The notes under the pieces were generated by a model. That model did no database searches. It was given only the letters and a program-made list of their open reading frames with translations, and had not been told where the DNA came from. Positions 1-64,000 of a DNA stretch of 64,000 nucleotides are shown here, piece after piece. The translations under genes and the position numbers were made by a program. Location of the stretch: NCBI GenBank assembly GCA_030390025.1, contig CM059432.1, positions 17,858,001 to 17,922,000 on the forward strand, read 5' to 3'. Source of the stretch: Squalus acanthias. Its lineage: Eukaryota. Every line of letters starts with the position of its first letter. The stretch's first letter is position 1.

Positions 1-130
1 CAATTCTACAGACGAGCAGGGTTCCCACAGATGCAAAGATCAATTGACAGAGCAAGCGGCACTCAAAGCTTTCTCAATTTTATGAACAGAAAAGAGTTTC
101 AAAATATTAAGGTGCAGCTCGTGTGCAATG
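1..130 (+). pseudogene. Degenerate Harbinger transposase fragment
   Basis: Frame +1 FYRRAGFPQMQRSID...FMNRKEFQNIKVQLVCN aligns to FARIAGFPMVQGAID...FRNRKGFHSLNVQLVCD of the intact transposase in this window. Confidence 0.7.
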
Positions 131-144
131 TCAATTACTATCTA

Positions 145-179
145 TATTATATATATATATATATAATATATATATATAT

Positions 180-210
<31 letters not shown>

Positions 211-224
211 ATAACATATATATA
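145..224. repeat. (TA)n/(TG)n microsatellite
   Basis: Direct reading of the sequence. Confidence 0.95.
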
Positions 225-289
225 GAAGGATACATTTATAAAATCCAATTCTCCATTAAATTATCTTATGATTGTGCAGTGACATCATT

Positions 290-520
290 AAAATAATAGC
301 AAAATACTGCGGATGCTGGAAATCTGAAATAACAACAGAAAATGCTGGAAACACTCAGCAGGCCAGGCAGCATCCGTGGAGAGAGAAACAGAGTTAACGT
401 TTCAGGTCTGGGACCCTTCATCAGAACTGGAAAAAGCTGGAGATGTAACAGATATTAAGCAGGTGCAGAGACAGGGTGGGAGGAGAGGAAGGAATTGAAG
501 GGACATACTGTGCTGAGGTA
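290..520 (-). mobile_element. Penelope-like element fragment. Relatives at 1315-1452, 8860-9022 and 36038-36119; a different subfamily at 26035-26160
   Basis: Recurrent block gatgctggaaatctgaaata...cagcaggtcaggcagcatc...gagttaacgtttcaggtc carrying a hammerhead core; inverted arrangement at 1315-1428. Confidence 0.65.
392..428 (-). ncRNA. Minimal type I hammerhead ribozyme motif
   Basis: AGUU CUGAUGA A GGGUC-cca-GACCU GAAACGUU AACU: stem I AGUU/AACU, stem II, palindromic helix III, NUH = GUU. Confidence 0.7.
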
Positions 521-1458
521 AGAGGCAGGAAAGATAACATTTTGCAAATAAATCATAAAAATAATAGATTGCTGAGGGGTGACTGCATGCATCTAAATTA
601 AAGATTTGGAACAGTAATATCCTAATATCTCTTTCTTTGGCTCAGTATCAATTTTTGTCTGATTACGGCCCCGTGAAGGAGCTATATAAATGCAAGTTGC
701 TGTGGTTCGTTTATAAAGAGAATAATGGCCATCTGAGAATGATTATAAGACCTCAATCCAATTACGGGGTTCAGACGGTTGCTATAAACAATAGTAAACA
801 TTGTGGAGTCATTTCAAGGCGGCAATCTCATTGAGGAATTCAAATGATGGTAATTGTAAAAGCAAAATTTAAGCAAATCATAAATATCATTAGAACTTAT
901 GAGATTAGATTATGGCATTGACATTGCTTCCTACCATCTGTTTATTTGAAGATATATAGGCTCTTCCAATTTTCAGATTGGCCCTGGAGACGCAAATGGG
1001 CAGAGAGTGACGTCACGCCGACTTAATGTCACGCACTACGAACTTTGACCAGAGCTCTGAGTTCAGCGCTGGGTCCTAAGCTCGCTCTGAAAAGCGAGCG
1101 TTCAGCACACTGACAGAGATGCTGTCAGCACTTCTTAAAGGGACACACACATCTTTCAGGTAAGTTTGCATTTAAGCTTTTGGACTGGATTTTTTTTATT
1201 TTATTGAAGTAGTGGCTTGGTGCAATACATGTTAAAAGTATTTTAAGTGTGCAGGGAGTGCAGGGAGTACTGCTGGATGGTTGCAAGACATCAGAAGGAA
1301 GGCCTCTGAGAAGACAGAAAATGCTGGGAATATTCAGCAGGTCAGGCAGCATCCGTGGAGAGAGAAACAGAGTTCACATCTCAGGTCGAGCTGCTGCCTG
1401 ACCTGCTGAGTATTTCCAGCATTTTCTGCTTTTATTTCAGAATTACAGCATCCGCTCG

Positions 1459-2400
1459 CAGAGGGAAAAGGAAGAAGCAGAAGAGGAAGAAACAGAAGAG
1501 GAGGAAGCAGAAGAGGAGGAAGCAGAAGGAAGGATGCAACCCAGACAGCCCCTTTCTGGCTGGGATATCCAGGATGAAATCATCCGCCTGCGGTACCAGT
1601 GAACACAACCCCCTTTCAACATTTGTCCCACTCCTTACCCTCACTCCTTATTGACCACCACAGCGTCCTCTTGGCCACAATGCTGAAATAAAATCCACCA
1701 CAAAGCAAACCTTGCAATCCATCTTTATACATCTATGCTATTGAGTAGCTGGGAGTGTGAAATCCAGTGACGGTGTTTCTTCTTCTTCTTCTTCTTCTCT
1801 CTCCTCTCCCTCTTCTTGGTCAAGCACTGGCTCGGCAGGCTGCATTTCTTGGGTGTGTGAAATGAGGAAGGCACAAGGGTGGAGTTGTGGTGAGGGAAGG
1901 GCAGGAAAGCAAGAGGTGTATGTGAGAAGGAGGATAACGTATGAGGAGACCAGCATCTTTTATCCTTTCAGCCCCGCCGCTGGCCAGGGGTTCAGCCATG
2001 CCCCTACCAAGAATGGCCAGCACTGAGGTGAAGCTAGGAATGGGAGGTGTGCTTGTGTTTGGTACAGATTGTTGGTAGGTGAGTGATTGTGGGGGTGTGG
2101 AGGGGGGGGGGGGAGTCGTGCATTGAGCAGTGTGTGAGGCTGGTGGTGCAGTTGATAGGAGACGGCTTATGAAGATGCATTCACTGGCCTTGACTAGTGG
2201 TCTGAGGTCATGAAGCTTCTTTGGGCACTGGAGCCAGGTCGTGGGGGTGACACTGCTGGCAGTGACGGCCTTGGTGATCTGGTCCCACATCCTTCTTTCT
2301 GGAGAGCCTCCTGGCCCCTGTGGATAGAGGACCTCTCTTGCAGTGTTGACCCCCTGAACAAAGCTGGAGTGCTGCATGCTCTGGGTGCCCCTGCCCTAGC
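1459..2400. pseudogene. Internally deleted Harbinger relic: transposase C-terminus (+, 1459-1602) and Myb-like gene remnants (-, ~1740-2380)
   Basis: The + strand gives an acidic run then WDIQDEIIRLRYQ*, like ...RQRLIASRF*. The - strand gives MWDQITKAVTASSVTPTTWLQCPKKLHDL, like VWREVAQSVSSRSMVPRTHTQCRKKFNDL. Same convergent layout as the intact element. Confidence 0.75.
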
Positions 2401-2411
2401 TTAAAGTCATA

Positions 2412-3049
2412 GGGCAGAATTTTCATTGACCCGTGGAGGTGGGTTTGGAGGCGTGTGGGGGGTTAAAATTGTGAAAACTGGCGGGCGGGCACAAGCCTGC
2501 CTCCACGCAACTTTCATTAAATCGTGTCTGCTGGTCCCGACTCCGTCCCGCCTCTAAGTGGCGGGATAGGCTGTTAAGGCCCTTAACAAGCACTAAATTG
2601 CCTCTATAATGCCATTTTGAAAGGCCTTTGTGATTTTAACCATTTTTCTACGTGAAGCACGCCTGTTCTGAACCACAAATGTGAAACCTGGCGGGAACAC
2701 ATTTCGATAGCTGACTATCAGCTGCAGGTTCATTATTATGGTGGTGGCGGCGGTACAAAAATATCTGGGAGCAGACTTAGGGCTGCTGCTGCTCATTTTG
2801 CCTCCAGGTCCTCTCACAGCAAAGGCCAGGCAGTCTCTGAAGACCTTCAATGCAGCAGCAATGATGACATCATCAGCGGCGACTTTCAGACTGAAAACAC
2901 TAATTGGGTCATGGGTTCCCACATGCTGGAACTCAATTGCCCAATTAGGTGAAAATCGCATCAATCTCCCACATCCAATTGCAGTCGGGTGGATAACACA
3001 AAAAGTGGATGACACGACCCCAACCCGCCCCAGTATCAAAATCCAGCCC
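2412..3049. mobile_element. Harbinger MITE, second copy of the 10804-11473 family
   Basis: Ends GGGCAGAATTTT / AAAATCCAGCCC, TSD ATA/ATT. Long collinear similarity to 10804-11473. Confidence 0.85.
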
Positions 3050-3052
3050 ATT

Positions 3053-6000
3053 GAGTTATACAGCACAGAAAGAGGCCCTTCGGCCCATCGGGTCCACGCT
3101 GGCCATCAAGCCCTGTCTATTCTAATCCCATTTTCCAGCACTTGGTCCGTAGCCTTGTATGCTATGGCGTTTCAAGTGCTCATCTAAATGCTTCTTGGAT
3201 GTTGTGAGGGTTCCTGCCTCTACCACCCTTTCAGGCACTGAGTTCCAGATTCCAACCACCCTCTGGGTGAAAAAGTTTGTCCTCAAATCCCCTCTAAACC
3301 TCCTGCCCCTTACCTTGAAACTATGCCCCCTGGTTATTGACCCCTCTACTAAGGGAAAAGTTCCTTTCTATCTACCCTATCTATGCCCCTCATAATTTTG
3401 TACACCTCAATCAGGTCCCCCCTCAGCCTTCTCTGCTCTAAGGAAAACAAGCCCACCCTGTCCAGTCTCTCTTCATAGCTGAAGCGCTCCAGCCCAGGTA
3501 ACATCCTGGTGAATCTCCTCTGCACCCTCTCCAATGCAATCACATCCTTCCTATAGTGTGGCGACCAGAACTGCACACAGTTTTCCAGCTGTGGCCTAAC
3601 TAGCGTTTTGTACAGCTCCATCATAACCTCCCTGCTCTTATATTCTGTGCCTCGGCTAATGAAGGCAAGTATCCCATATGCCTTTTTAACCACCTTATCT
3701 ACCTGTCCTGCTGCCTTCAGGGATCTATGTACATGCACACCAAGGTCCCTCTGATCCTCTGTCCTTCCTAGGGTCCTACCATTCATTGTGTATTCCCTTG
3801 CCCTGTTAGTCCTCCCAAAATGCATCACCTCACACTTTTCAGGGTTAAATTCCATTTGCCATTGTTCTGCCCATCTGACCAACCCGTCTATATCGTCCTG
3901 TAGCCTAAGGCTTCCCTCCTCGCTATTTACCACTCCACCAATTTTCGTGTCATCTGCGAACTTACTGATCATACCTCCTACATTCATATGTAAATCATTA
4001 ATATACACTACAAACAGCAAAGGACCCAGCACCGATCCCTGTGGTACACCACTGGACACAGGCTTCCAGTCACAAAAACAACCTTCGACCATCACCCTCT
4101 GCCTCCTGCCACTAAGCCAATTTTGGATCCAATGTGCCAAATTGCCCTGGATCCCAAGGGCTCTTATTTCTTGACCAGTCTCCCATGTGGGACTTTGTCA
4201 AAAGCCTTACTGAAGTCCATATAGACTACATCAACTGCACTACCCTCATCCACACACCTCGAAAAATTCAATCAAATTGGTTAGACATGATCTCCCCCTG
4301 ACAAAGCCATGCTGACTATCCTTGATTAATCCTTGCCTCTCCAAGTGGAGACTAATTCTGTTCCTCAGAATTTTTTCCAATAATTTCCCTACCACTGATG
4401 TTAGGCTCACTGGCCTGTAATTCCCTGGTTTATCCCTACTACCCTTCTTGAATAATGATACTATGTTAGCTGTCCTCCAGTCCTCTGGCACCTCCCCTGT
4501 GGCCAGAGAGGTTCTGAAAATTTGTGTCAGAGCCCCTGCAATCTCCTCCCTTGCCTCACACAGCAGCCTGGGATACATCTCATCTGGGCCTGGGGATTTA
4601 TCCACTTTTAAGCCCGCTAAAACCGCTAGTACCTCCTCCCTCTCAAAACTAATTTGTTCAAGTATATCACAATCCCCCTGCCTGATTTCTATGCCTACAT
4701 CGGCCTTCTCCATAGTGAACACAGATGCAAAATATTCATTTAAAACCTTACCTACATCTTCCGGCTCTACACACAGATTGCCACTTTGGTCCCTAATGGG
4801 CCCTACTCTTTCCCTGGTTATCCTCTTGCCCTTAATATACTTATAAAACACCTTGGGATTTTCCTTTATTTTGCCCGCCAATGTTTTTTCATGCCCCCTC
4901 TTCGCTCTCCTAATTTCTTTTTTAAGTACCCCCCTGCACTTTCTATACTCCTCTCGGGCTGCCACTGTTTTTAGTCCTTTGTATCTGCCAAAACCCTCCC
5001 TTTTTTTCCTAATCCATTCTTGTATATCCCTTGACATCCAGGGTTCCCTGGGCTTGTTGGTCCCGCCCTTGACCTTTACGGGAACATGTTGGCGTTGTAC
5101 TCTCTCATTTCCTTTCTGAAAGACTCCCACTGCTCTGATGTGGATTTTCCTACAAGTAGCTGATCCCAGTCCACTTTGGCCAGATCCTGCCTTATCATAT
5201 TAAAATCAGCCTTCCCCCAATTTAAAACCTTTATTTCCGGTCCATCTTTGTCCTTTTCCATGACTACCTTAAATCTCACCGAATTATGGTCACTGTCACC
5301 AAAATGCTCTCCTACTGACACTTCTACCACTTGCCCGGCTACATTCCCTAGAATTAGGTCCAGTACCACCCCCTCTCTTGTAGGACTTTCTACATGCTGG
5401 CTTAAAAAGCTCTCCTGGATGCACTTTAAGAATTCCGCACCCTCTAAGCCTTTCACACTCTGACTATCCCAGTTAATATTGGGGAAGTTGAAATCCCCTA
5501 CTATTATTACCCTATTATTTCTACACTTCTCTGAGATTTGCCTACGTATCTGTTCCTCTATCTCCCCCTGACTGTTTGGGGGCCTATAGTACACTCCCTG
5601 CAAAGTGCTTTCCCCCTTTTTGTTTTTAAGTTCTACCCATATGGCCTCATTAGAGGAATCTGCTAAGATATCATCCCTCCTTACAGCAGTAATTGACTCC
5701 TTGATTAATATTGCGACACCCCCTCCTCTTTTACACCCCCCTCTGTCTCGCCTGAAGATTCTATACCCTGGAATATTGAGCTGCCAGTCCTGCCCCTCCC
5801 TCAACCATGTCTCTGTGATAGCAACAATATCATACTCCCATGTGTTCATCAACACCTTCAATTCATCTGCCTCCTTGCATTAAAATAAATGCCATCTGGC
5901 CTTGCCATACTCCCTTGTGCCATTACATATTTGCTCTGCCTTCCAGGCTGACTTGTTTTTTTCTCTATATTTGGCTGTGCATCACCCTCTACTATAGCTC

Positions 6001-7290
6001 CACTCCGTATCCCATCCCCCTGCCAAGTCAGTTTAAACCCCCCCCCAACAGTACTAGCAAACCTCCCCGCAAGGATATTGGTCCCGTTCCGGTTCAGGTG
6101 CAACCCGTCCGACTTGTACAGGTCCCACCTTCCCCAGAAGCAGACCCAGTGATCCAGGAAACTAAAGCCCTCCCTCCTGCTCCAACTCTTTAGCCACACA
6201 TTCATCTGCTCTATCCTCCTATTCCTATACTCACTAGCACGTGGCACCGGGAGTAATCCAGAGATTACAACCTTTGAGGTCCTGCTTTTTAATCTGCTAC
6301 CTAGCTCCCTAAATTCTTGTTGCAGGACCTCATCTCTCTTTCTACCTATGTCGTTGGTACCAATGTGACCCACGACCTCTGACTGTTCGCCCTTCCCCTT
6401 CAGAATGCCCTGCAGCCGTTCAGTGACATCCTTGACCCTGGCACCAGGGAGGCAACATATCATCCTGGAGTCACGTCTATGGCCACAGAAACGTCTATCT
6501 GTTTCCCTTACAATAGAATCCCCTATCACTATTGCTCTCCCGCTCTTTTTCCTGTGCAGCTGAGCCACTCATAGTGCCACGGACTTGGCTCTTGCTGCAT
6601 TCCCCTGAGAAACCATCTCCCCCAGCAGTATCCGAAACGGAAAATCTGTTGGAGAGGGAGATGGACCCAGGGGACTCCTGCACTACCTTCCTAGTTCTTT
6701 TACTCTGTCTGGCGGTCACCCATTCCCTGTCTGCCTGTGCACTCTTTACCTGTGGTGTGACCACCTCAGCTTCGCGGATGCTCCACAGTGACTCCAGCTG
6801 CAGCTCCAGCTCCAAAATGCAGATTTCGAGTAGCTGCAGCTGGAGACACTTCCTGCACATGTGTTCGCCCTGGACACCGAAATTGTCCCTGACTTCCCAC
6901 ATAGCACAGGAGGAGCACTCCACGCTGCCGAGCTGCCCTGCCATGTCCAACCCTTAATTTACTCCCTTTACTTCCTTTAAATGAAAGAATATTAAATACA
7001 CTTGGGACCTCACTTCCTTTAAACACTACTTACTCTAAACTAGAGACCTTACTTTTACTTTAACGACTGGACTGTAGAAATACTCACCAGGTCCTACTTA
7101 CCAATCAGCTCCTTTCCTGGTTGTGACGTCACTTTAGCGGTCTCGCAGTTGTTGTTGTTTGACTGCTCCCGCTCTCGGACTCTTTCCCAACTTGCAGCAC
7201 TCCGTCAGGCCTCCTCTGCAGTGCTCCTTTTATGGCCGATCTGCCTTCTATCAGGTCCCGCTGCCACTCCCACACAGGTCCGCCTCCTCC
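3053..7290 (-). mobile_element. Near-full-length CR1 LINE with frameshifted ORF1 and ORF2
   Basis: ORF1: Cys-rich region (CSSCAMW...CRKC, 6495-6950) and SGNH esterase (VIGDSIVR, HIGTNDIG, DGLHLN, 5858-6568). ORF2: APE endonuclease (ITETW, GDFN, SDH, 5076-5861) and RT (4246-5130 and 3349-4140, FADD). CR1 3' stem-loop near 3060-3100. 5' boundary approximate. Confidence 0.92.
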
Positions 7291-9025
7291 GCTTGCTGGG
7301 CCATTTGTGTTAGTGCTGAAGCAATTTTCCCATTTTTATTAGGTGCGGAAGGGAATTCAGCTTTAAGAGCTGAAGACTCCCATTTGGAAATTCTTTTTAA
7401 TGTTAATTTATTTTCCAGAAGGCAGTTGAGCTGTAAGGGCTACAGACTGACTACTTTTACATGATTTTTATTTTTTTCATTTCAGAAGGCAGCTCCCCTT
7501 TAAAAGACCGAACAGATTTCTGAAATGACACTACAGCTTCGAATCACGCCACATTCGAATGAACGCCACCGGAATGGTGTTGCATGGTAATTTTATCCTG
7601 GGCTAATGTTAATTAGCCACCAGCGCCAATTTACCGGTCCTGCCAGCGTCACCATTTTCGACAGCCGTTAACATCAGCAGCTTTTTAGCATTATCGAATT
7701 TTTAGCCCCTTGTTTTGTTTCATTTTTACTCCTTGTTGTTCTTCCTCAATTTTACGTCTCTACGACCACTGCTGCCCTCCTTTGTCAGTAAAATGGAAGA
7801 TTCCTGTCCACAAATAGTTCCTCCATTGCCCTGAATTCTGCTCCTTGACTTGCATTCTCCCCCCACCCTCCCAATACAAGCAAGTCTTCTAAAAACTGTT
7901 CCCCTAGAAGCAGGAGCTACAATTACAAACAACAGAGCGACTGGAATTTCAACAGAACTCCCATTACTCTAGCGCTGTAATTGCTGGGTCATCCAATGTC
8001 CTGGATGGCTGGAATTTATAACATTTACAAATGATTATGTAGGTCAATGTAGATCAATGAAGGTGTTAAAGATGTCGACTGGAGTGGCCTGGTTAACAAA
8101 AGTGGAATCTGTGCCTGTTGAGTTCCTTTGCATGTATTGATTAAAATTGTAGCTAGTAAATCTGTCAACAACATTGGCTAATCTTGAGTTAGAGCTCAAT
8201 TTGGAAATGCTCCAACATCAAGTCTACGCTCGAAGCACAGGGTTAGCACAGACTGATTCAGTGGAAAACAAGGCAACGCACAGCCATCAGCATTTGAAAT
8301 CTCAAATGACAGCCATTACTTGAGTTGCTTGTGTTTGACGACTCACACTGGCCTGCAGTACAAGTCAGCAAATATTAATTGATCGTCCAACACGTTTCTT
8401 TGGGTCACTGATGGGCCCTATGGTTAATTATCTCAACACCTCCCTCAGACGGAGCTATTCTTCCTGGGTGGTTAAACAAATACAGATTCCACTAACCATA
8501 TTTGAGTTTAACTGTGTCCGCCCAAGACTTCATGAGACCTATTACTTATGGACTGAAACCATTTATCACTTAACAATAGTTCAGTCGCAGAACTAAACAA
8601 GAAAGAAAGAGTGAACCCCTCTTCTGTAACCCAACCACCTGACTATATAATTATTTCGACTAACAGAAACCTACTTAAAACATACAACCAAAATTCACCA
8701 AGTACATAAATTAAATAGGATGCACGCAGTAACCTTAATAGGATTCAGACTGGCTACAGTTTTACTGGTATTCACGCTGAGGTGATAGGATATCACCGTC
8801 AAGTATTGACTGTGGGCAATATTAACGACAATTAACACATTGATATTTCATTACGCTGCACCTTCATCCCTTTTATCATTTAATCACTCCTGCCCTCCAC
8901 CCTATCACGGAACTCTCCCTTTTGTTCTATCCCGGTTCCCCTTTTCCCTGGCTCTGTATTTGCTTCAAACCTGTTCATCTCCAACATCTTCCAGTTCTGA
9001 TGAAAGGTCATCGACCTAAAACATT

Positions 9026-9380
9026 GGGGGCAATTTTAACCCCCAAAAACGGGTAGGTTTGGTTCGGGTGAGAAATTAAAAAAATTTTAAATTTCAAATC
9101 CGACTCCAGACTGCCTCGAACCTGCCGACTTCTGGTTTTCACAGAGGCGGGACGGGGTCGGGGTCGGGGTCAGGCGACCACATTGTTCCCAGGCGGCGGA
9201 TCGGTCAGTAAATCCTCTTAAGGAGGCTGCACGTCTCCATTTTAACTACCTTTTTATTTTTAACTTATGTCGGCCCGGTATCCCAGACCTCGGGAAACCC
9301 GGCAGGGAAAAGGAGGCGAGAAGGGCTGGATCCTTATTGCACTGCTTGTGGGCCAGGAAGAGCAGGAGTGTTTCCTACTC
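9026..9380. mobile_element. Truncated Harbinger-type MITE (left end only)
   Basis: Starts GGGGGCAATTTT with a GC-rich body. No right TIR found. Confidence 0.45.
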
Positions 9381-9739
9381 TTCAAAATTACTTAATTGAC
9401 TGTAAAGTGCTTTGAGACGCCCGGAGGTCATGAAAGGTGCTATATAGATGCAAGCCTTTCTTTTACTAATTATATTGAGTAACTGTCATCTATTTTGAGG
9501 AACAGAAAAAAATAATCAGCAAATGCCAACCGAAGGCCAGCTTGAGATACTGGAACTATTTCCACTGGACCAGAAAAGGCCAAGCTGAAATGTAATTGAG
9601 ATTTTTAAAATTATGAAAGGGTGAACAGGGAAAGTCTATATCCAATGGTTGGCAAGCAAGTGATTTGGGGTCATCAATTTAAATGTCACAAAGTGAGGAG
9701 AGAGATTTGGAAAGGGAAGGGTTCAGGTAGGTTGGGTGA

Positions 9740-10040
9740 TTGGAGAGAAACTGTTGCCAGTGGCGGAAGGGTCGAGAACCAGAGGACACAGGTTTAAGGT
9801 GATTGGCAGAAGAACCAAAGGCGACATGAGGAAAAACTTTTTTATGCAGCGAGTGGTTAGGATCTGGAATGCACTGCCTGAGAGGGTGGTGGAGGCTGAT
9901 TCAATAGTGGCTTTCAAAAGGGAATTGGATAAGTACCTGAAGGAAAAATATTTGTAGGGCTACAGGGAAAGGGCGGGGGAGTGGGACTAGCTGAAGTCCT
10001 CCTTCTGTGCTGTAACCATTCTATGATTCTATGATTCTAT
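9740..10040 (+). mobile_element. CR1 3' end
   Basis: RTRGHRFK...NFFMQRVVRIWN; (attctatg)n tail. Confidence 0.8.
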
Positions 10041-10282
10041 GGGGGTCAGGGGGCATAGCCAGGTCATGATGATGTCACAGGGTCAGAGATTACAGGTGTG
10101 ATTTGGGGCAGTGCAAGGCTCAAGGTAGTGGGCTCACTATCTTGAGCCTTGCACTGCCACCAGAGTAAGCAAACAGGGCAGGTGGGCTCGGATAGGTTGA
10201 GACCTGGAATTGGGAAGCAAGCTATTACAACATCAGGAAAAACAGAATAGAGTGGGTGGGGAAGGGGCAGGTAGGCAGGTAG

Positions 10283-10506
10283 GAGTTTGCACATTCTCCC
10301 CGTGTCTGCGTGGGTTTCCTCCGGGTACTCCGGTTTCCTCCCACAGTCCAAAGATGTGCGGGTTAGGTTGATTTGGCTATGATAAATTGACCCTTAGTGT
10401 TAGGGGGTATTAAATACGTGGGGTTACGGGGATAGGGTGGGATATGTGTCGGTGCAGGCTCGATGGGCCGAAATGGCCTCTATCTGCACTGTAGGGATTC
10501 TGTGAT
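10283..10506 (+). mobile_element. HE1-type V-SINE, 5'-truncated
   Basis: V-domain ggagtttgcacattctccccgtgtctgcgtgggtttcctccgggtactccggtttcctcccacagtccaaagatgtgc and a CR1-like 3' tail. Confidence 0.85.
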
Positions 10507-10803
10507 AAAGCCTGAAAATGGCAGGAAGATCCTAGGTGCCCTGCTTACTGGATGAAAAACTCAAAAACATGGTTTTAAGCACCCAATCAACACCTGAAAA
10601 AAGCCAAATGACAGATGAAACTTGGAACAACTCGGACTACAGTCATGGGAGGCCTGCAATTAAAGTGTGACAGGCAAATAGGCTTTATCCATGATAAATA
10701 TATTGACATACTTGCGTAGCTTCCCTCGCATTATAAATATTTAAATTTCCATTTTAAAGATTTACTCAAAAATAGTGACAACTGGCGGTTTTGTGGACAA
10801 TAA

Positions 10804-11473
10804 GGGCTGGATTTTCATTGACCCGTGGAGGCGGGTTTGGAGGCGTGTGGGGGGTTAAAATTGCGAAAAGTGGCGGGCGGGCGGGCACAAGTCTGCCTCC
10901 ATCCCGCCTCCACGCAATTTTGATAAAATCGTGTCTGTTGGTCCCGCCTGCGCCCCGCCTTTAAGAGACGGGATAAGCTGTTAAGGCCCTTAACAAGCAC
11001 TAAATTGGCTCTATAATGCCATTTTGAAAGGCCTTATGTGATTTTAACCCTTGTTCTACGTGAAGCACGCCTGTTCTGAAACACGATTGTGAAACCTGGC
11101 GGGAGCACATGTGGATAGCTGAATATCAGTGGCTGCACTGAGTATCAGTGAGTGGCTGGCTGGCATCTGGGAGTGGTGGAGCAAAAAATAAATTCTCTCT
11201 CTCTCTCTCTCTCTCCTGCTCATTTTTCATCCAGGTCCTCTCACAGCAAAGGCCAGGCAGTCTCTGACCTTCAATGCAGCAGCAATGATGACATCATCAG
11301 AGGTGACTTTCAGACTGAAACCACTAATTGGTTCATGGGTTCCCACATGCTGGAACTCAATTGCCCAATTAGTTGAAAATTGCATCAATCTCCCACATCC
11401 AATTGCAGTCGGGTGGATAACACGAAATGCGGATGACACGACCCCAACCCGCCCCAGTATCAAAATCCAGCCC
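10804..11473. mobile_element. Harbinger MITE (GGGCTGGATTTT family)
   Basis: TIR GGGCTGGATTTT / AAAATCCAGCCC, perfect TSD TAA. Homologous to 2412-3049. Confidence 0.9.
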
Positions 11474-11972
11474 TAAGTGTGTGCAATATGCAAGACGTTT
11501 AATATACACACACACGCGCACACACAAGCAGATCTCACATGGAGCTTCTCACAGTGAGACAGGGGTTATGCTTTATCAAGATTACAAACAAACTCAAACT
11601 TCTCACAAAAGTCAACAAACTTTTCAACCAGTTAATTCATCCCGAGCAACCAAGTTCTGCTCTAACAGCAATACCCTATCCCCTCGACAACACTGCGAGG
11701 AAAGGTAACAGTCGACTACAGTTTTATGGGGGAGCGGAAGCAATGGTGATCATTACCCGTGTTGCGATGTATAATTGTGTTTTGTACTGTCTAATGTAGT
11801 TGTATATTTTATAATTGCTTAATATAATTGTATTACTTAAAGCTAGGCCTGAACTGCAAGAACGAATACTTGTATCCTCTATACTGTCAAACAAAAATCC
11901 ACAAAACTGGTAACCCCAATGAAACAAAAAGCATTTTAGAATGGCTCTTGATGGGGGTGGGGGAACTAATTG

Positions 11973-12438
11973 AAAGAAAGACTTGCATTTCTATCGCGCC
12001 TTTCACGACCACCGGACGTCTCAAAGCGCTTTACAGCCAATGAAGTACTTTTGAAGTGGAGTCACTGTTGTAATGTGGGAAACATGGCAGCCAATTTGCA
12101 CACAGCAAGCTCCCACAAACAGCAATGTGATAACGACCAGATCATCTGTTTTTGTTATGTTGGTTGAGGGATAAATATTGGCCAGGACACCGGGGATAAC
12201 TCCCCTGCTCTTCTTCAAAATAGTGCCATAAGATCTTTTATGTCACCTGAGAGAGCAGACGGGGCCTCGGTTTAACGTCTCATCCAAAAGACGGCACCTC
12301 AGACAGTGCAGCACTCCCTCAGCACTGCACTGGAGTGTCAGCCTAGCTTTCTGTGCTCAAAGTCCCTGGAGTGGTACTTGAACCGACATCCTTCTGACTC
12401 AGAGGCGAGTGTGCTACCCACTGAACCACGGCTGACAC
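11973..12438 (-). mobile_element. tRNA-derived DeuSINE (SacSINE1-like), full length
   Basis: tRNA head with A box (ttcagtgggtag) and B box (ggttcaagta), Deu-like core (gagacgttaaaccgaggccccgtctg), and L2-like tail aaggcgc.atag/taaatgcaagtc. Confidence 0.85.
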
Positions 12439-13734
12439 TGTAACACTGGAAAAGCAGTGTTGCCCAATAGAAATCGCTGATTGTTTTGGTTATGTGGACT
12501 AACTTTAATAGCAAACGCCATGCACACAATACAGGTAAATGTACTTCACGTGTATACTTACACAACAAACATCTACCACATTCAGTGTGAAACTTTGCCG
12601 TTTTTCTCTTTCACTAAAGTTTGGAACTCTGGTTTGAATTGATCAGAGTCAGCGCATCGGTTAGGTTTTTGTCCAGCAGTTGCGAGCGGCACTTTGCCTT
12701 CAGTCGTCAATAGTGATTGCTGAGAATGGTGACTCGCACAAGATGGTGCGCAGACCCATCCTTGCTCTCCATCCGGAATGCGGTTGGACGCTGCTCGCCC
12801 TTTGACATGAGGAACCCTGTTGGAATTGCTCACTATTGCTTGGGCTTGCTTTCTTGCACTGGCCTGGAGCGGTTATTCCGATTGGTCGAGCTGACCACCA
12901 TGACAGCTGACCTCTCCATACAATGTTACCATGGTGCTGAAGCCCGGTGTTTTCATCCGTGTTACCCACCATAATAGCAGATAACCAATAAGCAGGAACC
13001 GAGGAAGTAAAGCACGTACAACAATCAAAATAACACACACCCTCTGCATTTCATCTTCCCATTTTACCAACAAACGCACAACAAGGTTAAAGTACACATG
13101 CATACCCTGTGCGAATGTGAGGATTGAGGTCACATACCCACAATGGTGCCTATTACTCATTTTTATTTACCAACCAAAAATGCATTTAGCCGCACCTGGA
13201 TTCCCATTTAGCCAGATGTGGCTCGTGGCTAATGTATTGGACCACACCGAATTAAAGGATCCTCGAGTAAGACAAAAAAAGAGGGACAGAGCACTAGCGA
13301 ATGTATTGAGCTGATCCCCAGTGAACACCGAAAGAAGCGAGAAGAAAGGCTTCTCTTCCCATGAATCCAGGGCTATCATGAGATTCTCTGTTTAATAACT
13401 TGTGAAATAAACATATCTAAGTTTGTAATTGAATGAACATTACATATATAAAAGGAAAAGAAAAGTAATTACCCTATAATTCTGCTTCTTCTGTTTTCGG
13501 AATCCCTTTTTCGAAACCTTTATGACTATACTGGGTTAATATTAGTTGAATGATGTCCTACTATTGTAACCGATTTAGAGATATCACACAACACCTGGAT
13601 CAGGCAGGTTGAGCTTTGGGGACAAGGGCACAGATGTGTTGCGCATAACTGAATAGAAATGGCAAATTGAGATGATGAGGCCAATTGCTACAATAGTCCC
13701 TCTTTTCATGTCACGTCCCGATGATGTCATGAAA

Positions 13735-14830
13735 CAGCAACAACAACTTGTATTTATATAGCACCTTTAATGTAGTAAAACGTCCAAAGGCGCTTCACGG
13801 GAGTATTAAAAGACAAAACATTTGACACCGAACCACATGAGGAGAAATTAGGGCAAGTGAAAGAGGTAGGTTTTAAGTAGAGTCTTAAAGGAGGAAAGAG
13901 AGGTAGCGAGGCGGAGAGGTTTAGGCAGGGAATTCCAGAGCTTTGGGCCCAGGCAACAGAAGGCACGGCCACCAATGGTTGAGCGATTATAATCAGGGAT
14001 GCTCAAGAGGGCAGAATTAGAGGAGCGCAGATATCTCAGGGGGGTTGTGGGGCTGGAGATGTTTACAGAGATAGGGAGGGGCGAGGCCATGGAGGGATTT
14101 GAAAACAAGGATGAGAATTTTGAAATCGAGGCGTTGCTTAACCGGGAGCCAATGTAAGTCAGCGAGCACAGGGGTTATGGGTGAACGGGACTCGGTGCGA
14201 GTTAGGACACGGGCAGCTTTGAATCACCTCAAATTTACGTAGGGTGGAATGTGGGAGGCCAACCAGGAGTGCGTTGGAATAGTCAAGTCTAGAGGTAACA
14301 AAGGCATGGATGAGGGTTTCAGCAGCGGATGAGCTGAGGCAAAGGCGGAGACGGGCGATGTTATGGAGGTGGAAATAGGCGGTCTTAGTTATGCTGCGGA
14401 TATGTGGTTGGAAGCTCATTTCAGGGTCAAATATGACACCAAGGTTGCGAACAGTGTGGTTCAGCCTCAGACAGATGTTAGGGAGAAGGATTGAGTCGGC
14501 GGCTAGGGAACGGAGTTTGTGGCGGGGACCGAAAACAATGGCTTCAGTCTTCCCAATATTTAATTGGAGAAAATTTCTGCTCATCCAGAACTGGACGTTG
14601 GACAAGCAGTCTGACAATTTAGAGACAGTGGCAGGGTCGAGAGAAGTGGTGGTGAGGTAGAGCCGGGCGTCGTCAGCGTACATGTGGAAACTGACGCTGT
14701 GTTTTCGGATGATGTCGCCAAGGGGCAGCATGTAGCTGAGAAATAGGAGGGGGCCAAGGATAGATTCCTGGGGGACCCCAGAGGTAACGATGCGGGAGCG
14801 GGAAGAGCAGCCGTTGCAGGTGCGACGACT
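13735..14830 (-). mobile_element. L2 LINE 3' fragment
   Basis: YADD, LQLNIGKTE, RNLGVIFD, LIHAFVTSRLDYSN; (ttg)n tail. Confidence 0.9.
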
Positions 14831-16800
14831 GCAATATTAACTTGCTGGCCTGAGTGGGAAGCGGCAGCGAGTTTCCCGCCAACCAACCCAGCGAGGAAGA
14901 GGATCGAGGCCAGAAGGGGCAAGTTTTTAAAACTTTCTTTGTTTATTCTCCTCGTGGGTCCAAGAGGAGCAGGAGAGCAGGGGCCCTGATGCTGGGACCA
15001 ATCCCTGCGCCCAGTTCGTGCCAGCCAGCTGGCGTGTACCAGTTTCTAGGCCAAAGTATCAGTTTTAAGAATATTGAGGCTGCTGTGGTTAATTCCTTTG
15101 TTCTGAGTGTACTTTGTTTTTTTTATCCTTCATTAAGTACAACTTTCTTTTCCGGTCAGTGTTCAAACTCAATTGAAATAGTTTATCGAAAATAGCTTCT
15201 TTTTTCTGCATTCCGAAACATTTTGCTCCCAGCATGGCCTGAACAGACTAATCTGTCCATCATTACCTTACTGTCGTTAGTTAAATTCTTCCTCTTCACA
15301 GCTCAGTGAAGTGCTGCTGTATTACATATTTTTTTTTTGACGTTTCTGCAAAATCTCACATTTTAGGAAATGAAATGTAAACATCCAAACTTTTCACCAG
15401 AAAATATTCCTGTGCACTCAAAATGGGGTTAAAAAGGAACTTTTTTCCAGGGTATCAATGCTAACTCAGTGATTTCAATGTCTCCTCCCTTCTCCTGGCC
15501 AATATTTATCCCTCAACCAACATAACAAAAAAACAGATTCACTGGTCATTATCACATTGCTGTTTGTGGGAGCTTGCTGTGCGCAAATTAGCTGCCGTGT
15601 TTCCCACATTACAACAGTGACTCCACTTCAAAAGTACTTCATTGGCTGTAAAGCGCTTTGAGACGTCCGGTGGTCGTGAAAGGCACTATATAAATGCAAG
15701 TCTTTCTTTCTTTCTTCTCCCCCGACCCATCCTCCCCTTCATCTTCATTGTGCAGCGTCATTAGCAGCAGGGAACCAACTCCAACCAGAATATACGGGAC
15801 AAGTGCATTTATTTAAAGGTTAGCTCTAAATCCAAGCTGTTTTATTGGCAAAACTCTGCCGTCCCCTTGACCTTTCACGGAGAGACTCTTCTTGCTGCAG
15901 AGAGCCTTATTTTCATGCACGTCACGTTAAGGAAAGGAAAAATGAAGAACGATTGGTTTTGGAGCCACAGTTTTTCCCTGAATATAAATGAATATGCCCT
16001 CCAGGAATATAAATCCATTGTACACCATAAATTCAAGAAAAGCAGCATCTAAACATACCAGGAGTTGAGTTCCTCACTTTATTCCATCCATTTGTATTTT
16101 TAATCTATTATCCTCATTTGAATTCCTCAAAGATGCCTTTTTAAAAATGATATATACATTTAATATTTGTTTTTATAGCTAAATAAGTGGAGAATTGAAT
16201 CCTGCTCCAGCCAGACCTGCTCTGGTAACGTGCATTAACCCTAACCGTAGAAGGTCATCCTCTTTTGCAACAGCGTTATATTCCCATTTCTCATTCTTAT
16301 GGGTTCTGAGTGAATTACTGATCTTTGGGTGGTTTTTGTGCTTTGGTCAATACCCCTTCGGAATTGGCTTGAGACTTCTCAAATTTATTCTACAAAGGAG
16401 CCTTACTGCTAACAGACAGAGGAGACTTTCATCCGATCACTCAGATTCAGACTCAGCTTTGAGGTGAAAGGCCAGGAGGGTAATCAACTGAACTACCCAG
16501 TACCCATTCGGATTGATGTTAACCTTTGACACAGGGAGAAATCAGTGCATCCATGTATTATGGAAATGATATTTTATGAATACACTTGGAATGTGGGAGA
16601 TAAATCATACACATTTTATAATGAACAGAGACCTATGCCTTAAATATCACTGCCAGTATGAGATATAACTGGAAGTATATGAAACTGAACAGGGCCTTTC
16701 GTCAACTTTGAAATGATGAAATTCTGGAGCGAGTGTAAGATTTGACATTTTGGGGTGAAAATAAAGCTAATATGCATAACTGAGACAGTGAAAACAACTT

Positions 16801-17494
16801 GGGGGAAAAATTGGGTTGCTTTGCGCCTTCCGTTTAACGGGGCGCAAAGCCCCTAGCGTCTGGGCGCGGTGCCGCTAACGCCTCCCGCGAAATTCAGTGG
16901 GAAGCGTTAGTGGCGGCGGGAGCTGATAGCACCCCGCCGCACTGTGCCTCCGGCAATGGCGTCATCGCCGTGCGCAGCGCCCCGCTCGTGCCCCGGCCGC
17001 AAACTTCAGTTGCGCCCCCTGACCTATCGCCGGACGATATGTCCGACAGGGTCAGGGTGATGGTTTGCAGCCGCGGCGACGCAATTTAAAGGGCAGGTGC
17101 CGGGCGGCCATTTTTATTTTGGCCGACTGCCAGCACCTGCCCCTTCCCCTTTTTTATGCGGGGTGCCGGTCGTGATCGCTCAGCCCGGCACTCCTGCTCT
17201 CTCGGCACACTGCTCCCCGGTGGTCCAGCAAGGCCCCGGTGCACGCTGTGCTAGGCTCCTCCTCTTTAATCAGGGGAGGGAGGCCTGCAATACGTGCATT
17301 GCGCTGTTGCACGTAGCGCCGCTGCGATATTCACTTGTAGCTCCCCAGGAAGGAGGGGGAGCGCTTCCAATAGCGTCCCGCTCCCTCTTGGGGCGCTACC
17401 ACTGAATTTACGGCACAGGGGCGCTAACTTTTTCGGGAAGTAGCACCCCAGCGAAGTTAGTGCCCCAAAGGGGGCACCACTGAATTTTTCCCCC
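16801..17494. mobile_element. Harbinger MITE
   Basis: TIR GGGGGAAAAATT at both ends, perfect TSD CTT, GC-rich with GCGCC/GGCGCTAA motifs. Confidence 0.9.
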
Positions 17495-17507
17495 CTTGAA
17501 TTTACGT

Positions 17508-19971
17508 AACATAAGAACATAAGAACATAAGAAATAGGAGCAGGAGTAGGCCAATCGGCCCCTCGAGCCTGCTCCGCCATTCAATAAGATCATGGCTGAT
17601 CTGATCCTAACCGCCAATCTACTATCTATCACAGAACCATCTCCTGCATCTAACAGAATTGCACACACGAAATAGGAGCAGAATCAGGCTACACAGTCCC
17701 TGGGCCCGCTCCACTACCCACAGGGCCATGACCGATCCGAACCTAGACTCATGTCCAAATTCCTGCCCGCTCCCCGTAACCCTTAATGCCCTTTACTTCT
17801 AGGAAACTGTCTATTTCTGTTTTAAATTTAATTAATGTTGTAGCTTCTACAGCTTTTTGTGGCAGCATATTCCATGGACCTACCACCCTCTGAGTGAAGT
17901 AGTTCCTCCTCATCTCAGTTTTGAAAGAGCAGCCCCTTATTCTAAGACTATGTCCCCTAGTTCTCGTCTCACCCGTCATCGGGAACATCCTCCCCGCATC
18001 CACCCGATCCAACCCCTTCACAATCTTATATGTTTCAATAAGATCGCCTCTCATTCTTCTGAACTCCAATGAGTAGAGTCCCAATCTACCCAACCTCTCC
18101 TCATATGACCACCCCCTCATCCCCGGGATTAACCGAGTGAACCTTTTTTGCACTGCCTCGAGAGCAAGGATGTCTTTCCTTAAGTAAGGACACCAAAACT
18201 GTATGCAGTATTCCAGGTGCGGTCTCACCAATACCTTGTACAACTGAAGCAATACCTCCCTATTTTTATATTCTATCCCCCTAGCAATGAAAGCCAACAT
18301 TCCATTTGCCTTCTTAATCACTTGCTGCACCTGCATACTAACCTTTTGAGTTTCGTGCACCAGGACCCCCAGATCCCTTTGCACTTCAGTACTCTCCAGT
18401 TTCTTGCCATTAAGATAATAAATTGCTCTAGGATTTTTCCTGCCAAAGTGCATCACCTCACACTTTCCAGTGTTGTATTCCATCTGCCAAATCTCTGCCC
18501 ACTTACTTAGCCTGTCTATGTCCCCTTGCAGGTTTTTTATGTCCTCCTCACTCACTACTTTCCCTCCCATCTTTGTATCATCTGCAAATTTTGATATGTT
18601 ACACTTGGTCCCTTCCTCCAAATCGTTAATATAGATTGTGAAGAGTTGGGGACCCAGCACTGACCCCTGTGGAACACCACTAGTTACTGATTGCCAGTCT
18701 GAGAATGAACCATTTATCCCAACTCTTTGCTTTCTGTTAGATAGCCAATCCTCTATCCATGCCAGAATATTACCCCCAATCCTGTGATTTTTTACCTTAA
18801 GCAATAATCTTTTGTGTGGCACCTTGTCAAATGCCTTTTGGAAGTCTAAATACACTACGTCCACTGGTTCCCCTTTATCCACTCTATATGTTACTTCCTC
18901 AAAGAACTCCAGCAAATTTGTCAAACATGACTTCCCCTTCGTAAAACCATGCTGACTTTGTCCTATTAAATTATGATTATCCAAATGTCCTGTTACTGTT
19001 TCCTTAATAATGGACTCCAAAATTTTACCTACCACAGATGTTAGGCTAACCGGTCTATAGTTACCAGCCTTCTGTCTACTGCCCTTTTTAAATAAGGGTG
19101 TTACATTAGCAGTTTTCCAGTCTGCCGGGACCTTAGCGGAATCCAGGGAGTTTTGAAAAATTATTACCAATGCATCTACAATCCCTACCGCCACTTCCTT
19201 CAAGACTCTAGGATGTAAGCCATCAGGTCCAGGTGATTTATCCGCCTTGAGTCCCATTATTTTACCGAGTACCACTTCCTTAGTGATTTTGATCGTGTTT
19301 AGCTCCTCTCCCCCTATAGCCCCCTGTTTGTCCAGTGTTGGGATATTCTTAGTGTCCTCTACTGTAAAGACTGATACAAAATATTCATTCAGTGTTTTTG
19401 CCATCTCCATATTTCCCACCATTAATTTCCCGGTCTCATCCTCTAAGGGACCAACATTTACTTTAGCCACCCTTTTTCTTTTTATATAACTATAAAAACT
19501 CTTACTATCTGTTTTTATATTTTTTGCTAATTTACTTTCATAATCTATCTTCCCTTTCTTAATCAATCTTTTTGTTATTTTTTGCTGCCTTTTAAAGTTT
19601 TCCCAATCCTCTGTCCTCCCACTAGATTTCGCTACCTTATATGCCCTTGTTTTTAGTCGAATACTATCCTTAATTTCTTTACTTAGCCACGGATGACTGT
19701 CCTTTCTTTTACACCCTTTTCTTTTCAGTGGAATATATTTTTTTTGGAAGTTGTAAAATAACTCCTTGAATGTACACCACTGATCATGTGTCGTCTTACC
19801 CTTTAATCTATTTTCCCAATCCACTCTACTCAATTCCGCTCGCATACCTTCATAGTCTCCTTTATTCAAGCTTAGCACGCTTGTTTGAGATCCAACCTTC
19901 TCACCCTCTAATTGAATATGGAATTCAACCATGTTATGGTCACTCATTCCAAGGGGATCCTTTACTAGGAC
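17508..19971 (-). mobile_element. Young 5'-truncated CR1 LINE with ~740 codons of open ORF2
   Basis: RT motifs YRPVSLTS, GVPQGSVLGP and KFADD; (ttcttatg)n tail. The first ~40 aa of the listed ORF come from flanking DNA. Confidence 0.95.
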
Positions 19972-20910
19972 ATTTTTAACATTAGTAACATCCTCAGGAC
20001 ATCTCAAAGCACTTCTTATCCAATGAATCAGTTTTGATGTGTTGTCACTGATGTCATGTAGTAAATACAGCAGCCAATTTATGCACAGCAAGATCTGACA
20101 TACAGTAAATGAGAGGAAGACAGAAGGTGTTAGAAATGGAAATGTCCCACTGATGTATTAGGGCTTCTCTTTTAAGGTTGGGGCGGAGGAGCATTTGGCC
20201 TATTCATACCTGACCTGGAAATGTTTAACGTGGACAGTGAGTGACGAAATTGGCAATTTCCCCAGCATTGCCATCCCTCACCTTAATGAGCACAAAGTCC
20301 ACGTTGAGTAAAACTAGAGGCTCCAGCTGAAATCTATGGATATCATAAGTTATATACCACTCCCAATCACAGACATATCCTCAGGCACTAGTTTATTAGG
20401 GTTTGATGTGTGGAGGTTACAATGACTGAGAATAGGCACAAAGGGACAGATATATGTGGAGAAAAAAAATTCTGTTCGATGTTCACAATAAACTAATAAA
20501 AATACCACGGATAGAATCTGTGATGGTTTGCTCAGCGATGGGGCGCTATGTTTGGAATTCTTGTGAGGAACTACCTCCAGAAACAGGTTCTTCCACCCCG
20601 GGCACTAATTTGCTCTGGGTGGCCCGGAGTGGATTGGAAAACCAAGCAGTAAATTAGCTCATTCGCCCAACAACAATTTCTCCCTATTTAGAGTGGAATT
20701 CCCAAATTTAAATCCGCTAACGTCTGCCAAGTGGATTTTCTGCGATGTGCCAGCCAATCCCTTCAACCTCCACAAAGTTCACCAAGGAGCTGAGTAGTAA
20801 TCTTACTCATTCAGCACTGCCTGACTGGGAGGAGGAAGCAGGTCCAATAGTAACTTTCAAAAGGGAATTGGATATATACTTGAAAAGGAAAAAATGTGCA
20901 GGGCTATGGG

Positions 20911-21068
20911 CAATGTTCCCTTTAAGCTGCGCGGCTGCCCGGCGCTCTGGAGGTCCCGCGCAGCCAGTTCGCCAGCTTTAAAATGGAAAAACCGCGCATG
21001 CGCAGAATTTTGATTGGGCCGCGCAGCCCGTTAATGCATGGCCCAAAAAAAAATTAGAGGGAACATTG
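20911..21068. mobile_element. Short non-autonomous DNA transposon, hAT-like
   Basis: 15-bp TIR CAATGTTCCCTYTAA. Left flank gctatggg, right flank gctatg then a SINE (consistent with an 8-bp TSD). Truncated relative at ~55098-55157. Confidence 0.7.
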
Positions 21069-21073
21069 GCTAT

Positions 21074-21526
21074 GAAAGACTTGCATTTATATAGCGCCTT
21101 TCACGACCACCGGACGTCTCAAAGCACTTTACAGCCAATGAAGTACTTTTGAAGTGGAGTCACTGTTGTAATTTGGGAAACGCGGCAGCCAATTTGCGCA
21201 CAGCAAGCTCCCACAAACAGCAATGTGATAACGACCAGATAATCTGTTTTTGTTATGTGGGTTGAGGGATAAATATTGACCAGGACACCGGGGATAACGC
21301 CCCTACTCTTCTTCGAAATAGTGCCATGGGATCTTTTATATCCACCTGAGAGAGCAGACGGGGCCTCGGTTTAACATCTCATCCGAAAGACGGCACCTCC
21401 GACAGTGCAGCACTCCCTCAGCATGTCAGGCTAGCTTTGTGTGCTCAAGTCCCTGGAGTGGGACTATGAACCCACAACCTTCTGCCTCAGAGGCAAGTGT
21501 GCTACCCACTGAGCCACAGCTGACAC
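21074..21526 (-). mobile_element. DeuSINE, full length
   Basis: Collinear with 11973-12438. Confidence 0.85.
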
Positions 21527-23566
21527 TAGAGGAAAGAGCGGGTGAGTGGGACTAATTGGATAGCTCTTTCAAAGAGCCAGAACAGGCACGATGGGCCAAA
21601 TAGCCGCCTTCAGTGCTGTATGATTCTATGTTTAAAAAAACACTGAAAGCTTTTTGTTTTGAAAAGAATCAGAAACTTTGAGGTGGTCCTTCTTGTGGCT
21701 ACTGGGAGGTATAACATTTAGCATCACTCAGATGGGAAGATTGTGTTCCATATCTGACAGATTTACCTTAATATTAATAATTTAACATACAAAGATAGCA
21801 CGCTCACAATTTCTGATGTTTGTGTCGGAGACCAAAGCCCTGTTGGTAGCACAAATCTGGTGTAAAAAAACTGGAACAATTGTCCTTTCCCCACCAGCAC
21901 AAGCAACAGGAATTATGGGCTGCATTCTGTATTCCATTCTTAATTAGAATTCTCTCTTTGTGGATCGAGTATCTAAGGCATTCAGCAAACTCGTGGATGA
22001 TTTATTAGAACAGCAATCACACACACGCCCAACAACACTGTGTTTTTCTGTTTGTCATCTGCTCTCTCTCCCTCTTTATGTGTCTGCAGGCTGGGTTCTC
22101 CTCTGTGATCCTGCTCACAATGGGGCCGAATACTGGTGGAGAGAATGCAGCAAAATCCAGCAGTGAGGTCTACCACTGCCTCACCGCCACAACCTGGATT
22201 TCGCTCCCTCCACTGGCCCCCCCCCTCCCCAACCAACCAACAAGCAAATGATGGGGATTACCCGCCGCAGTTGAATCGGCTGCTGGCAGCCACTGTTGAG
22301 ACCAAATGACAAAATGGCCGCAGGGGTAGCATAGCCAGAACATGTGGAACCATATCCCAGCAAAAGTCAGTGCCGTCAGGAAAGGAGGATCGAACACAGG
22401 AAGGGGGTAAAATAAATAAATACAAACAACCATCGCGAATTTCCTGTGAGAAACTTTCCTCTTCACATTCACGCTGAGTTCTACTACTAGTTCTGATACA
22501 CAGATTGCAGACTGTATCATGACTTAAATGTTTTCGTTTTCAGGTTCAACAGGGGGCTCCATAATTGACAGCGACTGAGCCACAGTATTTACCCAACATG
22601 AATAAAGTTTGGTGAGGTGCAGGACTGTTCCAAACACTGACTGTACTGAATGCCAGACCCCAACAGGGCCTTTATTCGTTGTTTTTCGCTGAGGCCTGTT
22701 GCTTTGCTCTGAACTCAGTATTCGTAATTTGCTGTTAGTTGTTTAGTGGAACTGCTCTGTTTATACTGAGGGACCCCTCCAGGAATTAAGAAGGACGCAA
22801 GCATAAAAAGAAAATGGCCTCCCGCGCTCTGAAAGCTGCCTCCTTTCTGTTGCTGGCTCACGCTTCTGTTTCCGCCCACTTGCTTGCTTTGTTGGTTCTG
22901 CTGAATTTTAGCTAAATTTAAAAACGAATTAGAAGGCACACAAATGATTTACTTTTATTAAATCGGTGACTATGCATCCAACAATGCATGTCTTCCGTGT
23001 GCACTTGCATGAGTAGATGATTTTAATAAACAGTTTTGCGCCTTTTATTTTTGCCTCCTACTCAAGTCTCTCCCTTCTTTTCCTGAAGACAGCGATGTGA
23101 GTTGGGCTTCAGTTCTGTAGGCTACAGTAGCTCTAGCAAAAGAAAAAAAAGAAAGACTTGCATTTATGTAGCGCCTTTCATGACCTCAGAGCGTCCCAAA
23201 GCGCTTTGCAGCCAATGAAGTACGTTTGGAGTGTAGTCACTGTTGTAATGTGGGAAACACAGCAGCCAATTTGCGCTCAGCAAGCTCCCACAAACAGCAA
23301 TGTGATAATGACCAGATCATCTGGTTTTTTTGTTATGATGATTGAGGGATAAATATTGGCCAAGACACCGAGAATAACGCCTATGCTCTTCTTCAAAATA
23401 GTGCCATGGGATCTTTTACGTCCACCTGAGAGAGCAGACACGGCCTCAGTTTAATGTCTCATCCAAAAGACAACACCTCCGACAGTGCAGCACTCCCTCA
23501 GTACTGTACTGGAGTGTCAGCCTAGATTTTTGTGCTCTGGTCTTTATAGTGGGACTTGAACCCACA

Positions 23567-24333
23567 AATGATTTGGATGAGGGAACCAAATGTAATATTT
23601 CCAAGTTTGCTGACGAAGGTGTCCTTGTACACCAGTCACTCAAAGCAAACATGCAGGTGCAGCAAGCAGTTAGGAAGGCAAATGGTATGTTGGCCTTCAT
23701 TGCAAGAGGATTTGAGTACAGGAGCAAGGATGTCTTACTACAGTTATACAGGGCCTTGGTGAGACCACACCTGGAGTACTGTGTGCAGTTTTGGTCTCCT
23801 TATCTAAGAAAGGATATACTTGCCATAGAGGGAGTGCAGCGAAGGTTCATCAGACTGATTCCTGGGATGGCAGGACTGTCGTATGAGGAGAGATTGGGTT
23901 GACTAGACCTGTATTCACTAGAGTTTAGAAGATTGAGAGGGGATCTCATTGAAAGGTATAAAATTCTGACAGGGCTAGACAGACTGGATGCAGGGAGGAT
24001 GTTTCCCCTGGCTGGGGGATCTAGAACGAGGGGTCACAGTCTCAGGATATGGGGTAGGACATTTAGGACTGAGATGAGGAGAAATTTCTTCACTCAGAGG
24101 GTGGTGAACCTGTGGAATTTTCTACCACAGATGGCTGTGGAGGCCAAGTCACTGAATATATTTAAGAAGGAGATAGATAGATTTCTAGACACAAAAGGCA
24201 TCAAGGGGCATGGGGAGAGAGCGGGAATATGGTATTGAGATAGAGGATCAGCCATGATCATATTGAAAGGCGGAGCAGGCTCGAAGGGCCGAATGGCCTA
24301 CTCCTGCTCCTATTTTTCTATGTTTCTATGTTT
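23567..24333 (+). mobile_element. CR1 3' fragment with internal deletion, inserted in a DeuSINE
   Basis: KFAD joined directly to GVLVHQ; RPHLEYCVQFW; (tttctatg)n tail. Confidence 0.85.
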
Positions 24334-25146
24334 CTTCTGCCTCAGAGGCGAGAGTGTTACACACTGAGCCAAGTCTGACTCTAAAATAGTACTACTATAG
24401 TGCCTCATTTAAGTAGCCATTCATTCGGGAGCCCAGACAGAGTGTTCTGGCTGGCTACTCAACCACGAGGGAATCGCAGGTGAGCCCGATCTTGTCTGTA
24501 ACTGAAGGCCACAAACCTGCGCCGTCTGTCAGGGCTCACTGAACTGAGATTAGGAGCGCAGATCATTTTCACCTGTTTCTCTTTCATTTTCTGATTCACC
24601 CTCTCTCCCCGTAAGAAGTGGCCTGGGCCTCCAGTCAGCCTGCCCAACCCCTCCCATGTAAATGGACCGCTGCCAGGGCAATTCCAGGGACCAATTTCAG
24701 GTCCATCACTCAATGTGGCAGTGCAGAGTTGGACCAACTCACCGGTTCAAGTCCTATCTGCTTCTTAAATGCTGGCGACATTGCAAGTGTAGCTATGCCC
24801 CATGCTTTTTAACTGCCTCGGGAAATGAGCCAAGAGATGACTCACCATCTTATCGTGCTCAAGATAAGGATAGAGAAAATCTAACTCCATTATGAGAATA
24901 CTAGCAAAGGGGTCATAATATATTTCTTATATCAATACAAGTTAATTAGTGAAACAAGATACCATCATGAAATTTGATGAGAAACGGCAACTGGTGATAT
25001 TTTTCACAAATGCCAAGGAGGACCCATCAAGAAAGACGAAAGGAGTTTATTACAGCAAAGCAGCAGATATTACATTACATAGAATTGCAGCACAAAAACA
25101 GGCCATTCGGCCCAACTGGTCTATGCTGGTATTTATGCTCCACATG

Positions 25147-25590
25147 AGCCATGACTCAGCTGGTAGCATTCTTGGCTCTGAGTCTAGAAGGTTGTGGGTT
25201 CAAGTCCCACTCCAGAGACTTGAGCACAAAAATCTAGGCCGACACTCCAGTGCAGTGCTGAGGGAGTGCTGCACTGTCGGAGGTGCCGTCTTTCAGATGA
25301 GACATTAAACCGAGGCCCCGGCTGCTCTCTCAGGTGGACGTAAAAGATCCACGGCACTATTTCGAAGAAGAGCAGAGCTGGCCAATATTTATCCCTCAAT
25401 CAACATCACTAATACAGATTATCTGGTCATTATCACATTGCTGTTTGTGGGAGCTTGCTGTGCGCAAGTTGGCTGCTGTGTTTCCCACATTACAACAGTG
25501 ACTCCACTTCAAAAGTACTTCATTGGATGTAAAGCGCTTTGGGACGTCCTGAGGTCATGAAAGGCGCTATATAATTGCAAGTCCTTCTTT
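25147..25590 (+). mobile_element. DeuSINE. Further copies or fragments at ~15494-15714(+), 23140-23569 with 24334-24379(-), 29120-29328(-), 34602-34922(-), 36422-36518(-) and 56045-56330(-)
   Basis: Same head, core and tail. Confidence 0.85.
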
Positions 25591-26121
25591 ATTTTTTTTC
25601 TCCCACCCTACTTCAGCTAACCCTATCAAGATCTGCTTCTATCCCTTTCTGCCTCATGTACTTATCTAGTTACCCCTTAAATGCATCTATGCAATTCGCC
25701 TCAACCACTGCTTGTGGTAGCGAGTGTTCCACATTCTAACCGCCCTCTGGATAAAACAATGCAATAACTCAACCTGCATATTGCTTCTGTGTAAAATGTA
25801 TGATGGAATGGTTCTGCTCTGCACCCATCCTTAAATCACATTGGAGTGGGCCTCAAACAGGCAGGCTGGATACAATCTACGTCTGCGGCTAATACAACAG
25901 ACATCATTGCTAACCGACTGACACCACAAAGCGAAGCAAATCAATGAACACAAAGCATTCAAATTGTCTAAACGAGGCAATAAAAATTCCCTTTGTGTCT
26001 CCCCTCTCTATTAACAGTGACATTAACAAAATATGATGTGGAGATGCCGGCGTTGGACTGGGGTGGACAAAAATGAGAAGTCGCACAACACCAGGTTATA
26101 GTCCAACAGATTTATTTAATT

Positions 26122-26160
26122 TTACAAGCTTTCGAAGCAGTTCGCTCCTTCGTCAGGTAA
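26122..26160 (-). ncRNA. Minimal type I hammerhead ribozyme motif
   Basis: UUAC CUGACGA A GGAGC-gaacu-GCUUC GAAAGCUU GUAA: stem I UUAC/GUAA, palindromic AAGCUU helix III, NUH = CUU. Confidence 0.72.
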
Positions 26161-28190
26161 GTTAGCAATGAGAGAATCTCCCAGAATTCACAATTTAAAC
26201 CCAGACAAAATCTATTCACATTATTCCCTACAACAAAGAGCACAGCCAAGACAATGAGATGTGTCCCAACAAAATAGGTATCAGGCGTAGACTTACACAG
26301 AACCTACAGCACATAAACAGGCCATTCAGCCTGAGAAAATAAGCGTGTACGGAATGGAAATAAAACATTCAGCCCATCAAGCTTGTTCCTTCCACATATC
26401 ATGTACAATTGCTACCTGCCATGTACTCTACATGGATGGACTCTACTATAGCCATATATTTTCCTGAAATCTCTCCCTGCCAACCAAAGAAGTCAAACTC
26501 AACAATATCCATCCACACATAACTATGCAGCATTTACCTCCGTTACCCAACCCCAGCCAGTTGCTTTCCATTGAAGTTCTTGCAATACCCTCAAACTGTA
26601 TGAAACTCATCTGAAAATGTAACACTTCAATATCATCAGGGATAATGTGACAAGGAAGCAATAGATTTAAGGAAAGTAAGGCAGTCTGACGTTCAAGGGT
26701 TGTTACAAATAACTTTTCACAATTTTGAAAACCCATCTATTTCAGTGCATTACCTCCTGAAAATTGCAAACCTGCAGAGAATAATGGGAATATTGAAGAA
26801 ATGTGAGGCAGAGATTCTTAAAAAAAAAATCAGATAACTGTTTGAGCACTTGATCTAGATAAATATTCTGTGATAAAATCTGGAGGGGAGGAGAAGACCA
26901 AATGGGAGAAATGTAATTCACGGTTGCCCGTTATTCCAGTGTAAAATCTGCATTAGACCTCCGAATTTCACATCGTGCCTTGCCCAAACTGCGCTGGAAG
27001 TGTGCCGGACACCACCTTAGCTCGGGTGACTTTTGGTTGTCTGGGGTGCCCGCCTGAACAGGCATTAGGCTCCTTAAATGTGCAAATCAGGGTCCTCTGC
27101 CAGTTGTAGGACCCCAAATGCAAAATGCGAGTACAAATGGGCTGAGCGTGCCCCGCACACTCTGCCTGGTTGTACCAGGTGGTGAGCGAGCTAACCAGTG
27201 ATCCTTAAAGAGACCGCTGAAAATGCCCAGAAAGGATTTATTTTTTATGTCTTGCTGCTGTCCCCTTCAGGTCACTCCCCAGGTTCACCTCCCCCCTTCC
27301 AGACTTGGCCTGCTGGCCAGCTCAGCCTAAGAGCAGGCCAATTCCACCCCCGCCCCTTGACTAACAACCTGCGGAAGGGCACCCATTTTGCTCAGGCCGA
27401 CCCTGCAGTCGCTCCGCTGACTTTCCCAAGTCTTTATTTAACTTGATACTGGGGGCCAGTACCCACAGCCACATTCTTGTGAAATATGTGCAACATTTCT
27501 TTGAACTGACTAAAGATCATAGAAATACCGAGAAAATGTGAAACATCTGTATAATGTAAATGGCTCATCAAATGTTTGTACGTTATCTGGGTAGATCTTT
27601 CATCTTACACATCCTCTTCTTAAAGCCATGTTACCTTCAGATTGTTTTGGGAAGTTATCTCACTACTGTGGGAGCCTAGAATACCATTTCCAATAGTGGC
27701 ATCTCCTCTGGATATCAATGAGAGACGTATCATAAACACACGCACTTATACCACATCCAAACTTGTTGATATAAATAAGAGACAAAGGTTAGAGGGGATG
27801 GTCTTTTATATTGCACTCTTCATACATACTCCCACAACAACAACAACAACTTGTATTTATATAGCGCCTTTGACATAGTAAAAGGTCCCAAGGTGCTTCA
27901 CAGGAGCGTTATCAAACAAAATTTGACACTGAGCCACATAAGGAAAAATTAGGGCAGATGAAGGAGGTGGGTTTTAAGGAGCGTCTTAAAGGGGGAAAGA
28001 GAAGTAGAGAGGTTTAGGGAGGAAATTCCAGAGTTTTGGGCCTCGGCACCTGAAGGCACGGCCGCCAATGGTTGAGTGATTAAAATCAGGGACGCTCAAG
28101 AGGCCAGAATTAGAGGAGCGCAGATACCTCGGGGGTACACACACACACGGAATATAATAGCTTGGTTTATGTAAATGATATGGAACTGAC

Positions 28191-28292
28191 CTTTGACCGA
28201 TCAATCTGATTGGCTCCTAACTCAAACAGCCTTTCCACAATAGTCAATTTGCTATCTCGAACAGCGATCAAAAGCGGGGTCAGACCAGATTC
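28191..28292 (-). CDS. trpn1: TRPN1/NompC coding exon 2, first ankyrin repeat (ESGLTPLLIAVRDSKLTIVERLFELGANQIDRSK)
   Basis: 102-nt phase 0/0 exon with acceptor TTTTGATTTGCAG| and donor |GTCAGT. The GLTPLLIAV...ERLFELGAN ankyrin motif matches recalled NompC repeat 1 (TGMTPLMYATKDNKTAIMDRMIELGADV). Too short to appear in the ORF track. Confidence 0.88.
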
Positions 28293-28584
28293 CTGCAAAT
28301 CAAAATACATCACGCTTAATAAAACAAATACCTTTCAAAGCTTGTTTAATTGAAATCCGCTTTCATGAAAATGTAGAATCGTCAAATGAAAGTCCCCGAT
28401 TCGAGCACTGGTCCACGCTGAGTTAGAGCATCAGCTGGCACTGCGGTGAGAACTCTAGAACTGGCCTCAGTGCCCCTGGATTAGGGGACAAAAATCAACC
28501 AGGGTTCCCCATTCTGGTGGATATCCTGTAAACCCTGCTGAAAGCACATCTGAGCGGACATTGGGCTAAGATAGTAATTTTTTA

Positions 28585-29112
28585 AAATTAATTTATGGAA
28601 TGTGGGCATCGCTGGCAAGGCCAGCATTTATTGCCCTTGAGAAGGTGGTGGTGAGACGCCTTCTTGAACCACTGCAGTCCATGTGGTGAAGGTACTCCCA
28701 TAGTGCTGTTAGGGAGGGAGTTCCAGGATTTTGACCCAGCGACGATGAAGGATCGGCGATATACTTCTAAGTCAGGATGAATGTGTGACTTGGAGGGGTG
28801 GTGTTCCCGTGTGACTTGGAGGGGTGGTGTTCCCGTGTGACTTGGAGGGGTGGTGTTCCCGTGTGACTTGGAGGGGTGGTGTTCCCGTGTGACTTGGAGG
28901 GGTGGTGTTCCCGTGTGACTTGGAGGGGTGGTGTTCCCATGCGCCTGCTGCCCTTGTCCTTCCAGGTGAGAGGTCGCAGGTTTGCGAGTATGCTGCAGTG
29001 CATCTTGTAGATGGTACACACTACAGCTACGGTGCGCCGGTGGTGGAGGAAGGGAATGTTTAAGGTGGTGGATGGGGTGCCAATCAAGCAGGCTGCTTTG
29101 TCCTGGATGGTC
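28585..29112 (-). mobile_element. 3' fragment of the same CR1-group LINE, containing a 26-bp array
   Basis: Reverse complement of ~51800-52240. Confidence 0.8.
28783..28938. repeat. 26-bp minisatellite, 6 identical copies
   Basis: Unit gtgtgacttggaggggtggtgttccc x6, no spacers. Confidence 0.95.
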
Positions 29113-30355
29113 TTTGTCTTTGAAATAGTGCCACGTGATCTTTTACATCCACCTGAGACAGCAGACAGGGCCTCAATTTAACTTCTCATCCGAAAGACAG
29201 CACCTCTGACATTGCAGCACTCCCTCAATCAGCCTAGATTTTTGTGTTCAAGTGTCTGGAGTGGGACTTGAACCCACAAACTTCTTGACTCAAAGGGGAG
29301 GGTACTACCAACTGAGCCACGACTGGCACATGAAGAGTGAATGACCACTTGGGCAAGGTAATGGAGAACAACCATCACTTGTGATGTTGTAGCCCAGAAA
29401 GGAGTGAAAGTCTCAGAAAAAGAACCCGCCAACTTAGCTTAAACACCGCATCATTATCCAGTTATGAAAAATGAATGGTCTCTGGTCTTTGTCACATCAC
29501 TATAATTATCTTGAATTTACAGGGTTGATTAGAAATAGAAAGCAAGAAAAAAGCCAGTAATTAAAAACAATGGGTTTCTTTGCCAGAGATCAAGGTTGCA
29601 ACTGCTTTGCTTTACCCAATCACTGTATAGTCAAGGCTATGACATAACTAAGAACTTTATCTGTGGAACTTAAATCCATGAAAAATCCATGTTTTCCAGT
29701 TTAGTTTATTCACATTAGGATGATGGGGGAAATAAAAATATTTCCAGTTTAATAAATAATCAATCTTGGGGCAAGATCTTGCACAAATATGCAGTTTGCA
29801 CTTAAACTATATCAAATGAATCAAGCTGGGCTTCCATGACAGATGATGAGCAAAATGGAACAAATCAGCATTTTAGAATTGTCTGTCATTAGATATGTTA
29901 TACAATTGAGTCAAAGCAAATCTTTTCGATTCAGTGGAAAGAGAATCAGGCAAGGTATAAAGCGGGTGCCCATTCACTAGCACCCATTTTTCAACCAGCG
30001 ATAAACGTTAAAATGACCCCCCCAGCGCCTTTTATTTCAGAATTAGCTGATCACCTGTGGCATTGTTTACGGGTGGTCTGGTTGTGGGCCTGCACTTTGC
30101 TCCATGGGCAGAACCCCAAAATTAGACCGGAAAATGCACCCAATGCTGTGCCTACTTTGCCGATGTGAAGTCACTTATTGTAATTGAAAATAAGGAAATG
30201 GCAAACTTGCTAAATAATCACTGTGCATCGGTCTTCACGGTAGAGGAAGAGGATAAAGTACCAGAGATACGAGGACAACTAGAAATAAATCAAGAGGACT
30301 TAGATGAATTAATAGAGCGCCGTATATCCAAATTCGCTGACAACACTAAATTAAT

Positions 30356-33020
30356 AGGAACATAAGAATTAGGATCAGTCCCCTCGAGCCTGCTCTGACA
30401 TTCAATAAGATCGTGGCTGATCTTTGACCTCAACTCCACTTTCCTGCTCCGATTTCCATATCCCTTGATTCCCCTAGGGTCCAAAAATCTATCAATCTCA
30501 GCCTTGAATATACTCAACGATTCAGCATCCACAGCCTTTTGGGGTAGAGAATTCCAAAGATTCACAACCCTCTGAGTGAAGAAATTTCTCCTCATCTCAG
30601 TCTTAAATGGCCGACCCCTTATCCTGAGACTATGCCTCCTAGTTCTGGACTCTCCAGCCAGGGGAAACAACCTCTCAGCATCTACTCTGTCAAACCCCCT
30701 CAGAATCTTATATGTTTCAATGAGATCACCTCTCATTCTTCTAAACTCCAGAGCGCATAGGCCCAATCGACTCAAGTTCTCCTCATAGGACAACCCTCAC
30801 ATCCCAGGGATCAATCTAGTGAATCTTCATTGCACTGCCTCTAAGGCAAGTATATCCTTCCTTAGATAAGGAGATCAAAACTGTGTACAGTACTCCAGGT
30901 GTGGTCTTACCAAAGTCCTGTACAATTGTAGCAAGACTTCCTTACTGTTCTACTCCAACCCCCTTGCAATAAAGGCCAACATGTCATTTGCCTTCCTAAT
31001 TGCTTTCACTAACACTGTGTTTCCTGAACACCAACATTTAATAGTTTCTCACCATTTAAAAAAATTCTGTTTTTCTATTCTTCCTACCAAAGTGAATAAC
31101 CTCACATTTCCCCACATTATCTCTATCTGCCACCTTCTTTCCCACTCACATAACCTGTCTATATCCCTTTGCAGACTCTTTGGGGGTGATTTTGCCAGCC
31201 CTGGGGAGGCGGGTTTGGAGGCAGGACTGCCGGGAAAATGGCAGAATTTGGGGGCGGGTGCCCAACCCGCCCCCAACCCACCTCCATGCCATCTTCCCAG
31301 GAGGTGGGTAGCCGTCCTGCGCCGGGTCCTGTCTCCTTGGAGGCGGGAAGGGATTAAAGCCAATTAACTGCCTGTTAACAGGTAGTTAACAGGCAGAAAA
31401 TAGGATTATCCCCTTTTTGCCCACATAAACGCGGGCTTCCTGAATGCTCCAAAACCTGCCAGGGTCACCGAGGCGAGTAGTGGGTCTGCGGGGGTCTGCG
31501 GGGGTCAGAAGGGTCCAAAAGTGCGCTGTGAAGGTGAGTGATGGGTGCAAGTGTGGAGAGGTGAGTATCTGAGGTAAGTGCAAAGTGTTAGAAAAAGTGT
31601 ACTTACCTTTGTTTCTTCCTGCAGGCTTCAGTCGGTGGGTATGCGGAGAGTCTCGCACCTCCGCGGCAGAGATGACAGATGGCCGTTGCATTCTCCAATG
31701 CAATAACCAGCTCATTTCTACAAAAGAAAGAGGTTTGATGAGGTCTTGAATTCAAGACCTCATCAAACTACAGAGAATGTCAGTGTTTGACAGCTTCACA
31801 GAGCTGTCAAACGATGACAATTCATCTGTCAAAAATTTTTGACAGATGAAACGTCATACGTTGACATTCTCTGTAACCGGCTTTCCCTTAATTGGCCTGC
31901 TAAGCCCGCTGGACGGGCTTAACAAGGTCAATCAAGGGAAAATAGCGTGGGTTGGCCAGAAGTTGTGGGAGGTGGGACTGAAACCCAACAAGTGGGAGTC
32001 CCGCCTCCAAAAGCTCCCCATTGGCAAAATCCAGCCCTTTGTGTCCTCCTCACAGCTTACTTTCCCACCTAACTTTGTATCGTCAGCAAACTTGGATACA
32101 TTACACTCGGCCCCTTCATCTGAGTCATTAATACAGAGTGTAAATAGCTGAGGCCCAACACTGATCCTTGCAGCACCCCACTAATAACAGCCTGCCAAGC
32201 TGAAAATGACCTGTTTATTTAAGAAAAGCCTCAATTTCAAAATTCTCATCCTTGTTTTCAAATTCCTTCCTGGCCTCACCCCTCCCTATCTCTGTAATCT
32301 CCTTCAGACCCACAACCCCCCGAGATATCTGCGCTTCTCTAATTCTGCCCTCTGGAGCATCCCTGATTATAATCACTCAACCATTGGCCACCGTGTCTTC
32401 TGTTGCCTAGGCCCTAAGCTCTGGAATTCCTTCCCTAAACCTCTCCGCCTCTCTACCTCTCTTTCCTCCTTTAAAACACTCCTTAAAACCTACCTCTTTG
32501 ACCAAGCTTTTGGTCATCTTCCCTAATTTCTCCTTATTTGGCTTGGTGTCAAATTTTTTTGTCTTATAATACTCCTGTGAAGCGCCTTGGGACGTTTTAC
32601 TATGTTAAAGGCGCTATATAAATACAAGTGGTTGTTGTTGTTGAACTCTCTGTTCTCTGTCTGTTAACCAATCCTCTATCCATGCTAATATATTACCCTC
32701 AATCCCATGAGCCCTTATCCTGCATAACAACCTTTCGTATGGCACCTTGTCGAATGCCTTTTGAAAATCCAAATATACTACATCCACTGGTTCCCCTTTA
32801 TCTACCCTGCTAGTTACATCCTCAAAAAACTCTAATAGATTTGTCAAACACGATTTCCCTTTCATAAAACTATGTTGACTCTGCCTAATCATATTGTGAT
32901 TTTCTAAGTGCCCTGTTACTACTTCTTTAATAATGGATTCCAGCATTTTCCCGATGACTGTTGTCAGGCTAACTGGCCTGTAGTTCCCGGTTTTCTCTCG
33001 CCTTCATTTCTTGAATAGCG
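30356..33020 (-). mobile_element. CR1 split by a MITE (31182-32037) and an L2 (32220-32643)
   Basis: RT pieces at 32614-32946 and 30290-30793 are collinear across the insertions. Confidence 0.8.
31182..32037. mobile_element. Harbinger MITE with an internal palindrome cassette
   Basis: TIR GGGGGTGATTTTGCCA / GGGCTGGATTTTGCCA(rc), TSD TTT. It splits a CR1 at gcagactc-ttt-gtgtcctcc. Confidence 0.88.
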
Positions 33021-33815
33021 TGAGGTCGTTCACTTTGGACGTAAGAAAAGTAGCTCAGAGTATTTTCTAAATGGAGAGAAGCTAGAAACTGTGAAGGAGC
33101 AAGACAGATTTAGGGGTCCAAGTACAGAAATACAGAAATCACTAAACACGAGTAGACAGATACAAAAAATAATGAAAAAGGCTAATGGAATGTTAGCCTT
33201 TACCTCAAAGGGGGCTGGAATACAAAGGGGTGGAAGTTATGCTGCAGTTGTATAAAGCTCGGGTTAGACCCCATCTGGGGTAACAGCATTCAGTTTGGGG
33301 CACCACACCTCAGGATGGATATATTGGCCTTGGAGGGGGTACAGCACGGATTCACCAGAATGATACCGGGGCTAAAAATGTTAAACTATGAGGACAGGTT
33401 CCATAGACTAGTCTTCTATTGTCATGTCTGTAGAAGATTGAGAGGTGACCTAATTGGGGTGTTTAAGATAATTCAAGGATTTGAAAGGGTAAATAGAGAG
33501 AAACTATTTCCTCTGATGAATGGGAGTCCAGAATAAGGGGGCATAACCTTAAAATTAGAGCTAGCCCATTCAGAGGTGATGTCAGGAAACACTTCTTCAC
33601 ACAAAGGGTAGTGGAAATCTGGAACTTACGCCTCCAAAAAGCTATTGAAGCCAGATCAATTGAAAATTTCAAACCTGAGATGGATAGATTTTTGTTAGGT
33701 AAGGGTAGTAAGGGATATGGAACCAAGGCGCATAAATTAAGATACAGATCATCCATGATCTAATCGAATGGCAGCACAACCTCAAGGGGCTGAATGGCCT
33801 ACTCCTGTTCCTATG
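33021..33815 (+). mobile_element. Old CR1 3' part; probable 5' part at 30165-30355
   Basis: Degenerate RT C-terminus and CR1 3' stem-loop. Confidence 0.7.
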
Positions 33816-36800
33816 TACGCCCAAGTATCCTCCCAGTCTCAGTAGAATACGTCCGGACTTAAAATAGGCAGAAATCAGCGTAAACAATCGAGGCCCAAGG
33901 AAACCCACACCAGTACATTTCTTCTTTGAGTCTTAAAATTTAAGTTTCAACTCATTTAACCACCATTCATGCACATCAGGCACAGCATGTTCAAGAAACT
34001 GCAATCAGGGAGGTTTTTCAATTTTTAACGTGACTTGTACTTATGCCATAAAAATACAAGAACCGAAAAATACAGCGCAGGCCTCCCCAAGCATTTTTTT
34101 TTATAAGCACTCAAAAAACTGCAATTACAAGACCAGAAAAATGACTTTATTACCAGTTGCGCCTGAAAATCTGGTCGCAATGTTGAGAGAGCCCCCCAGT
34201 GAACAAGCACAATTAGAGGATACTCACATTAGAGAGTTGGGTGTGTGGCCAATGTCGTGGGCAGAGACTCGTTGAGACGAAAGGTTTGATGGACAGATGT
34301 AAAAGATCGAGCAGACTTGGGCGCATTGTAGTTAGGAGTGTAACTCACTTACGTCCAAAATTCCACGATCTTTTAAGCCACGTAATTTGTTTGCACCCAG
34401 ATTACGGGCATATCTGGGTGCAAATGACAATGAAACTCCAGGCCATGATGTTTAGTTGTTGTTCTGGCCTGTCTCTTTAAGGCCTTTGCTCAAGTATGCT
34501 TGGTTCATTTAAAAATACAAAGCTTTTAATAGCTGCTCACTGGAATGTAAACATGGTCGTATTTAGGCAACAATTAACCGCAAAGACTTTTTTAGGCATT
34601 ATAAAGAAAGACTTGCATTTATATAGCGCCTTTCACAACCTCAGGACGTCCCAAAGCGCTTTACAGCCAATGAAACACTTTCGAAATGCAGTCACTGTTG
34701 TAATGTAGGAAACGCAGCAGCCAATCTATGCACAGCAAGCTCCCACAAACAGCAATAAGATAATGACCAGATAATCTGTTTTTAGTGATGTTGATTGAGG
34801 GATAAATATTGGCCAGGACAAGGGGGATAACTCCCCTGCTCTTCTTCAAAATAGTGACAAGGGATCTTTTACATCCACCTGAGAGAGCAGAGTTCTTGGT
34901 TTAAAATCTCATCCGAAAGACAGACGAAAAGTATGTGTAGTGTTAAATGCAATATAAGCATCAATATACATTTCTGTGCGCACTCCAGAAAAAATACATC
35001 TGCTCCCAAGGAGAAATACCCTATTATATGCACTTGACTATTTTCAATAAATGAAGAACGCACCCCGAAGAACCCCTTTCAGGTGCAAAAAAAGTTGTTC
35101 ATTTCATCAAAACAAAATTACAATCCTAATTTCTTTATTTTAAAACTAGATCTATGGTTTTGAACTTTTTATCCATGTGAACAATTTGTTTGGATTGACT
35201 TTATCAATATCCTTCACAATTATGAAAACCTTAATTCACTGCAGTCTTCTGTTTTCCAATGAGAATGAACTCGGCTTCCTCAACCTTTCGAGACACCTGT
35301 CTCTACCTCTGTACTGTTTTCCATTTGTGTCCTGTTCATTCATCTTATGCAGCTATCCCTCAACAAGCCAAGTCAATTACTTGAAGAATGAAGGAAATGC
35401 TCTCACACATTTGGCTCAACGCGCTTAAACTGTCAAAAAGTTGTTTACCAGTGTCCCCTTTCAGCTAAACTAAATTTATTATTAGTCTATTTAGACACAA
35501 AGATTACAAGGAACAGACACCAGCAGTTTATGCATTGCTGAATTTCTGTAACACAGTAAATCATCTAGTAACTTCCCACAACTTGCACTTTCAATAAAAA
35601 TGACTCCTTTCAAACACTCTATGAAATTAATGCGTTTCCTTTGGTAAATATTTAACCTGATCTCTTTGATATCGTAAATATAATTTAATAACGATGTATG
35701 TTTTATCCATTCATCTGTCATTAAATTGTAATCATTATTTACTAGTTGATCTGTGGCATTGCACATGGGTAGTCAAAACCAAGTGTATTTTCAAGGCAAG
35801 CAGGGTTATAGAGCAGGCAATAACTGGACCAGGGAGTGCAGATATAATTCAGTCCTCATTTTAAAGTGGTACATTCTGTTCTTAAATTCCTATGCCCACA
35901 TTTTTAATAGAAAATGTCTATGTAAACTTCTCATGTCATATTTACACACGTGCTCCAGTAGTGGCACCTTAGCACCTCCGCTGGCAGGAGGATGTAATTA
36001 CAATGTGACCAGTTTACATACGCAGTTTCCATTATATCGACCTGAAACGTTAACTCTGTTTCTCTCTTCACAGATGCTGCCTGACCTGCTGAGTTTCTCC
36101 AGCATTTTCTGTTTTTATTCCATAATAAATGTGGACATAGAAGTTTCTCATGGAGAAAATGGACAGGGAGTGTGTGCAGATGTAAGATTTTTAATGTATT
36201 GTTTCCTTACATGACAACAGTGGTCATACTTCCTAGAACCAGGGGGAGTTGAGGAGAATTTTTTTTACGCCGTGACTTGTTATGATCTGGAATCTGAAAG
36301 GGTGGTGGAAGCAGATTCAATAGCAACTTTCAAAAGGCACTTGGATTTATACTTGAAAAGGAAAAAAAAATTGCAGGGCTATGGGGAAAGAGCAGAGGAA
36401 TGGGACTAATTGGATTTTATCAGACTTACATTTCTATAGCGCCTTTCACGACCACCGGATGTCTCAAAGCGCTTTACAGCCAATGAAGTACTTTTGGAGT
36501 GTAGTCACTGTTGTAATGGACAGCTCTTTCAAAGAGCCGGCACAGGCACGATGGACCGAATGGCCTCCTCCTGTGCGATATTATTCTATGATTCACAATG
36601 GGAAGTTTATGATAGTCCAACATAAAGCATCCCTGAACTAATACTCATGACTTAAGGGGCCTTGGTTTATTTTAAATAGTTTATTTCGAAAAAAAATTGT
36701 CAAGCTACCTTAAGATAGCATCAAGTCCTTATTAAAATACTGCCCTGGTGATTGCAGCCTTGTTTTCAGAACAATTTATTTTTCTTTGATAGAGTGCTCT

Positions 36801-37081
36801 TCTGGTGAACTCATTGTATGACCTTTATCTGATTTATCAGTCAGCTGCTCTCGGGAGCACACACATTCCAACTCCAACTACTGAAATACGATTTGTCCTA
36901 TTTGAGAGATTTAACATTCATCCCCCCTTACACACATACATATATATATATATATATACACACATATAAGTTTGGCCACATGACCATTAAGAGGGAAAAA
37001 AAAAACTCGGTTGCCCTTAAGCGGGTCAGCCTGCAGCAACAAGTAGAATGAATGACAAGTAGGAAGAAAAAAGTTACACAC

Positions 37082-37231
37082 TTCGTCGATGAGAGTGATG
37101 TCTCGATCTCCCTTGTCCATGCCTTTCAGAGCCTGTTCCAGGGCACTCCATTCTCCCCTGGTAGCCAGCTGTAAAATCCGGCTGCCTGAACCCACGGTCG
37201 ATCCAGAGCTGATGGAACTCGTCTCCGACAT
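37082..37231 (-). CDS. trpn1: TRPN1/NompC mechanosensitive TRP channel, coding exon 1 (MSETSSISSGSTVGSGSRILQLATRGEWSALEQALKGMDKGDRDITLIDE)
   Basis: 150 nt from ATG to a GAA|GTGTGT donor (phase 0). RILQLATRGEWSALEQALKGMDK resembles the recalled NompC N-terminal helix (fly KVLGLAMKSEWTPIEAELKKLEK). It joins in frame to exon 2. Confidence 0.85.
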
Positions 37232-37500
37232 CTTCCCAACATTTGATCCACTCCTTCAACCAACGTCTCCCTGTTCGAATCGCTTCCCTTCTCCCACCCC
37301 ACCCCCCCTCCCTGGCTGGGACTATTCCGCTGTGCCGCTTTGTGCCATGGCAGGTGTGGCTGCTTGTAAATTTCACTCTGATCGATGGTCCATTTCACTC
37401 TCCCTTTCTCTTTCTTTGCGGGAGGTAGAGACTAGAGATTGGAGCTGGCGTTTTCTCTTGATCGGCACCAATCAGGACCCTCAGTCTGCACTCGTTAAAC

Positions 37501-37515
37501 TTTTATAACTCCGCC
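37501..37515 (-). promoter_or_regulatory. Putative trpn1 core promoter: GC box (GGCGGAG) directly followed by TATAAAA
   Basis: The minus strand reads AAGGCGGAGTTATAAAAG about 270 nt upstream of the ATG, in non-repeat sequence. This predicts a TSS near 37475. Confidence 0.5.
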
Positions 37516-38098
37516 TTGATCCCGTTACCTTGGATTCAGCTTTTACATTGAGGCAGCATTTCGCCCTTATTGTGAAAGCCACGCTGGCTGCAAAGACGTT
37601 TTATACTTTAATCTGCTCCCTCCCAAGACATAAAATCCAGCTTCAGTTGTCAATTTATCCTGATGATTTCATTTTATTTATAAAAACATGTTTCATTCGA
37701 ATTCTGTCTCCTCCGACTTGGATAGGAACTTTATATCCCATAATAAACCTTTATTACTATACAGTTCCAAGCTTTAAGCCACACTTTTACGGTCACAATT
37801 TGCTTTAAAACCTAAAATATAACTGTATTTCTTTTTGGGAGAGATTGGTGGAGAGAATCTTAAAAAAAATCGACGTTCTCCTTGGAGCAGAGAAGGCTAA
37901 GAGGAGATTTGATAGAGGTGTTTAAAATCATGAAGGGTTTAGCTAGAGTAAATAAAGAGAAACTGTTTCCAATGGCTGAAGGGTCGATAACCAGAGGGCA
38001 CAGATTTAAGGCGATTGGCAAAAGAACCTAAGGCAACATGAGGAAAAACTTTTTTACGCAACGAGTGGTCAGGATTTGGAATGCACTGCCTGATAGGG

Positions 38099-40460
38099 TT
38101 TTTTTTTAATTCATTCCTGGGATGTGGGCATCACTGGCAGTGCCAACATTTATTGCCTTTGAGAAGGTGGTGGTGAGCCACCTTTTTGAACCGCTGCAGT
38201 CCGTGTGGTGAAGGTACTCCCACGTGCTGTTAAGGAAGGAGTTCCAGGATTTTGACCCAGCGACGATGAAGGAACAGCGATATATTTTCCAAGTCAGGAT
38301 GGTGTGTTACTTGGAGGGGAACTTGGAGGTGGTGGTGCTCCCATGCGCCTGCTACCCTTGTCCTTCTAGGTGGAAGAGGTCGCGGGTTTGGGAGGTGCTG
38401 CCGAAGAAGCCTTGGCGAGTTGCTGCAGTACATCTTGTAGATGGTACACACTGCAGCACGGTACGCCAGTGGTGGAGGAAGGGAATGTTTAAGGTGGCGG
38501 ATGGGGTGCCGATCAAGTGGGCTGCTTTGTCCTGGATGGTGTTGAGCTTCTTGAGTGTTGTTGGAGCTGCACTCATCCAGACAAGTGGAGAGTAACACCC
38601 TTATTTAAAAAGGGCAGTAGACAGAAGGCTGGTAACTATAGACTGGTTAGCCTAACATCTGTGGTAGGTAAAATTTTGGAGTCCATTATTAAGGAAACAG
38701 TAACAGGACATTTGGATAATCATAATTTAATAGGACAAAGTCAGCATGGTTTTACGAAGGGGAAGTCATGTTTGACAAATTTGCTGGAGTTCTTTGAGGA
38801 AGTAACATATAGAGTGGATAAAGGGGAACCAGTGGACGTAGTGTATTTGGACTTCCAAAAGGCATTTGACAAGGTGCCACACAAAAGATTATTGCTTAAG
38901 GTAAAAAATCACGGGATTGGGGGTAATATTCTGGCATGGATAGAGGATTGGCTATCTAACAGAAAGCAAAGAGTTGGGATAAATGGTTCATTCTCAGACT
39001 GGCAATCAGTAACTAGTGGTGTTCCACAGGGGTCAGTGCTGGGTCCCCAACTCTTCACAATCTATATTAACGATTTGGAGGAAGGGACCAAGTGTAACAT
39101 ATCAAAATTTGCAGATGATACAAAGATGGGAGGGAAAGTAGTGAGTGAGGAGGACATAAAAAACCTGCAAGGGGACATAGACAGGCTAAGTAAGTGGGCA
39201 GAGATTTGGCAGATGGAATACAACACTGGAAAGTGTGAGGTGATGCACTTTGGCAGGAAAAATCCTAGAGCAATTTATTATCTTAATGGCAAGAAACTGG
39301 AGAGTACTGAAGTGCAAAGGGATCTGGGGGTCCTGGTGCACGAAACTCAAAAGGTTAGTATGCAGGTGCAGCAAGTGATTAAGAAGGCAAATGGAATGTT
39401 GGCTTTCATTGCTAGGGGGATAGAATATAAAAATAGGGAGGTATTGCTTCAGTTGTACAAGGTATTGGTGAGACCGCACCTGGAATACTGCATACAGTTT
39501 TGGTGTCCTTACTTAAGGAAAGACATCCTTGCTCTCGAGGCAGTGCAAAAAAGGTTCACTCGGTTAATCCCGGGGATGAGGGGGTGGTCATATGAGGAGA
39601 GGTTGGGTAGATTGGGACTCTACTCATTGGAGTTCAGAAGAATGAGAGGCGATCTTATTGAAACATATAAGATTGTGAAGGGGTTGGATCGGGTGGATGC
39701 GGGGAGGATGTTCCCGATGACGGGTGAGACGAGAACTAGGGGACATAGTCTTAGAATAAGGGGCTGCTCTTTCAAAACTGAGATGAGGAGGAACTACTTC
39801 ACTCAGAGGGTGGTAGGTCCATGGAATATGCTGCCACAAAAAGCTGTAGAAGCTACAACATTAATTAAATTTAAAACAGAAATAGACAGTTTCCTAGAAG
39901 TAAAGGGCATTAAGGGTTACGGGGAGCGGGCAGGAATTTGGACATGAGTCTAGGTTCGGATCGGTCATGGCCCTGTGGGTAGTGGAGCGGGCCCAGGGAC
40001 TGTGTAGCCTGATTCTGCTCCTATTTCGTGTGTGCAATTCTGTTAGATGCAGGAGATGGTTCTGTGATAGATAGTAGATTGGCAGTTAGGATCAGATCAG
40101 CCATGATCTTATTGAATGGCGGAGCAGGCTCGAGGGGCCGATTGGCCTACTCCTGCTCCTATTTCTTATGTTCTTATGTTCTTATCACACTCCTTACTTG
40201 TGCTTTGTCGATGGTGGAAAGGCTTTGGGGAGTCAGGAGGTGAGACACTCGCCACAGAATACCCAGCCTCTGACCTGCTCTTGTTGCCACAGTATTTATG
40301 TGGCTGGTCCAGTTAAGTTTCTGGTCAATGGTGACCCCCAGGATATTGATGGTGGGGGTTTCAGCAATGGTAATGCCGTTGAATGTCAAAAGGAGGTGGT
40401 TAGAGTCTCGCTAGTTGGAGATAGTCATTGCCTGGCACTTGTGTGGCGCAAATGTTACTT
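38099..40460 (-). mobile_element. Older CR1-group LINE 3' part (38099-38594 and 40183-40460), split by the young CR1
   Basis: Reverse complement of the family at 49667-52244 (LNTIQDKAAHLIGTP; ILGVTIDQKLNWTSH). Confidence 0.8.
38595..40182 (+). mobile_element. Young CR1 LINE, near-identical to 17508-19095
   Basis: Same RT protein apart from about 2 aa differences; same 3' UTR and tail. Nested in an older LINE. Confidence 0.95.
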
Positions 40461-41189
40461 GTATTTGTGGTGGATACAGATTCAATAGTAACCTGCAAAA
40501 GGGAATTGGATAAATACTTGAAGGAGAAAAAATTGCAGGGATATGGGGAAAGAGCGGGAGAGTGGGACTAACTGGGTTGCTCTTTGAAAGAGCCGGCACA
40601 GACTCGATGGGCCGAATGGCCTCCTTCAGTGCTGTACTGTTCTATAATTCTATGATTCTAGAAGTGCTTTAGTTGCACTATTCCATGTAATTATTTGGCC
40701 ATTACTAATAACAATTCAAGTGAATTTTAATAAATAATAAAAGTAAAAATCTGAGGCAACCAGTATCAATATCAAACACGACCAGATAGGCTTTAACACA
40801 GTTAGATGAATCGAAAAGCTTCCTGTAACCTCAAAAGACCATCCCTACTCATAATGTGCACCATTTTCATCTTAGGTACCAGCCAATGACATAGCCAAGT
40901 GAGGAGGTTGCCAATTAAAGGTATCATAGAATCATAGAATGATACAACAACAACAACTTGTATTTATATAGCACTTTTAACGTAGTAAAACGTCCCAAGG
41001 CGCTGCACAGGAGTATTGTAAGACAAAAAATTTGACATCGAGACACATAAGGATAAATTAGGGCAGGTGACCAAAAGCTTGGTCAAAGAGATAGGTTTTA
41101 AGGAGCGTCTTAAAGGACAAAAGAGAGGTAGCGAGACGGAGAGGTTTAGGGAGTACAGAAGGAGGCCATTCGGCCCATTGTGAGGATGT

Positions 41190-42453
41190 CCTGGAGGGGT
41201 CAAGGACTGAATCTATTTGGTTAGAGTTAAGAAACAATAGAGGTGCCATTACACTATTAGATGTATTCTATAGGCCACCTAATAGTGGGAAGGATATAGA
41301 GGAGCAAATTTGCAGGGAAATTACAGAGAGGTGCAAGAACTATAGAGTAGTGATAATGGGGGACTTCAATTATCCTAATATAGACTGGGATAGTAATAGT
41401 GTAAAGGGCAGAGAGGGGGAAGAATTTCTGAAGTGTGTTCAGGAGAGCTTTCTTGATCAGTATGTTTCCGGCCCAACGAGGCAGGAGGCATTGCTGGATC
41501 TGGTTCTGGGGAATGAGATGGATCAGGTGGATCAAATGTCAATAGGTGAACAGCGATCATAGTATCATAAGGTTTAGATTAGCCATGGAAAAGGACAGGG
41601 AGCAATCTAGAGTTAAAATACTTAGGGGGAGAAATTCGGTGGGTTAGCGCCTCCCGTTAGCGCCCCTGGGGGGCGCTAAAGGGGCACTAACGACTTACCG
41701 CCTGGGCACGGCGAGATGAACGACTCCCGCCAACTTGGCCGGGAGGTTTGCAGCGGCAGTAACACTTTGCGTCACGATTTCCTGCACCCAGAGATCGTGA
41801 CATCATTGCCGTGCGCATCGCCCCGGTAGCGCCCCGGACCCGAACTTCGGTTCCGCCCCCTGCAGCATCGCCGGGCGAAAACACCGACAGCTGCAGGAGG
41901 CGTTATTCGGGAGGCCGGGCGCTTCAGGGGCGGAAGTTAAAGGGGAGGTTGCCAAGGTCAGTAGGAACATTTCTAAAATGCTTTTTTTCAATTTTTTTCA
42001 AATCTCCTGAGCCGCGATCGATCAGCCTGGCACTCTGCTGGAGTGCATGAGGCTGATCGGGCCGGATCATGGCTTTCGTCGGGGACCAGCTAACTGGTCC
42101 CAATGCAAAGCCTGCAGCAATGGCCCTTCCCTTTAAGGGGGGGGGAAGGAACCTCAGATTGCGGCAGCGCTGCACGGCCCATTGTGCAGCACTGCACCAC
42201 TACCGCCCCGCCTGCGTCCTTCAGCGCTCCAGGAAGGAAGTGGAGCGCTTGATTTAGCTCCACTTCCTTCCTGGAGCGCAAACACCGAATTTTGCAAGAG
42301 CTGGGAATCATTAGCGCTTGGCACTAAGTTTCCCAGCTTGCAAAAGCTACCGCCCCCAAACGGGACAGTATCGAATTTCCCCCCCTTAATTGGAGGAGGG
42401 TCAATTTCAGTGGGTTGAGAACAGATCTGGCCCGGGTAAATTGGAATCAAAGA
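41190..42453 (+). mobile_element. CR1 endonuclease-region fragment, interrupted by the MITE at 41625-42385
   Basis: IMGDFNYPNIDW...LLDLVLGN; the reading continues across the TTA TSD. Confidence 0.8.
41625..42385. mobile_element. Harbinger MITE
   Basis: TIR GGGGGAGAAATT / GGGGGGGAAATT(rc), TSD TTA. It interrupts a CR1 ORF2. Shares gcgcctcccgttagcgcc with the autonomous element. Confidence 0.9.
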
Positions 42454-42970
42454 GTCATGGGGGTAAAAATTCAGTTGGTTGCGCCTCCCGTTAGCGCCTT
42501 AAGAGGGCGCTAATGGGGCGCAAAGCCGCTAACGCCCGGGCGCAGCGATGTTTGCGCCGCTCGGGAACTTAACTAGAGATTGTGCGGCGGCGCTAAACTT
42601 TACCGCTACGACCACCTGCGCGCGCAGATTGTGACGTCATTCCATGGTGCAACGCCCTTGTGGCGCCCCGGAGCGGAAATTGAGTGGCGCCCCCTGCCTT
42701 ACCGCCTGGCGCATCCAACGACCGGAAGACTGGAACGCTATCAATCGCTGTGGGGCTGGGGGGGGCGCTATTTAAAGGGGGCCTCTTCCTGTCTTTTTCT
42801 GTGGTTGACATTTTTGCACCACTCGTTCTGAGAGAGAGAGAGAGATTCGGAGAGAGAGAAAGAGAGACTTCTGCATTGAGTCAACGCTTTGTGAGGTAGT
42901 TTTGCCTACTGATCCTAACTTCGCTAGTACTTTAGTTGCTGTCCTTCATTACTTTGCTTGCAAAGAGACT

Positions 42971-44131
42971 ATGGGGGCTGCACTGATTGGGGGCGTCGTC
43001 CTGCTCCAGCTGAATCGGAGGACACAGAGACGCAGAGAGAGAGTGGCAATGATGGCCAGACGGAGGAGGGCCAACAGGCGTATGTACAGGAGAGCTTACC
43101 CTCCCAGGGTATATCGTGAACAGCTCTCCTACATTCATATGTCTGAGGAGCTGTGTTTGCGAAGGCTGCGATTCAGCAAGGAGGTGGTCACTGAGCTCTG
43201 CCACCTGCTGCAGCCAGATCTGCAGCCTCAACTGAGGTCCAGGACGTCTCTGTCGGTGGCAGTGAAGGTCACAGTGGCTCTCAACTTCTACGCTACTGGC
43301 TCATTTCAAGCTGCTGCTGGGGACCTCGCCAATATCTCCCAGTTCGCGGTGCATTGCTGCATCCGGCAGGTCACAAATGCCCTCTTTAAAAGGAGACGAG
43401 AATTCATCTCTTTCCCCATGACCCCAGACAAGCAGCGTGACCGCACTCTGGGCTTTGCGAGGATAGCGGGCTTCCCCATGGTGCAGGGCGCCATTGACTG
43501 CACGCATGTGGCTTTGCGTGCTCCGCATGAGAATGCCGAGGAATTCCGGAACAGAAAGGGGTTCCATTCCTTGAATGTTCAGTTGGTCTGTGACCACAGA
43601 CAGCTGATACTCGCTGTCAATGCCCACTATCCTGGCAGCTGCCACGATGCTTTTATCCTGCGCCAGACTACTGTGGCAGAACTTTTCGAGGCACCGCATC
43701 AGCCAGTTGGTTGGCTTCTCGGGGACAAGGGGTATGCATTGAGCACCTGGCTGATGACACCGCTCTGTACGCCCAACACCCCTGCTGAGCTGCGGTACAA
43801 TGAGAGCCATCAAGCTACCAGGAACATAATTGAGCGCACAATCGGCGTGCTGAAGCAACGGTTCCGCTGTCTCGACCATTCTGGAGGAGCCCTGCAGTAC
43901 TCGCCTGAGCGAGTATCCAACTTCGTAGTTGTGTGCTGCATGTTGCATAACATGGCAATCGTCAGGACCCAGCCAATGCCACCAGGCCTTGGAGCACCAC
44001 CAGAGGAGGAGGAGGAAGAGGAGGAAGAGGACGAGGAGGATGATCATCAGCAGCACCAAGGCGGGAGGGCGGCCCACAATGGTGAAACTGCAAGGGCCGT
44101 CCGTCAACGGCTAATAGCAAGCCGCTTCTAG
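42971..44131 (+). CDS. Harbinger (HARBI1-like) DDE transposase, 386 aa, uninterrupted
   Basis: Motifs GFPMVQGAIDCTH, RNRKGFHSLNVQLVCD, YPGSCHDAFIL, LLGDKGY, RNIIERTIGVLKQRFRCL and CCMLHN. N-terminal HTH region (VALNFYATGSFQ) and acidic tail. First ATG at 42971, TAG at 44129-44131. Confidence 0.95.
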   Translation: MGAALIGGVVLLQLNRRTQRRRERVAMMARRRRANRRMYRRAYPPRVYREQLSYIHMSEELCLRRLRFSKEVVTELCHLLQPDLQPQLRSRTSLSVAVKVTVALNFYATGSFQAAAGDLANISQFAVHCCIRQVTNALFKRRREFISFPMTPDKQRDRTLGFARIAGFPMVQGAIDCTHVALRAPHENAEEFRNRKGFHSLNVQLVCDHRQLILAVNAHYPGSCHDAFILRQTTVAELFEAPHQPVGWLLGDKGYALSTWLMTPLCTPNTPAELRYNESHQATRNIIERTIGVLKQRFRCLDHSGGALQYSPERVSNFVVVCCMLHNMAIVRTQPMPPGLGAPPEEEEEEEEEDEEDDHQQHQGGRAAHNGETARAVRQRLIASRF

Positions 44132-44564
44132 GGCCCCTGCTGTGGAAATGGCTTCTGCCATTGCTAACAACATCAATGAACCCAGCACGCAACCCCTAAG
44201 CCGGCCAAGGCACCAATAATTCCAAACACCAACCATGTATATTTTGAATACAGAAACTTATTTATTTTACAAACTCTGTGTGTGTCAATTCCTCATGACA
44301 AACTCATAGAAATAAACACAAAAAAACAGTCAATAACATAACTGGTTCTCACAACCTGGAGATAATGTCCAAAACACTAAACAAAAGTTGGACCATGAAC
44401 CTCGACCTTTAATAAAAAAATGACCAGCATTTTGTCACACCTCCTACTTTTTGCCCTTCGAGGGTGATCTCCTTCCCTTGCGCACTTCCCCCCTTCTAAC
44501 CCTACTGCTCCTCCGTAATGGGACCTCAGTGGCTGCAGCAAGGCTGGTGGAAGGCTGCTGCTCG

Positions 44565-46372
44565 TCAGACCCTGACACTGCAGATGCCCCCTGAAGGACG
44601 GCCTCGACCAGTTCTGGGCCTGGAGGGCCCGGCTGCAGACTGCACCAACTCTGCATGGGCGGCAGCAGTCTGTCCTACAGGCGGTGGCAAGTGCAGTGGA
44701 GAAGTGACAGTGTTGGCAGCAGGAATGCTGTCATCGTGAGAGAGGACAGCAACTCCCTGCTCGCCCGACACACTGGCACTCCCACGGGGCAGCACTTCAG
44801 CATCCGGAGCATTCTGCTGGAGAACAGATTGCTGGCCTGCTGCGGCGCGGTGAGAGCCCCGGGGACATGTGAACGAACCATCGAGGTTGGCAGCAGTCTG
44901 TGCTCGCGTGGCCTCAATCTGAGTCTGCATGAGAGCAGTCAGAGATGGGATCACGGCAGCCAGTGACTGAATTGCAGCACTAAGCGTTAGTGTGGCATCC
45001 GCCTGTGCTACAGCGAAGTGCTCCACACTCCTTGCCAGTGACTCAATGCATTCGGGCACCCTTCCCACTGCACCCATGAGCTCAGTGTGCATGCCCACCG
45101 CCTGGGTGTTCATTTCTGCGATCAGCCGCTCCTCCTCTGCGTCCATTGCAGTAGGAGTCGCTGGCATACTCTCCCTCTGGGGAGAAGGCCCCCGTTCTTC
45201 CCTACCCCCATGGCGTTGCTGCAGCCCGCTGGGTCCTGGAGCTTCACCCTCATCAGACCCTTCCCCCCTGCTCCCCTCCAGGGAAGGCGTGTTCCCAGTG
45301 TGGGCATGGGCTTCCTCGGGAGAGGGTGGCACTGATGCTCCGGCTTCCTCTTCCTCCTCGGCTGCAGCTTCACTCCCAGTGGCAGCTTCAGGGCCCGTCT
45401 CCTCAGCTGGTGAATCACCATCTGAAAGCAGGGAGGTACAAGAGTGGCTTTAGCGTGAGGACAGGGTGGCAGTAAGGGAGGAATAAGTGCAGCGAGTTAG
45501 CAAGTTGGATTGAAAGTGTCAAAGGCTGGTGTTGTGAGGGACAAGTGGAAGGACAGAGGACAAAAAGGTGATGACCTTACCATTGCTGTCCAGAACGGGG
45601 TCGGCGTCTCCAGTGGCGACGGGACCGATCACCCGGCTTGCCACAATCCTGTGGACGCGCTCCTCAAGATCGCTGAGGGGTTGCAGCTGAGGCCGCCCTC
45701 CACCTGTCCGTTGCTGCTGTCTCCTATTATGCGCCAGCTTGGCCTGCAAGAAAAAGGACAGCATCTGAGTAAATATACAGCCATGGTCTTGCCTGATGTG
45801 CCTCCCATAGGTGAATAGCCCTTACTGTATACAGCCATGGTCTTGCCTGATGTGCCTCCCATAGGTGAATAGCCCTTACTGTATGCAGCCATGGTCTTGC
45901 CTGATGTGCCTCCCATAGGTGAATAGCCCTTACTGTATGCAGCCATGGTCTTGCCTGATGTGCCTCCCATAGGTGAATAGCCCTTACTGTATGCAAAGTG
46001 TGGAATGTATGTGTGTGTTTCATGAAAGGGCCATAGGTGTTGGATGAGTGTTGTGCATTGGGGTTTTAAGACCCTCTGGCCATAGAGTGAGGTTGAGATG
46101 GAGGGATGGAGAGGTATTGAGAAAAAGCCATTCACCCTGACGACCCGAGTGAGGTCGTTGAACTTTTTGCGGCATTGAGTATGGGTCCTGGGCACCATGC
46201 TCCTAGAGGAGACGCTCTGAGCCACCTCCCTCCACACTCTTCTGTACTCGCGTGGCAAAGGCCTCCTGCCACTCTCAGGGAAGAGTATACATCTTCTGCG
46301 CTCCACCGCGCCAACCAGAGCATCCAAGCCCCACTCGGTGAAGCGATGAGCTCGTTCTCTCACCCTCTCCAT
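44565..46372 (-). CDS. Harbinger Myb/SANT-like DNA-binding protein, 3 exons: 46372-46136, 45743-45581, 45421-44565 (~418 aa)
   Basis: Exon 1 MERVRERAHRFTEWGLDALV...VWREVAQSVSSRSMVPRTHTQCRKKFNDL is a trihelix/Myb-like domain. GT-AG introns with consistent phases (0 and 1). Exon 2 begins AKLAHNRRQQQRTGGG; exon 3 has acidic and coiled-coil-like regions. Confidence 0.85.
45774..45995. repeat. 54-bp minisatellite, 4 full copies plus 6 bp, in intron 1 of the Harbinger Myb-like gene
   Basis: Unit tatRcagccatggtcttgcctgatgtgcctcccataggtgaatagcccttactg at 45774, 45828, 45882 and 45936. Confidence 0.95.
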
Positions 46373-46731
46373 CCTTGGCAGCAAAATGGATTCACAGGTC
46401 TCTCCAGGCCGAGATTCAAGGCTGCAATGAGCAGGGTGTGGCTGGGGAGCAAGTTGGCCCCCCCCGCTTTAAGAAGTGGCCGGCGCCAGTGTGTCTGTGT
46501 TCCCTCGCTAACTGGCAGCAGCTGCGCTGCGCTCGCGCGCTGAGTTAGCGCCTCACTGCTCGGCCTTTGCGCCTTAAGACAGGTGTGCAGCGCCTGATTT
46601 AGCGCTCCACTCACCTCCCGGGGCGGTAAAAGTGAAGTTTCCAGTCAGTGGCGATAATTAGCGCCAGGCGCTAATATTTGCGTCCAGACGATATTTGCGC
46701 CCCAAATGGGGCGCGACCTAATTTTTCCCCC

Positions 46732-48768
46732 ATAGAGTCATAACAGCACAGAGGAGGCCATTCGGCCCATCGAGTCTGTGCCGGCTCTCTGTGGAGCAAT
46801 CCAGTCAGTCCCATTTCCCCATCTCTATCTCCGTAGCCCTGCAAGTTTATTTCCCTCAAGTGCCTCTCCAGTCTCCCCTTGAAAACATTGAGTGTCTCCG
46901 CTTCCGCCACTTCCGTCGGCAGCGAGTTCCAGGTCCTCACCACTCGCTGCATAAAAAGGTTTTTCATCACATCCCCCTTGTATCTCTTGCCCAAATCTTA
47001 AATCTGTGTCCCCAAGTCCTTGTACCATCAACTAGTGGGAACAGCCTTTCCCCGTCTAGCCTATCCAAACCCGTCATAATCTTGTACACCTCTATCAAGT
47101 CACCCCTCAACTTCCTTTGCTCTAATGAAAACAAAGCCAGCTTCTCCAATCTGTCCTTGTAGCTAAGATCCCCCATCCCCGGAACCATTCTGGTAAATCT
47201 CCTCTGCACCCTCTCAAGTGCCTTCACATCCTTCCTAACGTGTGGTGACCAGAACTGGACGCAATACTCTAGTTATGGCCTAACCAGCGCTTTATAAAGG
47301 TTCAGCATAACTTCTCTACTTTTGTACTCATTTATTTATGAAGCCCAAGATCCCATATGCTTTGTTAACCACTCTCTCAATATGTCCCGCCACCTTCAGG
47401 GACTTATGCACATAAACTCCCAGGTCCCTCTGTCCCTGCACATTCTTTAAAACTGTGCCATTAAGTGTATATTGCCTCTCCCTGTTCCTTCTGCCAAAAT
47501 GCATCACCTCACACTTCTCTGTATTAAATTCCATCTGCCACTTGTCTGCCCATTCTGCTAGCCTTTCTATGTCCTGTTGCAGTCGATTGGTATCATCCTC
47601 ACTGTTTGCCACACCCCCAAGTTTGGTGTCATTGGCAAATTTAGAAATTCTACTCTGTATTCCAATATCCAGGTCCTTTATATATATCAAAAAAAGCGGT
47701 GGCCCCAGCACTGACCCTTGGGGAACACCACTGTCTACCATCCTCTAGTCTGAAAAACAGCCATTTACCACAACTCGCTGTTTTCTGTCCTTAAGACAAC
47801 TCCTTTTCCAAGCTGCCACTGACCCACCTATTCCATGAGCCTCATAGAATCATAGAATCATAGAAGATAGGAGCTGGAGTAGGCCATTCGGCCCTTCTAG
47901 CCTGCTCCGCCATTCAATGCGATCATGGCTGATCATCCAAATTCATTACCCTGTCCCTGCTTTCTCCCCATATCCTTGATCCCTTTAGCCTTAAGAAATA
48001 TATCCAACTCCTTCTTGAATCTATTCAATGAATTAGCCTCTACTGCCTTCCATGGCAGAGAATTCCACAGGTTCACCACTCTCTGGGTGAAGAAATTCCT
48101 CCTCATTTCTGTCCTAAATGGCTTACCACTTATCCTTAGACTGTGACCCCTGGTTCTGGACTCCCCGACCATCGGGAACATCCTTCCTGCATCTAGTTTG
48201 TCCTGTCCTGTCAGAATTTTATAAGTTTCAATGAGATCCCCTCTCATTCTTCTAAATTCCAGCGAGTATAAGCCCAATCGACCCAATCTCTCTTCATACG
48301 TCATTCCTGCCATCCCAGGTATCAGCCTTGTGAATCTTCGCTGAACTCCTTCCATGGCAAGAACATCCTTCCTCAGATAATTTTGTTAACCAGCCTTCTA
48401 TGTGGTACTTTGTCAAACGCCTTCCAAAAATCCATGTAGACAACATCCATTGCATCAATCCTCCCTGTTACTTCATCAAAAAATTCAACTAGATTAGTCA
48501 AACACGATCTGCCTTTTACAAATCCGTGTTGGCTCTCCTTAATTAGCTTAAACCTCTCCAAGTGCCCATTAATTTTTTCCTTAATTATTGTTTCTAAAAC
48601 TTTACCCACCACTGATGTTAAATTGACCGGCCTCTAGTTACTAGGATTGTCCTTACACACTTTCTTGAACAATGGTGTCACATTTGCTACTTTCCAATCC
48701 CCAGGTACCTCCCCCGCATCTAGGGAAGATTGGAAAACTATGGCAAGCCCTTCCGCTATCTCCTCCCT
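46732..48768 (-). mobile_element. CR1 fragments: 46732-47843 and 48375-48768, with a nested CR1 3' end at 47844-48374
   Basis: RT ORFs at 46967-47227, 47328-47741, 47933-48355 and 48373-48612; two CR1 tails. Confidence 0.8.
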
Positions 48769-49666
48769 CAAGATTGGCAGGCAAAACTTGAATTGAACAA
48801 TGGGCTGCCTTTAAAGAGGAGATGGTTTGGGTACAGTCGAGGTATATTCCCACGAGGGGAAAAGGTAGGGCAACCAAAGCCAGAGCTCCCTGGATGATGA
48901 AAGAGATAGAGAGTAAGATGAAGCAGAAAAAAGGGGCGTATGACAGATGTCAGGTTCAGAATACAAGTGAGAACCAGGCTGAATATAGGAAGTTCAGAGG
49001 GGAAGTGAAAAAGTAAATAAGAGGGGCAAAGAGAGAGCATGAGAATAGACTGGCAGCTAACATAAAGGGAATCCAAACGTCTTCTATAGGCATATAAATA
49101 GTAAACGGGAAGTAAGAGGAGGGGTGGGGCTGATTAGGGACCAAAATGGAGACCTACGCATGGAGGCAGAGGGTATGGCTGAGGTACTAAATGAGTACTT
49201 TGCATCTGTCTTTACCAAGGAAGAAGATGCTGCCAAAGTCTTAGTGAAAGAAAAGGTCATTGAGATACTGGATGGGATAAAAATTGATAAAGTGGAGGTA
49301 CTAGAAAGGCTGGCTGTAATTAAAGTACATAAGTCACCAGGACCGGATGGGATGCATCCTATGATGCTGAGGGAAGTAAAGGTGGAAATTGCGAAGGTAC
49401 TGGTCATAATCTTCCAATCCTCCTTGGATACGGGGGTGGTGCCAGAGGACTGGAGAATTGCAAATGTTACACCATTGTTCAAAAAAGGGTGTACGGATAA
49501 ACCCAGCAACTACAGGCCAATCAGCTTAAACTCATCGGAATCAAAGATTGGCAGGTAAAATGTAATTGAACAATGGGCTGCCTTTAAAGAGGAGATGGTT
49601 CGGGTACAGTCAAGGTACATTCCCACGAGGGGGAACGGTAGGGCAACCATAGCCAGAGCTCCCTGG
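48769..49666 (+). mobile_element. CR1 ORF2 linker/RT N-terminal fragment with a duplicated start
   Basis: LNEYFASVFT, KSPGPDG and NYRPISL. About 125 bp at 48769 is repeated at 49541. Confidence 0.8.
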
Positions 49667-52244
49667 CTTCAGGTCAAGCATGGGCAAGAAAACCTCCTGC
49701 TGATTACCACCTACCGCCCTCCCTCAACTGATGAATCAGTACTCCTCCATGTTGAACACCACTTGGAAGAAGCACTGAGAGGAGCAAGGGCACAGAATGT
49801 ACTCTGGGTGGGGGACTTCAACATCCATCACCAAGAGTGGCTCGGTAGCACCACTACTGACCGAGCTGGCCGAGTCCTGAAGGACATAGCTGCCAGTCTG
49901 GGCCTGCGACAGGTGCGGAGAGAACCAACACGAGGGAAATACCTACTTGACCTCGTCCTCACCAATCCACCTGTCGCAGATGCATCTGTCCATGACAACA
50001 TTGGTAGCAGTGACCACCTCACAGTCACGTTGGAGATGAAGTCCCATCTTCACACTGAGGACACCCTCCATCGTGTTGTGTGGCACTACCACCGTGCTAA
50101 ATGGGATAGATTCAGAACAGATCTAGCAGCTCAAAACTGGGCATCCATGAGGCGCTGTGGGCCATCAGCAGCAGCAGAATTGTATTCCACCACAATTTAT
50201 AACCTCATGGCCCAGCATTTCCCTCACTTTACCATTACCATCAAGCCAGGGGACCAACCCTGCTTCAATAATGAGTGTAGAAGAGCATGCCAGGAGCAGC
50301 ACCAGGCGTACCTAAAAATGAGGTGCCAACTTGGGGAAGTTGCAACACAGGACTACATACATGCTAAAAAGTGGAAGCAGCATTCTATAGACAGAGCTAA
50401 GTGATCCCACAATCAACGAATCAGATCAAAGCTCTGCAGTCCTGCCACATCCAGTCGTGAATGGTGGTGGACCATTAAACAACTAACGGGGAGGAGGATC
50501 CATGAATATCCCCATCCTCAATGATGGTGGAGCCGAGCACATGAGTGCAAAAGTCAAAGCTGAAGCGTTTGCAATCATCTTCAGCCAGAAGTGCCGAGTG
50601 GATGATCCATATCGGCCTCCTCCTGACGTCCCCACCACCACAGAAGCCAATCTTCAGCCAATTCGATTCACTCCACGTGATATCAAGAAACTGCTGAGCA
50701 CACTAGATGCAGCAAAGGCTGTGGGCCCATCAACAGCCTGGCTGTCGTGCTGAAGACTTGTGCTCCAGAACTAGCCAAGTTGTTCCAGTACAGCTATAAC
50801 ACTGGCATCTATCCGACATTGTGGAAAACTGACCAGGTATGTCATGTCCACAAAAAGCAGGACAAATCCAATCCGGCCAATTACTACCCCATCAGTCTAC
50901 TCTCAATCATCAGCAAAGTGATGGAAGGTGTCATCGACAGTGCTATCAAGCAGCACTTACTCACCAATAACCTGCTCACTGATGCCCAGTTTGGGTTCTG
51001 CCAGGACCACTCGACTCCAGACCTCATTACAGCCTTGGTCCAAACATGGACAAAAGAGCTGAATTCCAGAGGTGAGGTGAGAGTGATTGCCCTTGACATC
51101 AAGGCAGCATTTGACCGAGTGTTGCATCAAGGAGCCGTGGTAAAACTGAGTCAATGGAAATCGGGGTGGAAACTCTCCACTGGCTGGAGTCATACCTAGC
51201 ACAAAGGAAGATGGTTGTGGTAGTTGGAGGTCAATCATCACAGCACCAGGACATCGCTGCAGGAGTTCCTCAGGGCAGCATCCTAGGCCCAACCATCTTC
51301 AGCTGCTTCATCAATATGATCTTTCCTCCATCATAAGGTCAGAAGTGGGGATGTTCGCTGATGACTGCACAGTGTTCAGTGCCATTCGCAACTCCTCAGA
51401 TAATGAAGTAGTCCATGCCCGCGTGCAGCAAGAGCTGGACGAAATTCAGGTGGCAGGTAACATTCGTGCCACACAAGTGCCAGGCAATGACTATCTCCAA
51501 CAAGCGAGAGTCTAACCACTGCCCCTTGACATTCAACGGCATTACCATCACCGAATCCCCCACCATTAATATCCTGGGGGTTACCATTGACCAGAAACTT
51601 AACTGGACCAGCCACATAAATACTGTGGTGACAAGAGCAGGTCAGAGGCTGGGTATTCTGTGGCGAGTGTCTCACCTCCTGACTCACCAAATCCTTTCAA
51701 CCATCTACAAGGCACAAGTCAGGAGTGTGATGGAATACTCTCCACTTGCCTGGATGAGTGCAGCTTCAACAACACTCAAGCAGCTCAACACCATCCAAGA
51801 CAAAGTAGCTCGCTTAATTGGCACCCCATCCACCACCTAAAACATTCACTCCCTCCACCACCAGCGTACCATGGCTGCAGTGTGTACCATCTACAAGATG
51901 CACTGCAGCAACTTGCCAAGGCTTCTTCAGCAGTACCTCCCAAACCCGTGACCTCTACCACCTAGAAGGACAAGGGCAGCAGGCGCATGGGAACACCACC
52001 ACCTCCAAGTTCCCCTCCAAGTCACACATCATCCTGACTTGGAAGCATATCGTCATTCCTTCATCATCGCTGGGTCAAAATCCTGGAACTCCCTACCTAA
52101 CAGCACTGTGGGAGTACCTTTACCTCATGGATTGCAGCGGTTCAAGAAAGCGGCTCACCACCACCTTCTCAAGGGCAATTAGGGTTGGGCAATAAATGCT
52201 GGCCTTACCAGCGATGCCCACATCCCATGAACGAATAAAAAAAA
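49667..52244 (+). mobile_element. CR1-group (CR1/L2 superclade) LINE, degenerate ORF2 with APE and RT
   Basis: YRPP, VGDFN, LDLVL and SDH endonuclease motifs; RT motifs YPISLLSIISK, LDIKAAFDRV and GVPQGSILGP; stops and frameshifts; poly(A)-like end. Confidence 0.88.
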
Positions 52245-53167
52245 AGCTTTTGGAAACGATAATCTGGGCCAAAATTAACAGTCACTTGAATCTCCCAATA
52301 GAATGGAAGTATCAAGATTGAAAAGGAGAGAAGATGAGGTACATCGGGAAAGAGCGATTAAATGGCACAAAGCTTTTTTTCTCGAAATTTTCTTCTCTTT
52401 GTTTTCCCTCTCCTACTCTCCTGAAGGCATTGTGCCCTCTACCTTCAATCTGCAACTTGGTTTATCAATTTAAAATGTAGATGAGAGTAAAGGGAAGATT
52501 TGCTGTGACCTGTCATTGGTGAGGAGCAGACTAGAAATGAACCATAATGGAACTAAACTGTCCTGGTAGTAAAGGCAGCCACCAGGCCAAGACCACTGAG
52601 ATTAACAAGAATTCAGAGTCTCAGAAGTTTTGGAAAATTAAGAGTAAAGAAAGGTCATAGACCAAGAGCAAGACACGTTGCACATAAGTACTAGAATTCC
52701 ACTTTACAAGAATATTTTAAAAGCAATTCGAGATAAATAAGAAAACAAATACAACTATAAAATTAGATATTAAAGAGAATGGGAACAAAAGAAAGAGACA
52801 CAAGCAATGAGAGTCTGTGGTGTAGTATGCTGATAAGGTAACTAAGCATAGCGAAACCCTATTAAGCAGCACCTGGGAACTCCAAGTGATTTATCGATTG
52901 GAGCCTGACTGTCTCGAGTTTTCTGAGAACTGTTAAGTCAGGTTTCCAGTAAGCAGCACACAGGAATCAACTGTCTGTTCTCTGTTCTTTAACATGTCGC
53001 CTCCACTTGTTTTCAGTAAAGTTTATAACACGCTCAGAAATCATAGTGATGTTGAGTTTTATTTGTAGCTGGGGCAACCCCAAATATTGGCGACAAAGAA
53101 TTGGTTAACAAGGATCAATAAGGAAGGTTTTTCAGTCCCAGTTGCAGCGCTGGTGCTTACACATGTT

Positions 53168-54520
53168 CGAAACATAAGAACATAAGAAATAGGAGCAGGA
53201 TTAGGCCACTTGGCCCCTTGAGCCTGCTTCGCCATTCAATAAGATCATGGCTGATCTTGGACTCAAAGCCACTTCCCCGCCCGCTCCCCATAACCCTTCA
53301 CTCCCTTATCTTGCAAAAATCTGTCTATCTCCACCTTAAATGTATTTAATGACCCAGCCTCCACAGCTCTCTGGGGCAGAGAATTCCACAGATTTACGAC
53401 CCACTGAGAGAATAAATTCCTCCTCATCTCAGTTCTAAAAGGGCGACCCTTTATTCTGAAACTGTGTCCCCGCGTTCTAGATTTCCCCACGAGGGGAAAC
53501 ATCCTCTCTGCATCTATCCTGTCGAGCCCCCTCAGTATCTTATATGTTTCAATAAGATCACCTCTCATTCTTCTAAATTCCAATGAGTATAGGCCCAGCC
53601 TGCTCAACCTTTCCTCATAAGTCAAACCCCTCATCTCTGGAATCAACCGAGTGAATCGTCTCTGAACTGCCTCCAATGCAAGTATATCCTTCCTTAAATA
53701 AGGAAACCAAAACTGTACGCAGTACTCAAGGTGTGGTCTCACCAATACCCTGTACAGTTGTAGCAGGACTTCCCTGTTTTTATACTCCAAGCCCCTTGAA
53801 ATAAAGGCCAACATTCCATTTGCCTTTTTGATTACTTGCTGTACCTGCATGCTAACTTTTTGTGTTTCATGCACAAGGACCCCCAGGTCCCTCTGAACTG
53901 TAGCATTTTGTAATCTCTCTCCATTTAAATAATAATTTGCTTTTTTATTTTTCTTGCCAAAGTGTATAACCTCGCACTTTCCCATATTATACTCCATCTG
54001 CCAAATGTTTGCCCACTCACTTAGCCTGTCTATATCCCTTTGCAGATTCTTTGTGTCCTCTGCACAACTTGCTTTCCCACCCATCTTTGTATCATCCGCA
54101 AACTTGGCTACATTACACTCGATCCCTTCATCCAAGTCATTAATGTAGATTGTAAATAGTTGAGGCCCCAGCACCGATCCCTGTGGCACCCCACTAGTTA
54201 CCGTTTGCCAGCCGGAAAATGACCCATTCATCCCGACTCTCTGCTTTCTGTTAGTTAGCCAATTCTCTATCCAAGCTAATATATTACCCCCAATTCCGTG
54301 AGCTCTTATCTTACGCAGTAACCTTTTATGTGGCACCTTATCGAATGCCTTCTGGAAATCCAAATACACCACATCTACTGGTTCACCTTTGTCCACCCTG
54401 CTCATTACATCCTCAAAGAACTCCAGCAAATTTGTTAAACATGATTTCCCTTTCATAAAACCATGCTGACTCTGCCTGACTGCATTATGATTTTCCAAAT
54501 GCCCTGCTACTGCTTCCTTA
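53168..54520 (-). mobile_element. 5'-truncated CR1 LINE
   Basis: Open RT ORF at 53263-54498 and (ttcttatg)n tail. Confidence 0.92.
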
Positions 54521-54607
54521 ACAGCTGTCCTGGCCAGATCTTTGGGGATTAACCCTCATTTAATATTCAAGGTGAGCTCCCCAGGCATGGGGTTTGTATA
54601 TCTGGCA

Positions 54608-54935
54608 TGGCTGGGTACGGTAGTGTAGTGGTTATGTTAGTGATCCAGAGGCCTGGGCTAATAATCCAGCTGGTGTCAGTAAAAGTGACCATGAAGCTGT
54701 CATATTGCCGAAAAAGACACTACTGCTTCACTGAGGGGAAAGAAACCTCCCGTCATTACAACTTGCGGTTGACTCTCACGTGCCTTTAGAAGTGGACTAG
54801 CAAGTCTCTCTCAGTTGCATCAAACCGCTACCAGCTGCTCAAGAAGAATGCCCACCACCACCTTCTCAGGGAAACTAGGGATGGGCAATAAATGTCGGCT
54901 TTGCTATTGATGACCACCGCCGAGAATGAAGTAAA
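54608..54935 (+). mobile_element. tRNA-derived SINE sharing its 3' tail with the 49667-52244 LINE; relatives at ~60120-60355(+) and 62910-62960(-)
   Basis: Head tagtgtagtggttatgt; tail caccaccaccttctcaggg...gatgggcaataaatg matches 52157-52200. Confidence 0.65.
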
Positions 54936-55157
54936 TAGAAATGCCAGCAGCCCTTAGATTAAGGATTTAAAAGATGCGGCTACTTAAAGACAGGTGACTG
55001 CAAGTGGGGACAAGAAATTGTTGGCAGCCTTTTCAAAGGCTGTATGGGGGGAAAAAAATAAATATAAATAGCTGTCAAAACCAGTGGAGGGTGGGAGCAA
55101 TGTCCCCCCCAATTTTCTTTTTGGGTGCATGGTCCCTTTAACGGGCTGTGCGGCCCG

Positions 55158-55925
55158 TATTTATTAATGGCTTGGATGAAGGAATAGAAAGTTGCATATC
55201 CAAAGATTGCAGATGGCACTGAGTTCGGAGGCACAGTAAGTTGAGTAGATGGGAGCAGGAAGTCACAAAGGGACATAGGCAGATTAAATGAGTGGACAAA
55301 AAGTATTACAGATTGGAGTTTATCCTGGAGAAATGTGAGGACATCCATTTTGAATCCAAGGAAGACAAATTGGGTTATTTTCTTCCTTCCTAGGAGTTGT
55401 GGAGGAGAAAAGGGATTTTGGGTGTCCATGTATAGAAATTACTAAAGCCAGTGCACAGGTACAAAAAGTAATCAAAAATGGCTAATGGAATATTGGCCTT
55501 TATTTCAAGAGGGTTGAAATACAAAGGGGAGGAAGTTATGCTTCAGTTGTACAGAGCCTTGGTTAGACTCCATCTGGGACTGCTGCGTTCAGTTTTGACA
55601 CCTCAGCAGAGATACATTGGCCTTGAAGATTCACCAGAATGATACCAGGGTTTAAAGAGTCAAAGAATGAGGTTGTATAAACTTGGCTTGTATTCCCTTG
55701 AGCTTAGAAGGTTGAGGGTGATCTAATTGAGGTGTTTAAAATGATAAAAAAGGATTTGATAAGGTAGATACAGTGAAACTATTTTCACCGATAGGGGAAT
55801 CCAGAACAAGAGGGCACAATCTTAGAATTAGAGCCAGGCCATTCAGGAGTGAAATCAGGAAGCACTTTTACACACTAAAGGTAGTGGAAATCTAGAATTC
55901 CCTCCCTTCAATGGCTGTGAATGTT
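55158..55925 (+). mobile_element. Old degenerate CR1 RT fragment
   Basis: Decayed KFADD to RVVEIWN region. Confidence 0.65.
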
Positions 55926-56334
55926 ATGTGGCAATTTGTTCGTGGATTGAGAAATACAACCACAGAGAAAAAGCGATTGTCAGATGTGGTGCTGGCTCAA
56001 GAAGAACAAACGTGTATTTCTATAGAACGAAGAAAAACAAGCAAGAAAGAACTTGCATTTATCCAGCACCTTTTACATCCTAATGAGGTACTTTCTGAAG
56101 CATTGTTTGAAGTGTACTCACAGCAAGGCCCTACCAACAGCAATCAGATAAATGACCAGTTTATCTGTTTTGGTGGTGTTGGCTGAAGGATAAACTCCTC
56201 TGCTCTTCTTGAAATAGTGCCATCAGATCTTTTACGACCATCTGAGCAGACAGACAGTACATCAGTTTAATGTCTCAGCACCTCTGACAATGCAGCACTC
56301 CTTCAGAACTGTACTCAGACTAGATTATGTGCTG

Positions 56335-57116
56335 CAACTCCACCAACTCCATCCCTCTTCCCGGCAACTGTCTGAGGCTGAACCAGACTGTTCGCAACCT
56401 TGGTGTCATATTTGGCCCCAAAATGAGCTTCTGACCACATATCCTTACCATTATTAAGGCCGCCTATTTCCACCTCCGTAACATCGTCCGACTCCACCCC
56501 GCCTCAGCTCATCTGCTGCTGAAACCCTCATCCACGCCTTTGTTACCTCTAGACTTGACTATTCCAATGCACTCCTGGCCGGCCTCCTACGTTCTACCCT
56601 CCGTTAACTTTAGTTCATCCAAAACTCTGCTGCTCGTGTCCTAACTCGCACCGTGTTCCATTCACCCATCACCCCTGTGCTCGCTGACCTACATTGGCTC
56701 ACAGTTAAGCAATGCCTCGATTTTAAAATTCTCATCCTTGTTTTCAAACCCTTCATAGCCTCGCCCCTCCCTATCTCTGTAATCTCCTCCAGCCCCACAA
56801 ACCTCCCCCCCCCCGCCCCCCGTGATATCTGCGCTCCTCTAATTTTGCCCTCTTGAGCATCTCTGATTATAATCACTCAACCATTGATGGCCGTGCCTTC
56901 TGTTGCCTAGGCCTTAAGCTCTGGAATTCCCTGCCTAAACCTCTCCGCCTCTCTACCTCTCTTTCCTCCTTTAAGACGCTCCTTAAAACCTACCTCTTTG
57001 GCCAAGCTTTTGGTCACCTGCCCTAATATCTCCTTATGTGGCTCCTGTGAAGCGCCTTGGGACGTTTTACTACATTAAAGGCGCTATGTAAATACAACTT
57101 GTTGTTGCTGTTGTTG
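56335..57116 (+). mobile_element. L2 LINE 3' fragment. Further L2 tails at ~27835-28135(-), 32220-32643(+), 40944-41153(-), 58750-59250(+) and 60645-61111(+)
   Basis: Same sequence as 13735-14830, ending aaaggcgctat...ttgttgttg. Confidence 0.85.
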
Positions 57117-57821
57117 TAAGTGGGGCTTGAACCCACAACTCAAAGGTAAGTGTGCTGCCACTGAACTTAGCTTTCAATACAAATACAAATAGCTGACAAA
57201 AATTCAAATGAATTGAAAGGCATCAACTCTGGCCCATCAGAGCTAAAACCGGAGATTAAGTAAAAGTCATTTAACTCCAAGTTAAAAGATTCTTCACAGC
57301 CACAAACAAGTTAATATAAAGGAACCAGATAACAAGAACAGGCATTAGCAATTTAGTAAAGGAGAGCACTCACCTGCCTGGGAAGAGCATGGAGTGGGAT
57401 GATGACTTGTCTAATGAGGTTCATGAGTATACATCAGACTCACTGGGTTCTTTCCTTCAGTGTCACTTTATATGGATGGTAAGCTTTCTTAAAAGTGATG
57501 CTTATAAATACACTTGCAGCTCAGCACAGGTTCCACACTGAGTATCAGTGAGCAGGGTCAAACTGGTCGCATTCATTTCCAGCCATTGTCAGCTTGGCTC
57601 AGTGCTAGAGCCATAATTAACCCATCTTCACTTAACCGTCTTCCAGTCCTGCATCACATTTCCAGTTGGGTGCTGCAGTTGTTTAACGGTGGCTGTGCTT
57701 GCATAATCATTTCTTCTTTTCAGTAATTTTCAGTGCTTATGACAGAAATTAGAGATGGGCAATAAATGCTGGTCTTGTTAGTGATGTCCATGTCCCGAGA
57801 ATGAATAAACAAAAACACCAT

Positions 57822-58636
57822 GGGCCACATTTTACTACAGCGGCTGCCGTTAGTTAGACTTGCCCTTGCCCGTTTAGGTTTTGCAATTTTTTGCGTGGCA
57901 AGCTGCTGAAAGTGTGAGCTGATAACGTCACAGCGAGGGAAACCAGGCATCCGGGACCTGAGTGAACAGGGAAAGTAACTGTGTATCTTCTTAACCAATC
58001 AGATTGAAGGATTGTGAAATTAACAGCGCAAGGACTGAGAAGGAAGTGTAAATTAGAGTGGGTGAATTCAATGCCAGATCAGGTGCAGAAAGAGAAATAA
58101 AGAGAGGGAAAGAACAATTGGATTAAGAGTGAGAGAGAAAAAAGAGACAGAAAGGAAAAGTGAAAACAAATTTAATTTTACATGTTTTAAAATCTCCAAT
58201 AATTAAATCCTGAAGGAATGAGGCTCCACACTTGTAATAGTTCATGTTCAGTGCCAGAGAGGTTGATTAACGGTAATTAACACTTAGGATGTCGTTATAA
58301 GTATTTCTGACAGCTAAAAAGCTCTCTTTGTGTGAATCCAGTCTTAACTAAATATGTGCAGACCTTAAATGGCTCCAAAACAGGCTCCTTGTGTCATTTC
58401 AGACCAGCTCTAGCTTTCTGTGGCGAGCTTAGTTTGTATCTACTGCACAAATACAGCCATTCAATAGTGAGGCAGACAGCGAGATGCCATTTTCGCGAAG
58501 CTAACAGCGGAACAACTTTTGGATTTTTGAGTTTAGCTACGGATCTGCCCCTCGCCTGAAGTTGCTGTACCATTTACGCATAAATAACGGCGAGCGCCAT
58601 TAGCCTCGTCTTTATTTTGACAGCAAAATCTGGTCC
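57822..58636. mobile_element. Older Harbinger-type MITE
   Basis: Imperfect TIR GGGCCACATTTTACT / GGACCAGATTTTGCT(rc), flanks CAT/AAT. Confidence 0.6.
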
Positions 58637-61334
58637 AATGTAATAATGCTCATCTATACTTATCAGACTCGGGGGTGGGGCTCTTACTCCTTCCGTGCAC
58701 TTTTCTCTGGATGCTAGCTTTCTTAAAACAATTGCTTACAAGTACACACTTGAGTTCATCCAAAACTCAGCTGCCCATATCCTAACTCGCACCAAGTCCC
58801 GTTCACCCATCACTGACCTACATTGGCTCCCGGTCCGGCAATGCCTCAATTTTAAAATTCTCATCCTTGTTTTCAAATTCCTCCATGCCCTCGCCCCTTC
58901 CTATCTCTGTAATCTCCTCCAGCCCTACAGCCCTCCGAGATATCTGCGCTCCTCCAATTCTGGTTTCTTGCGCATCCCCAATTTTAATCGCCTCACCATT
59001 GTCGGCCGTTCCTTCAGCTGCCGAGGCCCTAAGCTCTGGAATTCCCTCCCTAAACCTCTCCACTTCTCTACCTCTCTCCTTCTTTAAGACACTCCTTAAA
59101 ACCAACCTCTTTGACCAAGCTTTTGGTCACTTGTCCTAATCGCCTCTTCTGTGGCTCGGTGTCAAATTTTGTTCGATAACGCTCCTGTGAAGCACCTTGG
59201 GATGTTTTACTACATTAAAGGCCCTATATAAATGTAACCTGCTGTTGTGGTTGGGTAAAAATCGACTTTAGCGGGGGTTCAAAATGGACGGTACCACATC
59301 GTCCGCCCATTATAGAAAAGGAGAGGAAATTCGGGCAGCGCGTATAATGGGCGGCTGATCCCTTACCTCCCGTTTCCTCCCCTCCTCCGAAGTTGAACTT
59401 TATGCTCACGCAGTTTTACACTGCCTCTACACTGAGTAGGAGGAAACTGGCTATAACTGGTTGTATTCAATTACAATAAATTGACAGCCGATTGGGAAAA
59501 TCCAGATTGAATCCAATGGTGCCAAAACAGTGCGATCTCCATTCTGTGAATGATTCAATTCTAACACTATTGTCACAGCTTGAGTTATGAGTTTTTGTTT
59601 GCTGGAATGAAAATCTTAACCTTAGCAACTGATGCCTCCAAGTTATGAGGCATTGGCAAATAATATATTGAAACATTTTGGCTTCAGAAAATATTTGATT
59701 AAATCTAAGTACAGGTTTAAGCTTGTGAAACTGTTCATGATTGCGTCCTTATTTTACATGGTGATTTGGTCTGTTTCTTCATCATCTGTCGTTGTTCCAT
59801 TTGCAGAAAAGACTCTTTCTCATTCTCCTCTGCAGACTTTGGCTGAACAATCAACATTTCCGTCACAGATATTGCGAGCTTGATAAGCTTCTTATGGAAA
59901 CAATAAAGCCATAGATAGACATGTCCAGGAGATACTTGTGGTTTCAGCTGTTACGGTCACAGCACTCACTGTAGGACAGAAAAGGTCAAATTCTTTGTCC
60001 TCATCCTTAGCTCTGCTAGAGGAACCACATTTATCTGCAGCTCATTTTTCACTGGGAAAAGAACTATATTTGTGCTGGAATTCCCATCAAAGGCTGGGAT
60101 CTATCTGACAATTGAATCTGACAGAGACGTGAGTTCAAATCCCACCACGGCAGCTGGGGAATTTAAATTCAGTTAATTAAATAAATCTGGAATAAAAAGT
60201 TAGTATCAGTAATGGTGACCATGAAACTACCGGAGTGTCGTAAAAACCCTGCTGGTTCACTAATGTCCTTTAGGGAAGCAAATCTGCCGTCCTTACCCGG
60301 TCTGGCAGGTAACTCCAGACCCAAAGCAATGTGGTTGACTCTTAACTGCCCTCTGCCAATTTGTACCAGGCGATAAGCGGCCTAACAAACTTAAAGGGGC
60401 CATTGGTGGCTGCTCCAGAAAAAGGCCCCAAATATTTTTAGTATTTTATTTTTATGGACTGGTACGAACAGGAATTCTCCTCCCAGCACCATATAATATT
60501 GTGGCCTGCTGCTGGCCCATGATCTCCACCCACTCCGGGATCAGCCCCCCCTCCCTGCTGACCGGCTCAATGTCGGACTCGACCGATTTATCGCCCTCTC
60601 ACAATCAGTGATCTGCAGTGGAGCGCCCGTTTAATGTTTAGTGTATCCTGACTCGCACCAAGTCCTGTTCACCCATCACCCCTGTGCTCGCTGACCTTAA
60701 TTGGTTCCCAGTTCAGCAATGCCTCGATTTAAAAATTCACATCCTTGTACTCAAATCCCTCCATGGCCTCACCCTCTCACTTTCTCTGAAACCTTCTCCA
60801 GCCCTACAACCCTCCGAGATCTCTGCGCTTCTCCAATTCTGGCCTCTTGTGCATCCTCGATCTCCTTCGCCCCACCATTGGCGGCCGTGCCTTCAGCTGC
60901 CTAGGCCCCAATCTCTGGAATACCCTCCCTAAACCTCTCCGCGTCTCTACCTCGCTCTCCTCCATTAAGACATTCCTTAAAACCTACCACTTTGACCAAG
61001 CTTTTCTAATATCTCCTTATGTGGCTTGCTGTCAAATTTTGTCTGATAACACTCTTGTGAAACACCTTGGGATGTTTTACTACGTTAATGGCGCTATACA
61101 AGTTGTTGTTGCAGCTCGTTGGCCAAACTTGGAAAATGTTTTTTGGGCCTCTCAACACAGGCTTCGGGCGGCAGACACAACCGCCCTGCTGACTTCAGCA
61201 TTGTTTCAAATGGAAGTTGAAGAGTTCCACCCATAACTCAAAAGCACAATACTGTGACATAAATGAAAGAACCATCGGAAGTCAAAGTCCCCGTCAAGAT
61301 ATTCCGCTTCGCTCTGGGCGCAAAAATGCCCAAT

Positions 61335-62823
61335 AGACTCGGGAACAGTGCCCATGGATTGGAGGGTAGCTAACGTTACCCCACTATTCAAAAAGGGGGG
61401 TAGGGAAAAAGCAGGTAATTACAGACCTGTAAGCCTTACATCAGTTGTGGGCAAAATGCTGGAGTCCATCATTAAGGATGAAATAGCGGAGCACTTAGCA
61501 AATGGGGACAGGATAGGACAGAGTCAACATGGATTTACAAAGGGTAAATCGTGCTTGACTAATCTATTGGAATTTTTTGAGGGAGTAACTGGTAAAATAG
61601 ATGGGGGAGAGCCAGTAGATGTGGTGTACCTGGACTTCCAAAAGGCCTTCGACAAGGTCCCACATAAAAGATTAGCATGGAAAATTGAAGCTCATGGGAT
61701 AAAGGGGAAAGTATTGACGTGGATAGAGAACTGGCTGTCAGATAGAAAACAGAGAGTTGGAATAAACGGCTCATTTTCTGAATGGCAGGCAGTAACAAGT
61801 GGGGTACCACAGGGATCTGTCCTGGGTCCCCAGCTGTTCACAATTTACATTAATGACCTGGATCAGGGAGTCGGATGCAGCATTTCCAAATTTGCAGACG
61901 ACACTAAACTAGGAGGGGGGGTGGGCTCAGAGGAGGAGACCAGGAAGCTCCAGAGCGATTTGGACAGACTGGGTGATTGGGCGGATAAATGGCAGATGCA
62001 CTATAATGTGGACAAGTGCGAAGTTATCCACCTTGGGTGCAGGAACGGGAGGGCAAATTATTATTTAAATGGCAATAAATTGGGAGAGGGGGAAGTACAG
62101 AGAGACCTGGGTGTTCTTGTACACCAGTCACTGAAGGCGAGCATGCAGGTGCAACAGGCGATCAAGAAGGCAAACGGTATGCTGGCCTTCATAGCAAAAG
62201 GGTTGGAATACAGGAACAGGGATACCTTGCTGCAGCTGTACAGGGCACTGGTGAGACCACACCTCGAGTACTGTGTACAGTTTTGGTCGCCTCATCTGAG
62301 GAAAGATGTTCTTGCCATGGAGGGGGTGCAGCGGCGATTCACCAGGCTGATACCAGGAATGGCGGGATTGACCTATGAGGAGAGACTATGTAGTTTAGGG
62401 ATGTACACACTGGAGTTTAGAAGATTGAGAGGGGACCTCATAGAAGTGTATAAAATTCTGACAGGTCTAGACAGACTAGATGCAGAAGGAATGTTTCCCT
62501 TGGCGGGTGAGAACAGAACTAGAGGACATAATTTAAGGATAAGGGCTAAACCATTTAGGACAGAAATGAGGGGGAATTTCTTCACTCAGAGGGTGGTGAA
62601 CCTGTGGAACTCATTGCCACAGAGGGCAGTGTACGCCAGCTCATTAAATATATTTAAGAGGGAATTAGATATATTTCTACAGGCAAAAGGGGTTAAGGGT
62701 TACGGAGAGAAGGCGGGGACGGGATACTGAATTGGAGGATCAGCCATGATCTCATTAAATGGCGGAGCAGGCTCGAAGGGCCGGATGGCCTACTCCTGCT
62801 CCTATCTTCTATGTATCTATGTA
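61335..62823 (+). mobile_element. 5'-truncated CR1 LINE with an open 460-aa RT ORF
   Basis: YRPVSLTS, GVPQGSVLGP, KFADD; 3' stem-loop and (tctatgta) tail. Confidence 0.93.
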
Positions 62824-64000
62824 AGAATCTTTTTCCAGTTGTTGTATCCCTATTCTCAGGTCTTTGCCTATACCCGTTTTTAAAAAAAAAATTAATTCAC
62901 GTCCCTAAATCGTTAGCCCAGGCCTCTGGATTACTAGTCCAGTAACATAACCACTATGCTATCATTCCCGTTTAGAAGGTGTTTGGTGGAAGTCCAGGTT
63001 TACGCACTTAGTTTCCTCTTTCTCTCCGTAGGAAACCCTACCTCCATTCAGTACCAGTCAGTACCTCCTCCAACAATACAGGTCAGGTCTGGTCAGGAAC
63101 TCCATTTCGCTTTTTTCCTGCGCTCTTCTCTTGAGTCGCTGACTCTTCAAGCCCTCTGGTTCATCACCTCAATCATTTTTCTTCATATAGGTCGAGGCAG
63201 TTTGAAAATGGAGGACGTCACAGCCAAGTCCAATCCTACTCTCAACCGACATGAGCAAATGTGCATTTTCCAGGAGGGAGGGAGGTCACTCGATGGTGAT
63301 CAGAGGAGTGTGGCTCAGGTGATTTCCCCCTCGTTACGCTAAAGCATTGCGGCCACTTGTAGTGCTCCCATTTCCTGGCACCTTCCTGCAATGGCCCAGT
63401 TACAGTCACCATTTGAGCAGTCATGGAACCAATCCCATACTGTCCCTCTCTGTGGCAGAATCACCACATGAATCACGACAACAATAAAACCTTGTAGTTA
63501 TATAACTGCAGGGGAAAGGTGTTGAGCGTAGAGGGTGGCACTTAGTGTAAATATTCCTGGCATCTTGGTAAGTACATGTCACCATTTCAACTCTCCAGAC
63601 TTAACTGGGAGCCATTCAGCTGCTGTCAGTTGTGCAACTTGTCAACAAGTGATCACAGGCCAGCATTCTGTCTGGTCCTGGATTCAAACCAGGTGCTGCT
63701 CAAGCCTGGAAGCTTCAGGATCAGCCCAGAGGCACAACAGTAGCTGGCAAGTCCTACAAATGCCTGGCTCAGATGTCTCTGAAGCACCAACTAAGACCAG
63801 AAAGAATGGCAATTTATGTCACTTATAGAGATTTGAAATGGAAAATCTCTGGATTGGCAGGAAGAAAGAAAAACTTCAATTTGAAATATCTCCTAGAAAA
63901 AAAGGAGATTTTCCGAATGATTTTATTTCTGTAAATTGTTCAGTCCTTTACACTGCAGCCCTTGTGACACTCAACCTTTTCCTAACTATGCGTATTTAGA

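Follow-up and report, generated by a model that had tools for sequence, protein, structure and literature searches.

Two exons in a 64-kb window of Squalus acanthias DNA belong to the 5' end of a TRPN1 (NompC) channel gene

Channels of the NompC/TRPN1 family are cation channels in which a microtubule-tethered ankyrin array works as the gating spring. TRPA1 is likewise an ankyrin-repeat TRP channel. In TRPN proteins, about 28 ankyrin repeats are arrayed at the N-terminus, and the gene is present as a single copy per bilaterian genome (PMC4494053). Two reviews locate TRPN1 in the kinocilium of the hair cell in Xenopus and zebrafish (PMC13734937, PMC6406257), and the first of these describes its role in vertebrate hair cells as still unsettled. 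For sharks, a survey of TRP genes in catshark sensory organs recovered trpn (PMC11979771). In that survey, trpn is missing from the enriched TRP genes of the ampullae, the eye and the brain-olfactory sample, in a table where neither the ear nor the lateral line has a column (PMC11979771 Table 3). A literature search that included few subscription journals returned no paper that dealt specifically with what TRPN1 does in sharks.

The window is the whole stretch of DNA that was analyzed, 64,000 nucleotides in length. An earlier note had assigned two short exons in this window to a cartilaginous-fish TRPN1. The features of the locus are as follows.

37232..37274, minus strand: shortest 5' UTR that fits three probable RNA contigs, running directly into exon 1; a lower bound given by contig ends, not a mapped start site
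37082..37231, minus strand: TRPN1 coding exon 1, 150 nt, 50 aa, residues 1-50
28293..37081, minus strand: intron 1, 8,789 nt, GT...AG, phase 0
28191..28292, minus strand: TRPN1 coding exon 2, 102 nt, 34 aa, residues 51-84
1..28190, minus strand: intron 2 from its donor on, 28,190 nt or longer, containing no further exon

These coordinates, the GT and AG dinucleotides and the length of the intron confirm that two exons with canonical splice sites lie 8.8 kb apart. Exon 1 begins with an ATG at 37231, has an in-frame TGA 9 codons upstream of it and ends in phase 0 at a GT donor at 37081. It encodes a Ser-rich leader and a helical, cap-like segment; exon 1 matched no Pfam family, and the segment received no Pfam score. 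Exon 2 has a T-rich tract ending in CAG as its acceptor and a GT donor on the other side. It is symmetric (phase 0-0) and encodes one ankyrin repeat, the only repeat of the array in the window, which Pfam matched to Ank and Ank_3 at E values of 0.002-0.005, below the curated cut-offs. As the earlier note had stated, the ORF track misses exon 2, which is not in the stop-to-stop list of ORFs of at least 100 aa. The two exons join into 84 codons with no stop. Intron 1 contains LINE and SINE fragments throughout, as well as a minisatellite of six 26-bp units at 28783-28938. Neither an Rfam match nor a tRNA was found in the 64-kb window. For a DNA transposon in the window, no exact terminal repeat of at least 12 bp was found, and a looser look gave short imperfect ones.

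The locus is one more orthologue of a known force-sensing channel gene. Exon 1 is identical to residues 1-50 of Heterodontus TRPN1 at 44 of 50 positions (88%), and exon 2 is identical to residues 51-84 at all 34 (100%). When exon 1 was searched against 5.8 billion sequences, 6 of the 34 candidate proteins matched at E values of 1.6e-16 to 7.9e-16, and all 6 were chondrichthyan-type TRPN1 or N-terminal fragments of it. One retrieved protein, P0196, shares 46 of 50 residues with exon 1. In the reverse direction, a tblastn of Heterodontus TRPN1 against the window found exon 1 (E 1.7e-19) and exon 2 (E 1.2e-13), with the next match at E 0.6. The matches to the two exons abut with zero residues between them in 83 of the 123 retrieved proteins. 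The boundaries after residues 50 and 84 are those of vertebrate TRPN1, and both recur as skip or insert edges in gene models of other species. A tree of 84 columns places the window row among the sharks (93/99), inside the chondrichthyans (87/73, not starred). These results, together with the score of the joined peptide given below, bear out the assignment to a cartilaginous-fish TRPN1/NompC orthologue. None of the retrieved proteins is identical to the window exons. The best match is 78/84, in Heterodontus francisci, and thus the full-length protein of this species itself was not found. Shorter proteins were also searched, in case one was a peptide from a transcript of this species that showed exon 3; the 69 matches, none identical, were known fragments or generic ankyrins.

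Exon 3 was expected to begin with DGR-x-ALH-x-AA in the adjacent lower-coordinate sequence. The motif is present in shark orthologues; the window holds no such exon. In tblastn searches with residues 85 to the end from 6 TRPN1 proteins of chondrichthyans (E<=1) and with residues 85-117 from 4 (E<=5), the matches were noise and exon 2 itself, with no exon 3 or later exon. Intron 2 is therefore at least 28 kb long. The window shows 84 residues out of some 1,640 and no part of the channel domain.

Transcript data were examined through a search of sequencing runs, which returned 9 runs, each with less than half of the query words, and gave results from 4. Three of these (X1, X5 and X6) are probable RNA runs, taken as RNA by guess, with source organisms and tissues unnamed. 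All three yielded a contig (649, 1036 and 2359 nt) that matches exon 1 with 1 difference, leaves the genome match at the exon 1 donor, 37081, and extends past it by 464, 842 and 2,196 nt, respectively. The upstream ends of the contigs fall at 37243, 37265 and 37274. Their depths of 16.6, 11.4 and 35.3 recur exactly at positions 28266 and 28275 in exon 2 and drop to 0 at 28357-28545. In unique bins of intron 1, depth was 0 in X1, X5 and X6 and 31-47 in X7. These contig depths and lengths, from probable RNA, strongly imply splicing of exon 1 to exon 2 and onward to further exons; the joints listed, out of a table with 5,882 more rows, were crowded by repeat-derived ones and did not include the exon 1-exon 2 joint. 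In all likelihood, TRPN1 at this locus is an ordinary orthologue that is expressed.

Other readings of the two exons were weighed against this one. The exons could come from a non-TRPN ankyrin protein (ankyrin, a PP6 regulatory subunit, ASB18 or gankyrin) or from TRPA1, a reading to which we give next to no credence. In its favor, when exon 2 alone is compared with the PDB, NompC ranks below ankyrin-1/2 and DARPins, and the top match of exon 1 carries the name "26S proteasome subunit 10-like". The PDB ranking, however, is a sum of many weak repeat matches; generic repeats dominate it, and exon 2 is thus not diagnostic alone. Among the first 20 PDB rows for exon 2, NompC is one of two with a single stretch that passes alone, and its best stretch is 126-152 in 5vkq. 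Exon 1 gave 2 PDB matches, both at E>1. The oddly named matches agree with TRPN1 residues 1-117 nearly letter for letter, and generic ankyrin proteins reach at most 20 bits on exon 1 and 31 bits on exon 2 (65 proteins). The protein search proposed earlier for the joined 84-aa peptide came out on the side of TRPN1: the peptide scores 149 bits with the shark protein, and the best-scoring of 69 generic ankyrin proteins reaches 36. These scores, the gapless, abutting matches and the tree position refute a non-TRPN ankyrin or TRPA1 identity.

It is also improbable that the exons are a detached 5' piece, either of a truncated or pseudogenized TRPN1 or from a recent segmental duplication that took in exons 1-2 alone, in which case the functional gene would sit at another locus or be gone. 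Exon 3 is missing within 28 kb, and the N-terminus is a separate short model in three shark or skate annotations (P0001, P0006 and P0190), both of which would fit a detached piece. However, the same three species also have a long model of the remaining gene (P0192, P0195 and P0199), which points to annotation splits and not to loss. Both exons keep an open frame and canonical splice sites, and they share 93% identity with an orthologue that is intact; the near-identical contigs continue well past the exon 1 donor, and intron 1 is itself 8.8 kb long and filled with repeats. An inversion of a 19.5-kb block containing the promoter and exons 1-2, in life or in the assembly, would sever these exons from the remaining gene. 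The exons are bracketed by two LINE copies in opposite orientation, at 17511-19104 and 38592-40185, which differ at 4 positions over 1,594 bp (99.75% identical). The copy at 38592-40185, however, is flanked on its two sides by collinear halves of a single older repeat: these flanks match 52245-51736 and 51731-51454, and the target lost about 5 nt. Recombination between the LINE copies would have separated these flanks, and an inversion, which we consider extremely unlikely, is thus rejected for this haplotype. Sequence, splice sites and orthology are plain for both exons, and we are highly confident that they form the 5' end of an intact, transcribed shark TRPN1 (NompC) gene, the rest of which lies outside the window, on the far side of an intron longer than 28 kb.

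The TRPN1 gene heads toward lower coordinates and leaves the window within intron 2. Judging from its orthologues, the product would be a protein of about 1,640 aa in which some 28 ankyrin repeats are combined with a TRP pore domain, with exons 1-2 supplying the first 84 residues, at the end of the array predicted to lie farthest from the pore. Candidate sites in the shark would be microtubule-based cilia, such as the kinocilia of ear and lateral-line hair cells, and other ciliated epithelia. By analogy with Xenopus and zebrafish, the channel is probably a ciliary accessory mechanosensor and not the stereociliary transduction pore. A role as the main transducer is unlikely, a role in other tissues equally so, and a role in electroreceptors somewhat less likely still.

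Skipping of exon 2 would remove exactly one ankyrin repeat, in frame, at the far end of the gating spring. We regard as doubtful the idea that exon 2 is a conserved cassette exon and that vertebrates tune the spring length or tethering of TRPN1 by regulated skipping of one-repeat exons. If true, it would change the gating spring, and it is the one angle of this locus that could matter. The idea comes from the length and phase of exon 2 (102 nt, 0-0) and from five models without exactly residues 51-84, out of 36 compared in a hand-picked set: Heterodontus isoform X4, P0196, Amblyraja, Polypterus and Carassius. Heterodontus isoform X1 has these residues, and many other isoforms are without blocks of 33-39 or 66-69 aa. 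However, the models without exon 2 are automatic gene models, any symmetric exon yields tolerated splicing noise, and short TRPN forms have been treated as faulty models (PMC4494053). No exon 2 skipping was seen at the window locus, and a cluster look-up gave no other isoforms for the species of P0196. No study devoted to exon skipping in vertebrate TRPN1 was found in a literature search with few subscription journals.

As it stands, the locus has little significance, since at least 11 chondrichthyans already have a gene under the name TRPN1 and a published catshark survey recovered it too (PMC11979771). The unsettled role of TRPN1 in hair cells is no easier to test through it. It is useful for annotation because the 5' exons are split off or misnamed in several public models. 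In Scyliorhinus canicula, the same N-terminus goes under the name "26S proteasome subunit 10-like", and in Amblyraja it is called "ASB18-like"; many of the full-length orthologues carry the label "PP6 regulatory ankyrin repeat subunit". The warning that such genes are easily annotated as generic ankyrin proteins was therefore well founded.

Loss of TRPN1 has been placed at the amniote root (PMC4494053), and the earlier note likewise took the gene as lost in amniotes. This premise needs correction. Seven sauropsid proteins, from 6 turtles and the tuatara and filed under generic names, form a clade (SH-aLRT 100) inside tetrapod TRPN1. Their existence contradicts a loss at the amniote root and agrees with PMC10776941, whose Table S30 has TRPN1 entries for the tuatara and for two turtles and two alligators; that paper is the one source for the alligators.

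Compared with known TRPN1 proteins, the window exons are closest to Heterodontus francisci TRPN1 (XP_067887437.1 and isoforms; P0217, P0002 and P0003), which has the same start and the same exon 1/2 and 2/3 boundaries; all 6 substitutions fall within exon 1. In other chondrichthyans (Chiloscyllium, Hemiscyllium, Carcharodon, Scyliorhinus, Mustelus, Hemitrygon, Hypanus, Mobula and Callorhinchus), the exons are in the same register and, in the models that include them, are identical at 38-43 of 50 residues for exon 1 and 24-32 of 34 for exon 2. Some of the chondrichthyan models split off, misname or skip these exons (P0001, P0006, P0190, P0192 and P0195). Chiloscyllium TRPN1 has ankyrin arrays and an Ion_trans domain. 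In turtle TRPN1, 27-30 residues of exon 1 and 21-22 of the 34 residues of exon 2 are matched, with no gap between them. In most insect proteins, about 10 additional residues separate the exon 1 match from the exon 2 match. Drosophila NompC has a longer N-terminus than the shark protein, and exon 1 alone fails to find it. Drosophila NompC (PDB 5vkq) is the best PDB match of the full-length shark (P0002, the nearest full-length relative; 1550 bits) and turtle (1535 bits) orthologues. For the shark orthologue, ankyrin scores 407 bits, and TRPA1 scores 154 bits, about tenfold lower than NompC.

Two short coding exons of TRPN1 lie on the minus strand, as the earlier note had placed them from the sequence alone:

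37231-37082, minus strand: TRPN1 exon 1, coding part (150 nt, 50 aa); ATG at 37231, followed by GT
28292-28191, minus strand: TRPN1 exon 2 (102 nt, 34 aa); a T-rich tract with terminal CAG before it, GT after it

The note had called the splice sites canonical, and this was confirmed by the GT donors, the CAG acceptor and phase 0 at both junctions. Intron 1 is 8,789 nt long. The 84 codons are open throughout, and an in-frame stop lies nine codons upstream of the ATG. Exon 2, which is symmetric and codes for one ankyrin repeat, is indeed missed by the ORF track, as it does not appear in the list of ORFs of at least 100 aa. A 38-codon overlapping ORF (37242-37126, minus strand) begins at an out-of-frame ATG that lies 11 nt before the start codon and has a weak start context. 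The same upstream residues occur in an unnamed database protein, P0004, a hint of conservation at the protein level. A perfect minisatellite of six 26-bp units (28783-28938) lies within a repeat in intron 1.

Exon 1 alone, compared with longer proteins, matched six of 34 candidates (E about 1e-16). Three of these are named TRPN1 (two from Heterodontus, one from Hemitrygon), and the other three, unnamed or under other names, are short and share this N-terminus. Compared with Heterodontus TRPN1, exon 1 is identical at 44 of 50 positions (residues 1-50) and exon 2 at all 34 (residues 51-84). The two matches abut exactly in 83 of the 123 proteins retrieved. In most insect proteins they are separated by about 10 additional residues, and the remainder are unrelated ankyrin proteins or lack one of the two exon regions. 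None of the retrieved proteins is identical to the window's 84 residues, the best agreeing at 78, so the model from the species itself was not among them. The peptide's score with shark TRPN1 was 149 bits; the best of the 69 generic ankyrin proteins compared reached 36 bits. A tree of 23 rows and 84 columns places it among sharks (93/99) and, weakly, inside the chondrichthyans (87/73). Scores and tree position thus bear out the proposed cartilaginous-fish TRPN1 orthologue and mark the host as a shark. The nearest full-length relative, Heterodontus francisci TRPN1 (P0002), scored 1550 bits against Drosophila NompC, 407 against ankyrin and 154 against TRPA1. We are highly confident that the exons are the genuine, correctly read 5' end of a shark TRPN1 that is most likely expressed. 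The locus adds a new orthologue of a gene that is well known and widely annotated; the name TRPN1 is already in use for at least 11 chondrichthyan species (for the largest cluster, 15 of its 25 members were covered).

The suspicion that such genes are easily mis-annotated was justified, since the N-terminus is split off or mis-named in several shark and skate models. Scyliorhinus canicula, S. torazame and Amblyraja each have it as a short model of its own, next to a long one from which it is absent, and the Carcharodon model carries 22 additional residues where exons 1 and 2 join. The catshark, thorny skate and white shark models with split, mis-named or mis-spliced 5' exons are P0001/P0192, P0006/P0195, P0190/P0199 and P0191. 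The long S. canicula model opens with unrelated sequence.

No exon 3 was found in the window: tblastn queries consisting of the remaining part of six chondrichthyan proteins, or of residues 85-117 of four, hit only noise and exon 2. Therefore, intron 2 spans at least 28,190 nt. Contigs of four out of nine candidate sequencing runs were mapped onto 28140-37860. Three runs, X1, X5 and X6 (two studies, two coded organisms), were guessed to be RNA, and each gave one contig (649, 1036 and 2359 nt) that, apart from a single difference, matches exon 1 together with 12-43 nt of UTR. The match ends at 37081, leaving 464, 842 and 2,196 nt over. Two positions in exon 2 show exactly the depths of these contigs (16.6, 11.4 and 35.3), and the intron positions beside them have zero depth. 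Three unique intron bins likewise have a depth of 0 in X1, X5 and X6; in the fourth run, X7, which behaves as DNA from a more distant relative, they reach 31-47. From the contig ends and depths, we infer that spliced TRPN1 transcripts contain exon 2 and continue up to about 2.1 kb further.

About 43% of the window is repeated elsewhere within it, and all Pfam matches of the 27 other long ORFs scanned are to transposon-type domains. The elements include:

~2400-7000, minus strand: near full-length LINE with GDSL-esterase ORF1 domain, endonuclease and RT, split over several frames
17511-~19970 (minus strand) and 38592-40185 (plus strand): very young LINE copies with RT domain and 8-bp tandem tail
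~42459-46731: Harbinger-type DNA transposon, its DDE_Tnp_4 frame (plus strand) converging on a Myb/SANT-domain frame (minus strand)

The young LINE copies, which we take to be CR1-type, are 99.75% identical over 1,594 bp (4 differences) and bracket the TRPN1 promoter and exons 1-2 in opposite orientation. The pair could serve as a substrate for an inversion of 19.5 kb. On both sides of the 38592-40185 copy, however, an older repeat runs on in collinear order, with about 5 nt lost at the target, so the exon-bearing block is not inverted in the present haplotype. The Harbinger-type element has an open transposase frame (42809-44131, plus strand, 386 aa from the first Met), a Myb/SANT-domain frame (45629-46468, minus strand), short, G-rich, imperfect terminal repeats and a putative 2-bp AT duplication; it may be young and intact. 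It contains an array of four 54-bp units (45774-45995), and a related, end-like copy occupies 41625-41888.

Loss of TRPN1 in amniotes, assumed in the earlier note, was the view of 2015, which placed it at the amniote root (PMC4494053). This did not hold. Full-length TRPN1-type proteins were retrieved from several turtles and the tuatara, filed under generic ankyrin or 'uncharacterized' names (P0013-P0016, P0019, P0021, P0023-P0025, P0027, P0040, P0054, P0061, P0063, P0088, P0095). One turtle protein, with ankyrin arrays and a weak Ion_trans match, aligns with NompC over residues 79-1692 in one stretch (1535 bits). Seven of these sauropsid proteins cluster as one clade (SH-aLRT 100) within the tetrapods on a 33-row full-length tree, made by a quick method with a midpoint root. 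TRPN has been described as missing in some sauropsids only; among seven rows of Table S30, five give a TRPN1 (for two alligators, two turtles and the tuatara), and those of Anolis and chicken give none (PMC10776941). All seven TRP subfamilies were reported in the tuatara (PMC7116210). Retention in turtles, tuatara and alligators is thus already published and not new. Although bilaterians are said to carry a single TRPN copy (PMC4494053), one lamprey species has two divergent TRPN-like proteins, P0032 and P0077, one of them on a long branch.

The locus supplies the N-terminal 84 residues of TRPN1, whose N-terminal repeats are the microtubule-contacting end of the channel. The family's roughly 28 ankyrin repeats are the presumed gating spring, and the fly channel is bound to ciliary microtubules (PMC4494053). 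According to a review, hair-cell responses are lost after knockdown in zebrafish and the Xenopus protein is kinociliary, yet the core transduction pore is not a TRP channel (PMC13734937; PMC6406257). TMC1 is named as the pore (PMC10801851). On this basis, we lean towards shark TRPN1 acting as an accessory ciliary mechanosensor. An electroreceptor role has little support, since a catshark survey recovered trpn, which is not among the genes that its Table 3 gives as enriched in ampullae (PMC11979771).

Exactly residues 51-84 are missing in 5 of 36 hand-picked, automatic gene models (two sharks or relatives, a skate, a bichir and a carp); repeat-sized blocks at other places are absent from further isoforms. 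Regulated skipping of exon 2 could tune the ankyrin gating spring. We consider this improbable because the models are automatic and splicing noise explains them equally well.

Follow-up and report, generated by a model that had tools for sequence, protein, structure and literature searches.

A full-length, probably decaying copy of a high-copy shark Harbinger transposon family

The 64-kb stretch of shark DNA analysed here (the window) contains a two-gene Harbinger transposon that, by sequence analysis, occupies positions 42460-46731 at full length (Table 1). These boundaries, proposed in a first-pass annotation, give the best TIR match (11/12) among the 20 end registers that we compared, and the register is fixed by two local MITEs that share it and possess perfect TSDs. 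The annotated TIRs are likewise present and measure 12 bp, and both MITEs carry TIRs of the same type. Of the claimed 3-bp TSD, two of the three flanking positions agree, but the duplication is imperfect (ATG versus ATA), whereas it is perfect at both related MITEs. In run X12 a loose contig end at 42460, the flank of another copy, terminates in TAT, which reads ATA on the opposite strand. The ends 42459-46730, alone among the 20 registers in having a perfect flanking triplet (CAT), were rejected because they are asymmetric and lower the TIR match to 7/12. The minus-strand LINE at the right flank we take to be a CR1. None of the 15 contig joints listed, of 152 in all, skips the element; the contigs are short and both flanks are repeats.

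Table 1. Features of the Harbinger element and its surroundings, in window coordinates
Feature	Position	Strand	Remarks
694-bp MITE	16801..17494	+	Perfect 12-bp TIR; TSD CTT/CTT; 62-64% like element ends
Ankyrin exon	28188-28295	-	Matches NOMPC residues 126-152
Exon-like frame	37080-37232	-	5.2 kb from element
761-bp MITE	41625..42385	+	Same TIR type; TSD TTA/TTA; 65-70% like element ends
Left flank triplet ATG	42457..42459	+	Probably once-mutated copy of target triplet ATA
Left TIR	42460..42471	+	12 bp; pairs with right TIR at 11/12
Left subterminal region	42491..42596		3x TTAGCGC, candidate Myb-binding motif (putative role)
Transposase ORF, intronless	42971..44131	+	386 aa; D176/D226/D252/E288; acidic C-terminal tail
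Facing AATAAA signals	44261..44316	44261 on minus, 44311 on plus	For the two convergent genes, candidate poly(A) signals by sequence scan
Basic tail, out of frame	44444..44587	-	47 codons, 12 K/R; C-terminus of family Myb protein
Five-C run, frameshift in Myb exon 3	44587..44591		Exceeds family contigs by one base
Myb gene exon 3 (reading of this copy)	44565..45421	-	Stop at 44565
Myb gene exon 2	45581..45743	-	Splice prediction and homologue alignment
54-bp tandem array, Myb intron 1	45774..45995		4.1 copies, 99% matches
Myb gene exon 1	46136..46372	-	Myb/SANT-like domain; W14, G15 where family has R, A
Right subterminal region	46545..46674		4x TTAGCGC
Right TIR	46720..46731	-	12 bp
Right flank triplet ATA	46732..46734	+	Inside short-repeat tail of minus-strand LINE

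The transposase gene was found to be uninterrupted, as annotated, and its product covers the whole of the Pfam profile DDE_Tnp_4 (positions 1-158 of 158, E 8e-40, 136 bits against a cut-off of 24.8). Its catalytic residues are present and align with those of its homologues, in which D176, D226, D252 and E288 are the majority residues (98/117, 81/115, 93/114 and 75/117, respectively), and across 120 homologues the protein agrees at all 92 columns with at least 80% conservation. An alignment-based structure model (pLDDT 90) assigns D176 to a strand and E288 to a helix, with D252 directly past a strand; a single-sequence fold (pLDDT 37) was useless. The alignment-based fold matches other DDE enzymes weakly (best E 0.011, to piggyBac; none at E<=0.001), and a search by sequence for a related solved structure found none.

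The convergent Myb/SANT gene has three exons separated by GT-AG introns, and these join in frame to encode 418 residues, in agreement with the first-pass reading. The exon 1 product matches Myb_DNA-bind_5 (E 4e-9, 36.6 bits against a Pfam cut-off of 21.7), and both proposed junctions (46136/45743 and 45581/45421) are backed by shark homologues; P0125 aligns with the spliced product over residues 5-410 (E 5e-82). Splice joints are absent from the 15 contig joints listed, of 152 in all. Run X8, whose RNA nature is a guess, extends over the introns and flanks, and one of its contigs crosses intron 2 unspliced.

Contrary to the claim, the element is not structurally complete, because Myb exon 3 carries a +1 frameshift in the assembled sequence. 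Family contigs omit the base at 44587 in all four runs compared (24, 12, 1 and 1 contigs), although contigs lacking it account for only 31%, 86%, 51% and 53% of summed depth there. The four homologues that reach this point (P0122, P0124, P0125 and P0128) all change frame there, following one frame to 44592-44595 and the next to about 44450-44490. The single base thus costs the protein its 47-residue basic tail: 411 of the 458 residues of the family form are kept, the Myb domain among them, and the last 47 are replaced by 7 others. With so much of the protein left, and with an arginine-rich N-terminus on the transposase itself, the tail may be dispensable. As assembled, this copy therefore lacks the two intact ORFs by which Han et al. 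(2015) recognise a potentially active element, although the extra base, as part of a homopolymer, may have arisen in assembly.

To place this copy within its family, we turned to sequencing runs. Eighteen runs contain 62-89% of the element's words, some of them in just 34-173 million letters, and tens of thousands of variant contigs map to the stretch. The family probably numbers in the hundreds to thousands: summed contig depth, which is not itself a copy number, gives about 500-2400 when divided by 31 and by the depth of single-copy sequence, a figure good only to a crude order of magnitude. Contigs at least 99% like the stretch, flanks included, number 11,380 of 58,993 in X1 and 17,672 of 87,997 in X2, so young family copies may exist. 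The copy itself differs from the family majority letters by 0.6-0.9%. Together, the word shares, contigs and Pfam matches support the view of a low-divergence, high-copy family of two-gene shark Harbingers. The description of this family as young holds for percent divergence; recent age does not follow, since sharks mutate slowly (PMC10587355, in the text available).

At nine listed near-private positions, both DNA runs show a different letter at 98.7% of depth or more. The resulting missense changes are T159 (others A) and C266 (R) in the transposase and W14 (R), G15 (A) and N337 (I) in the Myb protein; 4 of 24 checked differences are of CpG type. None of the family variants checked, seven in the transposase and seven in the Myb exons, introduces a stop. 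Given the Myb frameshift, imperfect TSD and near-private missense changes, the sequence does not support taking this copy for a complete two-component system.

Runs with organism labels C-F were considered as signs of spread to other species, a reading that we rejected: X12, the one of these that we compared, gave just 175 contigs, and its LINE flank depth equals its element depth, which suggests a small amount of shark DNA in a sample of something else. Runs X15 and X23 share a label and a study, yet their word shares are 0.64 and 0.00. Two metatranscriptome rows with word shares of 0.05-0.06 were not counted as evidence of the family, and JGI metagenomes yielded no relatives by protein (622 pattern matches, 0 confirmed) or by end pattern.

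The two local MITEs have their TIR and subterminal motif in common with the element, and an empty-site form of the 761-bp MITE is present in repeat contigs (joint 41620-42385). At just 62-70% identity to the element ends, neither supports the proposal that the element gave rise to them by descent; cross-mobilisation through the common TIR and motif is possible, judging from these sequence features. The first-pass annotation further placed trpn1 about 5 kb away. An exon-like frame does lie at 5.2 kb, but its identity as trpn1 gained no homologue match: PDB sequences and the ESM Atlas yielded no homologue of the frame, and neither of two candidates in the protein collection scored at E<=1. The ankyrin exon further off is matched better by ankyrins and DARPins than by NOMPC, no further ankyrin exons were found within the window, and a literature search on trpn1 returned nothing useful. 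That trpn1 is the neighbouring gene is plausible.

All top transposase homologues are elasmobranch proteins of at most 66% identity, and in a quick tree the transposase sits in a nine-row clade of sawshark and ray proteins. This distribution across sharks and rays points to vertical descent. Several short-branched cross-species clades in the same tree leave out our transposase and, from their branching, look like true conserved genes. The closest relatives, P0001 and P0002 from Pristiophorus japonicus, are 61-66% identical to the transposase and labelled 'putative nuclease HARBI1', while P0122, P0124, P0125 and P0128, labelled 'uncharacterized protein', resemble the element in how the Myb exons are laid out and in the C-terminal tail; all six belong to families other than ours and are annotated as genes, not elements. 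A DDE_Tnp_4 domain with an acidic triad, a Myb/SANT gene and TIRs place our element in the PIF/Harbinger superfamily in the broad sense, and run word shares and contigs indirectly indicate a dispersed multi-copy family. It fits none of the narrower groups of Han et al. (2015) fully: the TWA target of PIF/Harbinger proper differs from ATA at the element and CTT and TTA at the MITEs; the CWG of NuwaI occurs at none of the three sites, although the GGG start of the TIR fits; and against the C|TNA|G of NuwaII the site reads C|ATA|G, with fitting flanks and a different triplet.

Compared by description, the nearest known system is zebrafish Harbinger3_DR (NuwaI-2_DRer of Han et al. 2015; PMC3016246, PMC2836001, PMC9710019, PMC4482050, in the text available), which like the shark element is about 4.2 kb long with 12-bp TIRs and encodes DDE_Tnp_4 and Myb_DNA-bind_5 proteins. 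NuwaI TIRs usually begin with GGG, as does ours. Harbinger3_DR differs in its CWG target and in its Myb protein (221 residues versus 458 in the shark family frame), and its activity was demonstrated after reconstruction, whereas the shark element is known from sequence alone. Harbinger-Snek of sea kraits (PMC8437027, as far as its available text goes) is a natural vertebrate two-ORF Harbinger with very high copy number and non-autonomous derivatives, like the shark family. The differences reported for it are horizontal transfer, RNA covering each of the ORFs and, in one species, 269 copies that are fully intact, so that an intact Harbinger occurring naturally in a vertebrate is nothing new. 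Rice Ping/Pong and mPing, as portrayed in the accessible part of PMC2836001, require two proteins, and their MITEs are moved in trans, also by a related element; unlike the shark element, these plant elements are of proven natural activity.

We consider it likely that a member of a high-copy PIF/Harbinger family (broad sense) of elasmobranch type inserted here at full length and has since begun to decay. By analogy with Harbinger3_DR and Ping/Pong, the Myb protein would bind subterminal motifs, for which TTAGCGC is the candidate, and would carry the transposase to the nucleus and the element ends, where the transposase would cut at the 12-bp TIRs and insert with a 3-bp duplication. Insertion would have been into an ATA triplet in the LINE repeat tail, and the copy would later have gained the left TSD change, the one-base Myb insertion and some nine or more substitutions private to it. 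It has probably lost its self-sufficiency. The transposase frame is open, and an intact helper, if there is one, could still move the ends in trans.

Continued autonomy of this copy, with the missense changes tolerated and either an assembly error behind the extra base or a 418-residue Myb protein that works without its tail, strikes us as quite improbable. The open transposase with all catalytic residues, the canonical splice sites, the homopolymer around the lesion and the 411 spared Myb residues would all suit autonomy. Against it, some nine near-private substitutions and the changed TSD base speak of residence time, after which one real indel is unsurprising; moreover, two neighbouring changes fall where the Myb domain begins, all four distant homologues that reach the basic tail keep it, and the contig joints listed and the X8 contig across intron 2 give no sign of splicing. 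Least credible by far is domestication of the pair, like HARBI1/NAIF1, for a host function near trpn1. It would account for the open transposase frame and the HARBI1 labels of the homologues, but sits poorly with the TIRs, the wealth of variant contigs, the frameshifted Myb gene and relatives in other sharks that never exceed 66% identity, the query lying outside the conserved-gene-like clades.

We give slightly less than an even chance to the whole family being extinct, a single old burst that looks youthful through slow shark change and has left no intact expressed master. At 7e-10 mutations per site per generation, a distance of 0.6-0.9% amounts to about 9-12 million generations, which the upper confidence bound of the rate shortens to 4-6 million, and runs with organism label B (three studies) hold 62-72% of the element's words, about as many as small runs with label A, which is what a burst older than a species split would produce. 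Yet the rate was obtained for a different shark species, mutation is faster at CpG sites, and subfamily structure may make up part of the distance; in addition, the majority letters carry no frameshift and the checked variants no stop, which makes intact copies likely among hundreds or more. Family extinction concerns the family and can hold alongside the decay of this copy, our preferred reading. It seems unlikely, though less so than autonomy of this copy, that intact masters still transpose in the shark, as a vertebrate two-component Harbinger in need of no reconstruction, with the off-group targets ATA, CTT and TTA, repeat hits on one LINE-tail spot and cross-mobilisation of 60-70%-diverged MITEs through TTAGCGC.

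Two surveys, in their available text, report Harbinger/PHIS as absent from sharks or elephant shark (PMC4482050, PMC9179366), and later genome papers, in the parts accessible, name Harbinger in sharks merely as a repeat class (PMC8455134, PMC12498223). Our search of the open-access literature, with Repbase and Dfam outside its scope, found no element-level description of a shark, elasmobranch or cartilaginous Harbinger. A near-consensus full-length shark copy is therefore a useful curated entry, and the element accounts for many of the 'putative nuclease HARBI1' labels that shark proteomes carry. Should intact members prove to be active, work on two-protein transposition would be possible without reconstruction.

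The first-pass annotation described an uninterrupted 386-aa transposase with DDE motifs, and this description stands: the ORF at 42971-44131 is free of stops, covers the complete DDE_Tnp_4 profile (E 8e-40) and carries D176, D226, D252 and E288, each the majority residue among 120 homologues; it also agrees with that set at all 92 columns conserved to 80% or more. In a predicted model from a 67-row alignment (pLDDT 90), a strand holds D176, D252 comes right after a short strand and a long helix holds E288; the fold matched piggyBac, Tn5, TnsB and integrases weakly, none at E ≤ 0.001. The best of 435 protein matches has 66% identity, the top matches are exclusively from sharks and rays, and a quick 43-row tree places the transposase in one group with proteins of sawshark and rays (support 99), all of which points to a shark source. 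Short-branched HARBI1-like clades in the quick tree cross shark and ray orders, among them the predicted elasmobranch proteins P0026/P0029/P0067, P0042/P0043 and P0010/P0013; these and similar clades are candidate shark-specific domesticated transposases, and domesticated relatives of Harbinger are a subject of PMC9392472.

The second gene, on the minus strand, has three exons with GT-AG introns, reads as 418 aa in this copy and encodes a Myb/SANT-like domain in exon 1. That its exons splice in frame, as proposed, is backed by homology to predicted proteins: the spliced product aligns with P0125 over residues 5-410 (37%, E 5e-82), junction 1 is ungapped in P0125 and P0129 and is where P0124 joins, and all three continue through junction 2. 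One contig of X8, a run that may be RNA, spans intron 2 unspliced, and the 15 joints listed, out of 152, include no splice joint. Intron 1 contains a 54-bp tandem array (45774-45995; 4.1 copies, 99% matches). Elsewhere, about 120 N-terminal residues of P0130, a Heptranchias perlo protein whose annotation is V-set and immunoglobulin domain-containing, resemble Harbinger Myb exon 3, a start that may reflect either gene-model fusion or exonisation.

The end initially assigned to exon 3 came too early, on account of a +1 frameshift on which homologues and contigs agree. The frame check used seven of nine homologue matches, leaving out two long ones (P0123 and P0126), and four of the seven extend as far as the exon's end: P0122, P0124, P0125 and P0128 follow one frame to 44592-44595 and then the next to ~44450-44490, with next-frame E-values of 3e-4, 2e-5, 7e-6 and 0.016, respectively. 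At 44587, where a run of five C begins, contigs of all four runs lack one base: 24 contigs in DNA run X1, making up 31% of summed depth there, 12 in DNA run X2 (86%), and one each in X8 (51%) and a further run, X12 (53%), the other depth including a sister subfamily whose sequence departs at 44560. This subfamily parts from the element just past the frameshift, with loose ends in 72 X1, 118 X2 and 9 X8 contigs. Read in the family frame, without the extra C, the Myb protein has 458 aa; in this copy its last 47 residues (12 K/R) are replaced by 7 others. The extra C at 44587-44591 lies in a homopolymer and could be an assembly error. The lost tail could act as a nuclear localisation signal, and work on Harbinger3_DR describes transposase nuclear import as requiring the Myb protein (PMC2836001, PMC9710019); the transposase, however, carries a basic N-terminus of its own, which counts against a need for the Myb tail.

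Features of the element and its surroundings (window coordinates)
Feature	Position	Strand	Details
Harbinger element	42460-46731		4272 bp; TIR register
MITE	16801-17494		element-type TIR; CTT/CTT triplets
MITE	41625-42385		element-type TIR; TTA/TTA triplets
Exon-like frame	37232-37080	-	5.2 kb from element
Ankyrin exon	28295-28188	-	NOMPC residues 126-152 match

The element's register gave the best TIR match among 20 tried (12 bp, 11 matches; inward of this the ends are hardly alike), and it is fixed by the two MITEs, which have the same end type and perfect flanking triplets. In this register the flanks read ATG on the left and ATA on the right, so that the 3-bp TSD claimed earlier is one base off. 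A perfect CAT TSD arises only with asymmetric ends, the TIR then matching at 7/12. We take ATA as the target triplet, because in an X12 contig the left end of another copy, starting exactly at 42460, follows a flank whose last letters are TAT, which resembles the right flank of this copy read in reverse. Repeats make up both flanks, the right one being the tail, built of short repeats, of a LINE on the minus strand, presumably CR1. In other contigs (joins at 42450 and 46892) the left end of the element abuts sequence from the tail or body of the LINE, marking more insertions into the same host repeat. CpG observed/expected is 1.0 at 42460-42970 and 0.81 at 46373-46731 (window, 0.45), and further 11/12 TIR matches lie at 2459, 7697, 9032, 10851 and 49274, two of them internal to another repeat. 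As for the neighbouring gene, ankyrins outscore NOMPC residues 126-152 at the ankyrin exon, and the exon-like frame has no homologue in PDB sequences, the ESM Atlas or the protein collection; trpn1 is a plausible name for the gene, and no observation ties the element to its regulation.

The family is widespread in the sequencing data, with 62-89% of the element's sampled words present in 18 of the 23 runs listed, several of only 34-173 million letters, and 58,993 and 87,997 contigs on the 5.7-kb stretch, flanks included, in two DNA runs. Summed depth, which is no copy number, gives a crude bound of ~500-2400 copies. Contig depth is higher at both ends than in the interior, as expected if non-autonomous derivatives exist. 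Runs X15 and X23, under one organism label and study, hold 0.64 versus 0.00 of the element's words. Divergence is low: the six listed X12 pieces within the element show 11 differences in 1788 letters and a single gap (0.6%), and six of eight X8 pieces show 11 in 1280 (0.9%), or 2.2% when two lower-depth pieces (12 and 13 differences), excluded as sister subfamily, are included. In both DNA runs, ≥98.7% of depth carries another letter at nine or more positions (42608, 43445, 43766, 44812, 46009, 46131, 46205, 46329 and 46333 are those listed, with 203 more rows), and five of these listed nine alter the amino acid (transposase T159 and C266; Myb W14, G15 and N337). The epaulette shark mutation rate is given as 7e-10 per site per generation (PMC10587355), at which a divergence of 0.6-0.9% would take ~9-12 million generations, and with the upper bound of the rate 4-6 million; this estimate lies in the upper range, since CpGs mutate more rapidly and part of the differences were inherited as subfamily letters. 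The family thus merits the term "young" for its divergence, but given the slow shark rate recent movement does not follow.

Both MITEs match the ends of the element at 62-70% identity, far beyond the family spread of ~1%, and therefore come from other, related families; if the suggested role of the element as likely driver of local MITEs is taken as descent, it is not supported. Cross-mobilisation by the element family is possible. The element and both MITEs have one type of TIR and also carry TTAGCGC, a motif that occurs 12 times in the window, seven times within the ends of the element and five times within the MITEs; shuffling gives an expectation of 2.9, which is not a fair test as the motif was chosen by eye. 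The analogy of Harbinger3_DR, for which a subterminal motif of 9 bp is described (PMC9710019), makes TTAGCGC a candidate for binding by the Myb protein. In three runs, contigs pass over one MITE exactly (41620-42385), giving the empty-site form of its LINE-like host repeat. At the window start, a convergent Myb-like remnant (2186-2365, minus strand; Myb_DNA-bind_5 E 0.003, below cut-off) and transposase remnant (4-129, plus strand) are probably an older Harbinger copy truncated by the window start.

With its frameshifted Myb gene and ATG/ATA flanks, the locus falls short of the structurally complete two-gene element first described, and it lacks the two intact ORFs that mark a potentially active one. 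It fits the broad PIF/Harbinger definition, imperfect TSD excepted, and by its TSD none of the three narrow groups for which Han et al. (2015; PMC4482050) give TWA, CWG and C|TNA|G (TNA bounded by C and G); three target sites from three families are too few for defining a new group. Older surveys, including PMC9179366, missed Harbingers in sharks, papers on the whale shark and grey reef shark list them (PMC8455134, PMC12498223), and hundreds of intact natural copies are described in sea kraits (PMC8437027). In mode of action the element may be likened to Harbinger3_DR and Ping/Pong. It is unlikely, in our view, that this family still works as a naturally active system; this copy is a real, near-consensus, slightly decayed member of an abundant shark Harbinger family.
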